Origin: Escherichia coli | GTDB lineage: Bacteria > Pseudomonadota > Gammaproteobacteria > Enterobacterales > Enterobacteriaceae | DNA length: 64,000 bases | Direction: 5' to 3' (one strand) | Assembly: GCF_046105845.1 (NCBI RefSeq) | Contig: NZ_CP151004.1 | Shown: positions 1 to 64,000 of the stretch, piece by piece | How positions within the stretch are numbered: the stretch's first letter is position 1 | Layout of the letters: each line of letters begins with the position of its first letter | The notes under the pieces: generated by a model | Told to the model about the DNA's origin: nothing | The model's database searches: none | The model's input: the letters and a program-made list of their open reading frames with translations, nothing else | Translations under genes and position numbers: made by a program

Positions 1-26
1 AGGTCTGGTCCCTAAAGGAGAGGACG

Positions 27-2261
27 ATGGTTGCGGTAAGAAGTGCACATATCAATAAGGCTGGTGAATTTGATCCGGAAAAATGGATCGCAAGTCTGGG
101 TATTACCAGCCAGAAGTCGTGTGAGTGCTTAGCCGAAACCTGGGCGTATTGTCTGCAACAGACGCAGGGGCATCCGGATGCCAGTCTGTTATTGTGGCGT
201 GGTGTTGAGATGGTGGAGATCCTCTCGACATTAAGTATGGACATTGACACGCTGCGGGCGGCGCTGCTGTTCCCTCTGGCCGATGCCAACGTAGTCAGCG
301 AAGATGTGCTGCGTGAGTGCGTCGGTAAGTCGGTCGTTAACCTTATTCACGGCGTGCGTGATATGGCGGCGATCCGCCAGCTGAAAGCGACGCATACCGA
401 TTCTGTTTCCTCCGAACAGGTCGATAACGTTCGCCGGATGTTATTGGCGATGGTCGATGATTTTCGCTGCGTGGTCATCAAACTGGCGGAGCGTATTGCT
501 CATCTGCGCGAAGTAAAAGACGCGCCGGAAGATGAACGCGTACTGGCGGCAAAAGAGTGCACCAATATCTACGCGCCGTTGGCGAACCGTCTTGGGATTG
601 GACAACTGAAATGGGAGCTGGAAGATTACTGCTTCCGTTATCTCCACCCGACCGAATACAAACGCATCGCAAAACTGCTGCATGAACGCCGTCTCGACCG
701 CGAACACTATATCGAAGAGTTTGTCGGCCATCTGCGCGCTGAGATGAAAGCTGAAGGCGTTAAAGCTGAAGTGTATGGTCGTCCGAAACACATCTACAGC
801 ATCTGGCGCAAAATGCAGAAAAAGAACCTCGCCTTCGATGAGCTGTTTGATGTGCGTGCGGTACGTATTGTCGCCGAGCGTTTACAGGATTGTTATGCCG
901 CACTGGGGATAGTGCACACTCACTATCGCCACCTGCCGGATGAGTTTGACGATTACGTCGCTAACCCGAAACCAAACGGTTATCAGTCTATTCATACCGT
1001 GGTTCTGGGACCAGGTGGCAAAACCGTAGAGATCCAAATCCGCACCAAACAGATGCATGAAGATGCAGAGTTGGGTGTTGCTGCGCACTGGAAATATAAA
1101 GAAGGCGCGGCAGCTGGCGGCGCACGTTCGGGACATGAAGACCGAATTGCCTGGCTGCGTAAACTGATTGCGTGGCAGGAAGAGATGGCTGATTCCGGCG
1201 AAATGCTCGACGAAGTACGCAGCCAGGTCTTTGACGACCGGGTGTACGTCTTTACGCCGAAAGGTGACGTCGTTGATTTGCCTGCGGGATCAACGCCGCT
1301 GGACTTCGCTTACCACATCCACAGTGATGTCGGACACCGCTGCATCGGGGCAAAAATAGGCGGGCGCATTGTGCCGTTCACCTACCAGCTGCAGATGGGC
1401 GACCAGATTGAAATTATTACCCAGAAACAGCCGAACCCCAGCCGTGACTGGTTAAACCCAAACCTCGGTTACGTCACAACCAGCCGTGGGCGTTCGAAAA
1501 TTCACGCCTGGTTCCGTAAACAGGACCGTGACAAAAACATTCTGGCTGGGCGGCAAATCCTTGACGACGAGCTGGAACATCTGGGGATCAGCCTGAAAGA
1601 AGCAGAAAAACATCTGCTGCCGCGTTACAACTTCAATGATGTCGACGAGTTGCTGGCGGCAATTGGTGGCGGGGATATCCGTCTCAATCAGATGGTGAAC
1701 TTCCTGCAATCGCAATTTAATAAGCCGAGTGCCGAAGAGCAGGACGCCGCCGCGCTGAAACAGCTTCAGCAAAAAAGCTATACGCCGCAAAACCGCAGTA
1801 AAGATAACGGTCGTGTGGTGGTTGAAGGTGTCGGTAACCTGATGCACCACATCGCGCGCTGCTGCCAGCCGATTCCTGGAGATGAGATTGTCGGCTTCAT
1901 TACCCAGGGACGCGGTATTTCAGTACACCGCGCCGATTGCGAACAACTGGCGGAACTGCGCTCCCATGCGCCAGAACGTATTGTTGATGCGGTATGGGGC
2001 GAGAGCTACTCCGCCGGATATTCGCTGGTGGTCCGCGTGGTGGCTAATGATCGTAGTGGGTTGTTACGTGATATCACGACCATTCTCGCCAACGAGAAGG
2101 TGAACGTACTTGGCGTTGCCAGCCGTAGCGACACCAAACAGCAACTGGCGACCATCGACATGACCATTGAGATTTACAACCTGCAAGTGCTGGGTCGCGT
2201 GCTGGGTAAACTTAACCAGGTGCCGGATGTTATCGACGCGCGTCGGTTGCACGGGAGTTAG
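27..2261 (+). CDS. relA: GTP pyrophosphokinase, (p)ppGpp synthetase I
   Basis: 744-aa ORF; N-terminus MVAVRSAHINKAGEFDPEKW and length match RelA as recalled; followed by mazEF as in K-12. Confidence 0.95.
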   Translation: MVAVRSAHINKAGEFDPEKWIASLGITSQKSCECLAETWAYCLQQTQGHPDASLLLWRGVEMVEILSTLSMDIDTLRAALLFPLADANVVSEDVLRECVGKSVVNLIHGVRDMAAIRQLKATHTDSVSSEQVDNVRRMLLAMVDDFRCVVIKLAERIAHLREVKDAPEDERVLAAKECTNIYAPLANRLGIGQLKWELEDYCFRYLHPTEYKRIAKLLHERRLDREHYIEEFVGHLRAEMKAEGVKAEVYGRPKHIYSIWRKMQKKNLAFDELFDVRAVRIVAERLQDCYAALGIVHTHYRHLPDEFDDYVANPKPNGYQSIHTVVLGPGGKTVEIQIRTKQMHEDAELGVAAHWKYKEGAAAGGARSGHEDRIAWLRKLIAWQEEMADSGEMLDEVRSQVFDDRVYVFTPKGDVVDLPAGSTPLDFAYHIHSDVGHRCIGAKIGGRIVPFTYQLQMGDQIEIITQKQPNPSRDWLNPNLGYVTTSRGRSKIHAWFRKQDRDKNILAGRQILDDELEHLGISLKEAEKHLLPRYNFNDVDELLAAIGGGDIRLNQMVNFLQSQFNKPSAEEQDAAALKQLQQKSYTPQNRSKDNGRVVVEGVGNLMHHIARCCQPIPGDEIVGFITQGRGISVHRADCEQLAELRSHAPERIVDAVWGESYSAGYSLVVRVVANDRSGLLRDITTILANEKVNVLGVASRSDTKQQLATIDMTIEIYNLQVLGRVLGKLNQVPDVIDARRLHGS

Positions 2262-2274
2262 GCCGAAATTAGCT

Positions 2275-2320
2275 CGTATCTACAATGTAGATTGATATAT
2301 ACTGTATCTACATATGATAG
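2275..2320 (+). promoter_or_regulatory. mazEF promoter/operator with palindromes
   Basis: Perfect palindrome ATCTACA-A-TGTAGAT at 2278-2292 and related GTATCTACATATGATAG at about 2304-2320, 20-60 nt upstream of mazE start; matches the known MazE-MazF autoregulatory operator. Confidence 0.55.
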
Positions 2321-2338
2321 CGGTTTGAGGAAAGGGTT

Positions 2339-2587
2339 ATGATCCACAGTAGCGTAAAGCGTTGGGGAAATTCACCGGCGGTGCGGATCCCGGCTACGTT
2401 AATGCAGGCGCTCAATCTGAATATTGATGATGAAGTGAAGATTGACCTGGTGGATGGCAAATTAATTATTGAGCCAGTACGTAAAGAGCCCGTATTTACG
2501 CTTGCTGAACTGGTCAACGACATCACGCCGGAAAACCTCCACGAGAATATCGACTGGGGGGAGCCGAAAGATAAGGAAGTCTGGTAA
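2339..2587 (+). CDS. mazE: antitoxin MazE
   Basis: 82-aa [28 protein letters not shown]..., AbrB/MazE-like; 1-nt overlap with mazF. Confidence 0.93.
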
Positions 2588-2922
2588 TGGTAAGCCGATA
2601 CGTACCCGATATGGGCGATCTGATTTGGGTTGATTTTGACCCGACAAAAGGTAGCGAGCAAGCCGGACATCGTCCGGCTGTTGTCCTGAGTCCGTTCATG
2701 TACAACAACAAAACAGGTATGTGTCTGTGTGTTCCTTGTACAACGCAATCAAAAGGATATCCGTTCGAAGTTGTTTTATCCGGTCAGGAACGTGATGGCG
2801 TAGCGTTAGCTGATCAGGTAAAAAGTATCGCCTGGCGGGCAAGAGGAGCAACGAAGAAAGGAACGGTTGCCCCAGAGGAATTACAGCTCATTAAAGCCAA
2901 AATTAACGTGCTGATTGGGTAG
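2587..2922 (+). CDS. mazF: toxin MazF, ACA-specific endoribonuclease
   Basis: 111-aa [40 protein letters not shown]..., PemK/MazF family. Confidence 0.93.
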   Translation: MVSRYVPDMGDLIWVDFDPTKGSEQAGHRPAVVLSPFMYNNKTGMCLCVPCTTQSKGYPFEVVLSGQERDGVALADQVKSIAWRARGATKKGTVAPEELQLIKAKINVLIG

Positions 2923-2993
2923 GTGTTACTAACTCACTTCTATTCTGGTCACAGGTTTCCACCTGACAGACCCGCAATTTTCAGGACATTCTA

Positions 2994-3785
2994 ATGAATC
3001 AAATCGACCGTTTGCTCACTATTATGCAGCGCCTGCGCGATCCGGAAAATGGCTGCCCGTGGGATAAAGAGCAGACATTTGCCACCATTGCGCCTTACAC
3101 CCTTGAAGAAACCTACGAGGTGCTGGACGCCATCGCCCGTGAAGATTTTGACGATCTTCGCGGTGAACTGGGCGATCTGCTGTTCCAGGTGGTGTTTTAC
3201 GCACAAATGGCCCAGGAAGAAGGGCGCTTTGACTTTAATGATATTTGCGCCGCGATCAGCGATAAATTAGAACGTCGCCATCCGCATGTTTTTGCTGACA
3301 GTTCTGCCGAAAACAGTAGTGAAGTGCTTGCCCGTTGGGAGCAAATCAAAACCGAAGAGCGCGCGCAGAAAGCGCAGCATTCGGCGCTGGACGATATTCC
3401 TCGTAGTTTACCGGCTTTAATGCGTGCGCAAAAAATCCAGAAACGTTGCGCCAACGTTGGTTTTGACTGGACGACGCTTGGTCCGGTAGTCGATAAAGTC
3501 TACGAAGAGATCGACGAGGTGATGTACGAGGCACGGCAGGCTGTTATCGACCAGGCTAAACTGGAGGAGGAAATGGGCGACCTGCTGTTTGCCACGGTCA
3601 ATCTGGCTCGTCATTTAGGGACAAAAGCGGAAATCGCATTGCAAAAAGCGAACGAAAAATTCGAGCGTCGTTTTCGCGAAGTGGAGCGTATTGTTGCCGC
3701 GCGTGGACTGGAAATGACAGGTGTTGACCTCGAAACAATGGAAGAAGTCTGGCAACAGGTAAAACGGCAGGAAATTGATCTCTAA
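2994..3785 (+). CDS. mazG: nucleoside triphosphate pyrophosphohydrolase MazG
   Basis: 263-aa ORF, tandem MazG domains, position downstream of mazEF. Confidence 0.9.
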   Translation: MNQIDRLLTIMQRLRDPENGCPWDKEQTFATIAPYTLEETYEVLDAIAREDFDDLRGELGDLLFQVVFYAQMAQEEGRFDFNDICAAISDKLERRHPHVFADSSAENSSEVLARWEQIKTEERAQKAQHSALDDIPRSLPALMRAQKIQKRCANVGFDWTTLGPVVDKVYEEIDEVMYEARQAVIDQAKLEEEMGDLLFATVNLARHLGTKAEIALQKANEKFERRFREVERIVAARGLEMTGVDLETMEEVWQQVKRQEIDL

Positions 3786-3997
3786 GGGAATTACGTGGTC
3801 AAGCGCGATTTGTGTCATTTTTTAAATGACAAGCGCTTGATTTGCGTCAAAAACATTTACCCCAAAGGGGCTATTTTCTCACTCCTGATTTCAATAGTGC
3901 GCTGGCGAAGAGGAGGGATAATGAAAGTTTGTGGCACAGGTCATGTTCGGGTATACTGCTTTCCCGTCTTGGTTATTCCATCGTCTTTTCAACCTAA

Positions 3998-5650
<1,653 letters not shown>

Positions 5651-5669
5651 GTAAAAAAGTTAGAACGGC

Positions 5670-5700
5670 AACGCGTACCCTGGGTACGCGTTGTTTGTCT
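5670..5700 (+). terminator. putative intrinsic terminator after pyrG
   Basis: Hairpin AACGCGTACCC/GGGTACGCGTT followed by T-rich tract, about 20 nt after pyrG stop. Confidence 0.45.
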
Positions 5701-5722
5701 GGAGTTTCAGTTTAACTAGTGA

Positions 5723-7036
<1,314 letters not shown>

Positions 7037-7055
7037 GTCTGACTTTATCTGATTT

Positions 7056-7087
7056 AAAAATGCCAGCCTTCGGGCTGGCATTTTTTA
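7056..7087. terminator. bidirectional intrinsic terminator between convergent eno and ygcG
   Basis: AAAAA-TGCCAGCC-TTCG-GGCTGGCA-TTTTTT: perfect 8-bp stem, 4-nt loop, A-run upstream and T-run downstream. Confidence 0.7.
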
Positions 7088-7095
7088 TGGTTGAG

Positions 7096-7968
7096 TTACC
7101 AGCGACCGGACGCGCCGCCACCGCCAGAAGAACCGCCCCCGCCGCTAAATCCGCCGCCACTTGAGCCGCCACCGGAACCGCTGTTGTCTGAATGATAACT
7201 TCTACCAGATGCTTTTTTCTGAAGTACACATAAACAGGTAAAGACCATAAATATGGTGAAAGTAAAAAAGAAGGAAAATACAGCAATGGAAAAAGTTTTA
7301 TCGGAGAACAGGAATAAATCTAAAAGATAGATTGCTGAAATACAGACTCCACTTTTACATGCGCGACAAAAATTACTGCCTTGATGAAAAAACCAGAAAG
7401 GGAAGAACATCACTGCAAATACCCAAAAAATAGCAAAGTAATAATGATCACTGGAAGACGTTGATTCACTTTCTGAAGGTTTAGCCGGATATTGGTGTTG
7501 TGAAGTGAGTTGGTTATTCAAAGCGTTTATAGCTAGCTCTAATCCCTGAGCTAATTTTTGTTGTTCAAATGCGGGTATCATGTTGCTACGGATGATATCT
7601 CCAGCCAGAGCATCGGTTACCTTTTCTTCCAGCCCATAACCTACCTGGATGCGGACAGTACGATCCGACCAGGCAACAATGATCAGTATCCCATCATTAC
7701 GTTTGGCATCTCCTAAACGCCAATTGTCAAAAACTCTTGTAGCATATTGTTCAATTGTCTCGTCTTTGGTTGTGGGAACAATTAATACAGCAATTTGCAC
7801 TTGGGTATTATTGAAAATAGATTCTAACTTGTACGTCAGTTCTTTCTTTTCTTGTGAGTTTAAGCTACTCGTAAGATCCGTAACTTGTTGCTGTAATGAT
7901 GGGACAATAGTTGGTTGGGCTGCAACAAAGGAACACACGAATGTGAACATTAGTATGAAATAGCGCAT
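7096..7968 (-). CDS. ygcG: TPM-domain protein YgcG with Gly/Ser-rich C-terminal tail
   Basis: ORF extends to 8037 but likely start is [18 protein letters not shown] (signal-peptide-like), giving 290 aa; C-terminal [20 protein letters not shown] low-complexity tail. Confidence 0.8.
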
Positions 7969-8261
7969 TATAAATTTCTCATTAAATCTGGATAAATAAA
8001 TTGACGGCGGCATCGGTAATTTGAGATTCGTTATCATTAAAAACGAACACAGAAAAAATAAATATAAATTTGGTGAATGTTTTTGACATGATTAAATCCA
8101 TTTGCTTTATTTTCTTCTGACATAATACGTTACTCCCTTTAATTATTAACGATATGTTTCGCATTTTTCTTGAAACCTGCCTGTAACAGAATGTTAATAA
8201 GACATGATTGTTGTGGCAGGATCTGCAATAATTAACAATTATCCACTTCACAGAGAATGCT

Positions 8262-8933
8262 ATGCAGTACCCGATTAACGAGATGTTCCAGACCCTGCAA
8301 GGTGAGGGTTACTTTACCGGCGTCCCCGCTATTTTTATTCGTTTACAGGGATGCCCGGTTGGCTGTGCCTGGTGCGACACCAAACACACCTGGGAAAAGC
8401 TTGAGGATCGGGAAGTCTCCCTTTTCAGCATTCTGGGTAAAACGAAAGAGAGTGATAAGTGGGGAGCAGCAAGCAGTGAAGACTTACTCGCAGTCATCGG
8501 TCGTCAGGGATACACCGCGCGTCACGTGGTGATTACGGGTGGTGAACCTTGTATTCATGACTTGATGCCACTAACTGACCTGCTCGAAAAGAACGGTTTT
8601 AGCTGCCAGATCGAAACCAGTGGTACTCATGAAGTACGCTGCACACCGAATACCTGGGTTACCGTATCGCCAAAGCTGAACATGCGCGGCGGCTATGAAG
8701 TGTTGTCACAGGCACTGGAGCGAGCCAACGAAATCAAGCATCCAGTGGGACGCGTACGTGATATTGAAGCACTGGATGAACTTTTGGCGACGCTGACCGA
8801 TGATAAACCGCGAGTCATTGCACTGCAGCCGATTAGCCAAAAGGATGATGCCACACGTTTGTGCATTGAAACTTGCATTGCGCGTAACTGGCGTTTGTCG
8901 ATGCAAACACATAAATATTTAAATATTGCCTGA
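8262..8933 (+). CDS. queE: 7-carboxy-7-deazaguanine synthase (radical SAM)
   Basis: 223-aa ORF MQYPINEMFQTLQGEGYFTGVPAIFIRLQGCPVGCAWCDTK..., radical SAM Cys motif. Confidence 0.9.
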   Translation: MQYPINEMFQTLQGEGYFTGVPAIFIRLQGCPVGCAWCDTKHTWEKLEDREVSLFSILGKTKESDKWGAASSEDLLAVIGRQGYTARHVVITGGEPCIHDLMPLTDLLEKNGFSCQIETSGTHEVRCTPNTWVTVSPKLNMRGGYEVLSQALERANEIKHPVGRVRDIEALDELLATLTDDKPRVIALQPISQKDDATRLCIETCIARNWRLSMQTHKYLNIA

Positions 8934-8954
8934 TTACACATTTATATGCGTTAT

Positions 8955-8998
8955 AAATGGGTGGAACCTGTAAAGACTTCCACTCATTTATATTTTTT
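8955..8998 (+). terminator. putative intrinsic terminator after queE
   Basis: Stem AAATGGGTGGAA / TTCCACTCATTT (one mismatch) followed by ATATTTTTT. Confidence 0.5.
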
Positions 8999-9099
8999 GT
9001 CGCCTCTGAAAACTCATCCATTTTGCCCATTCTGGACTAATCATTGTCATTCTCTACAAATTCTGTAGCGTTAATTTTTCTCTGGGGTGAAAATTATTA

Positions 9100-9271
9100 C
9101 GTCGGAGTTTGGTAGATTTTAGTTTGTATAGAGTTATTTTAAATATTTACCTTTTCAATCAATGGATTAAGTGCTCTTTAACATAATAGATGTGTTGTTT
9201 GTGTGATACTGTAAAGTTGGTAGATTGTGACTGGCTTAAAAAATCATTAATTAATAATAGGTTATGTTTAG
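9100..9271 (+). promoter_or_regulatory. CRISPR leader (AT-rich) of orphan array
   Basis: AT-rich tract ending ...TTATGTTTAGA immediately 5' of first repeat; same TTTAGA junction as the cas-adjacent leader; 5' boundary approximate. Confidence 0.6.
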
Positions 9272-10643
9272 AGAGTTCCCCGCGCCAGCGGGGATAAACC
9301 GTTGTCCTGCTGAACCAAGTAAGCCACTGACAAGAGTTCCCCGCGCCAGCGGGGATAAACCGCATTATATCCTGTGCGTCGTTCATTTATTTACGAGTTC
9401 CCCGCGCCAGCGGGGATAAACCGGCCGCCGCATGGCAAAACAAACATCGGGGTACGAGTTCCCCGCGCCAGCGGGGATAAACCGGAACGGCGGCTATACG
9501 GATTCGACAGGTCAGCGAGTTCCCCGCGCCAGCGGGGATAAACCGGATTGAATGCAGATGGTTCAATGCTCGCATTCGAGTTCCCCGCGCCAGCGGGGAT
9601 AAACCGCCACGCGTGCTTTGAGTGGATGGTGTCGCTTGGAGTTCCCCGCGCCAGCGGGGATAAACCGATACATTATTAAGCGGGCAATTTTTCCAGTTTG
9701 AGTTCCCCGCGCCAGCGGGGATAAACCGAACGGCACGGCCTGCCGCCACGTCCCGCAGCTGAGTTCCCCGCGCCAGCGGGGATAAACCGGGGCCGTGTTT
9801 TCTAACGGATTCGCACATTGCGAGTTCCCCGCGCCAGCGGGGATAAACCGCAGCAGTTCAATACTGAAATCAACATGCCGATGAGTTCCCCGCGCCAGCG
9901 GGGATAAACCGCGCGGTGGGGTTTCATTCGCATCAATTCAAGGGAGTTCCCCGCGCCAGCGGGGATAAACCGGCGGTGAGTGAGAAAATCAGGACGGCTG
10001 CGAGGAGTTCCCCGCGCCAGCGGGGATAAACCGCGCCAAATATGCTGGTGGACTTCTACGCCGATGAGTTCCCCGCGCCAGCGGGGATAAACCGCTATCG
10101 ACGGTCAAGAAAATCCACCGGAAGAAGAGTTCCCCGCGCCAGCGGGGATAAACCGGCAGCAATATATTTGACATAATAGATAACCCGGAGTTCCCCGCGC
10201 CAGCGGGGATAAACCGACGCCAGGGGAGATATAACGCGCCTGTTATGGGAGTTCCCCGCGCCAGCGGGGATAAACCGGTCTTAACTAAAAGATGACCATT
10301 CAGTCGCAGGAGTTCCCCGCGCCAGCGGGGATAAACCGCGGCCCATAATATTAATATAATCCACATGAGGGAGTTCCCCGCGCCAGCGGGGATAAACCGC
10401 GCCGGAAATCATCGTTCTGTAATTGTCTAGCGAGTTCCCCGCGCCAGCGGGGATAAACCGCCCTGTTTGTTATTCCCATTATACGTATAAGAGAGTTCCC
10501 CGCGCCAGCGGGGATAAACCGCTTCTGGCTGGAGGTGGAGAAACGGAGGCAATGAGTTCCCCGCGTTAGCGGGGATAAACCGGATTTAGAGAGCCAGACG
10601 TTGGTCAGTTATTCGAGTTCCCCGCGTCAGCGGGGATAACCAT
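9272..10643 (+). CRISPR. orphan type I-E CRISPR array, 23 repeats / 22 spacers
   Basis: 29-bp repeat GAGTTCCCCGCGCCAGCGGGGATAAACCG at 61-bp period (first interval 62); last two repeats degenerate (GCGTTAGCGGGG; GCGTCAGCGGGGATAACCAT); no cas genes adjacent. Confidence 0.97.
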
Positions 10644-10654
10644 TCAGGTATGTT

Positions 10655-10685
10655 CAGGCCGGGCAGTTTCCCGCCCGGCCTTCCT
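10655..10685. terminator. putative hairpin between CRISPR array end and ygcE stop
   Basis: GC-rich hairpin CAGGCCGGGC-AGTTTCC-CGCCCGGCC; T-rich only on + side, so orientation uncertain. Confidence 0.35.
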
Positions 10686-10688
10686 CAC

Positions 10689-12167
10689 TTACGCATTCGA
10701 CCAGCTCTGGATCGAATCTTCATTCCCCAATTCCCCATGCATCACTTCATACGATTTTTTCAGGATCACATCAGTGTGTTTGGTTAGGTCTTTGAAAATG
10801 CCTTTATTCATCGCGTCGTAGCGTTTGGCGTTGCTCTCAACAGGCATAAAGATATCTTTCACGCGAACCATTTTGTCGACAGCCGTTGCGTAATCCGGGT
10901 ATAGCCCCAGACCTACCGCCGTATTAATCGCTGCCCCCAGGCTTGCACAACCATTAATGGCGTTACGGCGTGCCGGAAGGTTGAACACGTCGGCAAAAAT
11001 CTGCATAAACAGATCGCTGTTCGAACCGCCGCCAGTAATGATCACATGCTTTGCAAAGTGATTCATTTCATTACACATATTGTCGTAATTGTTCTTCAGC
11101 GTCAGCGCCACGCTTTCCAGTATCGAACGATATATCCATGCGTAATCCATGCTGGAATCAAAGCCGATCATAATCCCGCGTTTGTACGGTTCCCACGGAT
11201 TGGTCAGCCAGTCCAGCACCGTCATCAGACCATTACAGCCAGGCGGCACACAAGACGCTTTTTTGTTGAGCAAATCTTCCGGTGAAAGATCCTGTGCTTT
11301 GGCATCCTGAATTAACGACTCGCCTAACATGTCGCGTAGCCAGCTCACCGTCCACATGCCTTTGCGGATACCGTAACCTTCATACAGCAAGGTTTGTGGA
11401 ATAGAAGACATAATCGGCCAGTACGCTACCGGATCTTTCGGCAGTGCTTTGCCGTTCATCATCAACGCGATGTAAGTGCCAAGAGAAATTACCGCAGTTT
11501 CATCATCCAGTAACCCGGCTCCCAGTGCTTCTACCGGTTTATCACTGGTGGTACAAACAACCGGCAGCCCAGCCGGGAAATGTGTAGCCAGCGCGGCTTG
11601 AGGAGTGATATGCCCAAGAACAGTGCCCGGCATTTGCACATCAAACAGCATATGACGGGGGATATTAAACTTCTCCATGACTGCGGCATCTTCACTCCAT
11701 GCCCAGGTCTTATAATCCACCGGCCACTGACCAAAATAGTTGGCGATATTGTCTTTAAACTCGCCGGTTAAGCGATGCGTCAGATAACCTGAAAAAGAGG
11801 TGACATATGCCACGTCAGGATTCGTATGTTCGTAAGGGCGTGTAACGCGTGCATCCTGCCAGCTAATCAACGGCGCAGCTGGCGTGCCATCGGCTTTCAA
11901 TAACGCACGGCAGCAACGGATGGATCCCAGACCAATACCGACAATATCTTCTTTATTTCCGGCAAACTGACTCATCAAATCGTGACCGGCAAAACATAAT
12001 GATGCCCATAAATCGTCGTCAGGATGTTCTGCGGTATCGGCATCTGGCGTGTGCATCGGCTGTAATAAGCCTTTGCCTTCGCAAACCACGTTACCTTCCA
12101 GATCGTACATCACCACTTTTGTGCTCTGACTTCCGCCATCAATCCCTATGATGTATTTTTTCGACAT
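10689..12167 (-). CDS. ygcE: FGGY-family carbohydrate kinase
   Basis: 492-aa ORF MSKKYIIGIDGGSQSTKVVMYDLEGN..., FGGY kinase N- and C-domains. Confidence 0.85.
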   Translation of the reverse strand: MSKKYIIGIDGGSQSTKVVMYDLEGNVVCEGKGLLQPMHTPDADTAEHPDDDLWASLCFAGHDLMSQFAGNKEDIVGIGLGSIRCCRALLKADGTPAAPLISWQDARVTRPYEHTNPDVAYVTSFSGYLTHRLTGEFKDNIANYFGQWPVDYKTWAWSEDAAVMEKFNIPRHMLFDVQMPGTVLGHITPQAALATHFPAGLPVVCTTSDKPVEALGAGLLDDETAVISLGTYIALMMNGKALPKDPVAYWPIMSSIPQTLLYEGYGIRKGMWTVSWLRDMLGESLIQDAKAQDLSPEDLLNKKASCVPPGCNGLMTVLDWLTNPWEPYKRGIMIGFDSSMDYAWIYRSILESVALTLKNNYDNMCNEMNHFAKHVIITGGGSNSDLFMQIFADVFNLPARRNAINGCASLGAAINTAVGLGLYPDYATAVDKMVRVKDIFMPVESNAKRYDAMNKGIFKDLTKHTDVILKKSYEVMHGELGNEDSIQSWSNA

Positions 12168-12193
12168 GATTTTTCTCCTGTAATTTTCTGGAC

Positions 12194-13471
12194 TTACTTG
12201 CTGCTAGCCATAGCAGGGGCGCTATCAGCAGTACGAATTTTTTGGAACAGCAAAAAGGTAAAGACGATCACCATGGCAAGCGCCGCCATGCCCATCAGCC
12301 ACATATTGCGGTAGGCTTCTGCAGCGGGCAGGGTGTCTTGCCAGTAGCCGATAATCGGGTAAACGAAGACATCCGGCAGGAATCCAATCACCGAACAAAT
12401 ACCTACCGTGGTGCCCATAATGTAAGACGGTGTTCTCGCTTCGCCAGGGCAGGCCCAGTACAGCCCGCGTGAGGCGTAACAGGTGAATCCCAGCAGTAAA
12501 ATCAGGCCAATCCCCATCGCGACCGATTGCGGGTTAGAGTTCGTGACGAGCAGGGCAGTTAACGCCAGCAAGCCGAGTACGGAAAGGATTTGGATCACGC
12601 GGGTAGGGGATTTCACTTTGCTGTAGGTGGTGATAATGCCACCAAGTGGGCCGCACAGCGCGCGGAAGATTTTGTTGATCACAATCCCCATGTAGCTCGC
12701 CGCCACCAGCGACATGCCGTACATTTCGGTCAGATAGTTGGTGGAGTAACTCAGAATGGCGTAGATGGTGAAGACACCAAAAATCACCATGCTGCAATAC
12801 CAGGTGGTTCTGATGCGCAAAACGGCCAGGATGTCGCTAAGCTGGAATGAATGTTTTTCTTCGTTATTGGTATTGCGCAGGTTGTTGTTATCGCTGACAA
12901 AAAACCAACACAAAATGCCCAGCAGAATGTAAACCACACTATAGATAATAATGACCGTTTTCAGGCTGGCGCTGTCATCCGGTGCAAAGCGAGAAAAGAC
13001 CCACATGGTAAACACCGCCAGCGACATTACACCGACGCCGCGCAGCCCTTCCATCCAGCCCATAATTTTCCCTTGCTCGCTATGATCGCCCAGCAACGAT
13101 GCGGCTTTAATCGACACCGACCACAGCATTAAAATCGTCGTTATCGCAAAGGCGACCTGAATACAGAGCATTACCCACAGCGGTGGATATGTTGCCATTA
13201 ACAGACCCAGTAATCCGGTAATGATCATCGCGGAAGTAATCATTTTGCGGTGTGAAAATTTATCGGCAATAACGCCGCTGGGGGCATAAAGAATAATAGC
13301 CGCAATACCAAAGGTACTCATTATTAAACCTATCTCGGTATTGCTGAATCCCATAAATTTCGCCATGGGAATTTGATAAATATAACGTAAATAAGCCAGG
13401 TCGAAACTAACGCCGCCGCTAAAACTAATTATCGCGAGGGTTATCCAACGGCGATATGAGTTGTGTTGCAT
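12194..13471 (-). CDS. yqcE: MFS transporter
   Basis: 425-aa ORF with about 12 hydrophobic segments; immediately upstream of ygcE on same strand. Confidence 0.8.
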   Translation of the reverse strand: MQHNSYRRWITLAIISFSGGVSFDLAYLRYIYQIPMAKFMGFSNTEIGLIMSTFGIAAIILYAPSGVIADKFSHRKMITSAMIITGLLGLLMATYPPLWVMLCIQVAFAITTILMLWSVSIKAASLLGDHSEQGKIMGWMEGLRGVGVMSLAVFTMWVFSRFAPDDSASLKTVIIIYSVVYILLGILCWFFVSDNNNLRNTNNEEKHSFQLSDILAVLRIRTTWYCSMVIFGVFTIYAILSYSTNYLTEMYGMSLVAASYMGIVINKIFRALCGPLGGIITTYSKVKSPTRVIQILSVLGLLALTALLVTNSNPQSVAMGIGLILLLGFTCYASRGLYWACPGEARTPSYIMGTTVGICSVIGFLPDVFVYPIIGYWQDTLPAAEAYRNMWLMGMAALAMVIVFTFLLFQKIRTADSAPAMASSK

Positions 13472-13495
13472 ATCGTATTCCCATTTGTAATAGAC

Positions 13496-13543
13496 AAAAA
13501 AAAGAGAAAAGTAAGCCGCCCTTTCAGGTGGATTACTTTTCTC
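13496..13543 (-). terminator. leader hairpin + T8 run upstream of yqcE
   Basis: Minus-strand reading: stem GAGAAAAGTAA / TTACTTTTCTC (11 bp perfect), 18-nt loop, then TTTTTTTT (13496-13503), 24 nt before yqcE ATG. Confidence 0.6.
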
Positions 13544-13592
13544 AGGTCTCTAGTAATTGCAATAAGAAATAACATGGAAAGCAGTGGTGTTG

Positions 13593-13608
13593 TGTGAGAG
13601 TAATCACG
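13593..13608. promoter_or_regulatory. CRP-like binding site (TGTGA-N6-TCACG)
   Basis: TGTGAgagtaaTCACg in divergent yqcE/ygcW control region. Confidence 0.5.
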
Positions 13609-13649
13609 CTTCTGCTTTTTAAAATTATTTGACAATTCGAATATCACAC

Positions 13650-13665
13650 TGTGATTACGATCACA
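13650..13665. promoter_or_regulatory. CRP-like binding site (TGTGA-N6-TCACA)
   Basis: Perfect consensus half-sites TGTGAttacgaTCACA; about 20 bp upstream of a TATGAT -10-like hexamer. Confidence 0.6.
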
Positions 13666-13719
13666 TTAGCGATTATGCCCTTATGATAAAAATTATCTCC
13701 AGTTACCAGAGATAATGAG

Positions 13720-13766
13720 AAAGGTAACTTCCCTCTCGCGGGGGAAGTTACCTTTCTTTTTTTTTG
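13720..13766 (+). terminator. leader hairpin + T9 run upstream of ygcW
   Basis: Stem AAAGGTAACTTCCC / GGGAAGTTACCTTT (14 bp perfect), 8-nt loop, then CTTTTTTTTT; 23 nt before ygcW ATG; upstream AGTTACC segment could pair with the stem as an alternative structure. Confidence 0.65.
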
Positions 13767-13789
13767 CCTTACGGAAATTGGAGCTAACT

Positions 13790-14575
13790 ATGTCAATCGA
13801 ATCTCTCAATGCGTTCTCAATGGATTTTTTCTCCCTGAAAGGTAAAACCGCAATTGTTACCGGCGGGAATAGCGGTTTAGGCCAGGCATTTGCCATGGCG
13901 CTGGCCAAAGCAGGCGCAAATATCTTTATTCCAAGCTTCGTTAAAGATAACGGAGAAACAAAGGAAATGATTGAAAAACAGGGTGTTGAGGTGGACTTCA
14001 TGCAGGTGGATATCACCGCAGAAGGCGCGCCGCAGAAGATAATCGCCGCCTGTTGCGAACGTTTCGGTACCGTCGATATTCTGATTAACAATGCCGGTAT
14101 TTGTAAGCTGAATAAGGTGCTGGACTTCGGTCGTGCCGACTGGGACCCGATGATTGATGTGAACCTGACCGCCGCATTCGAGTTAAGCTATGAAGCGGCA
14201 AAAATTATGATCCCGCAGAAAAGCGGTAAAATCATTAATATCTGTTCATTGTTCTCTTACTTAGGTGGACAATGGTCACCTGCTTATTCTGCCACTAAAC
14301 ATGCTCTTGCCGGATTCACCAAAGCCTATTGCGATGAATTAGGTCAATATAATATTCAGGTGAATGGTATTGCTCCGGGATATTACGCTACCGATATCAC
14401 TCTGGCGACCCGTAGTAATCCAGAAACTAACCAGCGCGTTCTTGATCATATTCCGGCAAACCGTTGGGGCGATACTCAGGATTTAATGGGCGCAGCCGTA
14501 TTCCTCGCAAGTCCGGCATCGAATTATGTCAACGGACATTTATTAGTGGTTGATGGCGGTTATTTAGTGCGCTAA
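13790..14575 (+). CDS. ygcW: short-chain dehydrogenase/reductase
   Basis: 261 aa from MSIESLNAFSMDFFSLKGKTAIVTGGNSGLGQ (Rossmann TGxxxGxG), catalytic YxxxK present. Confidence 0.85.
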   Translation: MSIESLNAFSMDFFSLKGKTAIVTGGNSGLGQAFAMALAKAGANIFIPSFVKDNGETKEMIEKQGVEVDFMQVDITAEGAPQKIIAACCERFGTVDILINNAGICKLNKVLDFGRADWDPMIDVNLTAAFELSYEAAKIMIPQKSGKIINICSLFSYLGGQWSPAYSATKHALAGFTKAYCDELGQYNIQVNGIAPGYYATDITLATRSNPETNQRVLDHIPANRWGDTQDLMGAAVFLASPASNYVNGHLLVVDGGYLVR

Positions 14576-14644
14576 TCCATAACGGTGGTTTCTGTTTTCT
14601 CTTATTAATGATTATTCCATTTTTATTATCAGGAAGGAATTACT

Positions 14645-16099
14645 ATGTCTTTATCTCGCGCAGCGATTGTCGACCAGCTAAAGGAAATTGTTGGTGCAGA
14701 TCGCGTAATTACCGATGAAACAGTATTAAAGAAAAACAGTATTGACCGTTTTCGTAAATTTCCGGATATTCATGGTATTTATACTTTGCCGATTCCGGCA
14801 GCGGTCGTAAAACTCGGTTCCACAGAACAAGTCTCCCGTGTGCTGAATTTTATGAATGCGCACAAAATTAACGGTGTGCCGCGTACCGGCGCTTCCGCCA
14901 CTGAAGGTGGGCTGGAAACCGTTGTGGAAAACTCGGTGGTGCTCGACGGCTCCGCCATGAATCAAATCATTAATATTGATATTGAGAATATGCAGGCCAC
15001 GGCGCAATGTGGTGTTCCGCTGGAAGTGCTGGAAAACGCGTTGCGTGAAAAAGGTTACACCACGGGGCATTCTCCGCAGTCAAAGCCGCTGGCGCAGATG
15101 GGCGGCCTGGTAGCAACCCGCAGTATCGGGCAGTTCTCCACACTCTACGGCGCAATCGAAGATATGGTCGTTGGTCTGGAAGCGGTACTGGCAGATGGCA
15201 CCGTAACACGCATTAAAAACGTACCACGCCGCGCGGCAGGCCCGGACATTCGCCACATCATCATCGGCAACGAAGGTGCATTGTGCTATATCACTGAAGT
15301 AACAGTGAAAATCTTTAAGTTCACCCCGGAAAACAACCTCTTCTACGGCTATATCCTGGAAGACATGAAAACCGGCTTCAACATCCTGCGTGAAATCATG
15401 GTGGAAGGGTATCGTCCGTCGATCGCTCGTTTGTATGACGCTGAAGATGGCACCCAACACTTCACCCATTTTGCCGATGGTAAATGTGTGCTGATCTTTA
15501 TGGCTGAAGGTAACCCTCGCATTGCGAAGGCGACAGGCGAAGGGATTGCGGAAATCGTGGCACGTTACCCGCAATGCCAGCGAGTGGACAGCAAGCTGAT
15601 CGAAACCTGGTTTAATCACCTGAACTGGGGGCCGGATAAAGTGGCCGCTGAACGTGTGCAGATCCTCAAAACCGGCAACATGGGCTTTACCACCGAAGTG
15701 TCCGGCTGCTGGAGCTGCATCCACGAAATCTACGAAAGCGTTATTAACCGTATTCGTACCGAGTTCCCGCACGCCGACGACATCACCATGCTGGGCGGTC
15801 ACTCCTCTCACAGCTACCAGAACGGCACCAACATGTACTTCGTTTACGACTACAACGTTGTTGACTGTAAGCCGGAAGAGGAAATCGACAAGTACCACAA
15901 TCCGCTCAACAAAATCATCTGCGAAGAAACCATTCGCCTCGGCGGTTCGATGGTGCACCACCACGGTATTGGTAAACATCGCGTTCACTGGAGCAAACTG
16001 GAACACGGCAGCGCGTGGACGTTGCTGGAAGGTCTGAAAAAACAGTTCGATCCTAACGGCATTATGAATACGGGTACTATCTATCCGATTGAAAAATAA
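14645..16099 (+). CDS. ygcU: FAD-linked oxidase (GlcD-like)
   Basis: 484-aa ORF with FAD-binding PCMH-type domain features. Confidence 0.8.
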   Translation: MSLSRAAIVDQLKEIVGADRVITDETVLKKNSIDRFRKFPDIHGIYTLPIPAAVVKLGSTEQVSRVLNFMNAHKINGVPRTGASATEGGLETVVENSVVLDGSAMNQIINIDIENMQATAQCGVPLEVLENALREKGYTTGHSPQSKPLAQMGGLVATRSIGQFSTLYGAIEDMVVGLEAVLADGTVTRIKNVPRRAAGPDIRHIIIGNEGALCYITEVTVKIFKFTPENNLFYGYILEDMKTGFNILREIMVEGYRPSIARLYDAEDGTQHFTHFADGKCVLIFMAEGNPRIAKATGEGIAEIVARYPQCQRVDSKLIETWFNHLNWGPDKVAAERVQILKTGNMGFTTEVSGCWSCIHEIYESVINRIRTEFPHADDITMLGGHSSHSYQNGTNMYFVYDYNVVDCKPEEEIDKYHNPLNKIICEETIRLGGSMVHHHGIGKHRVHWSKLEHGSAWTLLEGLKKQFDPNGIMNTGTIYPIEK

Positions 16100-16191
16100 T
16101 ATGTCAGGCAGCGTTCCGCTATGAGGGGCGTTGCCTTTTCGGCTTCTCAGGCGAGAAGCCGTTCTTATTACCGGACAATGAAGGGGTAAAG

Positions 16192-17529
16192 ATGAACACT
16201 TCACCGGTGCGAATGGATGATTTACCGCTTAACCGTTTTCACTGTCGAATTGCTGCGCTCACTTTCGGCGCGCACCTGACCGACGGTTATGTTCTCGGCG
16301 TCATTGGTTACGCCATTATTCAGCTTACACCCGCCATGCAACTGACGCCGTTTATGGCGGGAATGATTGGCGGCTCAGCACTCCTTGGTTTGTTTCTTGG
16401 CAGCCTGGTTCTGGGCTGGATCTCCGACCATATTGGGCGACAAAAAATCTTCACCTTCAGCTTTTTGCTGATTACGCTTGCTTCGTTTTTACAATTTTTT
16501 GCCACCACGCCAGAGCATCTTATTGGACTGCGCATTTTGATTGGCATTGGTCTGGGAGGCGATTACTCAGTCGGTCACACCTTGCTGGCTGAATTTTCCC
16601 CGCGCCGCCATCGCGGTGTTTTGCTGGGCGCATTCAGCGTAGTGTGGACGGTGGGCTATGTGCTGGCAAGCATTGCCGGACATCACTTTATTAGCGAAAG
16701 CCCGGAGGCCTGGCGCTGGCTGCTGGCATCGGCAGCTCTGCCCGCATTGTTGATTACGTTATTACGCTGGGGAACGCCAGAATCGCCACGCTGGCTACTG
16801 CGCCAGGGGCGTTTTGCAGAAGCTCACGCTATCGTGCATCGCTATTTTGGTCCCCATGTTTTACTGGGCGATGAAGTGGCAACGGCGACCCATAAACACA
16901 TCAAAACCTTGTTCTCTTCGCGCTACTGGCGGCGCACGGCGTTTAACAGCGTCTTCTTTGTCTGCCTCGTAATCCCATGGTTTGTGATTTATACCTGGCT
17001 GCCAACTATCGCCCAGACTATTGGTCTGGAAGATGCGTTGACTGCCAGCCTGATGCTTAATGCGTTGTTAATTGTGGGTGCGCTGCTGGGATTAGTTCTG
17101 ACGCACCTGCTGGCACATCGCAAATTTTTGCTGGGAAGTTTTTTGCTGCTGGCGGCAACGCTGGCAGTGATGGCTTGTTTGCCTTCCGGCAGTTCATTAA
17201 CGCTGCTGCTTTTTGTTCTCTTCAGCACCACCATTTCGGCAGTCAGTAATCTGGTGGGCATTTTGCCTGCGGAAAGTTTTCCTACTGACATTCGCTCGCT
17301 GGGCGTCGGTTTTGCCACCGCCATGAGTCGACTTGGCGCGGCGGTAAGTACTGGCCTGCTGCCGTGGGTGCTGGCGCAGTGGGGAATGCAAGTCACCTTA
17401 TTGCTCCTGGCGGCAGTGTTGTTGGTTGGTTTTGTTGTGACCTGGCTATGGGCACCAGAAACCAAAGCACTCTCGCTGGTGGCGGCGGGAAATGTAGGAG
17501 GTGCGAATGAACATTCTGTTAGCGTTTAA
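16192..17529 (+). CDS. ygcS: MFS sugar-porter-type transporter
   Basis: 445-aa ORF, 12 predicted hydrophobic segments, MFS motifs. Confidence 0.8.
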   Translation: MNTSPVRMDDLPLNRFHCRIAALTFGAHLTDGYVLGVIGYAIIQLTPAMQLTPFMAGMIGGSALLGLFLGSLVLGWISDHIGRQKIFTFSFLLITLASFLQFFATTPEHLIGLRILIGIGLGGDYSVGHTLLAEFSPRRHRGVLLGAFSVVWTVGYVLASIAGHHFISESPEAWRWLLASAALPALLITLLRWGTPESPRWLLRQGRFAEAHAIVHRYFGPHVLLGDEVATATHKHIKTLFSSRYWRRTAFNSVFFVCLVIPWFVIYTWLPTIAQTIGLEDALTASLMLNALLIVGALLGLVLTHLLAHRKFLLGSFLLLAATLAVMACLPSGSSLTLLLFVLFSTTISAVSNLVGILPAESFPTDIRSLGVGFATAMSRLGAAVSTGLLPWVLAQWGMQVTLLLLAAVLLVGFVVTWLWAPETKALSLVAAGNVGGANEHSVSV

Positions 17530-18286
17530 AGCCGAACCGGATGCCGGAATGCTGGCGGAAAAAGAGTGGCAGGCGGCGGCTCAGGGTAATAGCGGACCGG
17601 ATGTTTCGCTTCTGCGAAGTTTACTCGGTGCTGATGAACAGGCTGCCGCCGCGCTGCTGTTGGCGCAGAGAAAAAACGGTACGTCGATGTCTTTAACCGC
17701 GTTGAGCATGGGGGATGAACGGGCGTTGCACTGGCTGCGCTATCTCATGGCCCTTGGGTTTGAGGAAGCTGTATTGCTGGAGACAGCGGCAGATCTGCGC
17801 TTTGCGCCGGAATTTGTCGCTCGCCATATTGCCGAATGGCAGCGTCAGAATCCGCTGGATCTGATAATTACCGGCTGCCAAAGCAGCGAAGGGCAGAATG
17901 GGCAAACGCCATTTTTGCTGGCGGAAATGCTGGGCTGGCCCTGCTTCACCCAGGTGGAGCGTTTCACTCTCGACGCGCCGTTTATCACCCTCGAACAGCG
18001 TACTGAACATGGGCTGCGCTGTTGCCGGGTTCGCTTGCCTGCGGTGATTGCCGTGCGCCAGTGCGGTGAAGTGGCCTTGCCAGTACCGGGAATGCGCCAG
18101 CGAATGGCGGCGGGGAAAGCAGAAATTATCCGTAAAACTGTTGCTGCCGAATTGCCAGCGATGCAGTGTCTGCAACTGGCAAGAGCAGAGCAACGACGCG
18201 GAGCGAGGCTGATTGATGGGCAAACGGTAGCAGAAAAAGCGCAAAAGCTATGGCAGGACTATTTACGCCAAAGGATGCGGCCATGA
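17507..18286 (+). CDS. ygcR: electron transfer flavoprotein beta-subunit-like (FixA-like)
   Basis: 259 aa from MNILLAFKAEPDAG...; ETF-beta-like start; overlaps ygcS end. Confidence 0.75.
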   Translation: MNILLAFKAEPDAGMLAEKEWQAAAQGNSGPDVSLLRSLLGADEQAAAALLLAQRKNGTSMSLTALSMGDERALHWLRYLMALGFEEAVLLETAADLRFAPEFVARHIAEWQRQNPLDLIITGCQSSEGQNGQTPFLLAEMLGWPCFTQVERFTLDAPFITLEQRTEHGLRCCRVRLPAVIAVRQCGEVALPVPGMRQRMAAGKAEIIRKTVAAELPAMQCLQLARAEQRRGARLIDGQTVAEKAQKLWQDYLRQRMRP

Positions 18287-19143
18287 ATATCGCAATTGTG
18301 ACAATAAATCAGGAGAATGCCGCAATAGCGAGCTGGCTGGCGGCGCAGGATTTCAGCGGTTGTACCCTGGCGCACTGGCAGATTGAACCTCAGCCCGTAG
18401 TGGCGGAACAGGTGCTGGATGCGCTGGTGGAACAGTGGCAGCGAACGCCTGCGGACGTTGTTCTCTTTCCGCCGGGAACGTTTGGCGATGAACTGTCGAC
18501 CCGGCTGGCCTGGCGTTTACATGGTGCAAGCATCTGCCAGGTGACTTCGTTAGATATTCCAACCGTAAGCGTGCGCAAATCCCACTGGGGAAATGCGCTA
18601 ACGGCGACGCTGCAAACAGAAAAACGCCCGCTATGCCTTTCCCTGGCGCGTCAGGCGGGAGCAGAGAAAAACGCCACGTTGCCCTCTGGTATGCAGCAAC
18701 TGAATATTGTCCCGGGTGCGCTTCCCGACTGGCTGGTTAGCACAGAGGATCTGAAAAATGTTACCCGCGACTCATTAGCTGAAGCCAGACGGGTGCTGGT
18801 GGTGGGGCAGGGCGGAGAGGCAGATAACCAGGAAATCGCTATGCTGGCAGAAAAGCTGGGAGCCGAAGTGGGCTACAGTCGGGCGCGAGTGATGAACGGT
18901 GGCGTTGATGCTGAAAAAGTGATTGGTATTTCCGGACATTTGCTGGCACCTGAGGTGTGTATTGTTGTTGGCGCTTCCGGCGCAGCAGCGTTAATGGCGG
19001 GCGTACGCAATAGCAAGTTTGTGGTGGCGATTAATCATGACGCCAGCGCGGCGGTATTTTCACAGGCAGATGTTGGCGTGGTTGATGACTGGAAAGCGGT
19101 GCTGGAGGCACTGGTGACAACCATTCACGCAGATTGCCAATAA
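18283..19143 (+). CDS. ygcQ: electron transfer flavoprotein alpha-subunit-like (FixB-like)
   Basis: 286 aa from MNIAIVTINQEN...; ETF-alpha C-terminal FAD-binding region; overlaps ygcR. Confidence 0.75.
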   Translation: MNIAIVTINQENAAIASWLAAQDFSGCTLAHWQIEPQPVVAEQVLDALVEQWQRTPADVVLFPPGTFGDELSTRLAWRLHGASICQVTSLDIPTVSVRKSHWGNALTATLQTEKRPLCLSLARQAGAEKNATLPSGMQQLNIVPGALPDWLVSTEDLKNVTRDSLAEARRVLVVGQGGEADNQEIAMLAEKLGAEVGYSRARVMNGGVDAEKVIGISGHLLAPEVCIVVGASGAAALMAGVRNSKFVVAINHDASAAVFSQADVGVVDDWKAVLEALVTTIHADCQ

Positions 19144-19149
19144 CGTGCT

Positions 19150-19262
19150 GCCGGATGATCCTGCCTACGGTTCTGGGCTGGGGACTTGTAAGCCTGATAA
19201 GACGCGTCAAGCGTCGTATCAGGCGCTGAATGTCGGATGTGGCGTGCAGCCTACAAAGCACA
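19150..19262. repeat. REP/BIME-like palindromic units
   Basis: GCCTGATAAGACGCG...CGTCGTATCAGGC imperfect palindromes and CGGATG motifs between convergent ygcQ and ygcP. Confidence 0.6.
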
Positions 19263-19289
19263 TAAATTCAACTCGTTACGAGTATCCCG

Positions 19290-19865
19290 TCAAAGCAATT
19301 TTTTCGCTAACGTCCAGACCCCGGTATTCGTGGTGGAAAGCGCCACAACACCCGCGTTAATCGCATTACGCGCATCTTCTTCATCGCACACCAGCCCGCC
19401 GGCAATCAGCGGTTGGCGGATTTTCTCCGTCACCCAGCCCAGCACTTTAGGCATACAGCCTGGCAGGATCTCAATACAATCCGGATTCGATTGCGCAACT
19501 TGCTTATCAATGTTGTGAAACGAAATTGAATCAACAATAAACAGGCGATGAATACAGAAAAAACCTTCCGCTCTTGCCGCTTTCAACATTGAGGCTTTGG
19601 TACTGATAATGCCGTCCGCCTCAGTCACCAGTTTCAAAAACTGAATCACCACTTCTTTATTTGACGCGCCTTCCAGCAAATCAACATGAATAAAAGCATA
19701 TTTTCCGGCATTTTTAATCTTTTTAACGATTTGACTAATGGTGCAGATATTGCCGTACAACACGGAAATAAACTGGCATTCAGAGTCGATTGCCAGTTGC
19801 AGGCTGGCATTATCTTTAACGGCAGCAATCACCGGATTCTGGCGGAGCAGGTGTAAGAGGGGCAT
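19290..19865 (-). CDS. ygcP: GlpP-family putative RNA-binding transcription antiterminator
   Basis: 191-aa ORF MPLLHLLRQNPVIAAVKDNASLQLAIDSE..., GlpP-like. Confidence 0.75.
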   Translation of the reverse strand: MPLLHLLRQNPVIAAVKDNASLQLAIDSECQFISVLYGNICTISQIVKKIKNAGKYAFIHVDLLEGASNKEVVIQFLKLVTEADGIISTKASMLKAARAEGFFCIHRLFIVDSISFHNIDKQVAQSNPDCIEILPGCMPKVLGWVTEKIRQPLIAGGLVCDEEDARNAINAGVVALSTTNTGVWTLAKKLL

Positions 19866-19881
19866 AAATTATCCTTATTAT

Positions 19882-20142
19882 TTATCCAAAACGGTAGGTG
19901 ATGCCGAATCCGGAAGGCGGATAGCGCCACTGTTGTAGTGTTGATTCGTCGCACAGCAAACGGCAGGTGCCACACTCCAGGCAGCCGCGATAATCAACGC
20001 GTAAGTCACCTTCCGGTGTGAGCGAAAAAAGACCAGCCGGACAAGCGTTAATCAACCGTTGTACCGTCTGGCGCTCAACGGAGTCAGCCGGAACAATGTG
20101 CGGCGCATCGGCAACGCGCCAGAGATTACGGGCTACAGACAT
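19882..20142 (-). CDS. ygcO: ferredoxin-like protein (FixX-like)
   Basis: 86 aa from MSVARNLW...; Cys motif CLECGTCRLLC. Confidence 0.7.
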   Translation of the reverse strand: MSVARNLWRVADAPHIVPADSVERQTVQRLINACPAGLFSLTPEGDLRVDYRGCLECGTCRLLCDESTLQQWRYPPSGFGITYRFG

Positions 20143-21404
20143 CGCAGACTCCTGATAACATCGCCCGCCAGATGCCACAGGCCGTGACGACGTAAATGAC
20201 GCCAGAGCAACTGGCGCAGCGGCGGAACAGGTTTATCACCCTGATCCCATAAATCACGGGAAATATCCTGCATTAACGCAGGCCACGCCCGATACCAGCC
20301 AGGGCGTTGCAAAAGCGCCGGAACATGCTGATAACGTTGTAGAACATCCCATAGCAGGCTGCGCTCGACGTTGTGATGATAAAGCGCAAACAGATTTTGC
20401 GGCTCGCGGTGCTGGCAGGCGCTTATCAGCGTTTGTGCCGCCGCCTGCGCGCCAGTTAGCGCCATATCCATGCCGCGCACGGAAATTCCGGTATTGACGC
20501 AACTGCGCAACGCATCGCCCACCAGCAGCCAGCCGTTACCGGCGTATTGCACCGGCATACTGTGCAAGCCACCTTCTGGCACCAGATGCGCACCATACTC
20601 CAGTGATTCCGTGTTTTTGATAAGCGGGCGCACTGCCGGATGCGTTTTAAAGCGAGCCAGCAGCTCGCTTGCCGGAACACGACTTTGCGTAAGGGAAGAG
20701 AGCGGGCAAACAATCCCTAACGAGAGCGTTTGTTGATTAGTATAAAGAAATGCGCCGCCGGGTAAGTCATCACAGATTCCGCCGCTGAACAGCAACGCTG
20801 CGCCTTCGTTATTCTCCAGATGAAAACGTTCTTCAATAGCGGATGTTTCCAGCGACAGCACTTCTTTGATCCCCAACGCCATCGCTTCGCCAGCAGGACG
20901 AGTCACTAACCCGTGACGCTCAGCCAGGACGCTGTTGGCACCTTCTGCCAGCACCACATAACGGGCGCGGAGAATATCGTCACCACAAATGACACCACAC
21001 ACCATGCCGTTTTCTTCATACAGCGCATCCACCGTCGCACCGGGGATGCATTCGACACCTTCTTTTTCGGCTTCGGCAACCAGCCACGGATCGAACCGTG
21101 CACGTAATACACTCCAGGATTCACCGCCGGGCTGTAAGCTGGAAAACGTCGTTGCGCCATCCGGCGTTAACAGGGAAAGGCTTTCGTGAGTGATGCGTCG
21201 TTCAAGAGGCGCGGTCAGATGAAATTGTGGGAGGAGTTCCGCGAGCGCCTGGGTATATAAACGCCCGCCGGAAAGATTTTTGCTGCCGGGGATTTCAGCG
21301 CGTTCCAGTAACAAAACGGATAAACCTGCCCGCGCGCAGCGTAAAGCACAAGCGGTGCCTGCTATACCCGCACCAATAATAATAATGTCGCAGTCGTCTT
21401 CCAT
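20133..21404 (-). CDS. ygcN: FAD-dependent oxidoreductase (FixC / ETF-QO-like)
   Basis: 423 aa from MEDDCDIIIIGAGIAGTACA (FAD GxGxxG). Confidence 0.8.
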   Translation of the reverse strand: MEDDCDIIIIGAGIAGTACALRCARAGLSVLLLERAEIPGSKNLSGGRLYTQALAELLPQFHLTAPLERRITHESLSLLTPDGATTFSSLQPGGESWSVLRARFDPWLVAEAEKEGVECIPGATVDALYEENGMVCGVICGDDILRARYVVLAEGANSVLAERHGLVTRPAGEAMALGIKEVLSLETSAIEERFHLENNEGAALLFSGGICDDLPGGAFLYTNQQTLSLGIVCPLSSLTQSRVPASELLARFKTHPAVRPLIKNTESLEYGAHLVPEGGLHSMPVQYAGNGWLLVGDALRSCVNTGISVRGMDMALTGAQAAAQTLISACQHREPQNLFALYHHNVERSLLWDVLQRYQHVPALLQRPGWYRAWPALMQDISRDLWDQGDKPVPPLRQLLWRHLRRHGLWHLAGDVIRSLRCL

Positions 21405-21481
21405 GTCGTGCCCCATATATCCAGAGCGCAACACCCTAACATAGCGTTACTTAAGGGAAATTGACCGCCGACACACTCTTA

Positions 21482-21847
21482 TCATTCGCCGCGATAGATG
21501 CAACCTGCGGTGCAGGTTTCTTTCACCATAACCGCACTTAACAGCGGAACAACCGGTTTAACCTGATCCCAAATCCATTTTGCTAAAACCTCGCTGGTCG
21601 GGTTTTCCAGACCTGGAATATCATTGAGATAATGGTGATCGAGGCGCTCATAAGTTGGCTTAAACGCCGCTTTCAGTTCAGCGAAATCGATAATCCAGCC
21701 CGTATGCGGATCGACTTCCCCGGTAATTTCCAGTCGCACCATAAAGGAATGCCCGTGCAGGCGACCACATTTATGCCCTTCCGGGACGTGTGGTAAGCGG
21801 TGAGCGGCTTCGAAGGTGAAATCTTTAAATAACGTGGTGGACATCAT
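21482..21847 (-). CDS. queD: 6-carboxy-5,6,7,8-tetrahydropterin synthase
   Basis: 121 aa from [35 protein letters not shown]... (PTPS family motifs). Confidence 0.85.
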
Positions 21848-22162
21848 AATTTCTCTACAGGACGATAAAACCGCCGTAGAGTACCGGAAAGGCTGTTTTT
21901 TCGCATTATCTAAAACGACTTTGTTGCGCAAAATCGCTGATTTATCTTAATGATTGGCTAAATTCATTTGTTTTTCATTGGGTTGGTTAATCTGTTTTGT
22001 TGTTAAAGACTATTGCTAAAACAGGTTAGTCGATTTGGTTATTAGTTATCGCTATCCCGTCTTTAATCCACACCGTTCACCCCGTTAACCTTACCTTCTC
22101 TTCTGTTTTATGGGCGCTGACAGGGCGCAGAAACAGCTTTGCTTACTGGAACATAACGACGC

Positions 22163-23962
22163 ATGACGACACAGGTCCCACCTTCCGCGTTGCTTCCGTT
22201 GAACCCGGAGCAACTGGCACGCCTTCAGGCGGCCACGACCGATTTAACTCCTACCCAGCTTGCCTGGGTTTCTGGCTATTTCTGGGGCGTGCTCAACCAG
22301 CAGCCTGCTGCGCTTGCAGCGACGCCAGCGCCCGCCGCAGAAATGCCGGATATAACTATTATCTCCGCTTCGCAAACCGGCAATGCGCGCCGGGTTGCTG
22401 AAGCATTACGCGATGATTTATTAGCGGCAAAACTGAACGTTAAGCTGGTGAACGCGGGCGACTATAAATTCAAACAAATCGCCAGCGAAAAACTGCTCAT
22501 CGTGGTGACGTCAACGCAAGGGGAAGGGGAACCGCCGGAAGAAGCCGTCGCGCTGCATAAGTTCCTGTTCTCCAAAAAAGCGCCAAAGCTGGAAAACACT
22601 GCATTTGCCGTGTTTAGCCTCGGCGATAGCTCTTATGAATTTTTCTGCCAGTCCGGGAAAGATTTTGACAGCAAGCTGGCGGAACTGGGCGGTGAACGCC
22701 TGCTCGACCGTGTCGATGCCGACGTTGAATACCAGGCTGCTGCCATCGAGTGGCGCGCCCGCGTGGTTGATGCGCTTAAATCGCGTGCGCCTGTCGCGGC
22801 ACCTTCGCAATCCGTCGCTACTGGCGCGGTAAATGAAATCCACACCAGCCCGTACAGCAAAGACGCGCCGCTGGTGGCGAGCCTCTCTGTTAACCAGAAA
22901 ATTACCGGGCGTAACTCTGAAAAAGACGTTCGCCATATCGAAATTGACTTAGGTGACTCTGGCCTGCGTTACCAGCCGGGTGACGCGCTGGGCGTCTGGT
23001 ATCAGAACGATCCGGCACTGGTGAAAGAACTTGTCGAACTGCTGTGGCTGAAAGGCGATGAAACTGTCACCGTTGACGGCAAAACGCTGACCCTGAGCGA
23101 AGCGCTACAGTGGCACTTTGAACTCACCGTCAACACCGCGAATATTGTTGAGAACTACGCCACGCTTACCCGCAGCGAAACGCTGCTGCCGCTGGTGGGC
23201 GATAAAGCCAAGTTACAGCATTACGCCGTGACCACGCCGATTGTTGACATGGTGCGTTTCTCTCCGGCGCAACTGGATGCCGAAGCGCTGATTAACCTGC
23301 TGCGCCCGCTGACCCCGCGCCTGTATTCCATCGCCTCCTCGCAGGCGGAAGTCGAGAACGAAGTACACGTTACCGTTGGTGTGGTGCGTTACGACGTGGA
23401 AGGCCGCGCCCGTGCCGGTGGTGCCTCCAGTTTCCTCGCGGACCGTGTGGAAGAAGAGGGCGAAGTCCGCGTCTTTATCGAACATAACGATAACTTCCGC
23501 CTGCCAGCCAATCCGGAAACGTCGGTGATTATGATTGGCCCAGGCACCGGCATCGCGCCGTTCCGCGCCTTTATGCAGCAACGCGCCGCCGACGAAGCGT
23601 CGGGGAAAAACTGGCTGTTCTTTGGCAACCCGCACTTTACGGAAGATTTCCTCTACCAGGTGGAATGGCAGCGCTACGTCAAAGAGGGCGTGCTGACGCG
23701 TATCGATCTTGCCTGGTCGCGCGATCAAAAAGAAAAAATTTACGTACAAGACAAACTGCGCGAACAGGGCGCGGAGCTGTGGCGCTGGATCAATGACGGT
23801 GCCCACATTTATGTCTGCGGCGACGCTAATCGCATGGCGAAAGACGTTGAGCAGGCACTTCTGGAAGTGATTGCCGAATTTGGTGGCATGGACACCGAAG
23901 CGGCGGATGAATTTTTAAGTGAGCTGCGCGTAGAGCGCCGTTATCAGCGAGATGTCTACTAA
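22163..23962 (+). CDS. cysJ: sulfite reductase flavoprotein alpha subunit
   Basis: 599-aa ORF, flavodoxin + FAD/NADPH domains; followed by cysI and cysH. Confidence 0.95.
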
Positions 23963-25674
23963 TGAGCGAAAAACATCCAGGGCCTTTAGTGGTCGAAGGA
24001 AAACTGACAGACGCCGAGCGCATGAAGCTTGAAAGCAACTACCTGCGCGGCACCATTGCGGAAGATTTAAACGACGGTCTGACCGGTGGTTTTAAGGGCG
24101 ACAACTTCCTGCTGATCCGCTTCCACGGCATGTATCAGCAGGATGACCGCGACATCCGCGCCGAACGTGCTGAACAGAAGCTGGAGCCACGTCATGCAAT
24201 GCTGTTGCGCTGTCGTCTGCCGGGTGGGGTGATTACCACCAAACAGTGGCAGGCGATCGATAAATTTGCCGGTGAAAACACCATCTATGGCAGCATTCGC
24301 CTGACCAACCGCCAGACGTTTCAGTTTCACGGCATTCTGAAAAAGAACGTCAAACCGGTGCACCAGATGCTGCACTCGGTCGGTCTTGATGCGCTGGCGA
24401 CCGCCAACGATATGAACCGTAACGTGCTGTGCACTTCGAACCCTTACGAGTCGCAGTTGCACGCGGAAGCATATGAATGGGCGAAGAAAATCTCTGAACA
24501 TCTGCTGCCACGTACCCGCGCGTATGCGGAGATCTGGCTCGATCAGGAAAAAGTCGCCACTACTGATGAAGAGCCGATCCTTGGTCAGACCTACCTGCCG
24601 CGTAAGTTCAAAACCACGGTAGTGATCCCGCCGCAGAACGATATCGATCTGCACGCCAACGACATGAACTTCGTGGCGATCGCCGAAAACGGCAAGCTGG
24701 TGGGCTTTAACCTGCTGGTGGGCGGTGGGCTTTCCATCGAGCACGGCAACAAGAAGACCTACGCCCGCACGGCGAGTGAGTTTGGTTATCTGCCGCTGGA
24801 GCATACGCTAGCGGTGGCGGAAGCCGTCGTGACAACTCAGCGTGACTGGGGTAACCGAACCGATCGTAAAAATGCCAAAACCAAATACACGCTGGAGCGC
24901 GTGGGGGTTGAGACGTTTAAAGCGGAAGTGGAGCGTCGCGCGGGGATCAAATTTGAACCGATCCGTCCGTATGAGTTTACCGGACGCGGCGATCGTATTG
25001 GCTGGGTTAAGGGCATTGATGATAACTGGCACCTGACGCTGTTTATCGAAAATGGTCGCATCCTTGATTATCCTGGGCGTCCGCTGAAAACCGGCCTGCT
25101 GGAGATCGCGAAGATCCACAAAGGCGATTTCCGCATTACGGCGAACCAGAATCTAATCATCGCCGGTGTGCCGGAAAGCGAGAAAGCGAAGATCGAGAAG
25201 ATCGCCAAAGAGAGCGGGTTAATGAATGCCGTCACGCCGCAGCGTGAAAACTCAATGGCCTGCGTGTCATTCCCGACTTGCCCGCTGGCGATGGCGGAAG
25301 CAGAGCGTTTCCTGCCGTCTTTTATCGACAACATCGATAATTTAATGGCGAAACATGGTGTCAGCGATGAGCATATCGTGATGCGTGTAACAGGCTGCCC
25401 GAACGGTTGTGGTCGCGCGATGCTGGCGGAAGTGGGCCTGGTGGGTAAAGCGCCGGGTCGCTACAACCTGCATCTTGGCGGCAACCGCATTGGGACACGT
25501 ATCCCACGGATGTATAAAGAAAACATCACCGAGCCGGAAATCCTGGCGTCGCTTGATGAACTGATAGGGCGCTGGGCGAAAGAGCGCGAAGCGGGTGAAG
25601 GCTTCGGCGACTTTACGGTGCGTGCGGGCATCATTCGCCCGGTGCTCGATCCGGCGCGGGATTTGTGGGATTAA
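23962..25674 (+). CDS. cysI: sulfite reductase hemoprotein beta subunit
   Basis: 570-aa [39 protein letters not shown]... Confidence 0.95.
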
Positions 25675-25677
25675 CCA

Positions 25678-25730
25678 TCAGCCCGGTCTTGTAGGCCTGA
25701 TAAGACGTGTGAGCGTCGCATCAGGCAAGG
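25678..25730. repeat. REP-like palindromic unit
   Basis: GTAGGCCTGATAAGACG...CGTCGCATCAGGC between cysI and cysH. Confidence 0.55.
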
Positions 25731-25747
25731 CAAACAGTGAGGAATCT

Positions 25748-26482
25748 ATGTCCAAACTCGATCTAAACGCCCTGAACGAACTGCCGAAGGTAGATCGCAT
25801 TCTGGCGCTGGCGGAAACTAACGCCGAACTGGAAAAACTGGACGCTGAAAGCCGCGTTGCCTGGGCGCTGGATAATCTGCCCGGTGAATATGTACTTTCT
25901 TCCAGCTTTGGCATTCAGGCGGCGGTGAGCCTGCATCTGGTGAATCAGATTCACCCGGATATCCCGGTGATCCTGACCGATACGGGTTATCTGTTTCCGG
26001 AAACCTACCGCTTTATTGACGAGTTAACGGACAAACTCAAGCTCAACCTGAAAGTGTACCGTGCTACCGAAAGCGCCGCCTGGCAGGAAGCGCGCTACGG
26101 CAAACTGTGGGAGCAGGGTGTTGAAGGCATTGAAAAGTACAATGACATCAACAAAGTCGAACCAATGAACCGGGCGCTGAAAGAACTGAATGCGCAAACC
26201 TGGTTTGCTGGCCTGCGCCGTGAACAATCCGGCAGCCGCGCCAATTTACCGGTGCTGGCAATTCAGCGTGGCGTATTTAAAGTGCTGCCGATTATCGACT
26301 GGGATAACCGAACTATTTATCAGTACCTGCAAAAGCATGGCCTGAAATATCACCCATTATGGGACGAAGGATATTTATCGGTGGGCGATACCCATACAAC
26401 CCGTAAATGGGAACCCGGCATGGCGGAAGAAGAAACGCGTTTCTTTGGCTTAAAAAGGGAATGTGGGTTACACGAAGGGTAA
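25748..26482 (+). CDS. cysH: phosphoadenosine phosphosulfate reductase
   Basis: 244 aa from [21 protein letters not shown]...; PAPS reductase fold. Confidence 0.93.
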
Positions 26483-26499
26483 ATATTGCCGGATAAATT

Positions 26500-26538
26500 A
26501 AACGCCTCTGTCAGAAATGATGGGGGCGTTTTTATTTT
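26500..26538 (+). terminator. putative intrinsic terminator after cysH
   Basis: Stem AAACGCC / GGCGTTT with flanking extension, then TTTTATTTT. Confidence 0.5.
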
Positions 26539-26840
26539 GCGAGCAGCATTCCTGATTTTAAACGTGAACGCCGCTGGAAGAATCAACAGGTATATAATGG
26601 TGTCGGGTGCTTGAGGCTGTCTGGCGTTAAGCATTCGCGAGGTTCCAGATGGACAAAAGCCCCAGGCGATATTTCTATCAACCTGAGGCCAGCGTTCGAA
26701 CCCAAACAATTCGAATGTTAGTCTCTTCTTTGCAGGGAGGCAAGACATGTGTATATCACTGTAATTCGATATTTATGAGCAGCATCGAAAAATAGTCCAC
26801 TGATATCATCGATAATACTAAAAAAACAGGGAGGCTATTA

Positions 26841-29507
26841 ATGGAACCTTTTAAATATATATGTCATTACTGGGGGAAATCCTCAAAAAGCCTGACGAAA
26901 GGAAATGATATTCATCTGTTGATTTATCATTGCCTGGATGTTGCAGCTGTTGCAGATTGCTGGTGGGATCAATCAGTCGTACTACAAAATGCTTTTTGCC
27001 GAAATGAAATGCTATCAAAACAGAAGGTGAAAGCCTGGCTGTTATTTTTCATTGCCCTTCATGATATCGGAAAGTTTGATATACGATTCCAATATAAATC
27101 AGCAGAAAGTTGGCTGAAATTAAATCCTGCAACGCCATCACTTAATGGTCCATCAACACAAATGTGCCGTAAATTTAATCATGGTGCAGCCGGTCTGTAT
27201 TGGTTTAACCAGGATTCACTTTCAGAGCAATCTCCCGGGGATTTTTTCAGTTTTTTTGATGCCGCTCCTCATCCTTATGAGTCCTGGTTTCCATGGGTAG
27301 AGGCCGTTACAGGACATCATGGTTTTATATTACATTCCCAGGATCAAGATAAGTCGCGTTGGGAAATGCCAGCTTCTCTGGCATCTTATGCTGCGCAAGA
27401 TAAACAGGCTCGTGAGGAGTGGATATCTGTACTCGAAGCATTATTTTTAACGCCAGCTGGGTTATCTATAAACGATATACCACCTGATTGTTCATCACTG
27501 TTAGCAGGTTTTTGCTCGCTTGCTGACTGGTTAGGTTCCTGGACCACAACGGATACCTTTCTATTCAAAGAAGATGCACCTTCAGGCATACAAGCGCTAA
27601 GAACATATTTTCAGTATAGACAACAGGATGCGTGTCGGGTACTGGAGTTGAGTGGCCTTGTATCAAATAAGCGTAGTTATGACGGCGTACATGCCTTACT
27701 GGACAATGGCTATCAACCAAGACAATTACAGGTGTTGGTTGATGCTCTTCCTACAGCTCCCGGGCTGACGGTGATTGAGGCACCTACGGGATCAGGTAAA
27801 ACCGAAACAGCGCTGGCCTATGCCTGGAAACTTATTGACCAACAACTTGCGGAGAGTGTTATTTTTGCCCTCCCTACACAAGCTACTGCAAATGCAATGC
27901 TCAGTAGAATGGAAGCGAACGCGAGCCGTTTATTTACCTCCCCAAATCTTATTCTTGCTCATGGTAATTCACGTTTTAACCACCTTTTTCAATCAATAAA
28001 ATCACGCGCATTTACTGAGCAGGGGCAAGAAGAAGCATGGGTTCAGTGTTGCCAATGGTTGTCACAAAGTAATAAGAAAGTGTTTCTAGGGCAAATAGGC
28101 GTTTGCACGATTGATCAGGTATTGATATCGGTATTGCCAGTTAAACATCGCTTTATCCGTGGTTTGGGAATTGGTCGAAGTATTTTAATTGTTGATGAAG
28201 TTCATGCTTACGACACGTATATGAACGGCTTGCTGGAGGCTGTGCTCAAGGCTCAGGCTGATGTGGGAGGGAGTGTTATTCTTCTTTCCGCAACTCTACC
28301 AATGAAACAAAAACAGAAACTTCTGGATACTTATGGTCTGCATACAGATCCAGAGGAAAATAACTCCGCATATCCACTCATTAACTGGCGAGGTGTGAAT
28401 GGTGCACAACGTTTTGATCTGTTAGCTCATCCAGAACAACTCCCGCCCCGCTTTTCGATTCGGCCAGAACCTATTTATTTAGCTGACATGTTACCTGACC
28501 TTAGGATGTTAGAGCGAATGATCGCAGCGGCAAATGCGGGTGCACAAGTCTGTCTTATCTGCAATTTGGTTGATGTTGCACAACTATGCCACCAACGGTT
28601 AAAGGAACTAAATAACACGCAAGTAGATATAGATTTGTTTCATGCGCGCTTTACGCTGAACGATCGTCGTGAAAAAGAGAATCGAGTTATTAGCAATTTC
28701 GGCAAAAATGGGAAGCGAAATGTTGGACGGATACTTGTCGCCACCCAGGTCGTGGAACAATCACTCGACGTTGATTTTGATTGGTTAATTACTCAGCATT
28801 GCCCCGCAGATTTACTTTTCCAACGATTGGGCCGTTTACATCGCCATCATCGCAAATATCGTCCCGCTGGTTTTGAGGTTCCTCTTGCCACCGTTTTGCT
28901 GCCTGATGGCGAAGGTTACGGACGACATGAGCATATTTATAGCAACGTTAGAGTCATGTGGCGGACGCAGCAACATATTGAGGAACTTAATGGAGCATCC
29001 TTATTTTTCCCCGATGCCTACCGGCAATGGCTGGATAGCATTTACGATGATGCTGAAATGGATGAGCCAGAATGGGTCATCAAAGGCATGGATAAGTTTG
29101 AAAGCGCTGAGTGTGAAAAGAGGTTCAAGGCTCGCAAGGTTCTGCAGTGGGCTGAAGAATATAGCTTGCAGGATAACGATGAAACAATTCTTGCGGTAAC
29201 GAGGGATGGGGAAATGAGCCTGCCATTATTGCCTTATTTACAAACGTCTTCAGGTAAACAACTGCTCGATGGCCAGGTCTACGAGGACCTAAGTCATGAA
29301 CAGCAGTATGAGGCGTTAGCACTTAATCGCGTCAATGTACCCTTCACCTGGAAACGTAATTTTTCTGAAGTAGTAGATGAAGATGGGTTACTTTGGCTGG
29401 AAGGGAAACAGAATCAGAATGGATGGATCTGGCAGGGTAATAATATTGTTATTACCTACACTCGGGATGAAGGGATGACCAGAGTCATCCCTGCAAATCC
29501 CAAATAA
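26841..29507 (+). CDS. cas3: Cas3 nuclease-helicase (type I-E)
   Basis: 888-aa ORF; N-terminal HD domain (HxxxxD, IALHDIGK), DEAD/DEAH helicase motifs (GSGKTE, DEVH). Confidence 0.95.
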   Translation: MEPFKYICHYWGKSSKSLTKGNDIHLLIYHCLDVAAVADCWWDQSVVLQNAFCRNEMLSKQKVKAWLLFFIALHDIGKFDIRFQYKSAESWLKLNPATPSLNGPSTQMCRKFNHGAAGLYWFNQDSLSEQSPGDFFSFFDAAPHPYESWFPWVEAVTGHHGFILHSQDQDKSRWEMPASLASYAAQDKQAREEWISVLEALFLTPAGLSINDIPPDCSSLLAGFCSLADWLGSWTTTDTFLFKEDAPSGIQALRTYFQYRQQDACRVLELSGLVSNKRSYDGVHALLDNGYQPRQLQVLVDALPTAPGLTVIEAPTGSGKTETALAYAWKLIDQQLAESVIFALPTQATANAMLSRMEANASRLFTSPNLILAHGNSRFNHLFQSIKSRAFTEQGQEEAWVQCCQWLSQSNKKVFLGQIGVCTIDQVLISVLPVKHRFIRGLGIGRSILIVDEVHAYDTYMNGLLEAVLKAQADVGGSVILLSATLPMKQKQKLLDTYGLHTDPEENNSAYPLINWRGVNGAQRFDLLAHPEQLPPRFSIRPEPIYLADMLPDLRMLERMIAAANAGAQVCLICNLVDVAQLCHQRLKELNNTQVDIDLFHARFTLNDRREKENRVISNFGKNGKRNVGRILVATQVVEQSLDVDFDWLITQHCPADLLFQRLGRLHRHHRKYRPAGFEVPLATVLLPDGEGYGRHEHIYSNVRVMWRTQQHIEELNGASLFFPDAYRQWLDSIYDDAEMDEPEWVIKGMDKFESAECEKRFKARKVLQWAEEYSLQDNDETILAVTRDGEMSLPLLPYLQTSSGKQLLDGQVYEDLSHEQQYEALALNRVNVPFTWKRNFSEVVDEDGLLWLEGKQNQNGWIWQGNNIVITYTRDEGMTRVIPANPK

Positions 29508-29921
29508 CTTCGGGAATGATTGGTATCAATGACGATAACAAGACCAATAACGGTTTATCCCTACTTAAGTAGGGAAGGTGCACAATGTACATCTTCTTTT
29601 AATTTCCCGGTATGAGATTTTATATTCACAGTATGAATATTTTATGTAATAAAATTCATGGTGATTATTATAACTAAAAATTTCTTTGATAATAAAACGA
29701 ATAACTTGCAGATTTGAAATGCATGCATTATTGTCTTTAAACAATTCAACACATCTTAATATATGCATAGGTTAATTGTATTAAACCAATGGATATATTT
29801 TTGCAGTGAATGTGATTATTGAATTAATTACGCCGTATTTTTTCTTTGTTTTTACCGATAACGGAAGTGTGCCGACGTATAGAAATGCAGGAGAAATGTC
29901 GGAGCATATGAAGGAGAACAA
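29508..29921 (+). promoter_or_regulatory. AT-rich intergenic region upstream of cse1 (Cascade operon promoter region)
   Basis: 414-bp strongly AT-rich tract between cas3 and cse1; in K-12 the corresponding region holds the H-NS-repressed, LeuO-activated Pcas promoter. Confidence 0.55.
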
Positions 29922-31430
29922 ATGAATTTGCTTATTGATAACTGGATCCCTGTACGCCCGCGAAACGGGGGGAAAGTCCAAATCATAAATCTGCAATCGC
30001 TATACTGCAGTAGAGATCAGTGGCGATTAAGTTTGCCCCGTGACGATATGGAACTGGCCGCTTTAGCACTGCTGGTTTGCATTGGGCAAATTATCGCCCC
30101 GGCAAAAGATGACGTTGAATTTCGACATCGCATAATGAATCCGCTCACTGAAGATGAGTTTCAACAACTCATCGCGCCGTGGATAGATATGTTCTACCTT
30201 AATCACGCAGAACATCCCTTTATGCAGACCAAAGGTGTCAAAGCAAATGATGTGACTCCAATGGAAAAACTGTTGGCTGGGGTAAGCGGCGCGACGAATT
30301 GTGCATTTGTCAATCAACCGGGGCAGGGTGAAGCATTATGTGGTGGATGCACTGCGATTGCGTTATTCAACCAGGCGAATCAGGCACCTGGTTTTGGTGG
30401 TGGCTTTAAAAGCGGTTTACGTGGAGGAACACCTATAACCACCTTCGTATGTGGGATCGATCTTCGCTCGACGGTGTTACTCAATGTCCTCACAATACCT
30501 CGTCTTCAAAAACAATTTCCCAATGAATCAAATACGGAAAACCAACCTACCTGGATTAAGCCTGTCAAGCCCAATGAATCTGTGCCAGCTTCGTCAATTG
30601 GGTTTGTCCGTGGCTTATTCTGGCAACCAGCGCATATTGAATTATGCGATCCCATTGGGATTGGTAAATGTTCTTGCTGTGGACAGGAAAGCAATTTGCG
30701 TTATACAGGTTTTCTTAAGGAAAAATTTACCTTTACAGTTAATGGGCTATGGCCCCATCCGCATTCCCCTTGTCTGGTAACAGTCAAGAAAGGGGAGGTT
30801 GAGGAAAAATTTCTTGCTTTCACCACCTCCGCACCATCATGGACACAAATCAGCCGAGTTGTGGTAGATAAGATTATTCAAAATGAAAATGGAAATCGCG
30901 TGGCGGCGGTTGTGAATCAATTCAGAAATATTGCGCCGCAAAGTCCTCTTGAATTGATTATGGGGGGATATCGTAATAATCAAGCATCTATTCTTGAACG
31001 GCGTCATGATGTGTTGATGTTTAATCAGGGGTGGCAACAATACGGCAATGTGATAAACGAAATAGTGACTGTTGGTTTGGGATATAAAACAGCCTTACGC
31101 AAGGCGTTATATACCTTTGCAGAAGGGTTTAAAAATAAAGACTTCAAAGGGGCCGGAGTCTCTGTTCATGAGACTGCAGAAAGGCATTTCTATCGACAGA
31201 GTGAATTATTAATTCCCGATGTACTGGCGAATATTAATTTTTCCCAAGCTGATGAGGTAATAGCTGATCTACGAGACAAACTTCATCAATTGTGTGAAAT
31301 GCTATTTAATCAATCTGTAGCTCCCTATGCACATCATCCTAAATTAATAAGCACATTAGCGCTTGCCCGCGCCACGCTATACAAACATTTACGGGAGTTA
31401 AAACCGCAAGGAGGGTCATCAAATGGCTGA
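29922..31430 (+). CDS. casA: Cascade large subunit Cse1/CasA
   Basis: 502-aa ORF MNLLIDNWIPVRPRNGGKVQIINLQSL... Confidence 0.93.
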   Translation: MNLLIDNWIPVRPRNGGKVQIINLQSLYCSRDQWRLSLPRDDMELAALALLVCIGQIIAPAKDDVEFRHRIMNPLTEDEFQQLIAPWIDMFYLNHAEHPFMQTKGVKANDVTPMEKLLAGVSGATNCAFVNQPGQGEALCGGCTAIALFNQANQAPGFGGGFKSGLRGGTPITTFVCGIDLRSTVLLNVLTIPRLQKQFPNESNTENQPTWIKPVKPNESVPASSIGFVRGLFWQPAHIELCDPIGIGKCSCCGQESNLRYTGFLKEKFTFTVNGLWPHPHSPCLVTVKKGEVEEKFLAFTTSAPSWTQISRVVVDKIIQNENGNRVAAVVNQFRNIAPQSPLELIMGGYRNNQASILERRHDVLMFNQGWQQYGNVINEIVTVGLGYKTALRKALYTFAEGFKNKDFKGAGVSVHETAERHFYRQSELLIPDVLANINFSQADEVIADLRDKLHQLCEMLFNQSVAPYAHHPKLISTLALARATLYKHLRELKPQGGSSNG

Positions 31431-31905
31431 TGAAATTGATGCAATAGCTTTATATCGAGCCTGGCAACAACTGGATAATGGAGCATGTGCGCAAATTAGA
31501 CGTGTTTCAGAACCTGATGAATTACGCGATATCCCTGCGTTTTATAGGCTGGTGCAACCTTTTGGTTGGGAAAACCCACGTCACCAGCAGGCTCTTTTGC
31601 GCATGGTGTTTTGCCTGAGCGCAGGAAAGAATGTCATCCGACATCAGGACAAAAAACCGGAGCAAATAACAGGTATCTCGTTGGGAAGAGCTTTAGCCAA
31701 TAGTGGAAGAATTAACGAGCGCCGTATCTTTCAATTAATTCGGGCTGACAGAACAGCCGATATGGTCCAGTTACGTCGATTACTTACTCACGCCGAACCC
31801 GTACTTGACTGGCCATTAATGGCCAGGATGTTGACCTGGTGGGGAAAGCGCGAACGCCAGCAACTTCTGGAAGATTTTGTATTGACCACAAACAAAAATG
31901 CGTAA
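31423..31905 (+). CDS. casB: Cascade small subunit Cse2/CasB
   Basis: 160-aa ORF, 8-nt overlap with cse1. Confidence 0.9.
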   Translation: MADEIDAIALYRAWQQLDNGACAQIRRVSEPDELRDIPAFYRLVQPFGWENPRHQQALLRMVFCLSAGKNVIRHQDKKPEQITGISLGRALANSGRINERRIFQLIRADRTADMVQLRRLLTHAEPVLDWPLMARMLTWWGKRERQQLLEDFVLTTNKNA

Positions 31906-31917
31906 GGAAACCTTTCT

Positions 31918-33009
31918 ATGTCTAACTTTATCAATATTCATGTTCTGATCTCTCACAGCCCTTCATGTCTGAACCGCGACGATATGAACATGCAGAAAGA
32001 CGCTATTTTCGGCGGGAAAAGACGAGTAAGAATTTCAAGTCAAAGCCTTAAACGTGCGATGCGTAAAAGTGATTATTACGCACAAAATATTGGTGAATCC
32101 AGTCTCAGAACAATTCATCTTGCACAATTACGTGATGTTCTTCGGCAAAAACTTGGTGAACGTTTTGACCAAAAAATCATCGATAAGACATTAGCGCTGC
32201 TCTCCGGTAAATTAGTTGATGAAGCCGAAAAGATTTCTGCCGATGCGGTTACTCCATGGGTTGTGGGAGAAATAGCCTGGTTCTGTGAGCAGGTTGCAAA
32301 AGCAGAGGCTGATAATCTGGATGATAAAAAGCTGCTCAAAGTTCTTAAGGAAGATATTGCCGCCATACGTGTGAATTTACAGCAGGGTGTTGATATTGCG
32401 CTTAGTGGAAGAATGGCAACCAGCGGCATGATGAGTGAGTTGGGAAAAGTTGATGGTGCAATGTCCATTGCGCATGCGATCACTACTCATCAGGTTGATT
32501 CTGATATTGACTGGTTCACCGCTGTAGATGATTTACAGGAACAAGGTTCTGCACATCTGGGAACTCAGGAATTTTCATCGGGTGTTTTTTATCGTTATGC
32601 CAACATTAACCTCGCTCAACTTCAGGAAAATTTAGGTGGAGCCTCCAGGGAGCAGGCTCTGGAAATTGCAACCCATGTTGTTCATATGCTGGCAACAGAG
32701 GTCCCTGGAGCAAAACAGCGTACTTATGCCGCTTTTAACCCTGCGGATATGGTAATGGTTAATTTCTCCGATATGCCACTTTCTATGGCAAATGCTTTTG
32801 AAAAAGCGGTTAAAGCGAAAGATGGCTTTTTGCAACCGTCTATACAGGCGTTTAATCAATATTGGGATCGCGTTGCCAATGGATATGGTCTGAACGGAGC
32901 AGCTGCGCAATTCAGCTTATCTGATGTAGACCCAATTACTGCTCAAGTTAAACAAATGCCTACTTTAGAACAGTTAAAATCCTGGGTTCGTAATAATGGC
33001 GAGGCGTGA
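31918..33009 (+). CDS. casC: Cascade backbone Cas7/CasC
   Basis: 363-aa [52 protein letters not shown]... Confidence 0.93.
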
Positions 33010-33011
33010 AC

Positions 33012-33686
33012 ATGAGATCTTATTTGATCTTGCGGCTTGCTGGGCCAATGCAAGCCTGGGGGCAGCCGACCTTTGAAGGAACGCGACCTACCAGAAGATT
33101 TCCGACCCGAAGCGGGTTATTAGGGCTACTCGGGGCTTGTCTTGGGATCCAACGTGATGATACTTCTTCATTACAGGCGTTATCAGAGAGTGTGCAATTT
33201 GCAGTGCGCTGCGATGAACTCATTCTTGACGATCGTCGTGTGTCTGTAACGGGGTTGCGTGATTACCATACAGTCCTTGGAGCGCGAGAAGATTACCGTG
33301 GTTTGAAAAGTCATGAAACGATTCAAACATGGCGCGAATATTTATGTGATGCCTCCTTTACCGTCGCTCTCTGGTTAACACCCCATGCAACGATGGTTAT
33401 CTCAGAACTTGAAAAAGCAGTATTAAAGCCTCGGTATACACCCTACCTGGGGCGAAGAAGTTGCCCACTAACACACCCGCTTTTTTTGGGGACATGTCAG
33501 GCATCGGATCCTCAGAAGGCGCTATTAAATTATGAGCCCGTTGGCGGCGATATTTATAGTGAGGAATCAGTTACAGGGCATCATTTAAAATTTACGGCGC
33601 GCGACGAACCGATGATCACCTTACCTCGACAATTTGCTTCCCGAGAATGGTATGTGATTAAAGGAGGTATGGATGTATCTCAGTAA
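33012..33686 (+). CDS. casD: Cascade Cas5/CasD
   Basis: 224 aa from MRSYLILRLAGPMQAWGQPTFEG... Confidence 0.9.
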   Translation: MRSYLILRLAGPMQAWGQPTFEGTRPTRRFPTRSGLLGLLGACLGIQRDDTSSLQALSESVQFAVRCDELILDDRRVSVTGLRDYHTVLGAREDYRGLKSHETIQTWREYLCDASFTVALWLTPHATMVISELEKAVLKPRYTPYLGRRSCPLTHPLFLGTCQASDPQKALLNYEPVGGDIYSEESVTGHHLKFTARDEPMITLPRQFASREWYVIKGGMDVSQ

Positions 33687-34272
33687 AGTCATCATTGCCA
33701 GGGCCTGGAGCAGGGATCTTTACCAACTTCACCAGGGATTATGGCATTTATTTCCAAACAGACCGGATGCTGCTCGTGATTTTCTTTTTCATGTTGAGAA
33801 GCGAAACACACCAGAAGGCTGTCATGTTTTATTGCAGTCAGCGCAAATACCTGTTTCAACTGCCGTTGCGACAGTCATTAAAACTAAACAGGTTGAATTT
33901 CAACTTCAGGTTGGTGTTCCACTCTATTTTCGGCTTCGGGCAAATCCGATCAAAACTATTCTCGACAATCAAAAGCGCCTGGACAGTAAAGGGAATATTA
34001 AACGCTGTCGGGTTCCGTTAATAAAAGAAGCAGAACAAATCGCGTGGTTGCAACGTAAATTGGGCAATGCGGCGCGCGTTGAAGATGTGCATCCCATATC
34101 GGAACGGCCACAGTATTTTTCTGGTGATGGTAAAAGTGGAAAGATCCAAACGGTTTGCTTTGAAGGGGTGATCACCATCAACGACGCGCCAGTGTTAATA
34201 GATCTTGTACAGCAAGGTATTGGGCCAGCTAAATCGATGGGATGTGGCTTGCTATCTTTGGCTCCACTGTGA
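33673..34272 (+). CDS. casE: Cas6e/CasE crRNA endoribonuclease
   Basis: 199-aa ORF MYLSKVIIARAWSRDLYQLHQGLWHLF...; overlaps cas5 end. Confidence 0.93.
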   Translation: MYLSKVIIARAWSRDLYQLHQGLWHLFPNRPDAARDFLFHVEKRNTPEGCHVLLQSAQIPVSTAVATVIKTKQVEFQLQVGVPLYFRLRANPIKTILDNQKRLDSKGNIKRCRVPLIKEAEQIAWLQRKLGNAARVEDVHPISERPQYFSGDGKSGKIQTVCFEGVITINDAPVLIDLVQQGIGPAKSMGCGLLSLAPL

Positions 34273-34287
34273 TTGAGGTGTAATAAA

Positions 34288-35491
<1,204 letters not shown>

Positions 35492-35596
35492 AAACAAAGA
35501 ATTAGCTGATCTTTAATAATAAGGAAATGTTACATTAAGGTTGGTGGGTTGTTTTTATGGGAAAAAATGCTTTAAGAACAAATGTATACTTTTAGA
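35492..35596 (+). promoter_or_regulatory. CRISPR leader of cas-adjacent array
   Basis: AT-rich ...ATGCTTTAAGAACAAATGTATACTTTTAGA directly 5' of first repeat. Confidence 0.8.
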
Positions 35597-37089
35597 GAGT
35601 TCCCCGCGCCAGCGGGGATAAACCGTCCGATCCGAAAAAACGGGTAGTCGCCTACGAGAGTTCCCCGCGCCAGCGGGGATAAACCGCCCAGTGGCGAAGG
35701 GCAACGTAAGCATAAAACGAGTTCCCCGCGCCAGCGGGGATAAACCGGGGTAACACCGTGGCAGCAAGTCGATCCGCTGGAGTTCCCCGCGCCAGCGGGG
35801 ATAAACCTGATGCGCGCCGACTTGAATCACTGCGCATGGCGAGTTCCCCGCGCCAGCGGGGATAAACCGATGGACCGTGCCGCTTTTCGCCACCTGACGC
35901 CGAGTTCCCCGCGCCAGCGGGGATAAACCGTGGCTCCGGTCGGGGCCCGCCGCTTGCGGTGGGAGTTCCCCGCGCCAGCGGGGATAAACCGGTGCGTGAA
36001 TTATCTATCCAGGCAAAAGTAACGAGTTCCCCGCGCCAGCGGGGATAAACCGCATATTTTTCAGGATATCTATAAATGGGCGGGGAGTTCCCCGCGCCAG
36101 CGGGGATAAACCGCTCATCAAAATAATCGGCATTGTCAGAAATCCGAGTTCCCCGCGCCAGCGGGGATAAACCGTGCACTGGCTGACTACGCCGCAGCAC
36201 ATAAATGAGTTCCCCGCGCCAGCGGGGATAAACCGATAATTGATGCGATCTGGTCCACTACAGTGGCGAGTTCCCCGCGCCAGCGGGGATAAACCGTAGT
36301 TGCTGTTTAGGCTGTGTTGTGGTTACCAGAGTTCCCCGCGCCAGCGGGGATAAACCGACCTGCTCGCGATGCGTCTGCCGCTGGAACCCGAGTTCCCCGC
36401 GCCAGCGGGGATAAACCGTTGCGCGATCCATCGCTCAGCTTTGATCATGAGAGTTCCCCGCGCCAGCGGGGATAAACCGCGCAGCGCCGACGAACTGGAC
36501 GGCGCTATAAAGAGTTCCCCGCGCCAGCGGGGATAAACCGATGTGGCAGAAATTGATGGAGCGGATGTGCGAGAGTTCCCCGCGCCAGCGGGGATAAACC
36601 GATTTAGATACGGCACACAGGAATGCGCTGGATGAGTTCCCCGCGCCAGCGGGGATAAACCGCGGCTGGCTGTAATAATGCACGGCAGTGTGACGAGTTC
36701 CCCGCGCCAGCGGGGATAAACCGTGAATAATAAGGCGCTGACGGGCGATATTACGGAGTTCCCCGCGCCAGCGGGGATAAACCGGAACAACCTGAACGGA
36801 TGCCACCTTTTCACCTGAGTTCCCCGCGCCAGCGGGGATAAACCAACCGTCAGCATAGACCCATCTAGTCAGATTCTGTGTTCCCCGCGCCAGCGGGGAT
36901 AAACCGGCCCATTCCCCCCATACCGGCGGCAAGTTTAAGTGTTCCCCGCGCCAGCGGGGATAAACCGATTCCGTCAAATTTATCACTCAACGCCAGTTCG
37001 TGTTCCCCGCGCCAGCGGGGATAAACCGGGCGCACTGGATGCGATGATGGATATCACTTAGAATTCCCCGCCCCTGCGGTAGAACTCGC
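35597..37089 (+). CRISPR. type I-E CRISPR array, 25 repeats / 24 spacers
   Basis: 29-bp repeat GAGTTCCCCGCGCCAGCGGGGATAAACCG at strict 61-bp period; last three full repeats begin GTGTTCCCC; terminal repeat degenerate (GAATTCCCCGCCCCTGCGGTAGAACTCGC). Confidence 0.98.
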
Positions 37090-37109
37090 AGCTCTCATTT
37101 TCAACCCCA

Positions 37110-38147
37110 TCAAGACGCCTTCGCCAGCTCCTTCACCAGAGGTAGCATTATCCGCATAACATCACGGCAGCGACGTTCTATTCTTCCTGGAAGTGCCTTA
37201 TCAATATGTTGTTGATTATCCAGTCTTACGTCATGCCAGCTATTTCCCGCAGGGAATGCAGCTGTTTTTGCGCGTTGCTGATAACCATCCTTATTCCCAA
37301 GATTCCAATTTGTTGCTTCTACCGAAAGTACGGCAATACCGGCTTTGTCGAAAACTTCGGCGTCATTACAACAGCCAGTACCCTTCGGATAATTTTTATT
37401 CAAACCCGGATTGGTCGTTGCGGCAATTCCATGACTACGCGCAATTGCCAGTGCCCTGTCGCGCGTTAATTTCCTTACTGCTTCAGGGGTTTTTACACCA
37501 CTATTGAAATACAATTTATCGCCAACAATTAAGTTATCGAGATTAATCACCAGCAGCGTATTTTTCTTTTCGGTGTCACTCATCCGCTTGAGTAAATTCT
37601 CAGCGCCTAATTTCCCTTCCTCTTCACCGCTGGTCGCCACAAATCGAATACCATACTCGGTAGGCGTATTTTTCAGGCGTTCTGCCAGTTCCAGCATAAC
37701 ACCTAAACCTGCGGCGTTATCATCTATTCCTTGTAACGTCAGCCCGCCGAGATTGGCATCGGCGTCAGCATCGCTCAGCGGAGCGTAAGTATCCAGATGC
37801 GCCATAATGATGATCTGCTGCGGCGCTTTGCCTTCATGAGCGGCAATCACCGTACTTCCCGTCACGTTATGCCAGCTCTTGCGATTATCGCGGGCGGTAT
37901 AAATATACCGACTATTAAATGTCCGAATATCACTGCGATAACCCATTTGCTGAAACTGCTGGCGAATATAATCGGCAGATAACATTTCTGCAGGAGTTCC
38001 GGTCATGCGTCCCGGAAAGAAAGTAGCAATATGTCGTGCCTGGGTATTAGCAAAATCGCCAGGTTTAGGTGACGAGGCGTGTACGGGGAGAATAAAGCAT
38101 ACGCCGAGCGCCAGGGCAGCGGTACGGTGGCGCAATGCGGAAAACAT
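37110..38147 (-). CDS. iap: alkaline phosphatase isozyme conversion aminopeptidase
   Basis: 345-aa ORF with signal peptide, M28-type peptidase; position between array and cysD as in K-12. Confidence 0.88.
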   Translation of the reverse strand: MFSALRHRTAALALGVCFILPVHASSPKPGDFANTQARHIATFFPGRMTGTPAEMLSADYIRQQFQQMGYRSDIRTFNSRYIYTARDNRKSWHNVTGSTVIAAHEGKAPQQIIIMAHLDTYAPLSDADADANLGGLTLQGIDDNAAGLGVMLELAERLKNTPTEYGIRFVATSGEEEGKLGAENLLKRMSDTEKKNTLLVINLDNLIVGDKLYFNSGVKTPEAVRKLTRDRALAIARSHGIAATTNPGLNKNYPKGTGCCNDAEVFDKAGIAVLSVEATNWNLGNKDGYQQRAKTAAFPAGNSWHDVRLDNQQHIDKALPGRIERRCRDVMRIMLPLVKELAKAS

Positions 38148-38398
38148 AGTGAGTCCTTAAATACCATGCAAATTTTTTTACCGCCATAGTATGAAACTGC
38201 CGCTGCGCTAAAACAATTTCAAATCTTCCTAAACGCCCGAAATCCGGTGCCTTAAGCACTTTTTGATATTAGCTTTGCCAAATCGTTATTCCGTTAAGGA
38301 ACTACTCATTCTAATTGGTAATTTCATTCGTTCTCTTACGCTCCCTATAGTCGAAACATCTGATGGCAAGAAAATAGCGGTATTGCAAAGGAACGGTT

Positions 38399-39307
38399 AT
38401 GGATCAAAAACGACTTACTCACCTGCGGCAACTGGAGGCGGAAAGCATCCACATTATTCGCGAGGTGGCGGCAGAATTCTCAAATCCGGTGATGCTCTAC
38501 TCTATCGGTAAAGATTCCAGCGTCATGCTGCATCTGGCGCGCAAGGCGTTTTATCCAGGTACGCTGCCTTTCCCGTTGCTGCATGTCGATACCGGCTGGA
38601 AATTCCGCGAGATGTATGAGTTCCGCGATCGTACGGCTAAAGCCTACGGCTGCGAGCTGCTGGTGCATAAAAACCCGGAAGGCGTGGCGATGGGGATTAA
38701 TCCATTCGTACACGGCAGCGCGAAACATACCGATATTATGAAAACTGAAGGCCTGAAACAGGCGCTGAACAAATACGGTTTTGATGCCGCCTTCGGTGGT
38801 GCGCGCCGTGACGAAGAAAAATCCCGCGCTAAAGAGCGAATTTACTCTTTCCGTGACCGCTTCCATCGCTGGGATCCGAAAAATCAGCGCCCGGAGCTGT
38901 GGCACAACTACAACGGGCAAATTAACAAAGGCGAAAGCATTCGCGTCTTCCCGCTCTCTAACTGGACCGAGCAGGATATCTGGCAATACATCTGGCTGGA
39001 AAATATCGACATTGTTCCGCTGTATCTCGCTGCAGAACGTCCGGTTCTGGAACGCGACGGTATGTTGATGATGATTGATGACAACCGTATCGACCTGCAA
39101 CCGGGCGAAGTGATTAAAAAACGGATGGTGCGTTTCCGTACGCTGGGCTGCTGGCCGCTGACCGGTGCGGTGGAGTCAAATGCACAAACACTGCCGGAGA
39201 TCATCGAAGAGATGCTGGTTTCCACCACCAGTGAACGTCAGGGCCGCGTGATTGACCGCGACCAGGCGGGGTCTATGGAGCTGAAAAAACGTCAGGGGTA
39301 TTTTTAA
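38399..39307 (+). CDS. cysD: sulfate adenylyltransferase subunit 2
   Basis: 302-aa [30 protein letters not shown]... Confidence 0.95.
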
Positions 39308-39308
39308 G

Positions 39309-40736
39309 ATGAACACCGCACTTGCACAACAAATCGCCAATGAAGGCGGCGTCGAAGCCTGGATGATTGCGCAACAACATAAAAGCCTGCTGCGTTTTCT
39401 GACCTGTGGTAGCGTCGATGACGGCAAAAGTACTCTGATTGGTCGTCTGCTGCATGATACCCGCCAAATCTACGAAGATCAGCTCTCATCGCTGCATAAC
39501 GACAGTAAGCGTCACGGCACTCAGGGCGAAAAGCTGGATCTGGCACTGCTGGTGGACGGCCTGCAAGCTGAGCGCGAACAGGGCATCACCATTGACGTGG
39601 CTTACCGTTATTTCTCTACCGAGAAGCGCAAATTTATTATCGCCGACACCCCTGGGCACGAGCAGTACACCCGCAATATGGCGACCGGCGCATCGACATG
39701 CGAACTGGCGATCTTACTGATCGACGCCCGTAAAGGCGTGCTCGATCAAACCCGTCGTCACAGTTTTATCTCCACACTGTTGGGGATCAAACATCTGGTC
39801 GTGGCGATCAACAAAATGGATCTGGTGGGTTACAGTGAAGAGACGTTCACCCGTATTCGCGAAGATTATCTGACGTTTGCCGGGCAGCTGCCGGGTAATC
39901 TGGATATCCGCTTTGTGCCGCTCTCTGCACTGGAAGGCGACAACGTGGCTTCGCAAAGTGAAAGTATGCCGTGGTACAGCGGTCCGACACTGCTCGAAGT
40001 GCTGGAAACCGTGGAGATCCAGCGAGTGGTGGATGCCCAGCCAATGCGCTTCCCGGTGCAGTACGTTAATCGCCCGAATCTCGATTTTCGTGGCTACGCC
40101 GGAACGCTGGCATCCGGTCGAGTGGAAGTCGGGCAACGTGTCAAAGTGCTGCCCTCTGGTGTGGAATCAAACGTCGCGCGGATCGTGACTTTTGATGGCG
40201 ATCGCGAAGAAGCCTTTGCCGGAGAAGCGATCACCCTGGTGCTGACGGATGAGATCGACATCAGCCGTGGCGATCTGCTGCTGGCGGCAGACGAATCGTT
40301 ACCGGCTGTGCAGAGCGCGTCGGTGGATGTGGTATGGATGGCGGAACAGCCGCTTTCCCCAGGCCAGAGTTACGACATCAAAATTGCCGGTAAGAAGACG
40401 CGTGCTCGTGTTGATGGCATTCGTTATCAGGTTGATATTAATAACCTTACCCAACGCGAAGTTGAAAACCTGCCGCTGAACGGCATCGGCCTGGTGGATC
40501 TCACTTTTGACGAGCCACTGGTGTTAGATCGTTATCAGCAAAATCCGGTTACCGGTGGGCTGATTTTTATCGATCGCCTGAGCAATGTGACCGTGGGTGC
40601 CGGTATGGTGCACGAGCCAGTTAGCCAGGCAACTGCTGCGCCATCTGAATTCAGTGCATTCGAACTGGAATTGAATGCCCTGGTTCGCCGCCACTTTCCA
40701 CACTGGGGCGCGCGCGATTTACTGGGGGATAAATAA
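39309..40736 (+). CDS. cysN: sulfate adenylyltransferase subunit 1 (GTPase)
   Basis: 475-aa ORF with GTP-binding motifs ([18 protein letters not shown]). Confidence 0.95.
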
Positions 40737-40738
40737 TA

Positions 40739-41344
40739 ATGGCGCTGCATGACGAAAACGTCGTCTGGCATAGCCATCCAGTCACTGTACAACAACGCGA
40801 GCTACACCACGGTCATCGCGGTGTAGTGCTGTGGTTTACCGGCCTCTCCGGGTCCGGTAAATCAACGGTCGCCGGGGCGCTGGAGGAGGCGTTACATAAA
40901 CTCGGCGTCAGTACGTATCTGCTGGATGGCGATAATGTTCGCCACGGATTATGCAGCGATCTCGGTTTTAGCGATGCCGATCGTAAAGAAAATATCCGTC
41001 GCGTCGGTGAAGTGGCGAATTTGATGGTTGAAGCCGGACTGGTGGTGCTGACCGCATTCATCTCGCCACACCGCGCCGAACGCCAGATGGTTCGCGAACG
41101 CGTAGGAGAAGGGCGCTTTATCGAAGTGTTTGTCGATACACCGCTGGCGATTTGCGAAGCCCGCGATCCAAAAGGCTTATATAAGAAAGCGCGTGCCGGT
41201 GAACTGCGTAACTTTACGGGAATAGATTCTGTTTACGAAGCGCCTGAATCGGCAGAAATTCATCTCAATGGTGAACAATTAGTAACAAATTTGGTACAGC
41301 AATTATTAGATCTGTTGAGACAGAACGATATTATCAGATCCTGA
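40739..41344 (+). CDS. cysC: adenylylsulfate kinase
   Basis: 201-aa ORF with P-loop GLSGSGKST. Confidence 0.95.
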
Positions 41345-41393
41345 GACACCACCGGGTTTCCATGCCCGGTTCGTCAAAGTAACAGGATCAAAT

Positions 41394-41717
41394 ATGCGTA
41401 ATAGCCATAACATTACACTAACAAATAACGACAGCCTTACTGAGGATGAAGAAACCACATGGTCACTGCCTGGTGCCGTGGTCGGTTTTATCTCATGGTT
41501 ATTTGCGCTGGCGATGCCGATGTTGATTTATGGCTCTAACACGCTGTTCTTCTTTATCTACACCTGGCCTTTCTTTCTGGCACTGATGCCTGTCGCGGTA
41601 GTGGTGGGGATTGCGCTGCATTCATTGATGGACGGAAAGCTACGCTACAGTATTGTTTTCACCCTGGTGACAGTAGGCATTATGTTTGGCGCACTGTTTA
41701 TGTGGCTACTGGGCTAA
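41394..41717 (+). CDS. ygbE: small inner-membrane protein YgbE
   Basis: 107-aa ORF with hydrophobic segments; position between cysC and ftsB. Confidence 0.7.
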   Translation: MRNSHNITLTNNDSLTEDEETTWSLPGAVVGFISWLFALAMPMLIYGSNTLFFFIYTWPFFLALMPVAVVVGIALHSLMDGKLRYSIVFTLVTVGIMFGALFMWLLG

Positions 41718-41910
41718 TTTGTACTTTCTTGTCTCCTCTGTTCATAATTCAAACCGTAACTAATAATGAGATTATGTTCTGCACGCCCTGGGTATACGTA
41801 ACAATGGACAAATGTGGTACATTTGCCCGCGTTGTCGCGGTATCCCCAACAGAGGATGTAGAGTCGTCTTCGGATGCATGGGATGATGATGCCGTTTTTC
41901 AGGGGGCAGG

Positions 41911-42222
41911 ATGGGTAAACTAACGCTGCTGTTGCTGGCTATTCTGGTCTGGCTACAGTATTCGCTGTGGTTCGGTAAGAACGGTATACATGACTATACC
42001 CGCGTCAATGATGATGTGGCGGCACAGCAAGCTACAAACGCGAAACTTAAAGCGCGAAACGATCAACTTTTTGCCGAAATTGACGATCTCAATGGCGGCC
42101 AGGAGGCGCTCGAAGAGCGTGCGCGTAATGAACTCAGCATGACCAGGCCGGGCGAAACTTTTTATCGTCTGGTGCCTGACGCGTCGAAGCGCGCACAGTC
42201 TGCGGGGCAAAACAATCGATAA
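41911..42222 (+). CDS. ftsB: cell division protein FtsB
   Basis: 103-aa [32 protein letters not shown]..., coiled coil. Confidence 0.9.
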
Positions 42223-42240
42223 ATCAGCCCAGGAATTAAC

Positions 42241-42951
42241 ATGGCAACCACTCATTTGGATGTTTGCGCCGTGGTTCCGGCGGCCGGATTTGGCCGTCGA
42301 ATGCAAACGGAATGTCCTAAGCAATATCTCTCAATCGGTAATCAAACCATTCTTGAACACTCGGTGCATGCGCTGCTGGCGCACCCCCGGGTGAAACATG
42401 TCGTCATTGCCATAAGTCCTGGCGATAGCCGTTTTGCACAACTTCCTCTGGCGAATCATCCGCAAATCACCGTTGTAGATGGCGGTGATGAGCGTGCCGA
42501 TTCCGTGCTGGCAGGTTTGAAAGCCGCTGGCGACGCGCAGTGGGTATTGGTGCATGACGCCGCTCGTCCTTGTCTGCATCAGGATGACCTCGCGCGATTG
42601 TTGGCGTTGAGCGAAACCAGCCGCACGGGGGGGATCCTCGCCGCACCAGTGCGCGATACGATGAAACGTGCCGAACCGGGCAAAAATGCCATTGCTCATA
42701 CCGTTGATCGCAACGGCTTATGGCACGCGCTGACGCCGCAATTTTTCCCTCGTGAGCTGTTACATGACTGCCTGACGCGCGCTCTAAATGAAGGCGCTAC
42801 CATTACCGACGAAGCCTCGGCGCTGGAATATTGCGGATTTCATCCGCAGTTGGTCGAAGGCCGCGCGGATAACATTAAAGTCACGCGCCCGGAAGATTTG
42901 GCACTGGCCGAGTTTTACCTCACCCGAACCATCCATCAGGAGAATACATAA
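42241..42951 (+). CDS. ispD: 2-C-methyl-D-erythritol 4-phosphate cytidylyltransferase
   Basis: 236-aa ORF; overlaps ispF start. Confidence 0.93.
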
Positions 42952-43430
42952 TGCGAATTGGACACGGTTTTGACGTACACGCCTTTGGCGGTGAAGGCCC
43001 AATTATCATTGGTGGCGTACGCATTCCTTACGAAAAAGGATTGCTGGCGCATTCTGATGGCGACGTGGCGCTCCATGCGTTGACCGATGCATTGCTTGGC
43101 GCGGCGGCGCTGGGGGATATCGGCAAGCTGTTCCCGGATACCGATCCGGCATTTAAAGGTGCCGACAGCCGCGAGCTGCTACGCGAAGCCTGGCGTCGTA
43201 TTCAGGCGAAGGGTTATACCCTGGGCAACGTCGATGTCACTATCATCGCTCAGGCACCGAAGATGTTGCCGCACATTCCACAAATGCGCGTGTTTATTGC
43301 CGAAGATCTCGGCTGCCATATGGATGATGTTAACGTGAAAGCCACTACTACGGAAAAACTTGGATTTACCGGACGTGGGGAAGGGATTGCCTGTGAAGCG
43401 GTGGCGCTACTCATTAAGGCAACAAAATGA
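42951..43430 (+). CDS. ispF: 2-C-methyl-D-erythritol 2,4-cyclodiphosphate synthase
   Basis: 159-aa [42 protein letters not shown]... Confidence 0.95.
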
Positions 43431-44456
43431 TTGAGTTTGATAATCTCACTTACCTCCACGGTAAACCGCAAGGCACCGGGCTGCTGAAAGCCAATCCGGA
43501 AGACTTTGTGGTGGTGGAAGATTTGGGCTTTGAGCCTGATGGTGAAGGTGAGCATATTCTGGTTAGAATCCTCAAAAACGGCTGCAATACCCGTTTTGTG
43601 GCGGATGCACTGGCGAAATTCCTTAAAATTCATGCCCGTGAAGTCAGCTTCGCTGGGCAAAAAGACAAACATGCTGTAACGGAACAGTGGTTATGTGCTC
43701 GCGTGCCGGGCAAGGAAATGCCCGATCTGAGCGCCTTTCAACTGGAAGGCTGCCAGGTGCTGGAGTATGCGCGGCACAAGCGCAAGCTGCGTTTAGGCGC
43801 GCTGAAAGGTAACGCCTTTACCCTGGTTCTGCGCGAAGTGAGCAATCGCGATGACGTTGAACAACGTCTGATCGATATTTGCGTAAAAGGTGTACCGAAC
43901 TACTTCGGTGCCCAACGTTTTGGGATTGGCGGTAGCAACTTGCAGGGCGCGCTGCGCTGGGCGCAAACCAATACTCCGGTGCGCGATCGCAATAAACGGA
44001 GTTTTTGGTTGTCGGCAGCCCGCAGTGCGTTGTTTAATCAGATTGTTGCTGAGCGCCTCAAAAAAGCAGACGTTAATCAAGTTGTTGACGGCGATGCGCT
44101 ACAATTAGCCGGACGTGGTAGCTGGTTTGTCGCAACCACCGAAGAACTGGCGGAATTACAGCGTCGCGTCAACGATAAAGAGCTGATGATAACCGCCGCA
44201 TTGCCGGGCAGTGGCGAATGGGGAACTCAGCGTGAAGCGTTAGCATTCGAACAAGCAGCTGTCGCCGCAGAAACTGAATTACAAGCCTTACTGGTGCGCG
44301 AAAAAGTTGAAGCCGCGCGCAGAGCGATGCTGCTGTATCCGCAACAATTAAGCTGGAACTGGTGGGATGACGTCACCGTAGAAATCCGTTTCTGGCTTCC
44401 GGCGGGAAGTTTTGCAACCAGCGTTGTCAGGGAACTTATCAACACAACAGGTGATT

Positions 44457-44476
<20 letters not shown>
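43427..44476 (+). CDS. truD: tRNA pseudouridine(13) synthase
   Basis: 349-aa ORF; overlaps ispF and surE. Confidence 0.9.
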
Positions 44477-45838
<1,362 letters not shown>

Positions 45839-45977
45839 AACGTGAGGAAATACCTGGATTTTTCCTGGTTATTTTGCCGCAGGTCAGCGTATCGTGAACA
45901 TCTTTTCCAGTGTTCAGTATGGTGCCTTGCACGGTAATTATGTCACTGGTTATTAACCAATTTTTCCTGGGGGATAA

Positions 45978-47117
45978 ATGAGCGCGGGAAGCCCAAAATT
46001 CACCGTTCGCCGCATTGCGGCTTTGTCACTGGTTTCGCTATGGCTGGCAGGCTGTTCTGACACTTCAAATCCACCGGCCCCGGTAAGCTCCGTTAATGGC
46101 AATGCGCCTGCAAATACCAATTCTGGTATGTTGATTACGCCGCCGCCGAAAATGGGGACGACGTCTACAGCTCAGCAACCGCAAATTCAGCCGGTACAGC
46201 AGCCACAAATTCAGGCAACTCAACAACCGCAAATCCAGCCGGTGCAGCCAGTAGCTCAGCAGCCGGTACAGATGGAAAACGGACGCATCGTCTACAACCG
46301 TCAGTATGGGAACATTCCGAAAGGCAGTTATAGCGGCAGTACCTATACCGTGAAAAAAGGCGACACACTTTTCTATATCGCCTGGATTACTGGCAACGAT
46401 TTCCGTGACCTTGCTCAGCGCAACAATATTCAGGCACCATACGCGCTGAACGTCGGTCAGACCTTACAGGTGGGTAATGCTTCCGGTACGCCAATCACTG
46501 GCGGAAATGCCATTACCCAGGCCGACGCAGCAGAGCAAGGAGTTGTGATCAAGCCTGCACAAAATTCCACCGTTGCTGTTGCGTCGCAACCGACAATTAC
46601 GTATTCTGAGTCTTCGGGTGAACAGAGTGCTAACAAAATGTTGCCGAACAACAAGCCAACTGCGACCACGGTCACAGCGCCTGTAACGGTACCAACAGCA
46701 AGCACAACCGAGCCGACTGTCAGCAGTACATCAACCAGTACGCCTATCTCCACCTGGCGTTGGCCGACTGAGGGCAAAGTGATCGAAACCTTTGGCGCTT
46801 CTGAGGGGGGCAACAAGGGGATTGATATCGCAGGCAGCAAAGGACAGGCAATTATCGCGACCGCAGATGGCCGCGTTGTTTATGCCGGTAACGCGCTGCG
46901 CGGCTACGGTAATCTGATTATCATCAAACATAATGATGATTACCTGAGTGCCTACGCCCATAACGACACAATGCTGGTCCGGGAACAACAAGAAGTGAAG
47001 GCGGGGCAAAAAATAGCAACCATGGGTAGCACCGGAACCAGTTCAACACGCTTGCATTTTGAAATTCGTTACAAGGGGAAATCCGTAAACCCGCTGCGTT
47101 ATTTGCCGCAGCGATAA
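45978..47117 (+). CDS. nlpD: lipoprotein NlpD (LysM + M23 peptidase-like)
   Basis: 379-aa ORF with lipobox (LAGCS), QQPQIQ tandem repeats, LysM and C-terminal M23 domain; in K-12 the main rpoS promoter lies inside this gene (not verified here). Confidence 0.93.
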
Positions 47118-47179
47118 ATCGGCGGAACCAGGCTTTTGCTTGAATGTTCCGTCAAGGGATCACGGGTAGGAGCCACCTT

Positions 47180-48172
47180 ATGAGTCAGAATACGCTGAAA
47201 GTTCATGATTTAAATGAAGATGCGGAATTTGATGAGAACGGAGTTGAGGTTTTTGACGAAAAGGCCTTAGTAGAAGAGGAACCCAGTGATAACGATTTGG
47301 CCGAAGAGGAACTGTTATCGCAGGGAGCCACACAGCGTGTGTTGGACGCGACTCAGCTTTACCTTGGTGAGATTGGTTATTCACCACTGTTAACGGCCGA
47401 AGAAGAAGTTTATTTTGCGCGTCGCGCACTGCGTGGAGATGTTGCCTCCCGCCGCCGGATGATCGAGAGTAACTTGCGTCTGGTGGTAAAAATTGCCCGC
47501 CGTTATGGCAATCGTGGTCTGGCGTTGCTGGACCTGATCGAAGAGGGCAACCTGGGGCTGATCCGCGCGGTAGAGAAGTTTGACCCGGAACGTGGTTTCC
47601 GCTTCTCAACATACGCAACCTGGTGGATTCGCCAGACGATCGAACGGGCGATTATGAACCAAACCCGTACTATTCGTTTGCCGATTCACATCGTAAAGGA
47701 GCTGAACGTTTACCTGCGAACCGCACGCGAGTTGTCCCATAAACTGGACCACGAACCAAGTGCGGAAGAGATCGCAGAGCAACTGGATAAGCCAGTTGAT
47801 GACGTCAGCCGTATGCTTCGTCTTAACGAGCGCATTACCTCGGTAGACACCCCGCTGGGTGGTGATTCCGAAAAAGCGTTGCTGGACATCCTGGCCGATG
47901 AAAAAGAGAACGGTCCGGAAGATACCACGCAAGATGACGATATGAAGCAGAGCATCGTCAAATGGCTGTTCGAGCTGAACGCCAAACAGCGTGAAGTACT
48001 GGCACGTCGATTCGGTTTGCTGGGGTACGAAGCGGCAACACTGGAAGATGTAGGTCGTGAAATTGGCCTCACCCGTGAACGTGTTCGCCAGATTCAGGTT
48101 GAAGGCCTGCGCCGTTTGCGCGAAATCCTGCAAACGCAGGGGCTGAATATCGAAGCGCTGTTCCGCGAGTAA
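47180..48172 (+). CDS. rpoS: RNA polymerase sigma factor sigma-S
   Basis: 330 aa from [14 protein letters not shown]...; sigma-70 family regions 2-4. Confidence 0.96.
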
Positions 48173-48187
48173 GTAAGCATCTGTCAG

Positions 48188-48226
48188 AAAGGCCAGTCTC
48201 AAGCGAGGCTGGCCTTTTTCTTTTGT
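48188..48226 (+). terminator. intrinsic terminator after rpoS
   Basis: AAAGGCCAGTCTC-AAGC-GAGGCTGGCCTTTTTCTTTTG hairpin plus T-run. Confidence 0.65.
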
Positions 48227-48292
48227 TTGGGAAGTCGGTGTGTTTTGTCGCCTGGATAAGACTCGTCAGCGTCCTACCCGGCAATCAGCATC

Positions 48293-48637
48293 CTATTTGC
48301 TCATCATCTTGCGCACCAACTGCATAAACAGCTCCTTCTCTTCTGCACTCAAACGCCCCAAAAATTCCTCATCCACACTGTCACCAATCGGTATCGCCGC
48401 AGCAAGTACCTTTTCTCCTTCGGCAGTCAGCCAGACAAAGCGACGCCGCTTGTCAGCGGCGTCATGTTCACGTCTGACTAAGCCACGATTTTCCATTCTT
48501 GCCAACATTTCTGCCAGCGTTGCTTTGGTGCTGACTGCTGCTTCTATCAGTGCCACCTGTTCGATACCAGGCTTATCAGCAATGGCGCGCATCACCGCGT
48601 ACTGTGGTTTGGTCAGGTCAGGTAACTCGACCCCGGC
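48293..48637 (-). pseudogene. 5'-truncated MarR/SlyA-family regulator remnant
   Basis: Frame encodes ...LPDLTKPQYAVMRAIADKPGIEQVALIEAAV...RMENRGLVRR... (winged-helix MarR core) but is closed by an in-frame TGA at 48638-48640; about 25 N-terminal residues and any promoter missing. Confidence 0.55.
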
Positions 48638-48793
48638 TCAAGCCCGGCCGGGATCACCGACAAGCTGATTATCGACGCCACCACGCCTGTCGCCCCGGAC
48701 AACCGTGGTCACTACAGCCAGCCCGTGGTGGATTTGCCGGAAACCAAAGCCTGGGCTGAAAAACTGACCGCTATGCTGGCCGCACGTAAATAA
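48626..48793 (+). pseudogene. 3' remnant of a UbiD-family decarboxylase gene
   Basis: 55 in-frame codons (...GITDKLIIDATTPVAPDNRGHYSQPVVDLPETKAWAEKLTAMLAARK*) preceded by an in-frame TAA and no start; sits 10 nt upstream of the 78-aa subunit-D-like ORF. Confidence 0.45.
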
Positions 48794-48803
48794 GGAGAAC
48801 AAG

Positions 48804-49040
48804 ATGATTTGTCCACGTTGTGCCGATGAACAGATTGAAGTGATGGCGAAATCGCCGGTAAAAGATGTCTGGACGGTCTACCAGTGCCAGCATTGCCTCT
48901 ATACCTGGCGCGATACCGAACCGCTACGCCGCACCAGCCGCGAACATTATCCCGAAGCGTTCCGCATGACGCAGAAAGATATTGATGACGCGCCGATGGT
49001 GCCGAGCATCCCGCCGCTGCTGGCGGCAGATAAGCGTTAA
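48804..49040 (+). CDS. small zinc-ribbon protein resembling subunit D of UbiD-type phenolic acid decarboxylases (orphaned)
   Basis: 78-aa ORF MICPRCADEQIEVMAKSPVKDVWTVYQCQHCLYTWRD... with CxxC...CxxC; RBS AAGGAG 7 nt upstream. Confidence 0.55.
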   Translation: MICPRCADEQIEVMAKSPVKDVWTVYQCQHCLYTWRDTEPLRRTSREHYPEAFRMTQKDIDDAPMVPSIPPLLAADKR

Positions 49041-49080
49041 TAAAAAGTGCCGGGTAGTGGCTTTGCTTTACCCGGCCTCA

Positions 49081-49737
49081 TTACTTTATTTTATAAAATG
49101 ACAGCCGCCCGCTTTTCGGCGATCCGGTATCAATATAAATCTGGTTAGCGAACGTCTGAATGTTATCAAACATCATATGTCCAAATATAAAATAATCAGC
49201 GCCGTTTATTTGTTGTAACTCGCCATTAAGCGATTTCTGCACACGATCAACAGGCCAGAGTAGTTCTCTCTCCGCTATTTCTTTGTCAAAGAGATATTCA
49301 TTCCCCGGATAATCTGCATGTGCGATGACATATTTTATTATGTCGTTAGTGATTTCAATAATATGTGGAAGGCGATGAAATTTCAGCAACAGATTTATTG
49401 CTTCTTGTTGTTCCGTCTCATTTAATTCAAAGAACCAGTCGCCGCCGCTGGCAAGCCACATATTTCCATCGCCAGTTTCGAATGCATCAAGCGCCATCGC
49501 TTCATGGTTGCCTTTAACCGACGTAAACCAGGGTTGGTTTAGCAGGTGCAGCACGTTAAGACTCTCCGGCCCACGATCAATATTATCGCCGACAGAAATA
49601 AGTAAGTCGGTTTCAGGGCAAAAAGAGAGTTGATGTAAGCGGGATTGTAATAATTGATAGTCACCATGAATATCACCAACGGCCCATATATGGCGATAGT
49701 GATGGGTATTGATTTTTTGATAGCGTGTAGATGGCAT
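49081..49737 (-). CDS. pphB: serine/threonine protein phosphatase 2
   Basis: 218-aa ORF with metallophosphatase motifs (GDIHG, GDNIDRG, GNHE). Confidence 0.88.
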   Translation of the reverse strand: MPSTRYQKINTHHYRHIWAVGDIHGDYQLLQSRLHQLSFCPETDLLISVGDNIDRGPESLNVLHLLNQPWFTSVKGNHEAMALDAFETGDGNMWLASGGDWFFELNETEQQEAINLLLKFHRLPHIIEITNDIIKYVIAHADYPGNEYLFDKEIAERELLWPVDRVQKSLNGELQQINGADYFIFGHMMFDNIQTFANQIYIDTGSPKSGRLSFYKIK

Positions 49738-49842
49738 GGTTTTACCCTGTAAAATAAGCTTTCCTATTATACAGGGTATTTTTATTTGATTCGTCAGTTG
49801 TCGTTAATATTCCCGATAGCAAAAGACTATCGGGAATTGTTA

Positions 49843-52404
49843 TTACACCAGACTCTTCAACCGATAAATCCACTCCAGCGCCTGACGCGGAGTCAGTGAA
49901 TCCGGGTCGAGGTTTTCCAGTGCCTCGACCGCAGGCGAAGTTTCTTCTGGTACGGGCAGCAAAGACATTTGCGTACCATCCACTTGCGTAGCGGCGGCGT
50001 TCGGCGAAATGCTTTCCAGCTCACGCAGTTTTTGCCGTGCGCGCTTAATCACCTCTTTTGGCACGCCCGCCAGAGCAGCAACCGCCAGGCCGTAGCTTTT
50101 GCTCGCCGCGCCATCCTGCACGCTATGCATAAAGGCAATGGTGTCGCCGTGCTCCAGTGCATCGAGATGCACGTTGGCGACGCCTTCCATTTTCTCCGGT
50201 AACTGGGTCAGCTCGAAATAGTGGGTAGCAAACAGCGTCAATGCCTTAATCTTATTCGCCAGATTTTCTGCGCACGCCCACGCCAGCGACAGACCATCGT
50301 AAGTGGACGTTCCACGCCCGATCTCATCCATTAACACCAGACTGTATTCGGTGGCGTTATGTAAAATATTGGCGGTTTCAGTCATCTCCACCATAAAGGT
50401 TGAGCGCCCGGAAGCCAGGTCATCTGCCGCGCCTACGCGGGTAAAGATGCGATCGATAGGTCCAATCTCGACTTTTTGTGCCGGTACATAGCTGCCGATG
50501 TAGGCCATCAGCGCAATCAGTGCGGTCTGGCGCATATAGGTACTTTTACCGCCCATATTCGGACCGGTAATGATCAACATGCGACGCTGCGGCGACAGGT
50601 TCAGCGGGTTGGCGATAAATGGCTCGTTCAGTACCTGTTCAACCACCGGATGGCGGCCTTCGGTGATGCGAATACCCGGTTTATCAATGAAGGTCGGGCA
50701 GGTGTAGTTCAGCGTATAGGCCCGTTCCGCCAGGTTCACCAGCACGTCGAGTTCCGCCAGCGCGCTCGCGCTCTGTTGCAACGCTTCCAGATGCGGCAAC
50801 AGCAGGTCGAACAACTCTTCATAAAGCTGTTTTTCCAGTGCTAGTGCTTTGCCTTTTGAAGTGAGAACTTTGTCTTCGTACTCTTTTAGCTCTGGAATAA
50901 TGTAGCGCTCGGCGTTTTTCAGCGTCTGGCGACGCATGTAATTGATGGGTGCCAGATGGCTTTGTCCACGGCTGATCTGAATGTAATAACCATGAACCGC
51001 GTTAAAGCCGACTTTCAGCGTGTCCAGGCCAGTACGTTCACGCTCGCGGACTTCCAGACGCTCCAGATAATCGGTCGCGCCGTCAGCCAGCGCGCGCCAC
51101 TCATCCAGCTCTTCGTTATAGCCCGATGCGATAACACCACCGTCGCGTACCAGCACTGGCGGTGTGTCGATGATTGCTCGCTCCAGCAGATCGCGCAGCT
51201 CGGCAAACTCGCCCATCTTCTCACGTAGCGCCTGTACCGGAGCGCTATCGACAGTTTCTAACTGCGCACGCAGCTCCGGCAGTTGCTGGAAAGCGTGACG
51301 CATACGGGCCAGATCGCGTGGGCGAGCAGTTCGTAAAGCCAGACGCGCCAGAATACGTTCCAGGTCGCCGACCTGACGCAGTACCGGCTGCAGCTCGGCG
51401 GTGAAATCCTGCAATGCGCCAATAGTTTGCTGGCGCTCAAGCAACACGCGGGTATCGCGCACTGGCATATGCAGCCAGCGTTTCAGCATACGACTACCCA
51501 TCGGCGTTACAGTGCAGTCGAGCACTGAAGCCAGCGTGTTTTCCGCACCGCCCGCCAGGTTCTGAGTAATTTCCAGGTTACGACGTGTCGCGGCATCCAT
51601 AATGATGCTGTCCTGCTCACGTTCCATGGTGATAGAACGAATATGTGGCAGGGTCGTACGTTGGGTATCTTTCGCATACTGCAACAGACAACCGGCAGCA
51701 CAAAGTCCGCGCGGCGCGTTCTCGACGCCAAAACCGACCAGATCGCGGGTGCCAAATTGCAGATTCAACTGCTGGCGCGCGGTGTCGATTTCAAACTCCC
51801 ACAGCGGGCGACGGCGCAGGCCGCGACGGCCTTCAATTAACGACATTTCAGCAAAATCTTCTGCATACAGCAGTTCCGCAGGATTAGTGCGTTGCAGTTC
51901 TGCCGCCATCGTTTCCCGGTCAGCCGGTTCGCTCAGGCGAAAACGACCGGAACTGATATCCAGCGTCGCGTAGCCGAAACCTTTGCTGTCCTGCCAGATA
52001 GCCGCCAGCAGGTTGTCCTGACGCTCCTGCAACAGGGCTTCATCGCTGATGGTGCCTGGCGTAACGATACGCACAACTTTGCGCTCAACCGGACCTTTGC
52101 TGGTCGCCGGATCGCCAATTTGTTCGCAGATGGCAACGGACTCGCCCTGATTCACCAGTTTGGCGAGGTAGTTTTCCACCGCATGGTAGGGAATCCCCGC
52201 CATCGGGATCGGCTCTCCCGCCGAAGCACCGCGTTTGGTCAGTGAAATATCCAGCAGTTGCGATGCGCGTTTTGCGTCGTCATAAAACAGTTCATAAAAA
52301 TCACCCATCCGGTAAAACAGCAGGATCTCGGGATGCTGGGCTTTCAGCTTGAGATACTGCTGCATCATGGGCGTATGGGCGTCGAAATTTTCTATTGCAC
52401 TCAT
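49843..52404 (-). CDS. mutS: DNA mismatch repair protein MutS
   Basis: 853-aa [43 protein letters not shown]...; Walker [10 protein letters not shown]. Confidence 0.97.
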
Positions 52405-52644
52405 GGGGTTATGTCCGGTTCCCTGATATTAAATGGGGTGTGATGGTTTTTATTTTCGTTGTAATCACATAAGGCGCACATGATACCGGAGTTAATCATT
52501 TCAGGGGAAGAAGCGAACGGCGAGTTCTTGATGCTGGTTCCGGGAAAGATGCTGTTTTGCAGCTTTTGCGTGATGCTTATGAAGCAAGTACGCAAAATTG
52601 TATCGGTTGGCTAACCCTTCTTCTTTAGAGTCATAGTGCCTTTT

Positions 52645-52673
52645 AAGATTAAGTTGTAATATAAATGCATCTT
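52645..52673. promoter_or_regulatory. putative NsrR operator upstream of ygbA
   Basis: AAGATTAAGTTGTAATATAAATGCATCTT: right half AAATGCATCTT matches the NsrR half-site, left half partial; ygbA is a known NsrR regulon member in K-12. Confidence 0.45.
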
Positions 52674-52690
52674 AATGAGGTGGAGGCAGC

Positions 52691-53035
52691 ATGTCCGGCA
52701 AGCGTATCTCTCGTGAAAAACTGACGATTAAAAAAATGATCGATCTTTATCAAGCGAAATGCCCGCAGGCGTCAGCGGAGCCGGAGCATTACGAGGCGTT
52801 GTTTGTTTACGCGCAAAAGCGGCTGGATAAATGTGTGTTCGGCGAAGAGAAACCAGCCTGTAAGCAGTGTCCGGTGCACTGTTACCAGCCTGCAAAGCGT
52901 GAAGAGATGAAACAGATTATGCGTTGGGCCGGGCCGAGAATGCTGTGGCGTCATCCGATCTTAACCGTGCGTCATCTCATCGATGACAAGCGTCCGGTGC
53001 CGGAGTTGCCAGAAAAATATCGTCCAAAGAAATAA
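52691..53035 (+). CDS. ygbA: nitrous oxide-stimulated promoter family protein YgbA
   Basis: 114-aa ORF, Cys-rich (CPQ...CKQCPVHC). Confidence 0.8.
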   Translation: MSGKRISREKLTIKKMIDLYQAKCPQASAEPEHYEALFVYAQKRLDKCVFGEEKPACKQCPVHCYQPAKREEMKQIMRWAGPRMLWRHPILTVRHLIDDKRPVPELPEKYRPKK

Positions 53036-53073
53036 ATCTGCCGGAGAGCCATACTCTCCGGCAAATAAGGCGT

Positions 53074-53502
53074 TTACGCTTTGGTGGCAATCAGGATGGC
53101 TGATGCTTTGATCAATGCAATAACGCGTGAGCCAGTGGTGAGTTTCATTTCATCCTGACTTTCATTTGTTACCACTGCCACAATTTCAAAACCCGCATCC
53201 GTTTTGATATGGACAGTGGCGTTCACTGCGCCTTCGGTGATTGTCGACACGCTGCCAGCAAACTGGTTGCGAGCAGAGAATTTCAGTCCACAGTCTTCCG
53301 TTGCCAGCGTTACCCACGGGGCTTTAATCAGGGCAATCGCTTCTTTCCCTTTCGCCAGACCCAGAGCCTGCTGGCTGCTGTGAGTCACAATTGCCACCAG
53401 CTTTGCACCACCTGCCAGCGTCAGTTCTACTTCGTCATTCACCGCGCCCATTGCTACTGCGCTAACTGTTCCGGTTAATTGATTTCTTGCTGAAACTGCC
53501 AT
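53074..53502 (-). CDS. stand-alone di-Mop (tandem TOBE) molybdate/oxyanion-binding-like protein
   Basis: About 142 aa from MAVSARNQLTGTVSAV...; two TOBE-like repeats (SARNQLTG...; SARNQFAG...); AAGGAGG RBS 4 nt before ATG; alternative start 15 nt upstream. Confidence 0.65.
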   Translation of the reverse strand: MAVSARNQLTGTVSAVAMGAVNDEVELTLAGGAKLVAIVTHSSQQALGLAKGKEAIALIKAPWVTLATEDCGLKFSARNQFAGSVSTITEGAVNATVHIKTDAGFEIVAVVTNESQDEMKLTTGSRVIALIKASAILIATKA

Positions 53503-53546
53503 ACTGCCTCCTTTCATTGAATGTTGATCGAGTATAACCACATCTG

Positions 53547-55625
53547 TTAAATCAATGCCGATTTATCAATTCCCAGTCGCTTCATCCGTGACAGCAGAGT
53601 CGTGCGTTTCAGCCCCAGACGTTGCGCAGCGCCTTTAGGCCCGGCAACCACGCCGTTGGTTTCTTTCAGCACGCGAACAATCAACTGATATTCATCTTCG
53701 CCCTCCTGGGCGACAACCGTTGCGGCAGGCGGCGTTTCTGGTTCCGGTAAAACAATATCTGGCAGTGACAGCTGCAGCACGTTGCCGCGTGTTAGCAATA
53801 CCGCGCGCTCAATGACGTTTTCCAGTTCGCGTACGTTACCCGGCCACTCCATGTTGCTCAGGATGCGCAGCGTCTCGGCAGGAATGCTGTCGATATTGCG
53901 CCCCAGACGACGGGCAATTTTGAAGGTAAAGGCTTTCGCCAGCAGCGGAATATCTTCCGGACGCTCGCGTAGTGGCGGCAGGTGAATCGGGAATACGTTC
54001 AGGCGGTAATAGAGATCGCTACGGAACTCACGGTCGGCGACCATTTTTTTCAGATCGCGGTTAGTTGCGGCGATTAGACGCACGTCCGTCTGAATGATTT
54101 TGTTGCTGCCGAGACGTTCAAACTCCTGTTCCTGTAATACACGCAGCAACTTCGGCTGTAACTCCAGTGGCATATCGCCCACTTCGTCGAGGAACAGGGA
54201 GCTTTTATCCGCCAGTTCAAAACGACCGATACGCTGGGCGCTGGCACCGGTAAAAGCCCCACGCTCATGACCAAACAGATCGCTCTCTAGCAATCCGGCA
54301 GGCATCGCCGCGCAGTTCATTTTTACCATGCGGCGATTATTACGCCCACTGAGATTATGGATCGCGCGGGCAATCAGCTCTTTACCCGTGCCAGTTTCAC
54401 CGAGGATCAGCACGGTACTGTCGCTTTGCGCCACCATTTCAACTTGTTTAAGTACGCTGTACATGGCTTCGCTGCGGCCAATAATCTCGCCAAATTCACT
54501 ATCAACATTGTTGAGCTGCTCGGTCAGGGCGAGGTTTTCATCAACCAGCCGTTCTTTCAGACGATGGATTTCCTGATAGGCGAGGGCGTTATCGACAGCG
54601 ATTGCCACACGTTCGGCAATCTGGCGCAGTAAATTCAGATTGGTAGTGGTAAACACTTTCTCTTCGCATTGCGCCAGTTTCAGCACGCCCAGCATGGTGT
54701 CGCCAGACATCAGCGGTAACAGGCACAAGGTTTGAATCTGGTTGCCCCAGGTGTCGAACAACATGCGTTCATAGGGGGCTAAATCGTCCCGCTCGTGGAG
54801 ATTAATCAGCAGCATCTCTTTGCTTTTGAACACGCGTTCGGTGAGGGTTCCGGCTTCATCGACTTCGCTCTGTTCGTGGGCGGGATGCTGTTTATCAAGA
54901 TAGTGAGTGGAGTAGATGTTGAGTTTGTTTTTACGGTGGCTGCGTAAGACGATGCTGATATCGTCAATGTCGAAGTAGTAATGGATTTCTTTGGCGACTT
55001 CGCTGACCAGTTCGTCCATATCCAGGCGGGAAAGCACCGCGTTGGTAATGGCAACCAGGATGCGGAAGTTATCGCGCTCCCGGCATAACAACTCATAGTC
55101 GACATTATTGACGACGCGGCTCTGGATTTGTTCGGTGACGACAGAAACGATCTGCGTAAATGTTTGCAGACGATTGAACTCTTTTTCGCTCCAGGGGCGA
55201 TCGTCATAACGAATAAATTCACAGCCACCAAAAATATGCCCTTCCGCCGCCAGTGGCATCAGGCAATAGTGACCAAATTTGGGGTATAGCCCACCTGCGG
55301 CCAGCTGCGGCCAGGTTTCACAAAATTCTTCGTAACTGCAATGCAGCGTATCAGGGCGCGACAAAATGCTGCGTACCGGACCGTGTGCCAGAACAGTTTC
55401 GTCTTCATATTTAATGGGGGTGTCTTTTTCACGCGATGCGTAATAAGACGCACGTTGAGTCTGCGCTTGCCACAACACAATAGCCGCGTTGTCGGCGAGC
55501 GCAGAACGCTTTACCAGTTGCGAAAGAGCCTCACACAGCGAGGCCAGATCGGGCTGCTGCAATAGTGTCCGAGTGATGTCGAACAACCCTTGTTGTCCGA
55601 GATCACTCATCGGTGTATATGACAT
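53547..55625 (-). CDS. fhlA: formate hydrogenlyase transcriptional activator (sigma-54 dependent)
   Basis: 692 aa from MSYTPMSDLGQQGLFDITRTLLQQPDL...; GAF domains, AAA+ sigma-54 interaction (GETGTGKE, GAFTGA), C-terminal HTH. Confidence 0.95.
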   Translation of the reverse strand: MSYTPMSDLGQQGLFDITRTLLQQPDLASLCEALSQLVKRSALADNAAIVLWQAQTQRASYYASREKDTPIKYEDETVLAHGPVRSILSRPDTLHCSYEEFCETWPQLAAGGLYPKFGHYCLMPLAAEGHIFGGCEFIRYDDRPWSEKEFNRLQTFTQIVSVVTEQIQSRVVNNVDYELLCRERDNFRILVAITNAVLSRLDMDELVSEVAKEIHYYFDIDDISIVLRSHRKNKLNIYSTHYLDKQHPAHEQSEVDEAGTLTERVFKSKEMLLINLHERDDLAPYERMLFDTWGNQIQTLCLLPLMSGDTMLGVLKLAQCEEKVFTTTNLNLLRQIAERVAIAVDNALAYQEIHRLKERLVDENLALTEQLNNVDSEFGEIIGRSEAMYSVLKQVEMVAQSDSTVLILGETGTGKELIARAIHNLSGRNNRRMVKMNCAAMPAGLLESDLFGHERGAFTGASAQRIGRFELADKSSLFLDEVGDMPLELQPKLLRVLQEQEFERLGSNKIIQTDVRLIAATNRDLKKMVADREFRSDLYYRLNVFPIHLPPLRERPEDIPLLAKAFTFKIARRLGRNIDSIPAETLRILSNMEWPGNVRELENVIERAVLLTRGNVLQLSLPDIVLPEPETPPAATVVAQEGEDEYQLIVRVLKETNGVVAGPKGAAQRLGLKRTTLLSRMKRLGIDKSALI

Positions 55626-55698
55626 TTTGTTCTTCCAGGAAAGCACCGCAAAGCGGTGCAAAAGGTCATTGACTAACTATAGGAGATTTAGAATTTTA

Positions 55699-56709
55699 TT
55701 AGCATATACGCGGAAGCGGTTCGGCGTGCGGTAGATCGAGGGTTCGTTTCACGCCATACAGACCGGCAAGACGAACACCTTTACGTTCCACCACTTCACC
55801 AATCAGCGCCGCGTCTTTTCCCAGTGGATGGGAATGTAACGCTGCCAGCACTTGCTCTGCCGCGTTGCGTTCAACGGCGATCACCAGTTTGCCTTCGTTG
55901 GCAAAGTTAAGGGCGTCCAGTCCCAGCAGTTCGCAAACGCCGCGCACAGCAGGTTTAACCGGCAGTGCCGCTTCTGAAAGTTCAATACCGCAACCGCAGG
56001 CTGCCGCGAACTCATGAACTACCGCGTTCACACCACCACGGGTGGCATCACGCAGCGCTTTCACGCCGGGAATGTCACGCAGCGTCTGAATAAGCGGCGT
56101 TAGTACCGCGCAGTCGCTGACCAGTTCGCCGTCCAGCCCCAGTTGCTCACGCAGGTTAAGGATAGTCGCCCCGTGGTCCCCGAGTGTACCGCTAACCAGC
56201 AATACATCGCCTGCGGTTAGCGTCTGTGCGCCCCAGTGAATATTCGCCGGAATTGCGCCCATGCCAGCGGTGTTGATAAACAGTTTATCTGCCGCGCCGC
56301 GCTGCACCACTTTAGTATCGCCAGTGACGATGGCAATGCCTGCCGCGCGGGCGGTTTCTGCCATGCTGGTCACTACGGCTTTCAGTGTCTCCATCGGCAA
56401 TCCTTCTTCGAGGATAAAGCCACAGGAGAGATAGCGCGGAATAGCGCCACTGACCGCAACGTCATTCGCGGTGCCGCAAATCGCCAGCTTGCCGATATTA
56501 CCGCCAGGAAAGAACAGCGGGTCAATGACGTAACTGTCGGTGGAGAACGCCAGACGGTCGCCTTCCGCTACCAGCTGCGCCAGATCAAGACGTGCCTGAT
56601 CTTCCTGCTCTGCCAGCCACGGGTTGGCAAAGGCTTCCATAAACAGGCTGTTGATTAATTGCTGCATCGCCTGGCCGCCGCTACCGTGGGCGAGTTGGAT
56701 ATTATTCAC
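55699..56709 (-). CDS. hypE: hydrogenase maturation protein HypE
   Basis: 336-aa ORF, AIR synthase-like, C-terminal ...PRIC. Confidence 0.92.
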   Translation of the reverse strand: MNNIQLAHGSGGQAMQQLINSLFMEAFANPWLAEQEDQARLDLAQLVAEGDRLAFSTDSYVIDPLFFPGGNIGKLAICGTANDVAVSGAIPRYLSCGFILEEGLPMETLKAVVTSMAETARAAGIAIVTGDTKVVQRGAADKLFINTAGMGAIPANIHWGAQTLTAGDVLLVSGTLGDHGATILNLREQLGLDGELVSDCAVLTPLIQTLRDIPGVKALRDATRGGVNAVVHEFAAACGCGIELSEAALPVKPAVRGVCELLGLDALNFANEGKLVIAVERNAAEQVLAALHSHPLGKDAALIGEVVERKGVRLAGLYGVKRTLDLPHAEPLPRIC

Positions 56710-57827
56710 GCTTCACTCTCCTGCTGACGATACTGATACCACGCGGCGCACGCTCCTTCGGAGGAAACCATCAGCGCACCAAACGCGGTTTGAGGATTAC
56801 AGGTGTTACCAAACAGCGGGCATTGATGCGGCTTACATTTGCCCGTTAATACTTCGCCACAACGTGCGCGCGGGTCATCGCAGACCTGCTGCGGTGCCGG
56901 GCGGAAATGCGCTTCGGCATCGAATCGTTGATAATCCGGCGTCAGGTGTACACCAGAAGATTCAATCACGCCTAAGCCGCGCCATTCGCTGTCGCCGTTG
57001 ACACAGAACACATCGGCAATCGCCTGTTGCGCCAGCAGGTTACCGGCATCCGGCACCACCCGACGATACTGATTCTCTACCTTGCTGTGGGCCGCTATTT
57101 TCTGCTCCACCAGCATGACCACGCCTTGCAGTAGATCAAGCGGTTCGAAACCAGCGACCACCAGCGGACGATGAAAATCGCTGGCGATAAAATTATAGGC
57201 ATCAGTGCCGATAACCATACTAACGTGACCGGGCGCAAGAAACGCGTCGATACCGTTATCCGGCTCTTCCAGCAAACTGCGCAGCGTCGGGATAAGCGTA
57301 ATATGCTGGCAGAAGAAGTAAAAATTCTGCACATCACGCGCTTTCGCCTGTTGCAGAGTGATGGCCGTCGTCGGCATGGTGGTTTCAAAACCTAAGCCGA
57401 AGAACACCACTTTGCGGGTTGGATTCTCCTGCGCCAGTTTCAACGCATCCATCGGCGAGTAAACGATGCGCACATCGGCACCGCGTGCTTTTGCCTGCAA
57501 CAGCGATCCCTGTTTCCCCGGCACGCGCATGGCGTCGCCAAAGGTACAGAAGATGACTTCCGGATGGCTGGCAATCTCCACGCAGGTGTCGATTCTACCC
57601 ATCGGCAGTACACACACCGGGCAACCGGGACCGTGGATAAACTCAACGTTTTCCGGCAGCAACTGGTCGAGGCCGAATTTAAAAATGGCGTGGGTATGAC
57701 CACCGCACACTTCCATAATCCGCAGAGGGCGTTCGGCGGTGTAAGAGAGATGTGAAGCACGTTCGCGCAGATGCTCAATTAACTGCATCACCTGTTCCGG
57801 CGCGCGATATTCATCAACAAAACGCAT
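56706..57827 (-). CDS. hypD: hydrogenase maturation protein HypD
   Basis: 373-aa ORF with HypD Cys motifs (CGGHTHA, GPGCPVC). Confidence 0.92.
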   Translation of the reverse strand: MRFVDEYRAPEQVMQLIEHLRERASHLSYTAERPLRIMEVCGGHTHAIFKFGLDQLLPENVEFIHGPGCPVCVLPMGRIDTCVEIASHPEVIFCTFGDAMRVPGKQGSLLQAKARGADVRIVYSPMDALKLAQENPTRKVVFFGLGFETTMPTTAITLQQAKARDVQNFYFFCQHITLIPTLRSLLEEPDNGIDAFLAPGHVSMVIGTDAYNFIASDFHRPLVVAGFEPLDLLQGVVMLVEQKIAAHSKVENQYRRVVPDAGNLLAQQAIADVFCVNGDSEWRGLGVIESSGVHLTPDYQRFDAEAHFRPAPQQVCDDPRARCGEVLTGKCKPHQCPLFGNTCNPQTAFGALMVSSEGACAAWYQYRQQESEA

Positions 57828-58099
57828 TATTTTTCCTCGCCATACAACAGCGCACCGACATCCGGCTCAACGTCAAACATGTTTTGTAAGGCGTCGAGAG
57901 TGTCGCGCGCTTCGGCTTCATTAATTACGCTCATGGCAAAGCCAACGTGAACCAGTACCCACTGGCCCACGCGCGGCTGACCGTTTTCATCGCAGCTGCC
58001 GACTAACGTTAAATCGACATCGCGCTGAATGCCGCAGACGTCGACTTTCGCCTGGTTGCCGTCAATGGTGCGGATCTGGCCGGGAACGCCTATGCACAT
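57827..58099 (-). CDS. hypC: hydrogenase maturation chaperone HypC
   Basis: 90 aa from [14 protein letters not shown]... Confidence 0.9.
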
Positions 58100-58962
58100 C
58101 GCTGTGTCTCCAGCCAGTTCAGCCACTGGTCCATCCCTTCGCCGCTGGTGGCGGAAATAAGGATGATTTCAATTTCTGGATTGACTTCGCGGGCGCAGGC
58201 GATGCACTTCTCAACGTCAAAGTTGAGATACGGCAACAGGTCAACTTTGTTGAGCAGCATCAGCGAGGCGGCGGCAAACATATGCGGATATTTCAGCGGT
58301 TTGTCTTCACCTTCGGTAACGGAAAGCACCGCCACTTTGTGTTTTTCACCGAGATCGAAGCTGGCCGGGCATACAAGGTTGCCAACGTTTTCGATAAACA
58401 GAATACCGTTATCGTCCAGTGGCAGACGCGGTGCGGCGTCGGCAATCATCTGTGCGTCAAGATGGCAGCCTTTACCGGTGTTCACCTGAATCGCTGGTGT
58501 GCCGGTAGCGCGAATGCGTGCGGCATCGTTCACGGTTTGCTGGTCGCCTTCAATAACCGCGCACGGAACGCTGTCTTTCAGGCGCATTAAGGTTTCCGTC
58601 AGCAGGGTGGTTTTACCGGAACCAGGGCTGGAAACCAGGTTGAGCACCAGTTGCTTGCGGGCAGCAAAGCGCGCGCGGTTGCGTTCAGCCAGACGGTTAT
58701 TTTTGTCCAGCACGTCAATTTCGACTTCCAGCATCCGACGCTGGCTCATGCCCGGCGCGTGAGTGCCCGCTTCGCCATGACCGTAATGCAGGTCGCCTTC
58801 TTCAGTCTGGCTGGGGGTAAATTCAGGCGCTTTAATGCCGGTGATTTTCATCTTCGGGCGTGCCGCCGGGGCAAATGGCGCGCTACGAAACGCGGAATGA
58901 GGGTTATGTTCATCACCCTCAATATAGAGGTTGCCTTCACCGCAACCGCATGTTGTACACAT
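58090..58962 (-). CDS. hypB: hydrogenase nickel incorporation GTPase HypB
   Basis: 290-aa [13 protein letters not shown]..., His-rich N-terminus, P-loop GSGKTT. Confidence 0.93.
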
Positions 58963-58965
58963 CGC

Positions 58966-59316
58966 TCACTCCTGGTCTATTTCTATCCGCCGAATCTGTA
59001 AACCGTCGTCTGCCACAATCTGTAGCATGTCACCATGACACTGTGGACAGCGGCGGACGCGCTGGGTCAGTAGCGTCACATACTGTTGGCATGTTTCACA
59101 CCAGCATTCGGCCTCTTGTTCTTCGAGGTGCAGTTTACAACCTTCCGCCACGCTGCCGCGGCAAACCAGATCAAAACAAAAGGCAAGAGAGCTGGTTTCG
59201 ACACAAGAAAATGCGCCAATTTTGAGCCAGACCCCAGTTACGCGTTTTGCGCCGTGTTTTGCGGCCTGCTGTTCGATCAATTCCAGTGCCCGTTGGCAGA
59301 GGGTTATTTCGTGCAT
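58966..59316 (-). CDS. hypA: hydrogenase nickel incorporation protein HypA
   Basis: 116 aa from MHEITLCQRALELIEQQAAKHGAKRVTGVWL...; zinc-binding CxxC pairs. Confidence 0.9.
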   Translation of the reverse strand: MHEITLCQRALELIEQQAAKHGAKRVTGVWLKIGAFSCVETSSLAFCFDLVCRGSVAEGCKLHLEEQEAECWCETCQQYVTLLTQRVRRCPQCHGDMLQIVADDGLQIRRIEIDQE

Positions 59317-59346
59317 ATCGCCTCCCATTAACTATTGCCAGCTACA

Positions 59347-59362
59347 AGCAATAATTGTGCCA
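59347..59362 (-). promoter_or_regulatory. sigma-54 (-24/-12) promoter for hyp operon
   Basis: Minus-strand reading CTGGCACaattaTTGC: exact GG-N10-GC sigma-54 consensus spacing, about 30 nt upstream of hypA. Confidence 0.6.
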
Positions 59363-59475
59363 GTGTTGATTATCCCTGCAGTGAATAATGTCGATGATGT
59401 CGAAATGACACGTCGACACGGCGACGAAATTCATCTTTAGCTTAAAAATCGCTTTAATAACAATGAATTAAAAGT

Positions 59476-59491
59476 TGGCACAGAAAATGCT
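59476..59491 (+). promoter_or_regulatory. sigma-54 (-24/-12) promoter for hyc operon
   Basis: TTGGCACagaaaaTGCTT with GG-N10-GC spacing, about 40 nt upstream of hycA; FhlA (sigma-54 activator) encoded nearby. Confidence 0.6.
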
Positions 59492-59527
59492 TAAAGCTGG
59501 CATCTCTGTTAAACGGGTAACCTGACA

Positions 59528-59989
59528 ATGACTATTTGGGAAATAAGCGAGAAAGCCGATTACATCGCACAGCGGCATCGTCGCCTACAGGACCAGTGGC
59601 ACATCTACTGCAATTCGCTGGTTCAGGGGATCACGTTATCGAAAGCGCGCCTGCATCACGCCATGAGCTGCGCGCCGGACAAAGAACTCTGTTTCGTCCT
59701 TTTTGAACATTTTCGTATTTACGTCACCCTGGCGGATGGCTTTAACAGCCACACCATCGAGTATTACGTCGAAACAAAAGATGGTGAAGACAAACAGCGG
59801 ATTGCGCAGGCGCAACTGAGCATTGACGGCATGATTGATGGCAAGGTCAACATCCGCGATCGCGAACAGGTTCTGGAACACTATCTCGAAAAAATCGCTG
59901 GCGTTTACGACAGCTTATACACCGCCATTGAAAACAATGTGCCGGTGAATTTAAGCCAACTGGTAAAGGGACAAAGCCCGGCAGCATGA
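59528..59989 (+). CDS. hycA: formate hydrogenlyase regulatory protein HycA
   Basis: 153-aa ORF MTIWEISEKADYIAQRHRRLQDQWHIY... Confidence 0.88.
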   Translation: MTIWEISEKADYIAQRHRRLQDQWHIYCNSLVQGITLSKARLHHAMSCAPDKELCFVLFEHFRIYVTLADGFNSHTIEYYVETKDGEDKQRIAQAQLSIDGMIDGKVNIRDREQVLEHYLEKIAGVYDSLYTAIENNVPVNLSQLVKGQSPAA

Positions 59990-60113
59990 GCTGAGGCTTT
60001 GCCCGTTTTGCAGGCGTTACGCCTGTTTGGGGATGGGCGTGTCGATGAGTGTCGAAAATGACATTTTATCGGCATGTTTTCGTCAAAAATGACAATCACC
60101 TGAGGAATGCCTG

Positions 60114-60725
60114 GTGAATCGTTTTGTAATTGCTGACTCCACGCTCTGTATCGGCTGCCACACCTGTGAGGCCGCCTGTTCAGAGACGCATCGCCAGCAC
60201 GGCCTGCAATCAATGCCGCGCCTGCGAGTGATGCTCAATGAAAAAGAATCTGCGCCGCAGCTCTGTCACCACTGTGAAGATGCGCCCTGTGCGGTGGTTT
60301 GCCCGGTTAACGCCATCACCCGCGTTGATGGGGCCGTGCAGTTAAATGAAAGTCTGTGCGTAAGCTGCAAACTGTGCGGCATCGCCTGCCCGTTTGGCGC
60401 AATTGAATTTTCCGGCAGCCGTCCGCTGGATATTCCGGCAAATGCCAATACCCCGAAAGCGCCACCGGCACCGCCTGCTCCGGCGCGTGTCAGCACATTG
60501 CTTGACTGGGTGCCAGGTATTCGCGCGATCGCCGTCAAATGTGACCTTTGTAGTTTTGATGAACAAGGTCCGGCCTGCGTGCGGATGTGCCCGACTAAAG
60601 CCCTGCATCTGGTGGATAACACCGATATCGCCCGCGTCAGCAAACGTAAGCGTGAGCTGACTTTTAACACGGACTTTGGCGATCTCACCTTGTTTCAGCA
60701 GGCTCAAAGTGGAGAGGCTAAATGA
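60114..60725 (+). CDS. hycB: formate hydrogenlyase subunit 2 (4Fe-4S ferredoxin-type)
   Basis: 203-aa ORF with multiple CxxCxxCxxxCP motifs. Confidence 0.92.
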   Translation: MNRFVIADSTLCIGCHTCEAACSETHRQHGLQSMPRLRVMLNEKESAPQLCHHCEDAPCAVVCPVNAITRVDGAVQLNESLCVSCKLCGIACPFGAIEFSGSRPLDIPANANTPKAPPAPPAPARVSTLLDWVPGIRAIAVKCDLCSFDEQGPACVRMCPTKALHLVDNTDIARVSKRKRELTFNTDFGDLTLFQQAQSGEAK

Positions 60726-62548
60726 GCGCAATTTCCCTGATCAATAGCGGCGTGGCGTGGTTTGTCGCCGCCGCTGTTCTGGCATTTCTCTTTTCTTTTC
60801 AAAAGGCGCTAAGCGGCTGGATAGCCGGAATTGGCGGCGCGGTTGGTAGCCTGTATACGGCAGCCGCGGGCTTTACTGTGCTGACTGGCGCGGTTGGCGT
60901 GAGCGGTGCGCTGTCGCTGGTAAACTACGATGTGCAAATCTCTCCGCTTAACGCGATTTGGCTGATTACGCTCGGTCTGTGCGGTCTGTTTGTCAGCCTC
61001 TACAACATTGACTGGCATCGCCACGCGCAGGTGAAGTGCAACGGCTTGCAGATCAATATGTTGATGGCTGCCGCCGTCTGCGCCGTCATCGCCAGCAACC
61101 TCGGCATGTTCGTGGTAATGGCTGAAATCATGGCCCTGTGCGCGGTGTTCCTTACCAGCAACAGCAAAGAGGGCAAACTGTGGTTTGCGCTGGGGCGTCT
61201 TGGCACTCTGCTGCTGGCGATTGCCTGCTGGCTGCTGTGGCAGCGTTACGGCACGCTGGATCTGCGCCTGCTGGATATGCGTATGCAACAGCTGCCGCTC
61301 GGTTCCGATATCTGGCTGCTCGGTGTGATTGGCTTTGGCCTGCTGGCCGGGATTATTCCGCTGCACGGCTGGGTGCCGCAGGCACATGCGAACGCCTCTG
61401 CGCCAGCTGCCGCGTTGTTTTCTACGGTAGTCATGAAAATTGGCCTGCTGGGCATTTTAACCCTGTCGCTGCTGGGCGGTAATGCACCGCTGTGGTGGGG
61501 GATCGCGCTGCTGGTGCTCGGCATGATCACCGCGTTCGTCGGCGGTCTGTATGCGCTGATGGAGCACAACATCCAGCGCCTGCTGGCTTACCACACCCTG
61601 GAAAATATCGGCATCATCCTGCTGGGGCTGGGCGCTGGCGTAACGGGTATCGCGCTCGAACAACCGGCGCTGATTGCTCTTGGCCTGGTTGGTGGTCTGT
61701 ATCATCTGCTTAACCATAGCCTGTTCAAAAGCGTACTGTTCCTCGGGGCGGGGAGCGTCTGGTTCCGTACCGGTCATCGCGATATCGAAAAACTCGGTGG
61801 TATAGGCAAGAAAATGCCGGTTATCTCCATCGCCATGTTGGTCGGGCTGATGGCAATGGCTGCGCTGCCGCCGCTGAACGGTTTTGCCGGGGAATGGGTT
61901 ATCTATCAATCCTTCTTCAAATTGAGCAATAGTGGCGCGTTTGTTGCCCGTCTGCTGGGGCCACTGCTTGCTGTGGGTCTGGCAATTACCGGTGCGCTGG
62001 CGGTGATGTGTATGGCGAAAGTCTATGGCGTCACGTTCCTCGGTGCGCCGCGTACCAAAGAAGCCGAAAACGCCACCTGTGCGCCGCTCCTGATGAGCGT
62101 AAGCGTAGTGGCACTGGCGATTTGCTGCGTAATTGGCGGTGTTGCTGCGCCGTGGCTGCTGCCGATGCTCTCTGCTGCTGTACCTCTGCCGCTGGAGCCT
62201 GCTAACACCACCGTTTCTCAACCCATGATCACGTTGCTGCTGATTGCCTGCCCGCTGCTGCCATTCATCATTATGGCGATTTGCAAAGGCGACCGTTTGC
62301 CGTCGCGTTCCCGCGGCGCGGCCTGGGTGTGCGGCTACGACCACGAAAAATCAATGGTGATTACCGCTCACGGTTTTGCCATGCCGGTGAAACAGGCGTT
62401 TGCGCCAGTGCTGAAACTGCGCAAATGGCTGAATCCGGTGTCGCTGGTGCCGGGCTGGCAGTGCGAAGGCAGTGCGTTGCTGTTCCGCCGGATGGCGCTG
62501 GTTGAACTGGCGGTGCTGGTGGTGATTATTGTTTCACGAGGAGCCTGA
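60722..62548 (+). CDS. hycC: formate hydrogenlyase subunit 3 (membrane, NuoL/antiporter-like)
   Basis: 608-aa polytopic membrane ORF; overlaps hycB end. Confidence 0.92.
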   Translation: MSAISLINSGVAWFVAAAVLAFLFSFQKALSGWIAGIGGAVGSLYTAAAGFTVLTGAVGVSGALSLVNYDVQISPLNAIWLITLGLCGLFVSLYNIDWHRHAQVKCNGLQINMLMAAAVCAVIASNLGMFVVMAEIMALCAVFLTSNSKEGKLWFALGRLGTLLLAIACWLLWQRYGTLDLRLLDMRMQQLPLGSDIWLLGVIGFGLLAGIIPLHGWVPQAHANASAPAAALFSTVVMKIGLLGILTLSLLGGNAPLWWGIALLVLGMITAFVGGLYALMEHNIQRLLAYHTLENIGIILLGLGAGVTGIALEQPALIALGLVGGLYHLLNHSLFKSVLFLGAGSVWFRTGHRDIEKLGGIGKKMPVISIAMLVGLMAMAALPPLNGFAGEWVIYQSFFKLSNSGAFVARLLGPLLAVGLAITGALAVMCMAKVYGVTFLGAPRTKEAENATCAPLLMSVSVVALAICCVIGGVAAPWLLPMLSAAVPLPLEPANTTVSQPMITLLLIACPLLPFIIMAICKGDRLPSRSRGAAWVCGYDHEKSMVITAHGFAMPVKQAFAPVLKLRKWLNPVSLVPGWQCEGSALLFRRMALVELAVLVVIIVSRGA

Positions 62549-62550
62549 GA

Positions 62551-63474
62551 ATGAGTGTTTTATATCCGTTAATTCAGGCGCTGGTGTTATTTGCCGTTGC
62601 GCCGCTGCTCTCCGGTATAACCCGCGTGGCGCGCGCCCGCTTGCATAACCGTCGCGGGCCGGGCGTGTTGCAGGAGTATCGCGACATTATCAAACTGCTG
62701 GGTCGCCAGAGCGTTGGCCCGGATGCCTCCGGCTGGGTGTTCCGCCTGACGCCGTATGTGATGGTGGGCGTCATGCTGACTATCGCTACTGCGCTGCCGG
62801 TGGTGACCGTTGGTTCTCCGCTGCCGCAGCTGGGCGATTTGATCACTTTACTGTATCTCTTTGCCATCGCGCGTTTCTTCTTTGCCATTTCTGGTCTGGA
62901 TACCGGTAGCCCGTTTACCGCTATCGGCGCGAGCCGTGAAGCGATGCTTGGCGTGCTGGTTGAACCGATGCTGCTGCTTGGTCTGTGGGTCGCCGCACAG
63001 GTTGCCGGTTCCACCAACATCAGCAACATCACCGACACCGTTTATCACTGGCCGCTGAGCCAGAGCATTCCGCTGGTGCTGGCGCTTTGTGCCTGTGCAT
63101 TCGCCACCTTTATCGAAATGGGCAAACTGCCGTTCGACCTGGCGGAAGCCGAGCAGGAGTTGCAGGAAGGTCCGCTCTCTGAGTATAGCGGCAGCGGCTT
63201 TGGCGTCATGAAATGGGGTATCAGCCTGAAACAGCTGGTGGTGTTGCAGATGTTCGTCGGGGTGTTTATTCCGTGGGGACAAATGGAAACCTTCACCGTC
63301 GGTGGGTTGCTGCTGGCGCTGGTGATTGCCATCGTCAAACTGGTGGTTGGCGTCCTGGTTATCGCGCTGTTCGAAAACAGCATGGCCCGTCTGCGTCTTG
63401 ATATTACTCCGCGCATTACCTGGGCTGGGTTTGGCTTTGCATTTTTAGCGTTCGTCTCCTTGCTGGCGGCGTGA
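62551..63474 (+). CDS. hycD: formate hydrogenlyase subunit 4 (membrane, NuoH-like)
   Basis: 307-aa polytopic membrane ORF. Confidence 0.92.
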   Translation: MSVLYPLIQALVLFAVAPLLSGITRVARARLHNRRGPGVLQEYRDIIKLLGRQSVGPDASGWVFRLTPYVMVGVMLTIATALPVVTVGSPLPQLGDLITLLYLFAIARFFFAISGLDTGSPFTAIGASREAMLGVLVEPMLLLGLWVAAQVAGSTNISNITDTVYHWPLSQSIPLVLALCACAFATFIEMGKLPFDLAEAEQELQEGPLSEYSGSGFGVMKWGISLKQLVVLQMFVGVFIPWGQMETFTVGGLLLALVIAIVKLVVGVLVIALFENSMARLRLDITPRITWAGFGFAFLAFVSLLAA

Positions 63475-63489
63475 TTAAAGAGAGTTTGA

Positions 63490-64000
63490 GCATGTCTGAA
63501 GAAAAATTAGGTCAACATTATCTCGCCGCGCTGAATGAGGCATTTCCGGGCGTCGTGCTGGACCACGCCTGGCAGACCAAAGATCAGCTGACTGTCACCG
63601 TAAAGGTGAACTATCTGCCGGAAGTAGTGGAGTTTCTCTATTACAAGCAGGGTGGCTGGCTGTCGGTGCTGTTTGGTAACGACGAACGCAAACTGAATGG
63701 TCATTACGCCGTTTATTACGTGCTGTCGATGGAGAAGGGCACCAAATGCTGGATAACCGTGCGCGTTGAAGTTGACGCCAACAAACCGGAATATCCGTCC
63801 GTAACGCCGCGCGTTCCGGCGGCGGTATGGGGCGAGCGTGAAGTGCGCGATATGTACGGTTTGATTCCGGTAGGGCTGCCGGATGAACGTCGTCTGGTGC
63901 TGCCGGATGACTGGCCGGATGAACTTTATCCGCTGCGTAAAGACAGCATGGATTATCGTCAACGTCCGGCACCGACTACCGATGCTGAAACCTACGAGTT
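63490..64000 (+). CDS. hycE: formate hydrogenlyase large subunit HycE (5' partial, continues past window end)
   Basis: Starts MSEEKLGQHYLAALNEAFPGVVLDHAWQTKDQL...; open to window edge. Confidence 0.9.

Follow-up and report, generated by a model that had tools for sequence, protein, structure and literature searches.

The mazEF module of Escherichia coli K-12 (chpAI/chpAK; b2783/b2782) is the closest described relative of the locus considered here, and it is already thoroughly known, as the initial annotation acknowledged in calling it well described. Binding of the antitoxin MazE to three operator sites, a, b and c, has been measured, and the toxin MazF enhances that binding (PMC4333400). Autoregulation acts at the P2 promoter, and mazG lies within the same operon (PMC1626106). 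MazF cleaves RNA at ACA sequences, and the mazF mRNA is itself cleaved in this way (PMC5888573). The physiological role of the module is disputed, with stress arrest, programmed death, phage exclusion and mere addiction all having been put forward (PMC7167474).

More distant relatives share parts of this design. The E. coli paralogue chpB (ChpS/ChpB) has the same Pfam families and type II architecture in common with the pair described below, but the ChpS and ChpB NCBIfam models score this pair at only 34.6 and 55.2 bits, far under their cut-offs of 101 and 129, and chpB sits at another chromosomal locus. The Kis/Kid system (parD of plasmid R1), which is the same as PemI/PemK of R100, shares the MazF/PemK fold, and Kid (1M1F) is matched by the toxin at E = 7.6e-9; it differs in being plasmid-borne, in acting through post-segregational killing, in its distant sequence and in its RNA specificity. 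Bacillus subtilis EndoA/EndoAI (YdcE/YdcD) and the Mycobacterium MazF paralogues also have the PemK/MazF fold (1NE8, 4MDX and 5HJZ; E values from 1e-8 to 1e-5), but their sequences are remote, their recognition motifs are other ones and their antitoxins have other folds. Toxin-modulated operator binding by the antitoxin has been discussed as a model for Kis/Kid (PMC4333400).

We analyzed a 64,000-nucleotide stretch of E. coli DNA (contig NZ_CP151004.1), referred to throughout as the window, in which a mazEF pair follows relA. The features of the locus and its surroundings are as follows.

27-2261, plus strand: relA, (p)ppGpp synthetase I, 744 aa, with HD_4, RelA_SpoT, TGS and ACT domains
2262-2959, plus strand: mazEF cassette of 698 bp, comprising promoter/operator, mazE, mazF and a 37-nt 3' tail, delimited by alignment with L002, a genome that lacks mazEF
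2339-2587, plus strand: mazE, 82 aa, from the ORF list; matches PF04014, NF007312, 1MVF_D and 1UB4_C
2587-2922, plus strand: mazF, 111 aa, from the ORF list; matches PF02452, NF007386 and 3NFC_A
2923-2993, plus strand: mazF-mazG spacer, with the right cassette junction at 2959/2960
2994-3785, plus strand: mazG, nucleoside triphosphate pyrophosphohydrolase, 263 aa, PF03819 at 133.9 bits
4013-5650, plus strand: ORF of 545 aa, from the ORF list
5738-7036, plus strand: ORF of 432 aa, from the ORF list
2228-2627, minus strand: aMEF antisense RNA (K-12 ncRNA ameF, b4844), placed by positional homology with the K-12 annotation

Genes and proteins of the mazEF pair

The gene order, relA-mazE-mazF-mazG-pyrG-eno, is that of K-12. 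The relA stop codon (TAG, 2259-2261) ends at 2261, making 2262 the first intergenic base, and with mazG starting at 2994 the linkage to relA that had been proposed for this pair is correct. RefSeq annotation likewise places mazE and mazF between relA and mazG in 4415 E. coli genomes, and also in K-12 and VCSW7. Terminator prediction gave nothing on the plus strand between mazF and mazG, which is compatible with the reported read-through into mazG (PMC1626106); a mazEFG transcript was not reproducibly detected in other work (PMC8749433).

The two ORFs have the layout of a type II TA operon: a small, co-oriented pair with the antitoxin first, an overlap between the genes and a ribosome-binding site for each. 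The overlap that the initial annotation had recorded is a single nucleotide at 2587, where the TAA of mazE (2585-2587) ends on the A that opens the mazF ATG (2587-2589), giving TAATG. Shine-Dalgarno-like sequences precede both genes, GAGGA at 2327-2331 before mazE and AAGGAAG at 2573-2579 before mazF. We considered a minus-strand ORF of 146 aa (2308-2748) as a further gene and rejected it; it is an antisense frame of mazE/mazF whose start lies upstream of where aMEF begins, and it is unannotated in both K-12 and VCSW7.

Profile searches identify both products well above threshold. MazE scores 52.9 bits against Pfam PF04014 (MazE_antitoxin; gathering cut-off 24.7) and 196.2 bits against the NCBIfam equivalog NF007312 (cut-off 113), and MazF scores 84.8 bits against PF02452 (PemK_toxin; gathering cut-off 23.1) and 227.4 bits against the equivalog NF007386 (cut-off 120). 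At the level of known structures, MazE is identical to 1MVF_D at 82 of 82 positions, with full-length identity of 100% to 1UB4_C as well, and MazF is identical to 3NFC_A at 111 of 111 positions and 100% identical to 5CK9 and 1UB4_A. Going by these matches, MazE is the labile antitoxin, 82 aa long, which also acts as a DNA-binding repressor; its N-terminus is an AbrB/SpoVT-like swapped-hairpin domain and its disordered C-tail binds MazF. MazF is the 111-aa ACA-specific endoribonuclease toxin.

Residue E24 of MazF is kept in the translation, as are R29 and T52, which we take to bear a role alongside it. An E24A mutant of MazF is inactive (PMC5888573). MazF of K-12 has been shown to cleave single-stranded RNA specifically at ACA and to arrest growth when expressed (PMC5888573), and the MazF of this strain, which matches it at 100% identity, would be expected to do likewise.

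Alignment to K-12 was the check proposed for the pair, and over 661 nt it gave nine substitutions relative to MG1655 and no frameshift. One of them is intergenic, at 2271, where this strain has A and K-12 has T, two nucleotides upstream of the operator oligo described below and outside the operator. The other eight lie at 2479 and 2560 in mazE and at 2664, 2676, 2694, 2865, 2886 and 2910 in mazF, and all eight are synonymous, as follows from the identity of both proteins to those of K-12. Just past the mazF stop, the mazF-mazG spacer carries a 1-bp indel that throws the ungapped comparison off register beyond 2922, and differences were accordingly counted up to that position. The A-to-G change at 2865 turns an ACA into ACG (2863-2865) and so removes one MazF cleavage motif from mazF, leaving eight there and two in mazE in this strain, compared to nine in mazF and two in mazE in K-12 (PMC5888573); the effect of this loss is probably negligible.

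In sum, the locus shares with K-12 mazEF its proteins, its 50-bp operator, its relA-mazE-mazF-mazG order and its 1-nt overlap, and differs in the spacer indel and in nine silent or intergenic bases, one of which costs mazF an ACA and three of which fall in the aMEF promoter fragment. We conclude that it is almost certainly the canonical chromosomal mazEF (chpA) type II TA module of E. coli, intact and identical to K-12 at the protein level, a conclusion drawn from sequence comparison. The opposite reading, that it is a decayed remnant with a pseudogene toxin or a lost operator, has next to no probability, and the sequence already refutes it. Reviews report frequent decay of chromosomal TA loci (PMC7167474), and one ACA and three bases of the aMEF promoter fragment have changed relative to K-12, but neither ORF is shortened, both products are 100% identical to active, crystallized proteins, the operator is the same as in K-12 and the ribosome-binding sites are intact.

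Operator, proposed regulation and antisense RNA

The region between relA and mazE contains the operator, which resolves into three sites.

2273-2322, plus strand: mazEF operator 'cab', with three MazE-dimer sites, assigned by oligo match
2276-2294, unstranded: operator site c, GTATCTACAATGTAGATTG, containing the perfect palindrome at 2278-2292
2292-2305, unstranded: operator site a, TTGATATATACTGT, containing the ATATAT palindrome at 2295-2300
2297-2315, unstranded: operator site b, ATATACTGTATCTACATAT, containing the third arm, ATCTACAT, at 2306-2313

From the sequence, the initial annotation had described alternating palindromes, one motif and a related copy, upstream of mazE. The motif, ATCTACAATGTAGAT, is present exactly at 2278-2292 and occurs only once in the 64 kb; it consists of two 7-nt arms around one central base (ATCTACA-A-TGTAGAT). 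The related copy corresponds to site b. A direct repeat, GTATCTACA, is found at 2276-2284 and again at 2304-2312, and the arm between them, ATGTAGAT (2285-2292), is fully complementary both to ATCTACA at 2278-2284 and to ATCTACAT at 2306-2313. Being complementary in both directions, this middle arm can pair with either the upstream or the downstream arm, which is the geometry meant by 'alternating'. That term, alternating palindrome, was reportedly coined for the mazEF operator by Marianovsky et al. in 2001. A repeat finder also returned ATATAT/TATATA palindromes at 2295-2301, between the operator arms. Zorzini et al. 2015 use the letter c for the site with the perfect palindrome and a for the central site, the one with the ATATAT palindrome.

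The annotation had also equated these palindromes with the site of MazE-MazF autoregulation, and the match to characterized DNA bears this out. Positions 2273-2322 agree at 50 of 50 bases with the 'cab' oligo, CTCGTATCTACAATGTAGATTGATATATACTGTATCTACATATGATAGCG(T), covering all but the last of its 51 bases, a match for which zero occurrences are expected by chance; this oligo was used in isothermal titration calorimetry (ITC) of MazE binding (PMC4333400). Of the three single sites, c is bound most tightly by MazE(1-50), with a Kd of 0.6 uM (PMC4333400). The same stretch has zero differences from K-12. Thus, as far as sequence can establish autorepression, the DNA at 2273-2322 is identical to DNA that MazE binds. 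Neither a frameshift in mazF nor a loss of the operator palindrome, either of which was to count against the assignment, was found.

Palindromes of this kind are not in themselves rare. Perfect 7-(0/1)-7 palindromes number 13 across the window, against a mean of 7.8 in shuffled sequence, and when the 77-nt intergenic region was shuffled, a palindrome appeared in 228 of 20,000 shuffles (1.1%), and a palindrome plus a copy of the third arm in 1 of 20,000. At the level of sequence, it is the identity to a characterized site that excludes a chance origin of the operator palindromes outright. A scan with the sigma-70 consensus found no convincing match for the published P2 and P3 promoters; the lone hit in the region, matching 9 of 12 positions at 2314-2343, runs into the mazE start and is of a quality seen at chance frequency.

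The mechanism proposed for this locus comes from experiments in K-12 and is carried over to this strain on the grounds that neither its proteins nor its operator differs from those of K-12. The two genes would be co-transcribed from the promoter region just 3' of relA, and the TAATG overlap would be compatible with translational coupling. MazF dimers would cut single-stranded RNA at ACA and thereby shut down translation, unless they are inactivated by MazE, one dimer of which links two of MazF by way of its disordered C-tails. With the assistance of MazF, the N-terminal domain of MazE would occupy c-a-b at 2273-2322, repressing the module's own promoter. MazE would be proteolyzed by ClpAP/Lon, as has been reported for the identical K-12 protein (PMC1626106, for ClpPA; PMC8749433), so that a block in expression would free MazF. 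MazF may, in addition, trim its own mRNA at ACA sites.

A further layer of control may come from the antisense RNA aMEF. By position, its mapped 5' end falls at 2627, 40 nt inside mazF, from where it spans mazE and the operator and ends within the last 34 nt of relA. In K-12, aMEF is transcribed from a non-canonical promoter and, without requiring RNase III, boosts the synthesis of both MazE and MazF and favors a monocistronic mazE transcript (PMC8749433); here it would tune the ratio of the mazE to the mazEF transcript. Three of the substitutions relative to K-12 (2664, 2676 and 2694), all of them silent in mazF, fall in the 75-bp fragment that holds the aMEF promoter (2628-2702).

A cassette that is present or absent between relA and mazG

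The span first assigned to the module, 2262-2922, correctly takes in everything past the relA stop through the end of mazF, but the unit that varies between strains is longer and ends at 2959. Its limits come from L002. Up to 2261, L002 and the window are identical at 41 of 41 positions, and from 2960 onward at 77 of 77; between these flanks L002 has an unrelated 61 bp in place of the cassette. The left junction thus lies exactly at the relA stop, which the cassette abuts, and the right junction precedes the mazG start by 34 nt and is spanned by a short hairpin (CAGGT-TTCC-ACCTG). In the junction alignment, no terminal repeats, whether direct or inverted, were evident at either end of the cassette.

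Across 5426 complete E. coli genomes, the flanks were matched in all but one. The cassette is present in 4415 (approximately 81%) and absent from approximately 19%; in 1007 the 61-bp filler takes its place, and one or the other allele is found in 5422 of the 5426. In genomes lacking mazEF, mazG comes directly after relA. The filler, TCTTACATAGCTGGATATGGCGTCAGCCGTATCCAGCGATATCTTTTACTCGAAGGTATTA (L002 663-723, NZ_CM139235.1), folds into two hairpins with a predicted energy of -28.9 kcal/mol, the first of which is similar to a terminator for relA or to a REP-like stem. We considered whether the filler might be a dispersed REP-like repeat and rejected the idea, as each genome that has it carries a single copy, which invariably sits at the 3' end of relA.

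Variation at this spot has been noted before. According to a review, mazEF was inserted into an operon of relA and mazG that is undisturbed in strains such as UTI89; the review also reports that in Salmonella parDE occupies the same spot between relA and mazG, with the mobility of such TA loci unexplained (PMC7167474). The presence/absence polymorphism is therefore already published, as is aMEF at this locus; the precise junctions and the structure of the filler may not be. The relA-mazG spacer could be a hotspot for site-specific exchange of cassettes, with the filler as a recognition or attachment element or a scar, although we consider this a long shot.

One reading of the module's role, possible but in our view somewhat doubtful, is that mazEF is a selfish, addictive cassette lodged in the relA-mazG spacer, with neither a dedicated host function nor a functional tie to relA. 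In its favor are the clean two-state distribution, with the cassette in 4415 genomes against a single-copy filler in 1007, the sharp junctions at the relA stop and ahead of mazG, and the GC content of the cassette, which at 46.6% is lower than that of relA (53.7%) or mazG (51.0%). The view of mazEF as a selfish insertion has also been argued in review (PMC7167474). However, the cassette is kept in some four-fifths of complete genomes, and between this strain and K-12 the proteins are identical and the coding changes only synonymous. Such retention indicates purifying selection, which addiction itself could also yield. Stress phenotypes have been published for K-12 as well, though they are disputed.

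Defense, stress and other modules in the window

The initial annotation listed the pair as the second 'defence or stress module' of the window. The defense part of this label is weakly founded, given the dispute over the role of mazEF and a search of PADLOC-DB v2 in which zero families matched MazE or MazF at E <= 0.001. With no PADLOC model to place the pair among defense systems, 'stress/addiction module' is the safer term.

That mazEF is primarily an anti-phage system acting by abortive infection is unlikely. Deletion of mazEF has been found to raise P1 infection loads, as cited in a review (PMC7167474), and a type I-E CRISPR-Cas locus lies in the window, about 24 kb off. Nevertheless, beyond the lack of a PADLOC match for either protein, the cassette sits between housekeeping genes rather than in a defense island, and phage exclusion has been supported for no more than a few phages, in K-12.

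Other features of the window concern the CRISPR-Cas locus and its surroundings. The type I-E system is complete (cas3-cse1-cse2-cas7-cas5-cas6e-cas1-cas2, 26841-35491, plus strand), with Pfam confirming the Cas3 HD/helicase, Cse1, Cse2, Cas7 (CT1975), Cas5, Cas6e, Cas1 and Cas2, and it is presumably what the initial annotation had in mind as the first defense module. Two CRISPR arrays with the repeat GAGTTCCCCGCGCCAGCGGGGATAAACCG are present, at 36268-36784 and 9455-10522.

Over the mazEF region, the best DNA matches, at 99.9%, are two Hong Kong soil isolates; elsewhere in the window identity is approximately 98-98.6%, and two segments differ. Collinearity over the whole window was checked against one genome. 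VCSW7, the nearest full-length genome match, lacks the cas block: 26750-37094 has no counterpart there, and a hok/gef gene is found instead. The Rfam sok model (RF01794) matches just upstream of cas3, at 26605-26761 on the plus strand, scoring 103.7 bits where the gathering threshold is 59. No intact Hok-like ORF adjoins this match, and the Hok/Gef coding sequence of VCSW7 (MLTKYALVAIIVLC...) begins exactly where homology with the window breaks. The sok match looks like a remnant of a hok/sok locus truncated at the cas3 junction; K-12 carries a similar remnant, sokX. The second segment that is not collinear with VCSW7, 9302-10616, measures approximately 1.3 kb here and approximately 0.6 kb in VCSW7. 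Its position is that of the CRISPR array near queE/ygcE, and the difference is therefore probably one of spacer content. Finally, a 24-nt tandem repeat at 46171-46240 (2.9 copies, 69% matches) lies inside nlpD, as judged by collinearity with VCSW7, and probably is the known repetitive region that codes for a Gln/Pro-rich linker.

Returning to the pair downstream of relA, mazEF was one of the earliest chromosomal TA systems to be reported and ranks with the most studied of them, and its identification here as the canonical, intact module adds little that is new beyond correct annotation. This copy serves instead as a positive control for recognizing a known module from raw sequence.

Follow-up and report, generated by a model that had tools for sequence, protein, structure and literature searches.

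The window, a stretch of 64,000 nucleotides of an Escherichia coli genome (contig NZ_CP151004.1), carries at positions 10689-21404 the ten genes of the ygc cluster (Table 1). All ten ORFs are intact at the positions given in a preliminary description made from the letters alone, and they agree with the RefSeq annotation of the syntenic E. coli region (locus L001). The genes and protein families named there are likewise confirmed by the ORFs, this annotation and profile matches, as are the flanking CRISPR array and queD. The array had been called an orphan, which is correct in that no cas genes are adjacent, but ORFs of the size expected of a type I-E cas operon, unannotated here, lie at ~26.8-35.2 kb of the same window. 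The genes form three transcription units, namely ygcWUSRQ and yqcE-ygcE, which are divergent from each other, and ygcNOP. Of 5426 complete E. coli genomes, 5425 have a match to the region, with coverage of 80% or more in 5057, and many strains have IS3 insertions within it.

Table 1. Genes, leader elements and CRP sites of the ygc region, by position in the window.
Feature	Position	Strand	Description
CRISPR repeats	9455-10522		Type I-E
ygcE	10689-12167	-	FGGY-family kinase, 492 aa; second gene of yqcE-ygcE operon
yqcE	12194-13471	-	MFS transporter, 425 aa; weak MFS subfamily matches
yqcE leader	13493-13563	-	CM R1 match, 57.5 bits, E 1.7e-8; absent from CM R1 training set
yqcE terminator hairpin	13543-13504	-	Followed by U-run 13503-13496
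yqcE antiterminator strands	13557-13552, 13537-13532	-	AUUACU, AGUAAU; loop 13551-13538
CRP-like site 2	13593-13608		TGTGAGAGTAATCACG; 1 mismatch; pattern search
CRP site 1	13650-13665		TGTGATTACGATCACA; perfect; centre ~39 nt upstream of ygcW leader 5' end
ygcW leader	13696-13769	+	Top terminator-like site of the region, 19 pairs
ygcW antiterminator strands	13701-13707, 13723-13729	+	AGUUACC, GGUAACU; loop 13708-13722
ygcW terminator hairpin	13717-13758	+	Followed by U-run 13759-13766
ygcW	13790-14575	+	SDR dehydrogenase, 261 aa; first gene of ygcWUSRQ
ygcU	14645-16099	+	FAD-linked flavoenzyme, 484 aa; FAD_binding_4/FAD-oxidase_C
ygcS	16192-17529	+	MFS transporter, 445 aa
ygcR	17507-18286	+	Divergent ETF beta; Pfam ETF 6.4e-17, NCBIfam matches weak
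ygcQ	18283-19143	+	Divergent ETF alpha; Pfam ETF_alpha 3.5e-17 plus ETF
ygcP	19290-19865	-	GlpP-family (PF04309) antiterminator protein; last gene of ygcNOP
ygcO	19882-20142	-	FixX-like ferredoxin; NCBIfam FixX 84 bits
ygcN	20133-21404	-	FixC/YdiS/ETF-quinone-oxidoreductase-like flavoprotein; PRK10015 379 bits, FixC 362 bits
queD	21482-21844		

The strongest terminator-like site in the region is found 24 nt ahead of ygcW and belongs to one of two leaders, on the ygcW and yqcE operons, that are new here and were missed in the preliminary description. Both follow a plan of ~70 nt in which a weak antiterminator hairpin overlaps a strong intrinsic terminator. A CM R1 search of the whole window returned exactly two real matches, the ygcW leader (88.5 bits) and the untrained yqcE leader, and found no such element upstream of ygcN; ygcNOP is a separate unit that supplies the regulator YgcP. 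The ygcW leader folds at -34.2 kcal/mol (z -6.3) and its antiterminator alone at -6.7, and the corresponding values for yqcE are -22.3 (z -3.9) and -1.4. It is thus strongly supported that the leaders fold by default into the terminator, yielding a short dead-end RNA, and that the 6-7-bp antiterminator helix, which has a conserved purine-rich loop and overlaps the 5' arm of the terminator, is too weak to form unaided. Searches of Rfam 15 with the leaders gave no match, and no leader peptide is evident in them. Two short RNAs already detected in K-12, ecr2774 (73 nt) and ecr2775 (63 nt, northern-positive), overlay the ygcW and yqcE leaders, respectively, to within 1-6 nt.

Each of the two divergent promoters also has a CRP site at class-II distance, an arrangement that we regard as strongly supported. 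CRP site 1, before ygcW, is bound in K-12 with a Footprint-seq Kd of 1.7 nM (PMC12871828) and is also among PhyloScan predictions. CRP-like site 2 is centred ~38-44 nt ahead of the 5' end of the yqcE leader, its AATCACG half-site is kept in enterobacterial loci, and yqcE-ygcE is listed as Crp-activated (PMC8085971). The claim that the cluster is a coherent module is therefore substantiated by a common leader and an individual CRP site in two of its three transcription units, and the shared leaders are the most concrete evidence for co-regulation.

Fifty-six distinct loci, belonging to Enterobacterales, Photobacterium, Bacilli, Clostridia and Sporomusa, carry the leader ahead of the SDR gene. 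The leader sequence is conserved from E. coli to the Bacilli, Clostridia and Sporomusa. The antiterminator helix is 99.6% paired, with compensatory changes in three of seven pairs, compared to at most 56% pairing in slid controls; an independent alignment of 72 leaders gives 94.8%. The terminator helix is 93% paired, with double changes in 10 of 18 pairs. YgcP matches PF04309 (G3P_antiterm) over its full length (E 1.6e-62) and the PDB entries 3kts (8.5e-28) and 1vkf, which upholds its earlier description as a GlpP-like regulator. Loci with YgcP carry the leader in 56 of 60 cases, the other four having a weak leader match alone. Neither YgcP nor the leader is found in 22 loci, of which those with long flanks encode other types of regulator nearby, and only five have the leader without detectable YgcP, four of them on truncated contigs. 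The leader is apparently opened by YgcP.

A precedent for such a switch is found in Bacillus subtilis, where GlpP, together with glycerol-3-phosphate, opens the terminators that lie in the leaders of glpD, glpFK and glpTQ. Its similarities to the ygc system include a PF04309 regulator, a promoter-proximal intrinsic terminator, a preceding short helix that contributes its 3' strand to the start of the terminator arm, and a purine-rich loop with two GAG motifs. In addition, the regulated genes encode a transporter, an FGGY kinase and a FAD dehydrogenase, with catabolite control on top. The glpD 5' UTR has the same layout as the ygc leaders by eye, but a MAFFT alignment did not reproduce this likeness. 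The ygc stems are AGUUACY/RGUAACU rather than GGUC/GACC, the operons are in a Gram-negative organism under CRP instead of CcpA, and YgcP is encoded in a separate operon with FixCX-like genes. In the RAT elements of BglG/SacY-type systems, too, a protein stabilises an antiterminator hairpin that overlaps the terminator of the leader in its 5' arm. However, PF04309 is unrelated to CAT/PRD proteins, and there is no PTS control in ygc.

Co-occurrence profiling, a check proposed in the preliminary description, reveals that the core genes travel together across phyla. The conserved core consists of the SDR, the FGGY kinase, YgcU and YgcP, usually with ETF, and the gene order in Firmicutes is W-E-U-ETF. 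An FGGY gene is present in 71 and an SDR gene in 78 of 83 YgcU loci. The YgcW-type SDR, found in 78 of 84 YgcU-family loci (L001-L084), is 63-100% identical across phyla, and YgcU is 65-73% identical in Firmicutes and Desulfobacterota. The triad of dehydrogenase, FGGY kinase and YgcU-like protein is kept even in relatives with 46-58% identity. The proposed ETF/Fix-type electron chain is accessory rather than core. YgcN and YgcO, as well as YgcS, are found only in Enterobacterales, and ETF genes are absent from several variants, including halophilic Bacilli and an Erwinia/Pantoea/Serratia-type variant. In Photobacterium, a second ETF has an alpha subunit with a faint Fer4_7 (ferredoxin-type) match, and the second-ETF alpha subunit of Geosporobacter is similarly lengthened (388-398 aa). 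Recurrent accessory genes encode a formaldehyde-activating-enzyme homologue, a PanB-like protein, MttB-family methyltransferases and a proline-racemase-like protein.

No NCBIfam family among the ygc proteins reaches its equivalog cut-off. YgcE is best matched by XylB and LsrK (~140 bits), its FGGY matches being far under the cut-offs, and its closest PDB relatives are LsrK and glycerol kinases. YgcW scores 350 bits with the KduD model (cut-off 369) and is also near gluconate 5-dehydrogenase. YgcS matches MFS subfamilies of the aromatic-acid, sugar-porter and organic-cation types, the similarity of YqcE to the D-galactonate transporter family is weak, and homologues of yqcE in Photobacterium have the same leader upstream.

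The best PDB matches of YgcU are 4bby and 2uuu, structures of alkyl-dihydroxyacetone-phosphate synthase (alkyl-DHAP synthase; ADPS/AGPS). Catalytic residues Arg419, Tyr578 and His615-617 of ADPS align with the invariant R262, Y398 and H438-440 of YgcU, whereas a co-encoded GlcD-like paralogue has SEH in place of HHH. With the YgcU family profile, ADPS is the better match (192 bits vs 126 bits). Judged by these residues, YgcU has the active-site hallmarks of an alkyl-DHAP synthase rather than those of GlcD or lactate dehydrogenases. The two proteins share FAD_binding_4 and FAD-oxidase_C domains, but YgcU lacks the ~180-residue N-terminal extension of ADPS, is soluble and operon-encoded with ETF genes following it, and its substrate is expected to be small and polar, the reaction being possibly a net oxidation. 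Catalysis by ADPS involves no net redox change and no ETF, such that an electron-transfer step for YgcU is an extrapolation. LctBCD (7qh2) and other ETF-using GlcD-family dehydrogenases likewise combine a GlcD-superfamily flavoenzyme with adjacent ETF beta and alpha genes. However, the YgcU motif is ADPS-type, and YgcQ, unlike its LctBCD counterpart, has no ferredoxin domain in a Pfam profile search.

No substrate assignment for the cluster was found in the literature, in agreement with the earlier remark that the substrate is not established. The accompanying suggestion of a sugar, polyol or sugar acid is too unspecific and in part misleads. The substrate is unlikely to be a plain sugar acid, because YgcU has an ADPS-type active site and because, in other phyla, the same regulon uses transporters of the BCCT/Opu betaine/choline type. 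We consider it reasonably probable that the locus is one catabolic regulon modelled like the Gram-positive glycerol (glp) system. On the best reading, this regulon is of the GlpP style and handles a glycerol-like compound, and YgcU processes the phosphorylated ketol formed from it. The compound, taken up by YqcE and/or YgcS, would end in a glycerol-like diol. YgcW would oxidise its secondary alcohol and YgcE, before or after this step, would phosphorylate the terminal CH2OH to give a 1-substituted dihydroxyacetone-phosphate analogue. YgcU may then attack the substituted carbon by alkyl-DHAP-synthase-type flavin chemistry, most simply in an oxidative C-X cleavage that yields a triose-phosphate-level product and XH. 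The ETF YgcR/YgcQ would accept the electrons, which in enterics would travel on to quinone by way of YgcN/YgcO. Presumably, YgcP loaded with a phosphorylated pathway intermediate binds the leader element and permits read-through. Glycerol-3-phosphate itself is presumably not this effector, given the different set of enzymes, with YgcU in place of GlpD and the addition of an SDR. The transporter genes that follow such leaders are of the BCCT, Opu-type ABC and MFS kinds. The BCCT and Opu-type transporters, which are the ones used outside enterics, suggest that X in other phyla might carry a quaternary-ammonium-type head group, as the substrate of these relatives probably does. The E. coli substrate may differ, because E. 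coli uses MFS rather than BCCT/Opu transporters. Against this scheme are the ETF-less variants, the accessory genes noted above, which it leaves unexplained, and the detection of YgcR on 2D gels of glucose-grown cells, which would not be expected of a terminated operon that depends on CRP. The apparent YgcP-leader switch offers a practical route to finding the nutrient of the cluster.

Other interpretations of the enzymes are conceivable. An ordinary module for a neutral sugar, polyol or sugar acid, in which YgcU is a GlcD/LctD-type D-2-hydroxyacid dehydrogenase feeding ETF, would be consistent with the 144-bit match of YgcU to the GlcD model and its PDB match to LctD of the lactate dehydrogenase-ETF complex. 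The sugar-related matches of YgcW and YqcE, and the sugar-type ABC transporters beside 46%-identical YgcU relatives, point the same way. We regard this as unlikely given the stronger ADPS match with its invariant catalytic residues, a regulator from a glycerol-3-phosphate-sensing family, the BCCT or Opu-type transporters in the same regulon elsewhere, and the failure of any family to attain an equivalog cut-off. The Cai system, which imports a quaternary amine by a BCCT transporter, suggests an alternative direction of electron flow. The fixABCX products of E. coli are thought to feed electrons to a reductase of this carnitine pathway. The caiTABCDE-fixABCX and ydiQRST loci resemble ygc in pairing paralogous ETF beta/alpha and FixC/FixX-type sets with a specialised pathway, but in ygc the gene order is broken up into two units that converge, the partner is an enzyme other than an acyl-CoA dehydrogenase, and control is apparently by RNA antitermination. 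By analogy, quinol or NADH might supply electrons through YgcN/YgcO and ETF to YgcU, which would reduce or cleave a phosphorylated intermediate anaerobically, for example by reductive release of an amine alpha to a carbonyl. Many of the bacteria carrying the cluster are strictly anaerobic and possess a second ETF, with an alpha subunit as described above for Photobacterium and Geosporobacter. Such an electron sink seems somewhat less probable again, as aerobic halophilic Bacilli retain W-E-U without any ETF and CRP control suits carbon catabolism.

The leaders could instead be metabolite-binding riboswitches or plain attenuators independent of YgcP, which would then function elsewhere. Their mutually exclusive helices do recall riboswitch expression platforms, but the conserved part, a 7-bp helix with a ~15-nt loop, is too small for any known type of aptamer. 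This small size, together with the lack of an evident leader peptide, the co-occurrence of leader and YgcP and the glpD-like layout, makes the idea improbable. Least credible, in our opinion, is the idea that the cluster is a mosaic in which unrelated or decaying genes stand together without sharing a function. There is no published growth phenotype, IS3 elements have entered the region in many strains, and ygcN, ygcO and ygcS are lineage-specific additions. However, the ten ORFs are intact and widely retained in the species, both divergent operons have leaders and CRP sites in common, and the W, U and P proteins are 50-100% identical across phyla.

The ygc cluster itself is already known and annotated in E. 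coli, without an assigned pathway. What is new is a link across phyla between a structured RNA leader and the YgcP protein, the reading of the short RNAs ecr2774 and ecr2775, a predicted active site of the alkyl-dihydroxyacetone-phosphate synthase (ADPS) type in YgcU, and the division of the genes into core and accessory members. From these features, we infer that ygc employs GlpP-type antitermination to control a pathway built on a kinase and a flavoenzyme.

No other terminator-like site in the 12-kb stretch is as strong as one in the 318-bp intergenic region between the divergent genes ygcW and yqcE. This terminator of the ygcW leader has 19 pairs followed by a T9 run, and ends 24 nt 5' of the ygcW start codon. 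On the opposite strand, a similar and slightly weaker site is located 5' of yqcE. Among 80 loci encoding YgcU relatives taken from a species-representative genome collection, the leader element 5' of the SDR gene is represented by 56 distinct sequences and is conserved in sequence, beyond mere shape. Its consensus is (C)AGTTACY-AGAG-N4-5-GAGAGAAARGTAACTTCC-loop-GGAAGT..GCTTTTCTCTC-T7-9, and its hosts include Enterobacterales, Photobacterium, Halobacillus, Virgibacillus, Thalassobacillus, Geosporobacter, other Clostridia, and Sporomusa.

Two alternative helices can form in this element, and they are mutually exclusive because the 5' AGUUACY sequence pairs with RGUAACU inside the 5' arm of the terminator. 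Pairing in the 7-bp antiterminator helix reaches 99.6% across 38 distinct leaders, and three of its seven pairs show compensatory double changes (G-C to A-U, A-U to G-C, and U-A to C-G). When the 3' partner was slid by 1-3 columns as a control, antiterminator pairing fell to 19-56%. In the terminator helix, pairing stands at 93% and 10 of the 18 pairs carry double changes. Even when 72 leaders were aligned by a model, with the fit made to the terminator instead of the antiterminator, antiterminator pairing was 94.8%, with a G-C/A-U swap in 20 sequences. The two terminators have fold energies of -34.2 (z -6.3) and -22.3 kcal/mol (z -3.9), each followed by a U-run, whereas the antiterminator hairpins alone reach -6.7 and -1.4 kcal/mol. 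The default outcome should therefore be termination, with a factor needed to open the leader.

A search of the 64-kb window with a covariance model of the leader (R1) returned exactly two real matches, one on each side of the intergenic region, and the divergent pair is present in every enterobacterial locus examined with this model. A third leader 5' of ygcN was sought, including with R1 over the window, and none was found. Rfam 15 holds no family for the element; its candidates rliE (26 bits) and SurA (23 bits) are sub-threshold matches driven by the terminator hairpin, with alignments that reflect no real homology. A sequence considered as the antiterminator strand of yqcE, GATTACTCTC, proved instead to be half of the second CRP-like site, and the true strand is AUUACU.

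Features of the ygc region and its surroundings (positions in the window)
Feature	Position	Strand	Details
Type I-E CRISPR repeats	9455-9790 and 9883-10522		Beside ygcE; repeat GAGTTCCCCGCGCCAGCGGGGATAAACCG
ygc cluster	10689-21404		Ten ORFs
yqcE leader	13493-13563	-	R1, 57.5 bits, E about 1e-8; outside training set
Antiterminator strand of yqcE leader	13557-13552	-	AUUACU
CRP-like site	13593-13608		One mismatch; centre ~38-44 nt 5' of yqcE leader
Rejected antiterminator strand	13595-13606		GATTACTCTC
CRP site	13650-13665		Perfect; centre ~39 nt 5' of ygcW start of transcript (short-RNA 5' ends)
ygcW leader	13696-13769	+	R1, 88.5 bits
Region of 1-nt indel versus AST215	16100-16192		Alters upstream frame of ygcS
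GC-rich 9-bp hairpin	16140-16161		CGGCTTCTCAGGCGAGAAGCCG then TTCTTATT; between ygcU and ygcS
naRNA4 match	19192-19224		28 bits, below gathering score; gap between convergent ygcQ and ygcP
queD stop to ygcN start	21405-21481		78 nt
Putative type I-E cas operon (by size alone)	26841-35205		ORFs of 888, 502, 160, 363, 226, 199, and 310 aa; beyond cysJIH

Products of these leaders appear to have been detected previously in K-12, where two short RNAs were reported from the ygcW-yqcE intergenic region (Romero et al. 2014, PMC4681348). These are ecr2774(u+), at 2898315-2898388 (73 nt), and ecr2775(u+), at 2898527-2898590 (63 nt); the latter was confirmed by northern analysis and its abundance depends on the medium (PMC4681348). 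In current K-12 coordinates, the R1 matches to the leaders are 2900294-2900367 (-) and 2900500-2900570 (+). Shifting both reported RNAs by the same 1979 nt puts ecr2774 exactly on the first leader and brings ecr2775 to within 1 nt of the second at the 3' end and 6 nt at the 5' end. The shift between the two K-12 sequence versions is presumably about 1978 nt, close to the offset used. Because the RNAs superimpose on the leaders through this inferred offset, ecr2774 and ecr2775 are prematurely terminated leaders, extending from the antiterminator strand to the U-run.

A high-affinity CRP site between ygcW and yqcE has been predicted by PhyloScan and measured by Footprint-seq (Kd 1.7 nM), and yqcE-ygcE is on a list of Crp-activated units. 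The positions of the perfect site and of its one-mismatch counterpart reveal a symmetric architecture, each side combining a CRP site at class-II distance with a promoter and a leader switch.

The obvious partner of these leaders is YgcP, given their near-perfect co-occurrence. YgcP matches PF04309 (G3P_antiterm; Pfam 1.6e-62) over residues 12-184 of 191, has no NCBIfam match, and has the PDB relatives 3kts (8.5e-28) and 1vkf. When YgcP presence was scored per locus by tblastn and leaders were divided into strong and weak (26-40 bits) matches, 56 loci had YgcP with a strong leader, four had YgcP with only a weak match, and 22 lacked both. Several of these 22 loci with long flanks have sigma-54, LysR, IclR, YhfZ, or GntR-type regulators nearby. 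In five loci a leader is present and YgcP was not detected, four of these being on truncated contigs. The sole full-length exception is from Serratia microhaemolytica, with leaders of 78.7 and 62.1 bits and no YgcP in its 21-kb locus.

In Bacillus subtilis, GlpP with glycerol-3-phosphate opens terminators in the 5' UTRs of glpD, glpFK, and glpTQ (PMC9604022). The ygc system shares the hallmarks of this class: a PF04309 regulator, terminators in 5' leaders, an overlapping antiterminator, and co-occurrence of regulator and site. By eye, the B. subtilis glpD 5' UTR has a ygc-like layout, with GGUC, a 14-nt purine-rich loop (CUGAGAUGAGGAGA, compared with AGAGAUAAUGAGAAA in the ygc leader), and GACC starting the terminator arm. 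This correspondence was not recovered when the glpD 5' UTR was aligned with the ygc leaders by MAFFT, and we therefore treat the resemblance as a lead only. No such system is described in the literature searched or in Rfam 15, and we know of no earlier one recognised in E. coli. Judged from sequence, ygc is thus apparently the first case of GlpP-type antitermination to be recognised in this species. The ygcNOP unit, which includes the regulator gene, is without a leader. No terminator was seen by eye in the short gap separating it from queD, and ygcNOP may be partly co-transcribed with queD.

The locus has the composition proposed in the preliminary description, with exactly those ten ORFs present. 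Its claim that they form a coherent module is borne out and strengthened by the leaders, the CRP sites, and the cross-phylum YgcP link. The family assignments are likewise upheld by homology, although no score attains the equivalog level of NCBIfam. YgcE belongs to the FGGY kinases, its top NCBIfam matches being XylB and LsrK (~140 bits); against models for specific FGGY kinases (XylB, LsrK, GlpK, AraB, FucK, RhaB, GntK), it scores at best 143 bits compared to a cut-off of 380. YgcW, an SDR protein, reaches 350 and 275 bits with KduD models whose cut-offs are 369 and 339, respectively. In NCBIfam and Pfam, ygcR and ygcQ match ETF beta and alpha with weak scores; in NCBIfam, ygcO is FixX-like and ygcN is FixC/YdiS-like (379 bits). 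By homology, a FixABCX-type set is complete (ETF beta and alpha, FixC-like, FixX-like), with low ETF scores and its genes split over two convergent units. YgcQ (286 aa) has ETF and ETF_alpha domains alone and no N-terminal ferredoxin domain of the LctBC type. A faint Fer4_7 match is found on a second ETF alpha of Photobacterium.

These long-unassigned genes are near-core in E. coli: the ygc region was matched by megablast in 5425 of 5426 complete genomes and was at least 80% covered in 5057. The gene order in the syntenic RefSeq region is queE, CRISPR, ygcE, yqcE, ygcW, ygcU, ygcS, ygcR, ygcQ, ygcP, ygcO, ygcN, queD, cysJIH. The window allele is somewhat divergent for E. coli: over ygcW-yqcE, it is 98.3% identical to strain AST215 and 96.2% identical to K-12. 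In many strains, an IS3-family transposase lies under the match to window positions 10000-22000. A full-text literature search found no substrate or pathway assignment for the ygc genes. A 2026 paper treats ygcU as an uncharacterised FAD oxidoreductase whose deletion is without effect on D-serine signalling, and the description of yqcE as a 'predicted glycerophosphodiester transporter' is a prediction quoted in passing. The 'ygcO' of a PTS-Ntr review is a misprint for ycgO. YgcR has been seen on 2D gels of glucose-grown E. coli and named a 'death protein' of the MazF pathway, and its deletion raised survival after DNA damage (PMC2646832). Its presence in glucose-grown cells is unexpected for a gene located behind a CRP-dependent promoter and a leader terminator.

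Co-occurrence profiling, as advised in the preliminary description, was carried out by ORF clustering over the loci and by tblastn. The SDR, the FGGY kinase, YgcU, and YgcP are widely found together, but YgcS, YgcN, and YgcO are restricted to Enterobacterales and the ETF is absent in variants. The SDR is present in 78 of 83 loci with YgcU (63-100% identity to E. coli), the kinase in 71, YgcP in 57 by ORF clustering or 60 by tblastn (38-100% identity), and ETF alpha and beta in 59 and 56, respectively (25-40% identity outside enterics). In Firmicutes and Desulfobacterota, the order is P / W-E-U-ETFbeta-ETFalpha (single letters denoting the Ygc proteins), and often a second FAD oxidase, of GlcD-like type, and another ETF come next. 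Clusters without ETF occur in aerobic halophilic Bacilli, SAR324, and a subset of Enterobacterales (Erwinia, Pantoea, Izhakiella, and some Serratia and Enterobacter assemblies). In place of the ETF, both this enterobacterial subset and SAR324 have genes for an aldo-keto reductase (like YghZ and YdjG) and for a homologue of formaldehyde-activating enzyme (Fae), which scores 140 bits compared to an NCBIfam cut-off of 118. The Fae homologue is beside the YgcU-cluster transporter in four Enterobacterales loci (L034, L039, L046, and L048), in one from SAR324 (L050), and in locus L085. To our knowledge, tetrahydromethanopterin is not expected in Enterobacterales.

YgcU forms a tight family, with 65-73% identity between E. 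coli and Firmicutes or Desulfobacterota. Its next relatives, at 58% and 46%, have neighbourhoods that keep a dehydrogenase (SDR or Fe-ADH), an FGGY kinase, and a YgcU-like enzyme. Two sequences from distant hosts, a Planctomycetota MAG (99% identical to E. coli YgcU) and a Chryseobacterium sp. (88-89%, with the full enterobacterial gene order), probably derive from contaminating enterobacterial contigs in their assemblies.

In non-enteric loci, the leader also precedes transporter genes, which places those transporters in the regulon. Sporomusa, Dethiosulfatibacter, and two Clostridia MAGs have it 5' of BCCT genes. In Bacillota and Syntrophomonadaceae MAGs, it lies 5' of an Opu-type ABC operon that includes an OsmF/OpuAC-like binding protein, and in Photobacterium it lies 5' of a YqcE-like MFS gene. 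Recurrent neighbours encode non-pyrrolysine MttB-family methyltransferases, a corrinoid protein, and PanB-like and proline-racemase-like proteins. In Alkalihalobacillus, genes for an aspartase-like lyase, a betaine-aldehyde-dehydrogenase-like ALDH, and a class III ADH are located directly 5' of BCCT-W-E-U. One of the 58% relatives has an Opu-type ABC system, Fae, and a tartronate-semialdehyde-reductase-like gene 5' of SDR-YgcU-FGGY. The transporters and neighbouring genes point to a non-enteric substrate with a quaternary-ammonium-type head group. Since MFS transporters take this role in E. coli, the part of its substrate left untouched by YgcW, YgcE, and YgcU may be different.

YgcU is a GlcD-superfamily protein, and its homologues carry the PCMH-type FAD domain (PF01565) and FAD-oxidase_C cap (PF02913) expected of ADPS. 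Its best solved relatives are ADPS enzymes. The family profile scores 192 and 171 bits with ADPS, compared to 126 for glycolate oxidase and 92 for LctD. ADPS Arg419, Tyr578, and the His615-His617 loop, which we take to be catalytic from mutant PDB entries and knowledge of ADPS, align with the invariant YgcU residues R262, Y398, and H438-H440. The motif SLSHHHGVGK of ADPS corresponds to S[ML]VHHHGIGK in YgcU (MVHHHGIGK in the window protein), whereas the GlcD-like paralogue beside YgcU in anaerobes has SEH in place of HHH. A GlcD/LctD-type enzyme is not indicated, as YgcU scores 144 bits with the GlcD model (cut-off 568) and has no ..EHG.G.. motif. YgcU is thus predicted to have an ADPS-type active site. 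However, the N-terminal extension of ~180 residues in ADPS is not found in YgcU (484 aa, aligned from ADPS residue ~180). We therefore class YgcU as ADPS-like and not as ADPS, an enzyme defined also by a lipid-substrate tunnel and acyl/alkyl exchange activity. An AlphaFold2 model of YgcU built on a 12-sequence alignment was poor (mean pLDDT 63.7).

ADPS binds C1-substituted dihydroxyacetone phosphate (DHAP), and its flavin makes the C1 substituent leave. YgcW would oxidize a secondary alcohol beside a terminal CH2OH, by analogy with its closest relatives, KduD and gluconate 5-dehydrogenase, which catalyse reactions of this type. YgcE would phosphorylate that CH2OH to give X-CH2-CO-CH2-O-P, with either order of the two steps allowed. 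YgcU would then attack the X-bearing carbon, and the flavin-iminium intermediate, if hydrolysed, would yield XH, a 2-oxoaldehyde phosphate, and reduced flavin. Reoxidation might proceed via the ETF and, in enterics, on through YgcN/YgcO to quinone, with electron flow in either direction conceivable. The aldo-keto reductases, tartronate-semialdehyde-reductase-like enzymes, ADHs, and ALDHs of variant clusters would suit handling of an aldehyde product. YgcP loaded with a phosphorylated intermediate from YgcE would bind and stabilise the antiterminator, such that the transporter-kinase and enzyme operons might form a positive loop like that of B. subtilis glp.

A bolder proposal, which we regard as improbable, is that the YgcW-YgcE-YgcU triad performs a previously unrecognised flavin-dependent cleavage at C1 of a glycerol moiety, acting on bonds that cannot be hydrolysed. 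The free diol end would be oxidized and phosphorylated to a 1-substituted DHAP, from which the ADPS-like enzyme, acting 'in reverse', would release the substituent and a triose phosphate. Glyceryl ethers or amines bearing a quaternary-ammonium head group could serve as natural substrates, for example glyceryl-trimethylhomoserine from deacylated betaine lipids (DGTS), with the E. coli version harvesting only the glycerol part. This would explain the BCCT and Opu systems under the same leaders, the nearby MttB-family methyltransferases, and the ADH, ALDH, and lyase trio of Alkalihalobacillus. Glycerophosphocholine is an unlikely substrate because simple phosphodiesterases already split it, and the sulfonate DHPS, suggested by the adjacent cysJIH genes, does not fit the BCCT, Opu, and MttB context.

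With two CRP-dependent promoters, two leader terminators, and its own GlpP-family protein, the cluster can now be viewed as a regulon with a readable switch. A leader-reporter fusion should respond only to a compound that is imported and phosphorylated, and thus the substrate could be found by screening. The occurrence of an ADPS-like enzyme in soluble catabolism, shared by E. coli, Firmicutes, and Desulfobacterota, points to undescribed bacterial catabolic chemistry. Given that relatives use betaine-type transporters, the pathway may be connected to the turnover of quaternary amines or betaine lipids in marine, saline, and gut environments.

Several smaller features were also observed. The CRISPR array beside ygcE had been called an orphan, which fits its position, but ORFs of cas-like size are located ~16 kb away in the same window. 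The indel upstream of ygcS leaves 445 aa in the window protein, which we take to be the YgcS length in K-12, compared to 469 aa annotated in AST215. The weak naRNA4-like match is taken as a REP-type element, and the GC-rich hairpin between ygcU and ygcS may be an internal attenuator or processing site of the ygcWUSRQ transcript.

Follow-up and report, generated by a model that had tools for sequence, protein, structure and literature searches.

The 318-bp intergenic region between ygcW and yqcE of Escherichia coli is a symmetric dual control region that consists of two mirror-image halves, each comprising a promoter and a leader. Based on our analysis of the 64-kb stretch of DNA that contains it (hereafter, the window), we propose that CRP activates both promoters, that termination in the leaders is the default, and that ligand-bound YgcP stabilizes an antiterminator hairpin in each leader; we assign this reading a probability of roughly 0.75. 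Leader control of the GlpP type is known from Bacillus and is undescribed for E. coli in the literature searched. The features of the locus, in window coordinates, are as follows.

10689-13471, minus strand: yqcE-ygcE operon, encoding an MFS transporter and an FGGY kinase (ORFs, K-12 annotation).
13496-13543, minus strand: yqcE intrinsic terminator, with its stem at 13543-13504 and T8 at 13503-13496 (folding, Term-seq).
13496-13559, minus strand: yqcE leader RNA of ~64 nt, equivalent to ecr2775 (covariance-model match, northern blot, Term-seq end).
13532-13557, minus strand: predicted yqcE antiterminator hairpin, AUUACU (13557-13552) pairing with AGUAAU (13537-13532) around the loop AGAGACCUGAGAAA.
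13566-13574, minus strand: putative extended -10 element of the yqcE promoter, TG-t-TATTTC (conservation and spacing as at ygcW).
13593-13608, center 13600.5: CRP site 2, TGTGAGAGTAATCACG, putative class II site of the yqcE promoter (one mismatch, 9/10 half-site).
13650-13665, center 13657.5: CRP site 1, TGTGATTACGATCACA, putative class II site of the ygcW promoter (perfect consensus).
13684-13692, plus strand: putative extended -10 element of the ygcW promoter, TG-a-TAAAAA (conserved TGnTA, CRP spacing).
13697-13766, plus strand: ygcW leader RNA of ~70 nt, equivalent to ecr2774 (covariance-model match, short RNA, Term-seq end).
13701-13729, plus strand: predicted ygcW antiterminator hairpin, AGUUACC (13701-13707) pairing with GGUAACU (13723-13729).
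13717-13765, plus strand: ygcW intrinsic terminator, with its stem at 13717-13758 and T9 at 13757-13765 (folding, terminator scan, Term-seq).
13790-19143, plus strand: ygcW-ygcU-ygcS-ygcR-ygcQ operon, encoding an SDR, an FAD oxidase, an MFS transporter, and the beta and alpha subunits of an ETF (ORFs, K-12 annotation, gene order).
19290-19865, minus strand: ygcP, encoding a PF04309 (GlpP-family) protein and proposed trans-acting antiterminator (profile match, co-location).

The initial annotation had described two CRP palindromes 57 bp apart, each placed like a class II site for one of the two divergent operons. Both were recovered at these positions, with a full consensus match at site 1, a single mismatch at site 2, and 57 bp between their centers. 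When up to one mismatch was allowed, the CRP consensus occurred 4 times in the window (1.45 expected by chance), and two of these four matches are the sites considered here. Site 1 is occupied in vivo according to ChIP-seq in ETEC (PMC4287617) and is bound in vitro with a Kd of 1.7 nM in Footprint-seq (PMC12871828); published ChIP-seq and footprinting data cover this site only, and it is also found among the PhyloScan predictions. Since the CRP site overlaps the -35 position, the ygcW promoter has no -35 element. In both promoters, 29.5 nt separate the CRP center from the first base of the -10 hexamer, and CRP would therefore sit at -41.5 if transcription starts 7 nt past the hexamer. In ~48 species, both sides retain this geometry and the sites themselves, with 8-10 of 10 half-site matches, and site 1 has a constant offset from the RNA motif described below. 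Site 2 retains 9-10 of 10 matches and a constant offset in all species examined, and the TGnTA element, located 16-18 nt 5' of the motif anchor, is likewise kept in all of them. The 5' ends of the short RNAs fall near the promoters, at ~13697 for ecr2774 and ~13558 for ecr2775, with an uncertainty of ~2 nt in these ends and in the start sites that stems from the conversion of coordinates between genome versions. The offset from U00096.2 to U00096.3, which we take to be ~1978 bp, was used to convert the Romero et al. coordinates. From the geometry, the conservation, and the published binding data, we infer two back-to-back class II promoters that would be active only with cAMP-CRP; activation by CRP, as opposed to its binding, is presumed.

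The two leaders share one RNA motif, which is composed of a 5' strand (G/A)UUAC(Y), a 13-15-nt loop that contains GAGA-N3-4-GAGAAA, and a 3' strand (R)GUAAC whose GUAAC also serves as the start of the terminator stem; the GAGA...GAGAAA of the loop is invariant. In the ygcW leader, where the covariance model matches 13699-13765 (82.6 bits), the terminator has a perfect 14-bp stem (AAAGGTAACTTCCC/GGGAAGTTACCTTT) that, with G-U pairs, extends to 19 pairs over 13717-13758. Its folding energy is -30.6 kcal/mol (z = -8.9; 0 of 200 shuffles were as good), and 23 nt lie between position 13766 and the ygcW ATG at 13790. The yqcE leader matches at 13497-13560 on the minus strand (71.1 bits), and its terminator has a perfect 11-bp stem (GAGAAAAGTAA/TTACTTTTCTC, from 13543 down to 13504) with a folding energy of -20.5 kcal/mol (z = -5.5); the end of its T8 run (13496) is 24 nt from the yqcE ATG at 13471. 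Both hairpins, including their T runs and their distances from the start codons, are thus as first claimed from the sequence. The initial annotation had also noted that AGTTACC could pair with the GGTAACT of the ygcW terminator stem. This pairing stands, although the position given for its upstream strand (about 13702-13708) was one base off. The enclosed loop, AGAGAUAAUGAGAAA (13708-13722), is the proposed binding site of YgcP.

Folding of both leaders, suggested at the outset as a check, predicted the antiterminator to be the minimum-energy structure of the nascent RNA in each case, with -6.7 kcal/mol for ygcW and -1.4 kcal/mol for yqcE, the latter hairpin being very weak on its own. The yqcE pairing was absent from the initial annotation, which gave the alternative for the ygcW side only. 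It includes an A-U pair where the other copies have G-C, at a position that the terminator leaves mostly unpaired, and Sporomusa has the same A-U variant independently. Since the yqcE leader has this equivalent alternative pairing, the two leaders are, judged from their sequences, homologous, paralogous copies of one motif. Two further candidates in the ygcW leader were rejected. A leader peptide starting from the ATG at 13715, in frame with ygcW and crossing the hairpin, was dismissed since this ATG is not conserved in other genera, and the hairpin ATTATCTC/GAGATAAT (13692-13716) was discarded as an anti-antiterminator given that its 5' half precedes the mapped RNA 5' end and that it is not conserved.

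Published RNA-seq, northern, and Term-seq data demonstrate that transcription terminates in the leaders by default. Short RNAs of 73 nt (ecr2774) and 63 nt (ecr2775, confirmed by northern blot) were reported at this locus (PMC4681348, Table S5), and Term-seq identified 3' ends without Rho dependence at 2900556(+) and 2900311(-) (PMC7815308, supplementary file 3). In the window, these ends correspond to position 13752 in the ygcW leader (intrinsic score 15.8) and position 13507 in the yqcE leader (intrinsic score 11.4). They lie 13-14 nt 5' of the T-run end, within the lower stem, for which trimming or another explanation is needed. The short RNAs, the Term-seq ends, and CRP binding at the locus were all published without interpretation. 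Romero et al. listed ecr2774 and ecr2775 as candidate sRNAs with a simple extended stem-loop, "perhaps REP-like" (PMC4681348). Accordingly, they might be stand-alone, trans-acting sRNAs, with the hairpins serving simply as their terminators and the downstream genes using promoters of their own or leaky read-through. The strong accumulation of the ygcW leader, with 40,640 Term-seq reads (PMC7815308), fits that explanation. However, the motif always occupies the 5' end of ygc transcription units, even at operon-internal positions in Clostridium and Sporomusa, and the gap of only 23-24 nt between terminator and start codon leaves no room for a separate downstream promoter. The conserved terminator/antiterminator alternative in turn argues for action in cis, and we regard stand-alone sRNAs as quite improbable. 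Attenuation and an sRNA function are compatible, as terminated leaders could also work in trans or titrate YgcP.

Conservation of the leaders, likewise suggested at the outset for examination, extends over ~48 Enterobacterales species, each with exactly two copies of the motif per locus, and each copy lies behind a class II CRP site and an extended -10 element. The covariance model gave exactly two matches in 36 of 36 complete Enterobacterales loci, and its search of the window returned no match beyond the two leaders. Of 5063 E. coli genomes, 4870 carry the ygcW leader with at least 99% identity, and leader conservation among E. coli genomes exceeds that of the ygcP coding sequence. Because the MAFFT alignment misaligned GTTACTG-NNN-GAG variants, a subset was rebuilt, and a model-based alignment was used later. 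Across species, pairing amounts to 91.6% in the terminator helix, which has 8 covarying pairs, and to 94.6-94.9% in the antiterminator helix, as compared with 16-56% when the partner strand of the latter is slid. Compensatory changes affect 3 pairs of the antiterminator, one of them at a position that is unconstrained by the terminator; they represent few independent events (~3-4), and the two paralogous copies are not mutually independent. The two helices are predicted to be mutually exclusive, with covariation supporting both through these few events.

These data bear on whether the hairpins might be constitutive structural or REP-like elements that act, for example, as insulators or in mRNA stability and involve no regulation of read-through. 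Their published class of simple extended stem-loops (PMC4681348) and a lower stem with a preceding A tract and a following T tract, as in bidirectional terminators, could be taken that way. When we tried the notion of a repeated element, BLAST found this locus alone, with a median of 2 places per E. coli genome, and we rejected it: each locus and each E. coli genome has two copies exactly, with none elsewhere. Moreover, conservation of the upstream strand and of the unpaired GAGA loop equals that of the stem, the elements keep a constant position with respect to the promoter, and with a constitutive terminator of -30 kcal/mol 24 nt ahead of its first gene, the operon would be silent for good. 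A constitutive role is hence extremely improbable.

Mutually exclusive terminator and antiterminator folds in a conserved leader would also be expected of a riboswitch that needs no protein and senses a metabolite by itself. An Rfam match is lacking: a scan of the region in E-value mode found no family (the best, rliE, reached 26 bits, below its gathering score of 90), and a scan of five Firmicute loci in gathering mode returned tRNAs only. Yet the sensor would comprise only 4-8 bp of helix and a purine-rich loop of 13-15 nt, and known aptamers are far larger. In addition, a PF04309 gene always co-occurs with the motif, and the homologous glpD leader of Bacillus subtilis needs GlpP (PMC9604022). 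We consider a riboswitch very improbable.

The regulator that we propose instead, YgcP, was claimed initially as a GlpP-family protein that controls both leaders. It matches PF04309 (G3P_antiterm) over its full length (model positions 1-173 of 173, E = 1.6e-62) and resembles the Listeria GlpP structure 3kts (E = 8.5e-28, 100 bits). Its similarity to the PF04309 proteins of ygc clusters in Firmicutes is higher (55-62% identity, at least 234 bits). In every lineage examined, ygcP is co-located with homologues of ygcW, ygcU, ygcE, and yqcE, and the FGGY kinase (YgcE) is conserved within the cluster. The motif was found at the 5' end of ygc-type transcription units that adjoin ygcP homologues in Vibrio, Listeria, Bacillus, Thalassobacillus, Clostridium, and Sporomusa, and it accompanies these homologues across four bacterial classes and through several gene rearrangements; in Clostridium and Sporomusa, it is also present at operon-internal positions. 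Two Clostridia have a related leader between glpP homologues and genes resembling G3P dehydrogenase (24-30 bits with the covariance model). A glpP-glpK type locus of Anaerococcus yielded no significant motif match, and it has GA-rich, terminator-bearing leaders whose correspondence to the motif is uncertain.

In B. subtilis, the 5' UTR of glpD has the same architecture, GGUCC-UGAGA-UGAG-GAGA-GACC leading into the terminator, as compared by eye on the single glpD sequence. The dependence of the glpD terminator on GlpP is established (PMC9604022) and is also stated, with citation of Glatz 1996 and Rutberg 1997, in PMC10573289. The co-occurrence of motif and protein and this architecture favor the claimed link between YgcP and the leaders. 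By analogy, YgcP would bind both leaders, and read-through would depend on it. All parts of the initial inference, catabolite activation plus YgcP-dependent antitermination, have thus received support from independent data. The literature that we searched on ygcP and the other ygc genes contained no functional study and no paper that connects ygcP with the ygcW and yqcE leaders; within that literature, the initial statement that such control had not been described for this locus holds.

The leaders might alternatively be real conditional attenuators that respond to something other than YgcP, such as another protein, translation and the ribosome, or NTP or temperature sensing, with YgcP being an enzyme-like TIM-barrel protein or a regulator acting elsewhere. 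The fold of PF04309 is indeed TIM-barrel-like (PDB 3kts, 1vkf), and ygcP belongs to a separate operon, ygcNOP, which is ~5.5 kb away and lacks the motif. Weighed against this are the persistent pairing of motif and ygcP homologues across rearrangements in four classes, the shared architecture of the glpD leader with its genetically established GlpP dependence (PMC9604022), and the absence of a conserved leader peptide (the ATG at 13715 is not kept). A factor other than YgcP is thus unlikely.

In the mechanism that we favor, control by CRP and YgcP would operate in two layers. First, cAMP-CRP, centered at about -41.5, would fire both extended -10 promoters, which lack a -35 element. Second, each transcript would open almost at once with a copy of the motif, and the nascent RNA would fold initially into the weak antiterminator hairpin with its 14-15-nt loop. 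As transcription proceeds, the GAGAAA and the hairpin's 3' strand would be drawn into the far more stable terminator. Because of this capture, transcription stops by default ~24 nt before the start codon and releases the observed leader RNAs of 64-70 nt, a step for which the published transcript data are the evidence. In the presence of inducer, YgcP would bind and stabilize the GAGA-containing hairpin and block the terminator, so that polymerase could enter yqcE-ygcE and ygcW-ygcQ. We infer this last step from the GlpP/glpD paradigm and the co-occurrence of motif and protein. On the model of GlpK and glycerol-3-phosphate, a phosphorylated compound produced by the FGGY kinase YgcE is presumably the inducer.

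This reading would give targets and a mechanism to YgcP, an orphan regulator of E. coli K-12 that is annotated simply as a "putative anti-terminator." It would also explain two "candidate sRNAs" and two uncharacterized sites of premature termination that are found in published transcriptome maps of E. coli, as well as the presence of a very strong CRP site in front of seemingly silent genes. Leader reporters could provide a handle on the substrate of the widely conserved ygc catabolic cluster, and the compact, portable GlpP-family motif, missing from Rfam, may be usable for predicting GlpP-family regulons in many bacteria. With odds only a little above even, the leaders may further be the founding Gram-negative cases of an uncatalogued, cross-phylum RNA class, "GlpP-RAT," the cognate RNA of PF04309 proteins generally, which would be outlined by a 4-8-bp hairpin, a 13-15-nt GAGA...GAG(A) loop, and an overlapping terminator. 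If so, the regulator-RNA pair and the whole catabolic cluster would have moved horizontally between Firmicutes and Gammaproteobacteria, E. coli would have a second protein-mediated antitermination system besides Bgl, and the abundant terminated leaders might titrate YgcP or act in trans as well.

Among known systems, the GlpP system of B. subtilis, which controls the glpD, glpFK, and glpTQ leaders in a glycerol-3-phosphate-dependent manner, provides a close parallel. Both have a PF04309 protein, the proposed regulator in the case of ygc, and intrinsic terminators in the 5' UTRs of catabolic operons, and the glpD leader has the same succession of a helix strand, NGAGA, N3-4, GAGA, and a complementary strand that opens the 5' arm of the terminator. 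Catabolite control is added, by CcpA at glpFK and probably by CRP at ygc. In contrast to the glpF, glpK, glpD, glpT, and glpQ genes of that system, the ygc genes encode an SDR, an FAD oxidase, an ETF, an FGGY kinase, and MFS transporters, and the inducer is probably different. YgcP itself is much nearer to the PF04309 proteins of Firmicute ygc clusters than to glycerol-type GlpP (Listeria 3kts). The helix sequence is GUUAC/GUAAC in ygc and GGUC/GACC in B. subtilis glpD, and the ygc host is Gram-negative, with two inverted paralogous leaders around one divergent promoter region.

BglG of E. coli and SacY and LicT of B. subtilis, which act on RAT, likewise stabilize a small antiterminator that overlaps the 5' arm of a terminator, as proposed for YgcP, and operons of the Bgl type are sugar-catabolic and CRP-controlled in E. 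coli. However, these regulators are unrelated CAT-PRD proteins under PTS phosphorylation, their RAT differs in sequence and structure, and the ygc cluster has no PRD or PTS component. HutP and TRAP of B. subtilis control a terminator in the hut and trp leaders by reading repeated, purine-containing UAG or GAG triplets that it overlaps, which resembles the two conserved GAG(A) repeats of ygc, but both belong to unrelated proteins, form oligomeric rings, and bind many repeats, and TRAP promotes termination. Finally, the ygc promoters are similar to class II promoters of the galP1 type, with a CRP site at a predicted -41.5 over the -35 region, a TGn extended -10 element, and a spacing of 29.5 nt; they differ from galP1 in that two of them stand back to back, with centers 57 bp apart and an attenuator after each.

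The ygcW-yqcE spacer of this E. coli window belongs to a widespread locus: the surrounding 1.3 kb has matches in 5077 of 5426 complete genomes, annotated as ygcW (SDR oxidoreductase) and yqcE (MFS transporter). The K-12 spacer has the same length as that of the window (318 bp) and differs from it at 7 positions, none of which falls within the two hairpins. The initial annotation had read this spacer as a site of catabolite activation combined with YgcP-dependent antitermination, and our analysis supports that reading within the limits of computation and of published data. The genes and promoter elements concerned are as follows.

Start 13790, + strand: ygcW, first gene of ygcW-ygcU-ygcS-ygcR-ygcQ
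13684-13692, + strand: extended -10 of ygcW, TG-a-TAAAAA, first base 29.5 nt from the center of CRP site 1
Start 13471, - strand: yqcE, first gene of yqcE-ygcE
13574-13566, - strand: extended -10 of yqcE, TG-t-TATTTC, first base 29.5 nt from the center of CRP site 2
19290-19865, - strand: ygcP, encoding a PF04309 protein

The ygcP gene is expressed from a separate operon, which carries no leader motif. An in-frame ATG at 13715 (+ strand; ORF 13715-14575) would extend ygcW by 25 codons through the terminator hairpin; its use is improbable, as conservation of this ATG does not extend to other genera. Elsewhere in the cluster, the convergent ygcQ-ygcP spacer (19150-19240) holds REP-like palindromes (GCCTGATAAGACGCG...CGTCGTATCAGGCG, as well as GCCGGATG and TGTCGGATG motifs), and at the ygcU-ygcS junction a 9-bp GC-rich hairpin (CGGCTTCTC...GAGAAGCCG; 16140-16161, + strand) precedes a T-poor tail and may act inside the operon as a partial terminator or as a site of processing.

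Both proposed CRP sites were found, namely the perfect palindrome at 13650-13665 (site 1) and a second site at 13593-13608 (site 2) with one mismatch. Only 4 matches with at most one mismatch occur in the whole 64-kb window, against 1.45 expected. Site 1 was predicted in 2007 by PhyloScan; it is occupied in ETEC ChIP-seq (PMC4287617), and Footprint-seq, which gives it as a novel site, puts its Kd at an estimated 1.7 nM (PMC12871828). The CRP centers correspond to -41.5 for transcription starts at 13699 (ygcW) and 13559 (yqcE), which lie 1-2 nt from reported RNA 5' ends. In addition, a CRP-like site (8-10 of 10 half-site matches) and TGnTA stand at fixed offsets from the RNA motif on both sides in every species examined. 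The class II placement suggested for each divergent operon is thus well supported by geometry and conservation, and CRP would be expected to activate both promoters. Shimada et al. (2014; PMC3946193) listed the spacer (13472-13789) as bound by RpoD holoenzyme alone and marked it as H-NS-associated, and H-NS silencing may be a further layer of control.

The two leader terminators are likewise present as described, with T9 behind the ygcW-side stem and 23 nt to the ygcW start codon, and T8 behind the yqcE-side stem and 24 nt to that of yqcE. The ygcW-side hairpin (13717-13758, + strand) has 19 pairs including G-U and a folding energy of -30.6 kcal/mol (z = -8.9), while the yqcE-side hairpin (13543-13504, - strand) reaches -20.5 kcal/mol (z = -5.5); no shuffled sequence folded as well as either. 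Across species, the terminator helix is 91.6% paired with double changes at 8 pairs, and it was recovered independently by RNAalifold.

Two short RNAs from this very spacer appear in Table S5 of Romero et al. (2014; PMC4681348): ecr2774, of 73 nt, lies upstream of ygcW on its strand, and ecr2775, of 63 nt, lies upstream of yqcE and was verified on a northern blot. The class assigned to each is "simple extended stem-loop, perhaps REP-like." After coordinate conversion, with an uncertainty of ~2 nt, ecr2774 starts at ~13697 and ecr2775 at ~13558, and each extends to the T run on its own strand. Term-seq data (Adams et al. 2021; PMC7815308, supplementary file 3) contain a 3' end 38 nt upstream of ygcW (40,640 reads, Rho score 0.50, intrinsic-terminator score 15.8) and another 36 nt upstream of yqcE (1,557 reads, Rho score 0.61, intrinsic score 11.4); no regulatory element is annotated at either end. 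The published record thus already documents, uninterpreted, that Rho-independent termination occurs prematurely in both leaders. Premature 3' ends had been expected at 13766 and 13496; ends do occur in both leaders, but they map to 13752 and 13507, within the lower stem, 13-14 nt before the ends of the T runs and where the GC-rich upper stem meets the A-U lower stem. The RNA-seq-derived lengths of 73 and 63 nt agree with termination in the T run. The simplest explanation for the upstream ends is 3' trimming, although a second RNA species could also account for them. The initial annotation had considered such control undescribed at this locus, and the literature that we searched indeed yielded no paper tying ygcP to these leaders or characterizing the ygc cluster.

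We fetched 65 loci around YgcP homologues from species-representative genomes. The ygcP gene is co-located with ygcW, ygcU, ygcE, and yqcE throughout Enterobacterales, in three gene arrangements; Listeria sensu lato, Thalassobacillus, and a Bacillus species likewise have it together with ygc genes. When the 125-nt segments preceding ygcW and yqcE were aligned across ~50 species, both leaders showed a single pattern, with the extended -10 (TGnTA) followed after ~12 nt by (A)GUUAC(Y) (replaced by AAUUAC in yqcE copies of the Escherichia type), AGAGA, a 2-4-nt spacer, (U/A)GAGAAA(A/G)GUAAC, a variable upper stem, and finally ...UUACYUUUCUC with U7-9. The loop purines and lower stem are invariant, whereas the upper stem varies with compensation. 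Judged from these alignments, one conserved RNA motif is present in two copies, one in each leader. A covariance model (R1) built on 40 leaders has exactly two matches in the window (82.6 and 71.1 bits) and exactly two per locus, always in the ygcW-yqcE spacer, in 36 of 36 further Enterobacterales loci. Within E. coli, 4870 of 5063 genomes (96% of carriers) have a 67-nt ygcW leader (13699-13765) of at least 99% identity, a level that the ygcP coding sequence (19290-19865) reaches in just 91 of 5115 (<2%). This leader has no RefSeq annotation, and Rfam holds no family for the E. coli, other ygc-type, or glpD-type leaders compared; the motif definition appears to be new.

Some loci depart from the usual layout. 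In Limnobaculum eriocheiris (L032:13886-13951), the spacer is just 130 bp long, both promoters and both CRP sites are missing, and one hairpin between A9 and T9 fits the leader model whichever strand is read (52.9 and 43.2 bits), as if two inverted leader copies had recombined. Upper stems and loops vary freely between species, yet they are identical between both leaders within the locus in Limnobaculum allomyrinae (L034) and Budvicia diplopodorum (L041), which suggests gene conversion between inverted paralogous leaders. In Citrobacter youngae (L010:16320-16470) and Klebsiella spallanzanii (L012:12666-12816), ~127 extra bases separate the yqcE start codon from its leader terminator; this insert may be an ERIC/IRU element.

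The AGTTACC segment proposed as an alternative partner for the ygcW terminator stem is complementary to GGTAACT at 13723-13729, but it lies at 13701-13707, one base off the position first assigned. This antiterminator helix is 94.6% paired on A2 (a rebuilt subset of the leader alignment) and 94.9% on A3 (a model-based alignment fitted to the terminator only), and pairing drops to 16-56% when the partner strand is slid. Compensatory changes occur at three pairs: G-C to A-U, specific to the antiterminator because the terminator leaves this position mostly unpaired; C-G to U-A; and A-U to G-C in one locus (L027), where the upstream strand, 5' arm, and 3' arm changed together. Further variants are GUUGC/GCGAC in Listeria, GUUUC/GAAAC in Faecalibacterium, and AAUUAC/GUAAUU in Sporomusa. 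With few independent events, this covariation is supportive, not conclusive. Folding of both leaders, as the initial annotation had advised, gave the antiterminator as the minimum-energy nascent fold of each E. coli leader until the 3' arm is synthesized (-6.7 and -1.4 kcal/mol). Its stability falls far short of that of the terminator, as expected for a default-off attenuator that needs a stabilizing factor.

We propose that cAMP-CRP would turn on both promoters and that each nascent transcript would form the antiterminator hairpin first, then rearrange by default into the terminator, freeing a leader RNA of ~64-70 nt. In the presence of inducer, probably a phosphorylated product of the conserved FGGY kinase YgcE, we infer that YgcP would bind and stabilize the GAGA-loop hairpin, allowing transcription to proceed into the operon.

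The motif also accompanies ygcP homologues outside Enterobacterales; the Vibrio, Clostridium, and Sporomusa loci below were chosen independently of the R1 model.

Thalassobacillus (L060): before ygcW, divergent from ygcP; 58.9 bits
Bacillus sp. DNRA2 (L061): before ygcW and before ygcU; 31.7 and 25.0 bits
Five Listeria species (L056-L059, L063): before the ygcU-ygcP-yqcE-ygcW-ygcE operon; ~21 bits
Vibrio hannami (L067): two copies in the divergent SDR/FGGY spacer; 58.2 and 55.0 bits
Clostridium sediminicola (L068): before the SDR gene and, at 7269-7329, between FGGY and FAD-oxidase genes; 50.6 and 57.6 bits
Sporomusa (L069): before the SDR gene and, at 18128-18188, before a BCCT transporter gene; 38.3 and 38.0 bits

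The Anaerococcus locus (L066) showed no clear leader motif. Since the second copies in L068 and L069 lie inside the gene string, the motif would serve as an attenuator there too, either inside an operon or between operons. Gammaproteobacteria and Firmicutes have the entire cluster in common (SDR, FAD oxidase, ETF subunits, FGGY kinase, transporter, and PF04309 regulator; L056-L063 and L067-L069 compared with the window), and protein identity between E. coli and Listeria is unusually high (76-78% for YgcW and 55-62% for YgcP), which suggests that the cluster was transferred horizontally along with its regulator and RNA motif.

The full length of YgcP belongs to PF04309, and the protein is a relative of Listeria GlpP (structure 3kts). 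Two Clostridia have a leader of related type with a glpP homologue on one side and a glycerol-3-phosphate dehydrogenase/oxidase-like gene on the other. The Bacillus subtilis glpD 5' UTR reads ...ACGGUCC-UGAGA-UGAG-GAGA-GACCACAGC... and then runs into a terminator (PMC9604022, Table S4) whose GlpP dependence is established (PMC9604022; PMC10573289, citing Glatz 1996 and Rutberg 1997). Compared by eye, this one sequence has the ygc layout, i.e., a helix strand, NGAGA, a spacer, GAGA, and a complementary strand that opens the terminator 5' arm. The ygc system is best filed under GlpP-type antitermination, the first such proposal for E. coli.

Follow-up and report, generated by a model that had tools for sequence, protein, structure and literature searches.

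Does the cas region between cysH and iap in this 64-kb stretch of Escherichia coli DNA (the window) amount to a complete immune system, and what do its spacers record? Our analysis indicates that it is almost certainly an adaptive immune system of CRISPR-Cas type I-E (K-12 variant), complete and genetically intact, with two arrays and presumably a mechanism like that of K-12. The system is already known, as the preliminary description had held, with a cas region 99.0% identical to that of the best-matching E. coli genomes; the spacer set is new and strain-specific.

The cas genes and their subtype

Positions 26841-37089 carry, all on the + strand, cas3, cse1/casA, cse2/casB, cas7/casC, cas5/casD, cas6e/casE, cas1, cas2, a leader and the array CRISPR1. 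The left flank is cysJ-cysI-cysH; on the right follow iap (minus strand) and then cysD-cysN. The preliminary description had reported a complete canonical I-E locus between cysH and iap, and every gene, the leader and the array were found where it had placed them. The genes and the regulatory gap between the first two are the following.

26841-29507, + strand: cas3 (HD nuclease and SF2 helicase), 888 aa; NCBIfam NF007248, 1601 bits (cut-off 569); PADLOC Cas3e
29508-29921: cas3-casA intergenic region, 414 nt, of K-12 length with 8 differences; 32.8% G+C
29922-31430, + strand: cse1/casA/cas8e, Cascade large subunit (PAM reader), 502 aa; NF007247, 904 bits (cut-off 576); PADLOC Cas8e
31423-31905, + strand: cse2/casB/cas11e, Cascade small subunit, 160 aa; TIGR02548, 57.3 bits (cut-off 28.5); PADLOC Cas11e
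31918-33009, + strand: cas7e/casC, Cascade backbone, 363 aa; TIGR01869, 427 bits (cut-off 178)
33012-33686, + strand: cas5e/casD, 224 aa; TIGR01868, 290 bits (cut-off 69)
33673-34272, + strand: cas6e/casE, pre-crRNA endoribonuclease, 199 aa; TIGR01907, 266 bits (cut-off 45)
34288-35205, + strand: cas1e, integrase, 305 aa; TIGR03638, 378 bits (cut-off 216)
35207-35491, + strand: cas2e, 94 aa; TIGR01873, 141 bits (cut-off 33)

Re-translation revealed neither frameshifts nor premature stops: all eight genes start with ATG, lack internal stops and have the lengths of their K-12 counterparts, in agreement with what had been claimed. Compared with K-12 MG1655 there are 65 amino acid substitutions in total, of which 38 lie in Cas3, which is nevertheless of equal length and without stops. 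The others are distributed over Cse1 (9), Cse2 (4), Cas7e (3), Cas5e (1), Cas6e (3), Cas1e (3) and Cas2e (4). Cas3 combines the HD and helicase domains in a single chain, with NF007248 covering residues 1-882, the HD model 27-233 and the helicase core 309-715, and the HD (74-75), GSGKT and DEVH motifs are found; 18 public contigs encode the identical protein. Cas6e has kept His20, and Cas1e has kept E141, H208, D218 and D221.

All eight proteins were assigned to subtype I-E by HMM at scores above the curated NCBIfam cut-offs, and models of other CRISPR subtypes scored far below their own cut-offs. Cse1 also scores 534 bits with TIGR02547. The top PADLOC model was a subtype-e model for seven of the eight proteins; for Cas2, the generic Cas2 model came narrowly first and Cas2e second. 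The I-E signature proteins Cse1/Cas8e and Cse2/Cas11e are present, and the gene order is cas7-cas5-cas6e, then cas1e-cas2e. That the locus belongs to another subtype, or is a degenerate or chimeric one that merely resembles I-E, is refuted by this typing and by the re-translation, and its probability is negligible: the proteins are full length, the I-E model scores highest in NCBIfam and PADLOC agrees except for Cas2. The nucleotide divergence from K-12, which is 5.1% in cas3 and 4.2% in cas2 versus about 0.7% in casB-casE, does hint at a recombination mosaic, but such a mosaic would lie within the K-12-type allele pool, since the region is 99.0% identical to other E. coli.

From the start of cas3 to the stop of cas2 the locus measures 8651 nt, exactly as in K-12 MG1655, with which it is collinear; it therefore holds no inserted gene, as had been stated. 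Judged by its synteny with annotated E. coli genomes, the window contains just one further defence-like module, mazEF, and to call the CRISPR-Cas locus its main defence system was therefore fair. Just upstream of cas3, Rfam reports a sok match (RF01794) at 26605-26761, and short ORFs are listed in the gap around it.

Arrays, leaders and regulatory regions

Another array belonging to this system, CRISPR2 with 22 spacers, lies outside the interval 26841-37089. The arrays and their leaders are as follows.

35492-35596, + strand: CRISPR1 leader, 105/105 nt identical to K-12 MG1655
35597-37089, + strand: CRISPR1 array, 25 repeats and 24 spacers of 32 nt; adjoins cas2
9073-9272, + strand: CRISPR2 leader, AT-rich, ending ...GTTATGTTTAGA against the first repeat; 5' boundary approximate
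9273-10643, + strand: CRISPR2 array, 22 spacers and 23 repeats, of which the last two are degenerate; lies between queE and ygcE

Both arrays are built throughout from a 29-nt repeat and 32-nt spacers with a 61-nt period. The window contains 47 copies of the repeat core, where shuffles give an expectation of 0, and the repeat can form a hairpin of 7 bp (-15.1 kcal/mol, z = -3.6) that none of 200 shuffles matched in stability. CRISPR1 consists of 24 good repeats and a degenerate terminal one at 37061 in strict period, which bears out the earlier count of 24 spacers. Two of its repeats do not end in G: repeat 4 has T and repeat 21 has A at the final position, which would be expected if the flank of the protospacer supplied this base. 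CRISPR2 lies upstream of CRISPR1 without adjoining cas genes, 16 kb from the cas operon. The homologous position carries a CRISPR annotation in E. coli AHB5, and the two CRISPR2 leaders share about 92% identity over 200 nt. Look-ups of YgcE, YqcE and Iap returned proteins common to thousands of unrelated E. coli and gave no lineage-specific comparison of CRISPR2. At the Rfam gathering score the repeats were unmatched, sok being the sole match, and neither the leader-repeat junction nor spacer C1-23 had an exact match in the GTDB species-representative collection, which thus does not contain the K-12-type leader.

Both intergenic regions have K-12 lengths and are about 98% identical to those of K-12. 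In K-12, two promoters lie in the cas3-casA gap, Pcas, which H-NS silences, and the divergent anti-Pcas, and the CRISPR1 leader contains the array promoter and an IHF site; by identity to K-12, the promoters in the cas3-casA gap of the window would occupy the same positions. Consensus scans for promoters and terminators in the Pcas region and the CRISPR1 leader gave nothing above shuffled background. Given the conservation of the leader and of the AT-rich regulatory region, expression is probably repressed by H-NS under standard conditions, as in K-12.

From the near-identity to the K-12 system we infer the following mechanism. Promoters in the leaders would drive transcription of both arrays, and CRISPR2 would rely on the cas operon 16 kb away. 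Cas6e would cleave each repeat after the hairpin to give 61-nt crRNAs, and Cascade (Cse1, Cse2, Cas7, Cas5 and Cas6e), bearing a crRNA, would recognize a 5'-AAG-type PAM and form an R-loop. Cas3 recruited by Cascade would then nick and degrade the target DNA. At the leader-proximal repeat, Cas1-Cas2 would integrate new fragments of 33 bp, the last base of the PAM becoming the final base of the repeat. Interference by Cascade and Cas3, IHF-guided integration and H-NS silencing are thus all expected by identity to the K-12 system, for which the literature provides the context (PMC10910852).

Spacer targets

Matches to mobile elements, with 0-4 mismatches, were obtained for ten of the 46 spacers; the other 36 found no match in the phage and plasmid collections. 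Nine of the ten protospacers have AAG immediately 5' on the spacer-sense strand, and the tenth has ATG; the binomial probability of this many AAG flanks by chance is 5e-16. The targets are P1/P7-like phage-plasmids, IncF and IncHI plasmids and one MOBF conjugative plasmid, i.e., every identifiable target is a plasmid or phage-plasmid. Seven spacers are perfect (32/32), AAG-flanked matches to present-day plasmids: the targets of CRISPR1 spacers 1, 6, 9 and 10 are plasmids or phage-plasmids, and those of CRISPR2 spacers 8, 16 and 17 are conjugative plasmids. The newest CRISPR1 spacer (C1-1) is among them. Searched as exact 28-mers, the newest spacers C1-2 and C2-1, as well as n11, the extra spacer of the related contig L016 described below, gave no match in IMG/VR. 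A 48-50-nt plasmid match that runs across CRISPR1 spacers 6-7 proved to be the perfect match of spacer 6 with a chance extension.

Three CRISPR1 spacers match P1-like elements. In P7, the targets of C1-1 and C1-10 share a strand and are separated by 604 bp, but in a complete P1-like plasmid those of C1-9 and C1-10 are 16.5 kb apart on opposite strands and that of C1-1 is absent. We make no claim of primed adaptation from P1-like targets.

The targets also bear on whether the locus might serve mainly outside defence, through Cas1 in repair or segregation or through crRNA regulation of host genes, with the spacers being incidental. Roles in DNA repair and chromosome segregation have been proposed for E. 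coli Cas1. Nothing in the window supports such a main role: allowing up to 7 mismatches, the spacers of both arrays had no match within the 64-kb window outside the arrays, and the targets that could be identified are all plasmids or phage-plasmids with the correct PAM. We consider it very improbable.

Relatives, array turnover and activity in nature

The strain has a spacer record of its own, as the length of its array had led the preliminary description to propose: of the 24 CRISPR1 spacers, 23 are missing from all arrays of 5,426 complete E. coli genomes, and only the oldest spacer is common to others. Closer relatives differ by single spacers. One (L013) agrees with the window at 18755 of the 18756 nt that precede the array and is missing spacer 13. 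The metagenome contig L016 encodes the same Cas3 and has spacers 1-22 in the same order, with one extra spacer at the leader end; because its flanks show 85 mismatches to the window in 11.6 kb, it is no strict clone. Its extra spacer could equally reflect loss of the first spacer in the clone of the window. Spacer C1-12 is shared as an internal spacer with two further loci (L014 and L036) with unshared spacers on both sides, a pattern at odds with simple polarised growth. Single-spacer differences between near-clonal relatives suggest occasional natural turnover or adaptation.

These observations can be read in two ways. The locus may be intact in sequence and yet a silent relic, switched off by H-NS under every natural condition, with ancient, frozen arrays that differ between relatives by deletion or by recombination of repeats only. 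Its regulatory region and leader hardly differ from those of K-12, whose system is repressed by H-NS, the difference from L013 is a loss, and most spacers are unmatched in the phage and plasmid collections. Moreover, activity of the E. coli system is undemonstrated in natural isolates, and arrays may remain stable for millennia (PMC10910852). On the other hand, the seven perfect AAG-flanked matches to present-day plasmids, with the newest CRISPR1 spacer included, speak against a great age of the arrays, the extra spacer of L016 sits exactly at the leader end, and the eight intact genes with conserved catalytic residues point to purifying selection. We regard a silent relic as unlikely. The second reading is that in this lineage, which has rarely been sampled, the K-12-type system is active in nature and has recently acquired spacers against P1/P7-like phage-plasmids in circulation and against IncF and IncHI conjugative plasmids, acting as an anti-plasmid barrier and not as a relic. 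It draws on the perfect, AAG-flanked match of the newest spacer, the extra leader-end spacer of the relative and the fact that all identifiable targets are plasmids; we advance it tentatively, as a possibility that is itself open to considerable doubt.

Beyond annotation the locus matters little, being a 99% allele of the type I CRISPR-Cas system that has been studied most thoroughly. The 46-spacer set, which none of 5,426 complete E. coli genomes has, is a lineage fingerprint useful for typing. The bias of the readable spacers toward plasmids and phage-plasmids and the one-spacer differences offer only a hint on whether the H-NS-silenced E. coli system works in the wild.

Comparison with known E. 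coli systems

The closest well-known system is the I-E locus of K-12 MG1655, which has the same eight genes with the same order, lengths, overlaps and intergenic lengths, a 105-nt leader and 29-nt repeat as in the window, and the same position between cysH and iap. The CRISPR1 arrays, to which the comparison of spacers was confined, differ: the window has 24 spacers and K-12 has 13, so the array is indeed the longer one, as had been noted. The oldest CRISPR1 spacer of K-12 corresponds to that of the window at 31 of 32 nt, and no further CRISPR1 spacer is in common. The flanking core genes of the window are only about 96.7% identical to K-12.

Cas-less E. coli strains with the arrangement iap-hok-cysH share the flanking genes, and their hok/sok corresponds to the sok match of the window. 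In three such strains (L034, L037 and L038) nothing is left of the cas genes and of CRISPR1, and an intact 50-aa hok has been kept.

An alternative E. coli I-E variant also occupies the iap-cysH site. Its loci (L031 and L032) share the subtype, the locus, the repeat family and the anchor spacer adjoining iap, but encode Cas2, Cas1, CasE and CasD of 97, 307, 216 and 248 aa, whereas the window has the K-12-type lengths of 94, 305, 199 and 224 aa. In a megablast search with the cas region of the window, only 1,222 of the 5,426 E. coli genomes matched, 1,114 of them with a place covering at least 80%; the alternative variant is therefore too divergent to belong to the same allele class. Judged by protein lengths, by the 99.0% DNA identity to K-12-type loci and by the leader being identical to that of K-12, the cas genes and leader of the window belong to the K-12 allele class.

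The cas operon and its subtype

Eight plus-strand reading frames, spanning 26841-35491, make up the cas operon, whose left neighbours are cysJ-cysI-cysH and whose right neighbours are iap (minus strand), cysD and cysN.

Features of the CRISPR-Cas system (cas reading frames trimmed to the K-12 start codon)
26841-29507, plus strand, cas3
29922-31430, plus strand, casA
31423-31905, plus strand, casB
31918-33009, plus strand, casC
33012-33686, plus strand, casD
33673-34272, plus strand, casE
34288-35205, plus strand, cas1
35207-35491, plus strand, cas2
directly after cas2, 105 nt, CRISPR1 leader, 105/105 identical to K-12
35597-37089, plus strand, CRISPR1 array, strict 61-nt period
about 9073-9272, plus strand, CRISPR2 leader, AT-rich, conserved
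9273-10643, plus strand, CRISPR2 array, 23 copies of the CRISPR1 repeat, 22 spacers

All eight genes have the length and ATG start codon of their counterparts in E. coli K-12 MG1655 and contain no internal stops. Because the distance from the cas3 start to the cas2 stop is 8651 nt in both the window and K-12, the operon carries no inserted gene. The preliminary description had listed these reading frames, a leader and a 24-spacer array within 26841-37089, intact at K-12 length and with nothing extra inserted; every element was found where it had been placed, and re-translation against MG1655 bore out the intact frames.

The type I-E assignment held for every protein. All eight scored above the curated NCBIfam type I-E cut-offs (e.g., Cas3 1601 bits against 569, Cse1 904 against 576, Cas1e 378 against 216), and with none of them did an NCBIfam model of another subtype come near its cut-off, all scoring far below. 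The top PADLOC model was subtype-e for seven proteins; for Cas2, the generic model scored slightly higher than Cas2e. The Cas3 motifs HD, GSGKT and DEVH, Cas1 E141, H208, D218 and D221, and CasE H20 were all found, which we take, from the K-12 proteins, to be the catalytic residues.

Two arrays with 46 distinct spacers

CRISPR1 consists of 24 good 29-nt repeats closed by one degenerate copy, and its 24 spacers are each 32 nt long. The window contains 47 copies of the repeat core, against none in 100 shuffles, and the repeat forms the expected hairpin (7 bp, -15.1 kcal/mol), with no shuffle folding equally well. In place of the final G, repeat 4 has T and repeat 21 has A, as expected if this base is taken from the sequence flanking the protospacer. 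Minus-strand reading frames of 112-183 aa that cross the arrays (35555-36986 and 9387-10366) are repeat-driven artefacts. Similar array frames were gene-called on the metagenome contig L016, with no Pfam match.

The second array, outside the coordinates of the preliminary description, lies between queE and ygcE, which is the E. coli CRISPR2 site. No cas genes adjoin it, so it must rely on the operon at 26841-35491. Together the arrays hold 46 distinct spacers.

Spacer targets and PAM

Searches against phages, plasmids and the window's own DNA matched 10 of the 46 spacers to mobile elements, leaving 36 without a match.

Spacer matches (C1 and C2, CRISPR1 and CRISPR2; numbered from the leader end), with mismatches and PAM
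C1-1: 3' end of P7-type parB, IncY (P1/P7-like) phage-plasmid; 0; AAG
C1-6: non-coding, about 370 bp downstream of IncFII/FIC repA; 0; AAG
C1-9: large SLT-transglycosylase gene, P1-like (IncY) plasmid; 0; AAG
C1-10: upf57.5 (P1 major-head gene 23 region), IncY phage-plasmid; 0; AAG
C1-21: phage-plasmid-like phage PhiR41_1; 2; ATG
C2-8: traI, F-like plasmids; 0; AAG
C2-10: IncHI1B/IncP plasmid; 2; AAG
C2-16: MOBF/MPF_T conjugative plasmid from Klebsiella; 0; AAG
C2-17: adjoining repB of IncHI1A plasmid; 0; AAG
C2-22: traD, F-like plasmids; 4; AAG

In nine of the ten cases the protospacer is immediately preceded by AAG, read on the spacer-sense strand (chance P = 5e-16). The C1-6 sequence has thousands of plasmid records among the matches listed, and its protospacer region presumably contains the IncFII replication origin. 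The five matching CRISPR2 spacers point to conjugative plasmids (traI, traD, IncHI and the MOBF plasmid), all five with AAG, and no CRISPR2 spacer matched the phage collection. Allowing up to 7 mismatches, no spacer had a self-target outside the arrays within the 64-kb window. The legible spacer record is thus made up entirely of plasmids and phage-plasmids. That the I-E system has natural anti-plasmid activity in this lineage seems to us rather unlikely.

Lineage and spacer turnover

Only the leader-distal C1-24 is common to other E. coli arrays (31/32 nt in the K-12 copy). Complete E. coli genomes have at most two CRISPR1 spacer sequences in common with the window, and the remaining single matches of CRISPR1 spacers there are protospacers on plasmids. 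Judged by the flanks (1-26480 and 37110-62000), none of 5,426 complete RefSeq E. coli genomes is a close relative at 99% identity or above, although the cas operon reaches 99.0%; cysJIH reached at most 98.2%, the right 25 kb 98.7%, and the left 24 kb, where CRISPR2 lowers the figure, 96.5-96.7%. The exact Cas3 protein occurs on 18 public contigs (draft assemblies and metagenome/SRA contigs), several of which match the window at 99.99-100% identity along stretches of 10-19 kb. The lineage was met only in such material.

Relatives differ in CRISPR1 content. Upstream of its array, assembly L013 (GCA_044249515.1) agrees with the window at 18755 of 18756 nt; the array itself lacks spacer 13. L016, with 85 mismatches to the window across 11.6 kb of flanking sequence, has one extra leader-end spacer followed by spacers 1-22 in unchanged order; the same picture would arise, with no gain, if the window's clone had lost a first spacer. 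Two further loci, L014 and L036, have only spacers 12 and 20-24 in common with the window, with ten other spacers between. A trailer-end core with polarised additions and occasional internal loss is the simplest reading of this history, and the array differences among relatives are indirect evidence, not proof, that adaptation happened within the lineage. C1-12 (36297-36328) has an exact counterpart in L014 and L036, where the spacers before and after it are different ones. Simple polarised growth does not produce such a pattern, which calls for either recombination between arrays or independent acquisition. At position 5 of C1-22 (36907-36938) the window has A and L013, L014 and L016 have G, a point mutation within the spacer that is private to the window's clone.

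Comparison with K-12 and other E. coli loci

The cas region aligns with the best E. coli genomes at 99.0% identity over its full 8.76 kb, and among the 5,426 complete genomes 1,114 cover at least 80% of it at one place; identity is 95-99% in nearly all of these. Loci retrieved via the Iap protein represent three known states of the cysH-iap site in the species.

States of the cysH-iap site
K-12-type cas, the window's state
alternative I-E variant (Cas2 97, Cas1 307, CasE 216, CasD 248 aa)
cas absent, iap-hok-cysH

The window's Cas proteins differ from those of K-12 at 65 amino acids, 38 of them in Cas3. Nucleotide divergence is uneven (cas3 5.1%, cas2 4.2%, cas1 2.3%, casA 1.7%, casB-casE about 0.7%, leader 0%), which suggests a recombination mosaic inside the K-12-type allele pool. 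The window matches K-12 in length at both the 358-nt gap between cysH and cas3 and the 414-nt gap between cas3 and casA (32.8% G+C in the window), with 8 differences in each. Since the gaps and leader are near-identical to K-12, sequence that is H-NS-silenced there (PMC10910852) is conserved in the window.

The cysH-cas3 gap also contains an Rfam sok match (RF01794, 26605-26761, 103.7 bits), with about 98% identity to the sokX region of K-12; cas-less E. coli (L034, L037 and L038) have an intact 50-aa hok at that spot, between iap and cysH. Elsewhere in the window, an intact mazE-mazF toxin-antitoxin pair (2339-2922), which follows relA, the position it has in other E. coli, is by synteny the sole other defence-like module seen. 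In the polymorphic rpoS-mutS gap (about 47000-50000) the window has the short form and is collinear with strain VCSW5; an additional stretch of about 8 kb, with hydroxyarylic acid decarboxylase genes and ygbN, is present at this position in several of the other close matches.

Anatomy, subtype, PAM and targets were established here, and the canonical I-E mechanism is the best-supported explanation, with biochemical steps and regulation that we infer from near-identity to K-12. Each leader would drive transcription of a pre-crRNA, which Cas6e would cut into crRNAs; Cascade would recognise PAM and protospacer, Cas3 would degrade the target, and Cas1-Cas2 would put in new spacers at the leader end. 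H-NS probably limits expression. Anatomy, typing and spacer comparison support the original interpretation as a canonical I-E system: the locus is an already known system that shows no departure from it, and what is new is its strain-specific spacer set.

Follow-up and report, generated by a model that had tools for sequence, protein, structure and literature searches.

The closest described counterpart of the locus considered here is the region between cas3 and casA of Escherichia coli K-12, which carries Pcas (also termed Pcas8e), the promoter of the Cascade operon. H-NS silences this promoter, with StpA acting as a repressor in the absence of H-NS; CRP represses Pcas as well, LeuO activates it, and a divergent promoter, anti-Pcas, is likewise subject to H-NS repression (PMC10011333). 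The anti-Pcas RNA has a length of 150–200 nt and is directed toward cas3 (PMC7074321). LeuO and LrhA bind two sites that flank the Pcas start and were mutated at −116 to −101 and at +40 to +55 (PMC12968389), while a SlyA site is located 100 bp upstream of casA (PMC5797941).

Control of a cas promoter by a guide RNA has been described for CreR of Salmonella enterica ATCC 51960. There, the cas3-casA gap contains a degenerate mini-CRISPR in which the 5' handle of the first pseudo-repeat (psiR1) and the hairpin of the second (psiR2) are kept, and the intervening spacer-like sequence (psiS) matches, through its 5' part, a site that is flanked by AAG and located upstream of casA. Salmonella I-E CreR represses PcasA ∼8.6-fold via E. 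coli Cascade, and this repression is relieved by extra crRNA or by AcrIE8 (Liu et al. 2023, bioRxiv 10.1101/2023.03.10.532045). Shmakov et al. 2023 predicted a mini-array in the I-E locus of E. coli as well, its target being located at Pcas and flanked by AAG, with LeuO and CRP sites covering the likely start of the mini-array transcript (PMC10120712). The autorepression circuit is thus already known as a concept, from this 2023 prediction in E. coli and from the demonstration with the Salmonella element. Further parallels are the CreTA modules of type I-B haloarchaea and type I-F Pseudomonas, in which a crRNA-like RNA from a mini-array guides Cascade by partial pairing beside a PAM and a promoter is repressed, and tracr-L of Streptococcus pyogenes, which is a natural non-canonical guide that sends the effector to its own (cas9) promoter via a short match. 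The latter belongs to a class 2 system, and its guide is a long tracrRNA isoform of unrelated sequence.

Here we describe the cas3-cse1 region within a 64-kb stretch of E. coli DNA (hereafter, the window), in which the genes are arranged in the order cysJIH / cas3 / casABCDE12 / CRISPR / iap / cysDNC. All genes downstream of cse1, that is, cse2, cas7, cas5, cas6e, cas1 and cas2, are intact and are followed by the CRISPR array.

The intergenic region and its promoter

The first-pass annotation had described a strongly AT-rich gap between cas3 and cse1, rich in A/T tracts, and this description is accurate. The ORF calls in the window (cas3, 26841–29507; cse1, i.e. casA, 29922–31430) leave a gap of exactly 414 bp, and RefSeq annotates the two flanking genes as cas3 and casA. 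The GC content of the gap is 0.307, as compared to 0.44 in each of the two flanking genes and 0.513 in the window as a whole, and falls to 0.239 in its core (29600–29850); nine runs of at least four A or T bases are present. The AT-richness is not a chance fluctuation: 0.14% of all 414-bp segments in the 64 kb are as AT-rich, every one of them overlapping the region, and the minimum (0.295) is reached by the segment starting at 29528. Strongly AT-rich DNA with A/T tracts is the usual substrate of H-NS.

Aligned with the K-12 references W3110 and MG1655, the gap exhibits 98.3% identity across all 414 bp, with seven SNPs and no indels, and the length and flanks (cysH-cas3 and casABCDE12-CRISPR-iap) are likewise shared. 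The same 414-bp fragment was amplified from K-12 by Curran et al. 2017 (PMC5797941), and their primer sequences match both ends of the region. Among 5426 complete E. coli genomes, 1133 have a match to the gap, in every case on the chromosome and with at best 99.3% identity; in 20 of these 1133, the match covers less than 80% of the gap. The region is almost certainly the Pcas regulatory region of a K-12-type type I-E cas operon, and the statement of the first-pass annotation that its K-12 counterpart holds an H-NS-repressed and LeuO-activated promoter is borne out by this orthology together with published work (PMC10011333, PMC12968389). Both the identity of the AT-rich gap and this interpretation are already known for the locus; taken by itself, the finding is a re-identification, in a form near-identical to that of K-12, of the best-studied CRISPR promoter region, and contains nothing new.

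It might be argued that the AT-richness merely reflects composition, as expected for horizontally acquired DNA or a generic spacer without specific regulatory content. The entire cas operon is indeed GC-poor (0.445, versus 0.54 in the flanking cys genes), and consensus scans for promoter and H-NS motifs revealed no enrichment. The region is, however, orthologous to one that has been dissected experimentally, so that published K-12 data contradict such a view; specific elements keep their positions across intergenic regions that are 52–62% identical, and related loci without an internal promoter have intergenic regions of 0–94 bp. We therefore assign this explanation next to no probability.

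The features of the region are listed in Table 1. Because the DNA is so AT-rich, promoter scanning is unable to place Pcas: a consensus promoter/terminator scan yielded two promoter-like sites where 3.5 were expected, both on the minus strand, and a position weight matrix scan yielded many near-equal candidates on both strands. The arrangement of the promoter in related loci (see below) instead suggests the core given in Table 1, from which transcription would start near 29741–29750 and generate a leader of ∼180 nt. This placement agrees with the numbering of PMC12968389 and with PMC10120712, where the predicted target is located immediately upstream of Pcas and over an H-NS site. The LeuO/LrhA sites were placed solely from the published numbering, aided by a pair of ATGAATAT motifs 156 bp apart, and are approximate, with an ambiguity of 155 versus 156 bp.

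Table 1. Sequence features in and around the cas3-cse1 gap (window coordinates).
Feature	Position	Strand	Basis or remark
cas3-cse1 intergenic region (orthologous to the cas3-casA region of K-12)	29508–29921		ORF boundaries, GC content, identity to K-12
psiR2, weaker pseudo-repeat TCATTCCCGAAGTTATTTGGGATTTGCAG	29491–29519	−	14/29 positions identical to the array repeat
psiS, 31-nt spacer-like sequence TTATTGGTCTTGTTATCGTCATTGATACCAA	29520–29550	−	between the two pseudo-repeats
psiR1, degenerate CRISPR repeat ACCTTCCCTACTTAAGTAGGGATAAACCG	29551–29579	−	19/29 positions identical to the array repeat
Inferred LeuO/LrhA site II and CRP site, approximate	29600–29660		LBS II, −116 to −101
Predicted psiS target (29704–29674) with AAG PAM (29707–29705)	29674–29707	−	14/15 pairing positions
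Candidate anti-Pcas promoter TTCAAA-18-TATTAT	29718–29689	−	consensus scan
Candidate anti-Pcas promoter TTATTA-17-TATAAT	29695–29667	−	consensus scan
Inferred Pcas core: −35 TTGCAG (29706–29711), 17-nt spacer, −10 TATTGT (29729–29734)	29706–29734	+	arrangement in relatives
Long casA leader	29735–29921	+	holds inferred LeuO/LrhA site I, candidate SlyA site and Shine-Dalgarno sequence
Decayed small-ORF remnant	29763–29925	+	aligns with the intact ORF of loci L014, L015 and L016
Inferred LeuO/LrhA site I	∼29780–29800		placed from the +40 to +55 numbering of PMC12968389
Candidate SlyA site TTATTGAATTAA	29816–29827		in the casA leader
Shine-Dalgarno sequence AAGGAG	29911–29916	+	upstream of casA

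Searching the region for the H-NS high-affinity motif TCGATAAATT with up to two mismatches returned a single two-mismatch match and no local enrichment, and Rfam, searched at a permissive threshold over 29300–30100, returned only chance-level snoRNA-like matches and neither a CRISPR nor an sRNA family. Small ORFs within the gap (67 and 71 residues on the minus strand, and several of 20–40 residues) were rejected as genes, being unconserved and expected by chance at such an AT content.

Based on orthology, the cas operon of this strain is probably silenced by H-NS. The alternative that strain-specific substitutions have left it non-silent, or not inducible by LeuO, draws on the seven SNPs relative to K-12: two are in psiS (positions 12 and 28), two in the PAM-distal part of its predicted target, and one, at 29792, lies in the inferred LeuO/LrhA site I. 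There are, however, no SNPs across 29689–29765, which spans the inferred −35 and −10 elements and the start, and both AT content and A/T tracts are the same as in K-12. The core promoter is thus unchanged, and its −35/−10 arrangement is kept even in four diverged relatives. We consider loss of silencing or of LeuO inducibility very unlikely.

The substitution at 29792 (A>G) distinguishes the window from K-12 and from the other five aligned E. coli sequences, and also turns the TGA of a decayed small ORF into TGG. A 55-nt BLAST query spanning 29792G yielded no match in the 5426 complete genomes, an outcome that suggests a rare allele and that word size or the low-complexity filter could also cause. 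Given its location, the substitution could alter activation by LeuO or LrhA.

A degenerate mini-CRISPR on the minus strand

The interpretation given in the first-pass annotation is incomplete, since the region also accommodates a divergent transcription unit (anti-Pcas) and, with a target next to Pcas, a degenerate mini-CRISPR. On the minus strand, two degenerate copies of the array repeat (GAGTTCCCCGCGCCAGCGGGGATAAACCG) enclose a spacer-sized sequence of 31 rather than 32 nt. The final 11 nt of psiR1, GGGATAAACCG, are identical to the array repeat and comprise three stem Gs and the complete crRNA 5' handle (ATAAACCG, 8 of 8 nt intact); 45 copies of this 11-mer occur in the window, and that in psiR1 is the sole one outside the two CRISPR arrays. 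PsiR1 is predicted to fold into a 7-bp stem with a tetraloop in the register of the true repeat (−10.3 kcal/mol; z −3.5), and its stem differs in sequence from that of the repeat, pairing being retained by compensatory changes. PsiR2, which spans the cas3 stop codon and the last five cas3 codons, likewise forms a hairpin in the repeat register (−8.5 kcal/mol; z −3.2). Since its G-U pairs are present in the minus-strand RNA only, the minus strand is the one on which the structure is relevant. Across six loci, 92.9% of the cells of the hairpin alignment are paired and five pairs have changed on both sides; none of 500 shuffles reached this level of pairing, and controls with slid registers were 29–64% paired. 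The E. coli element hence combines two degenerate repeats, a spacer-sized middle, an intact 5' handle and hairpins, as expected for a mini-CRISPR.

A further hairpin, with a stem of 9 bp (AGGGATGAC-CAGA-GTCATCCCT), is encoded by the final cas3 codons at 29463–29484, ∼7 nt from psiR2. It is kept in the related loci L011–L016, including L012 and L013, through compensatory codon changes (e.g. GMT.VIP to GMA.TIP). As it is also found in loci without a mini-array, this hairpin may serve the 3' end of the cas3 mRNA instead of the mini-array RNA.

The two CRISPR arrays of the window are of separate interest. CRISPR I (35597–37089) contains 24 repeat units and a decayed terminal repeat; its last three full repeats begin with GTG instead of GAG, and two internal repeats end with T or A instead of G. 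It is twice as long as its K-12 counterpart, which has 12 spacers (PMC12968389), suggesting past acquisition activity despite the presumed silencing. A second type I-E array (9273–10643; 23 repeats, the last two degenerate) shares repeat and orientation with CRISPR I and is located between queE/ygcF and ygcE, the position of CRISPR II in K-12. The adjoining ygcG-queE stretch (7600–9272; GC 0.32–0.36) exhibits at most 96.8% identity to any of the 5426 complete E. coli genomes, and comparison with the 99.3% observed for the cas3-cse1 gap indicates that the ygcG allele of this strain is divergent or recombinant.

A predicted target beside Pcas

The 5' part of psiS matches a minus-strand site that adjoins the inferred −35 element of Pcas, 214 bp upstream of casA, and the complement of its PAM (CTT) overlaps this element. 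Matches are found at positions 1–5, 7–8, 10–11 and 13–17, and mismatches at 6, 9 and 12. In E. coli Cascade, positions 6 and 12 of the guide are flipped out and hence unpaired. Position 9 remains as a genuine mismatch at a pairing position, and beyond the seed-proximal part (psiS positions 18–31) only 3 of 14 positions match. The combination of AAG and seed match occurs at a single site in the 64 kb, and the match was reached by none of 20,000 shuffled spacers and, in a separate test, by none of 3000. A seed-anchored partial match with a cognate PAM at a cas promoter, as is characteristic of CreR and CreA, is thus present. When compared with Salmonella CreR, whose psiS is different and whose target, ∼140 bp upstream of casA, is matched at 15 consecutive positions, the site in the window is more distant and interrupted, and had been known by prediction (PMC10120712).

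The quality of the match varies among strains, with 14 of 15 pairing positions matched in the window, 13 in K-12 (where position 17 of the target is mismatched) and 11 in strain P276M. In six E. coli sequences, the mini-array, the PAM and target positions 1–13 are invariant except for the two K-12 substitutions in psiS, whereas the core around mini-array and target is strongly divergent in P276M; the casA-proximal ∼130 bp of the gap are also invariant across the six.

At this locus, function has, judging from the sequences, been lost in some E. coli genomes. Strain 1506 (L009) has a deletion of casA and an IS1 inserted 93 bp into the gap, of which only the initial 38 bp are matched, while internal stops or truncations affect casA in P276M and RM9872 and cas3 in C325 (loci L006, L007 and L008).

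Guide and target in related loci

For comparison, we selected the loci encoding the closest relatives of the Cse1 protein of the window. In a scan of the genome collection with Cse1, only three distant Methylococcaceae loci (32–36% identity) were found, and these were left out of the comparison. Four relatives, L011, L014, L015 and L016 (Cse1 identities of 71%, 65%, 64% and 61%), have gaps of 376–414 bp, with only 52–62% identity among themselves and to the gap of E. coli. Each of them carries a minus-strand mini-array at the equivalent place, with psiR2 over the cas3 stop codon, a psiS of 31–33 nt, and psiR1. The sequence of psiS differs by lineage, and each of the four has its own AAG-flanked minus-strand target; the targets lie 208–237 bp upstream of cse1, with 8–13 consecutive pairing positions matched and position 6 mismatched in all five loci. 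In none of the five was the match reached by any of 3000 shuffled spacers. Guide and target have thus co-varied, and this co-variation constitutes the strongest evidence for function that comparison of sequences alone provides.

The promoter shares this pattern. In all five loci the complement of the PAM (CTT on the plus strand) overlaps a −35-like hexamer that is followed 16–17 nt later by TAnnnT; the pairs are TTGCAG/TATTGT in the window and TTCCAT/TATTAT, TTGAAG/TAATTT, TTGATT/TAAAAT and TTGCTT/TACTCT in the relatives, and the joint chance of finding this arrangement in all five is ∼5e-6. Loci with short cas3-cse1 gaps, that is, Atlantibacter (30 bp), Citrobacter TSA-1 (94 bp) and L017 (overlapping genes), have no mini-array. 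In Salmonella L010, which encodes the closest relative (Cse1 identity 78%), psiR1 has decayed and is unfolded (z +0.5) and a convincing target is absent, indicating that the mini-array circuit can be lost.

Such decay fits the view that Pcas is controlled only by proteins, namely H-NS and LeuO, and that the mini-CRISPR is, in E. coli, the relic of an old array and without function. The mismatch at pairing position 9 in E. coli and the reduced match in P276M point in the same direction, a literature search found no experimental study of the native mini-array of E. coli, and since wild-type H-NS represses both promoters, the mini-array RNA may rarely be made. A relic would not, however, be expected to recur in five lineages with unrelated psiS sequences, each having a PAM-flanked seed match at the equivalent place, to preserve its hairpins through changes on both sides, or to stay near-invariant together with PAM and target positions 1–13 in six E. 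coli sequences while the P276M core diverges. We thus regard a relic as rather unlikely, although it retains an appreciable share of our expectation, and lean, on present sequence comparisons, slightly toward the mini-array being a working autorepressor in E. coli. At the level of sequence, the E. coli element exhibits every feature expected of a CreR/CreA-type element, and the comparative support for CreR-type autorepression by Cascade is strong.

A model with two layers of control

Taken together, the region is very probably best explained by combining an H-NS/LeuO-controlled Pcas with a minus-strand mini-CRISPR that would guide autorepression by Cascade. In the first layer, which is taken from the literature, H-NS polymerised on the AT-rich DNA would silence both promoters, Pcas being a weak sigma-70 promoter, and LeuO or LrhA bound on both sides of Pcas would relieve this silencing. 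In the second layer, a minus-strand (anti-Pcas) transcript would traverse psiR1-psiS-psiR2 (29579–29491). Cleavage by Cas6e at the hairpin of each pseudo-repeat may then yield a crRNA-like RNA of ∼60 nt, expected to begin with AUAAACCG, which would be loaded into Cascade and pair, over nucleotides 1–17, with the AAG-flanked target. Pairing over this length would be sufficient for stable binding of Cascade and too short for recruitment of Cas3. As the PAM of the target overlaps the −35 element of Pcas and stable binding would occur without Cas3, Cascade would block its own promoter once H-NS silencing has been relieved, and would in this way limit its own synthesis.

The link between the anti-Pcas RNA and the guide is drawn here: no CRISPR paper mentioning anti-Pcas and the mini-array together was found in a literature search. 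An RNA of 150–200 nt would span the mini-array, and we infer that the anti-Pcas RNA is the precursor of the guide. Two candidate minus-strand promoters are located between 29667 and 29718 (Table 1); promoter-like hexamers are not enriched there relative to shuffles. Alternatively, as was first suggested for it, the anti-Pcas RNA might not guide Cascade but act in antisense on the 3' end of cas3, with effects on termination, stability or translation. In favor of such a role, the 150–200-nt RNA overlaps the 3' end of cas3 (PMC7074321, PMC10011333), as psiR2 does with the final cas3 codons, and a 231-nt stretch of the minus strand shows an unusual degree of structure (z −3.7). Such a role would, however, leave unexplained the exact 5' handle, the hairpins in repeat register and the co-varying PAM-flanked target 150 bp away, and an exclusively antisense function thus appears improbable; the antisense and guide roles are mutually compatible.

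A small ORF in the casA leader

In contrast to CreTA, where the promoter that is repressed drives a toxin gene, the toxins described to date being RNAs, the window holds no intact toxin candidate and has, at the corresponding place, only a frameshifted ORF remnant. Its ATG at 29763 and the frame from 29806 align with an intact ORF of 40–45 residues in L014, L015 and L016, and in E. coli the frame is broken by a 1-nt insertion, a 7-nt insertion and one deletion. In these relatives the conserved ORF (plus strand; L014 3042–3164, L015 3326–3463, L016 3350–3472; e.g. MAELIETSIQIVKVANSINYQGIAFLSLLIAVLALVKLRR) is located between the mini-array target with its promoter and cse1, and ends 29–38 nt ahead of cse1; in L011 it is split, with remnants at 3315–3365 and 3411–3461. 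The product would combine a hydrophobic helix with a basic tail. No family in Pfam or NCBIfam matches it, and when 1.84 billion representatives were searched with a profile, only the three query clusters were retrieved.

The conserved ORF could encode a small membrane toxin repressed by Cascade, that is, a protein analogue of CreT. It is then tempting to propose that the anti-Pcas RNA is a CreR-type guide precursor and, at the same time, that the casA leader contains a decayed gene for a Cascade-repressed membrane peptide which in relatives acts as a protein CreT-like toxin. We put this combined proposal forward tentatively and consider it a possibility that is more likely to fail than to hold.

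Implications

What is added here to the known promoter region and the predicted circuit is a map of the mini-CRISPR and its target, independent comparative evidence of guide, target, PAM and promoter co-evolving as a unit, and the suggestion of a concrete role for the anti-Pcas transcript. Should the combined proposal for the small ORF turn out to be correct, the E. coli element would represent a CreTA module that has lost its toxin and turned into a pure autoregulator, while the intact peptide gene in related I-E loci would guard Cascade. Finally, K-12 serves as the reference for type I-E systems, and both the cause of its silence and the events that follow relief from H-NS are still debated; a native guide that represses Pcas, if it exists, would affect the interpretation of experiments with hns mutants and with LeuO overexpression.
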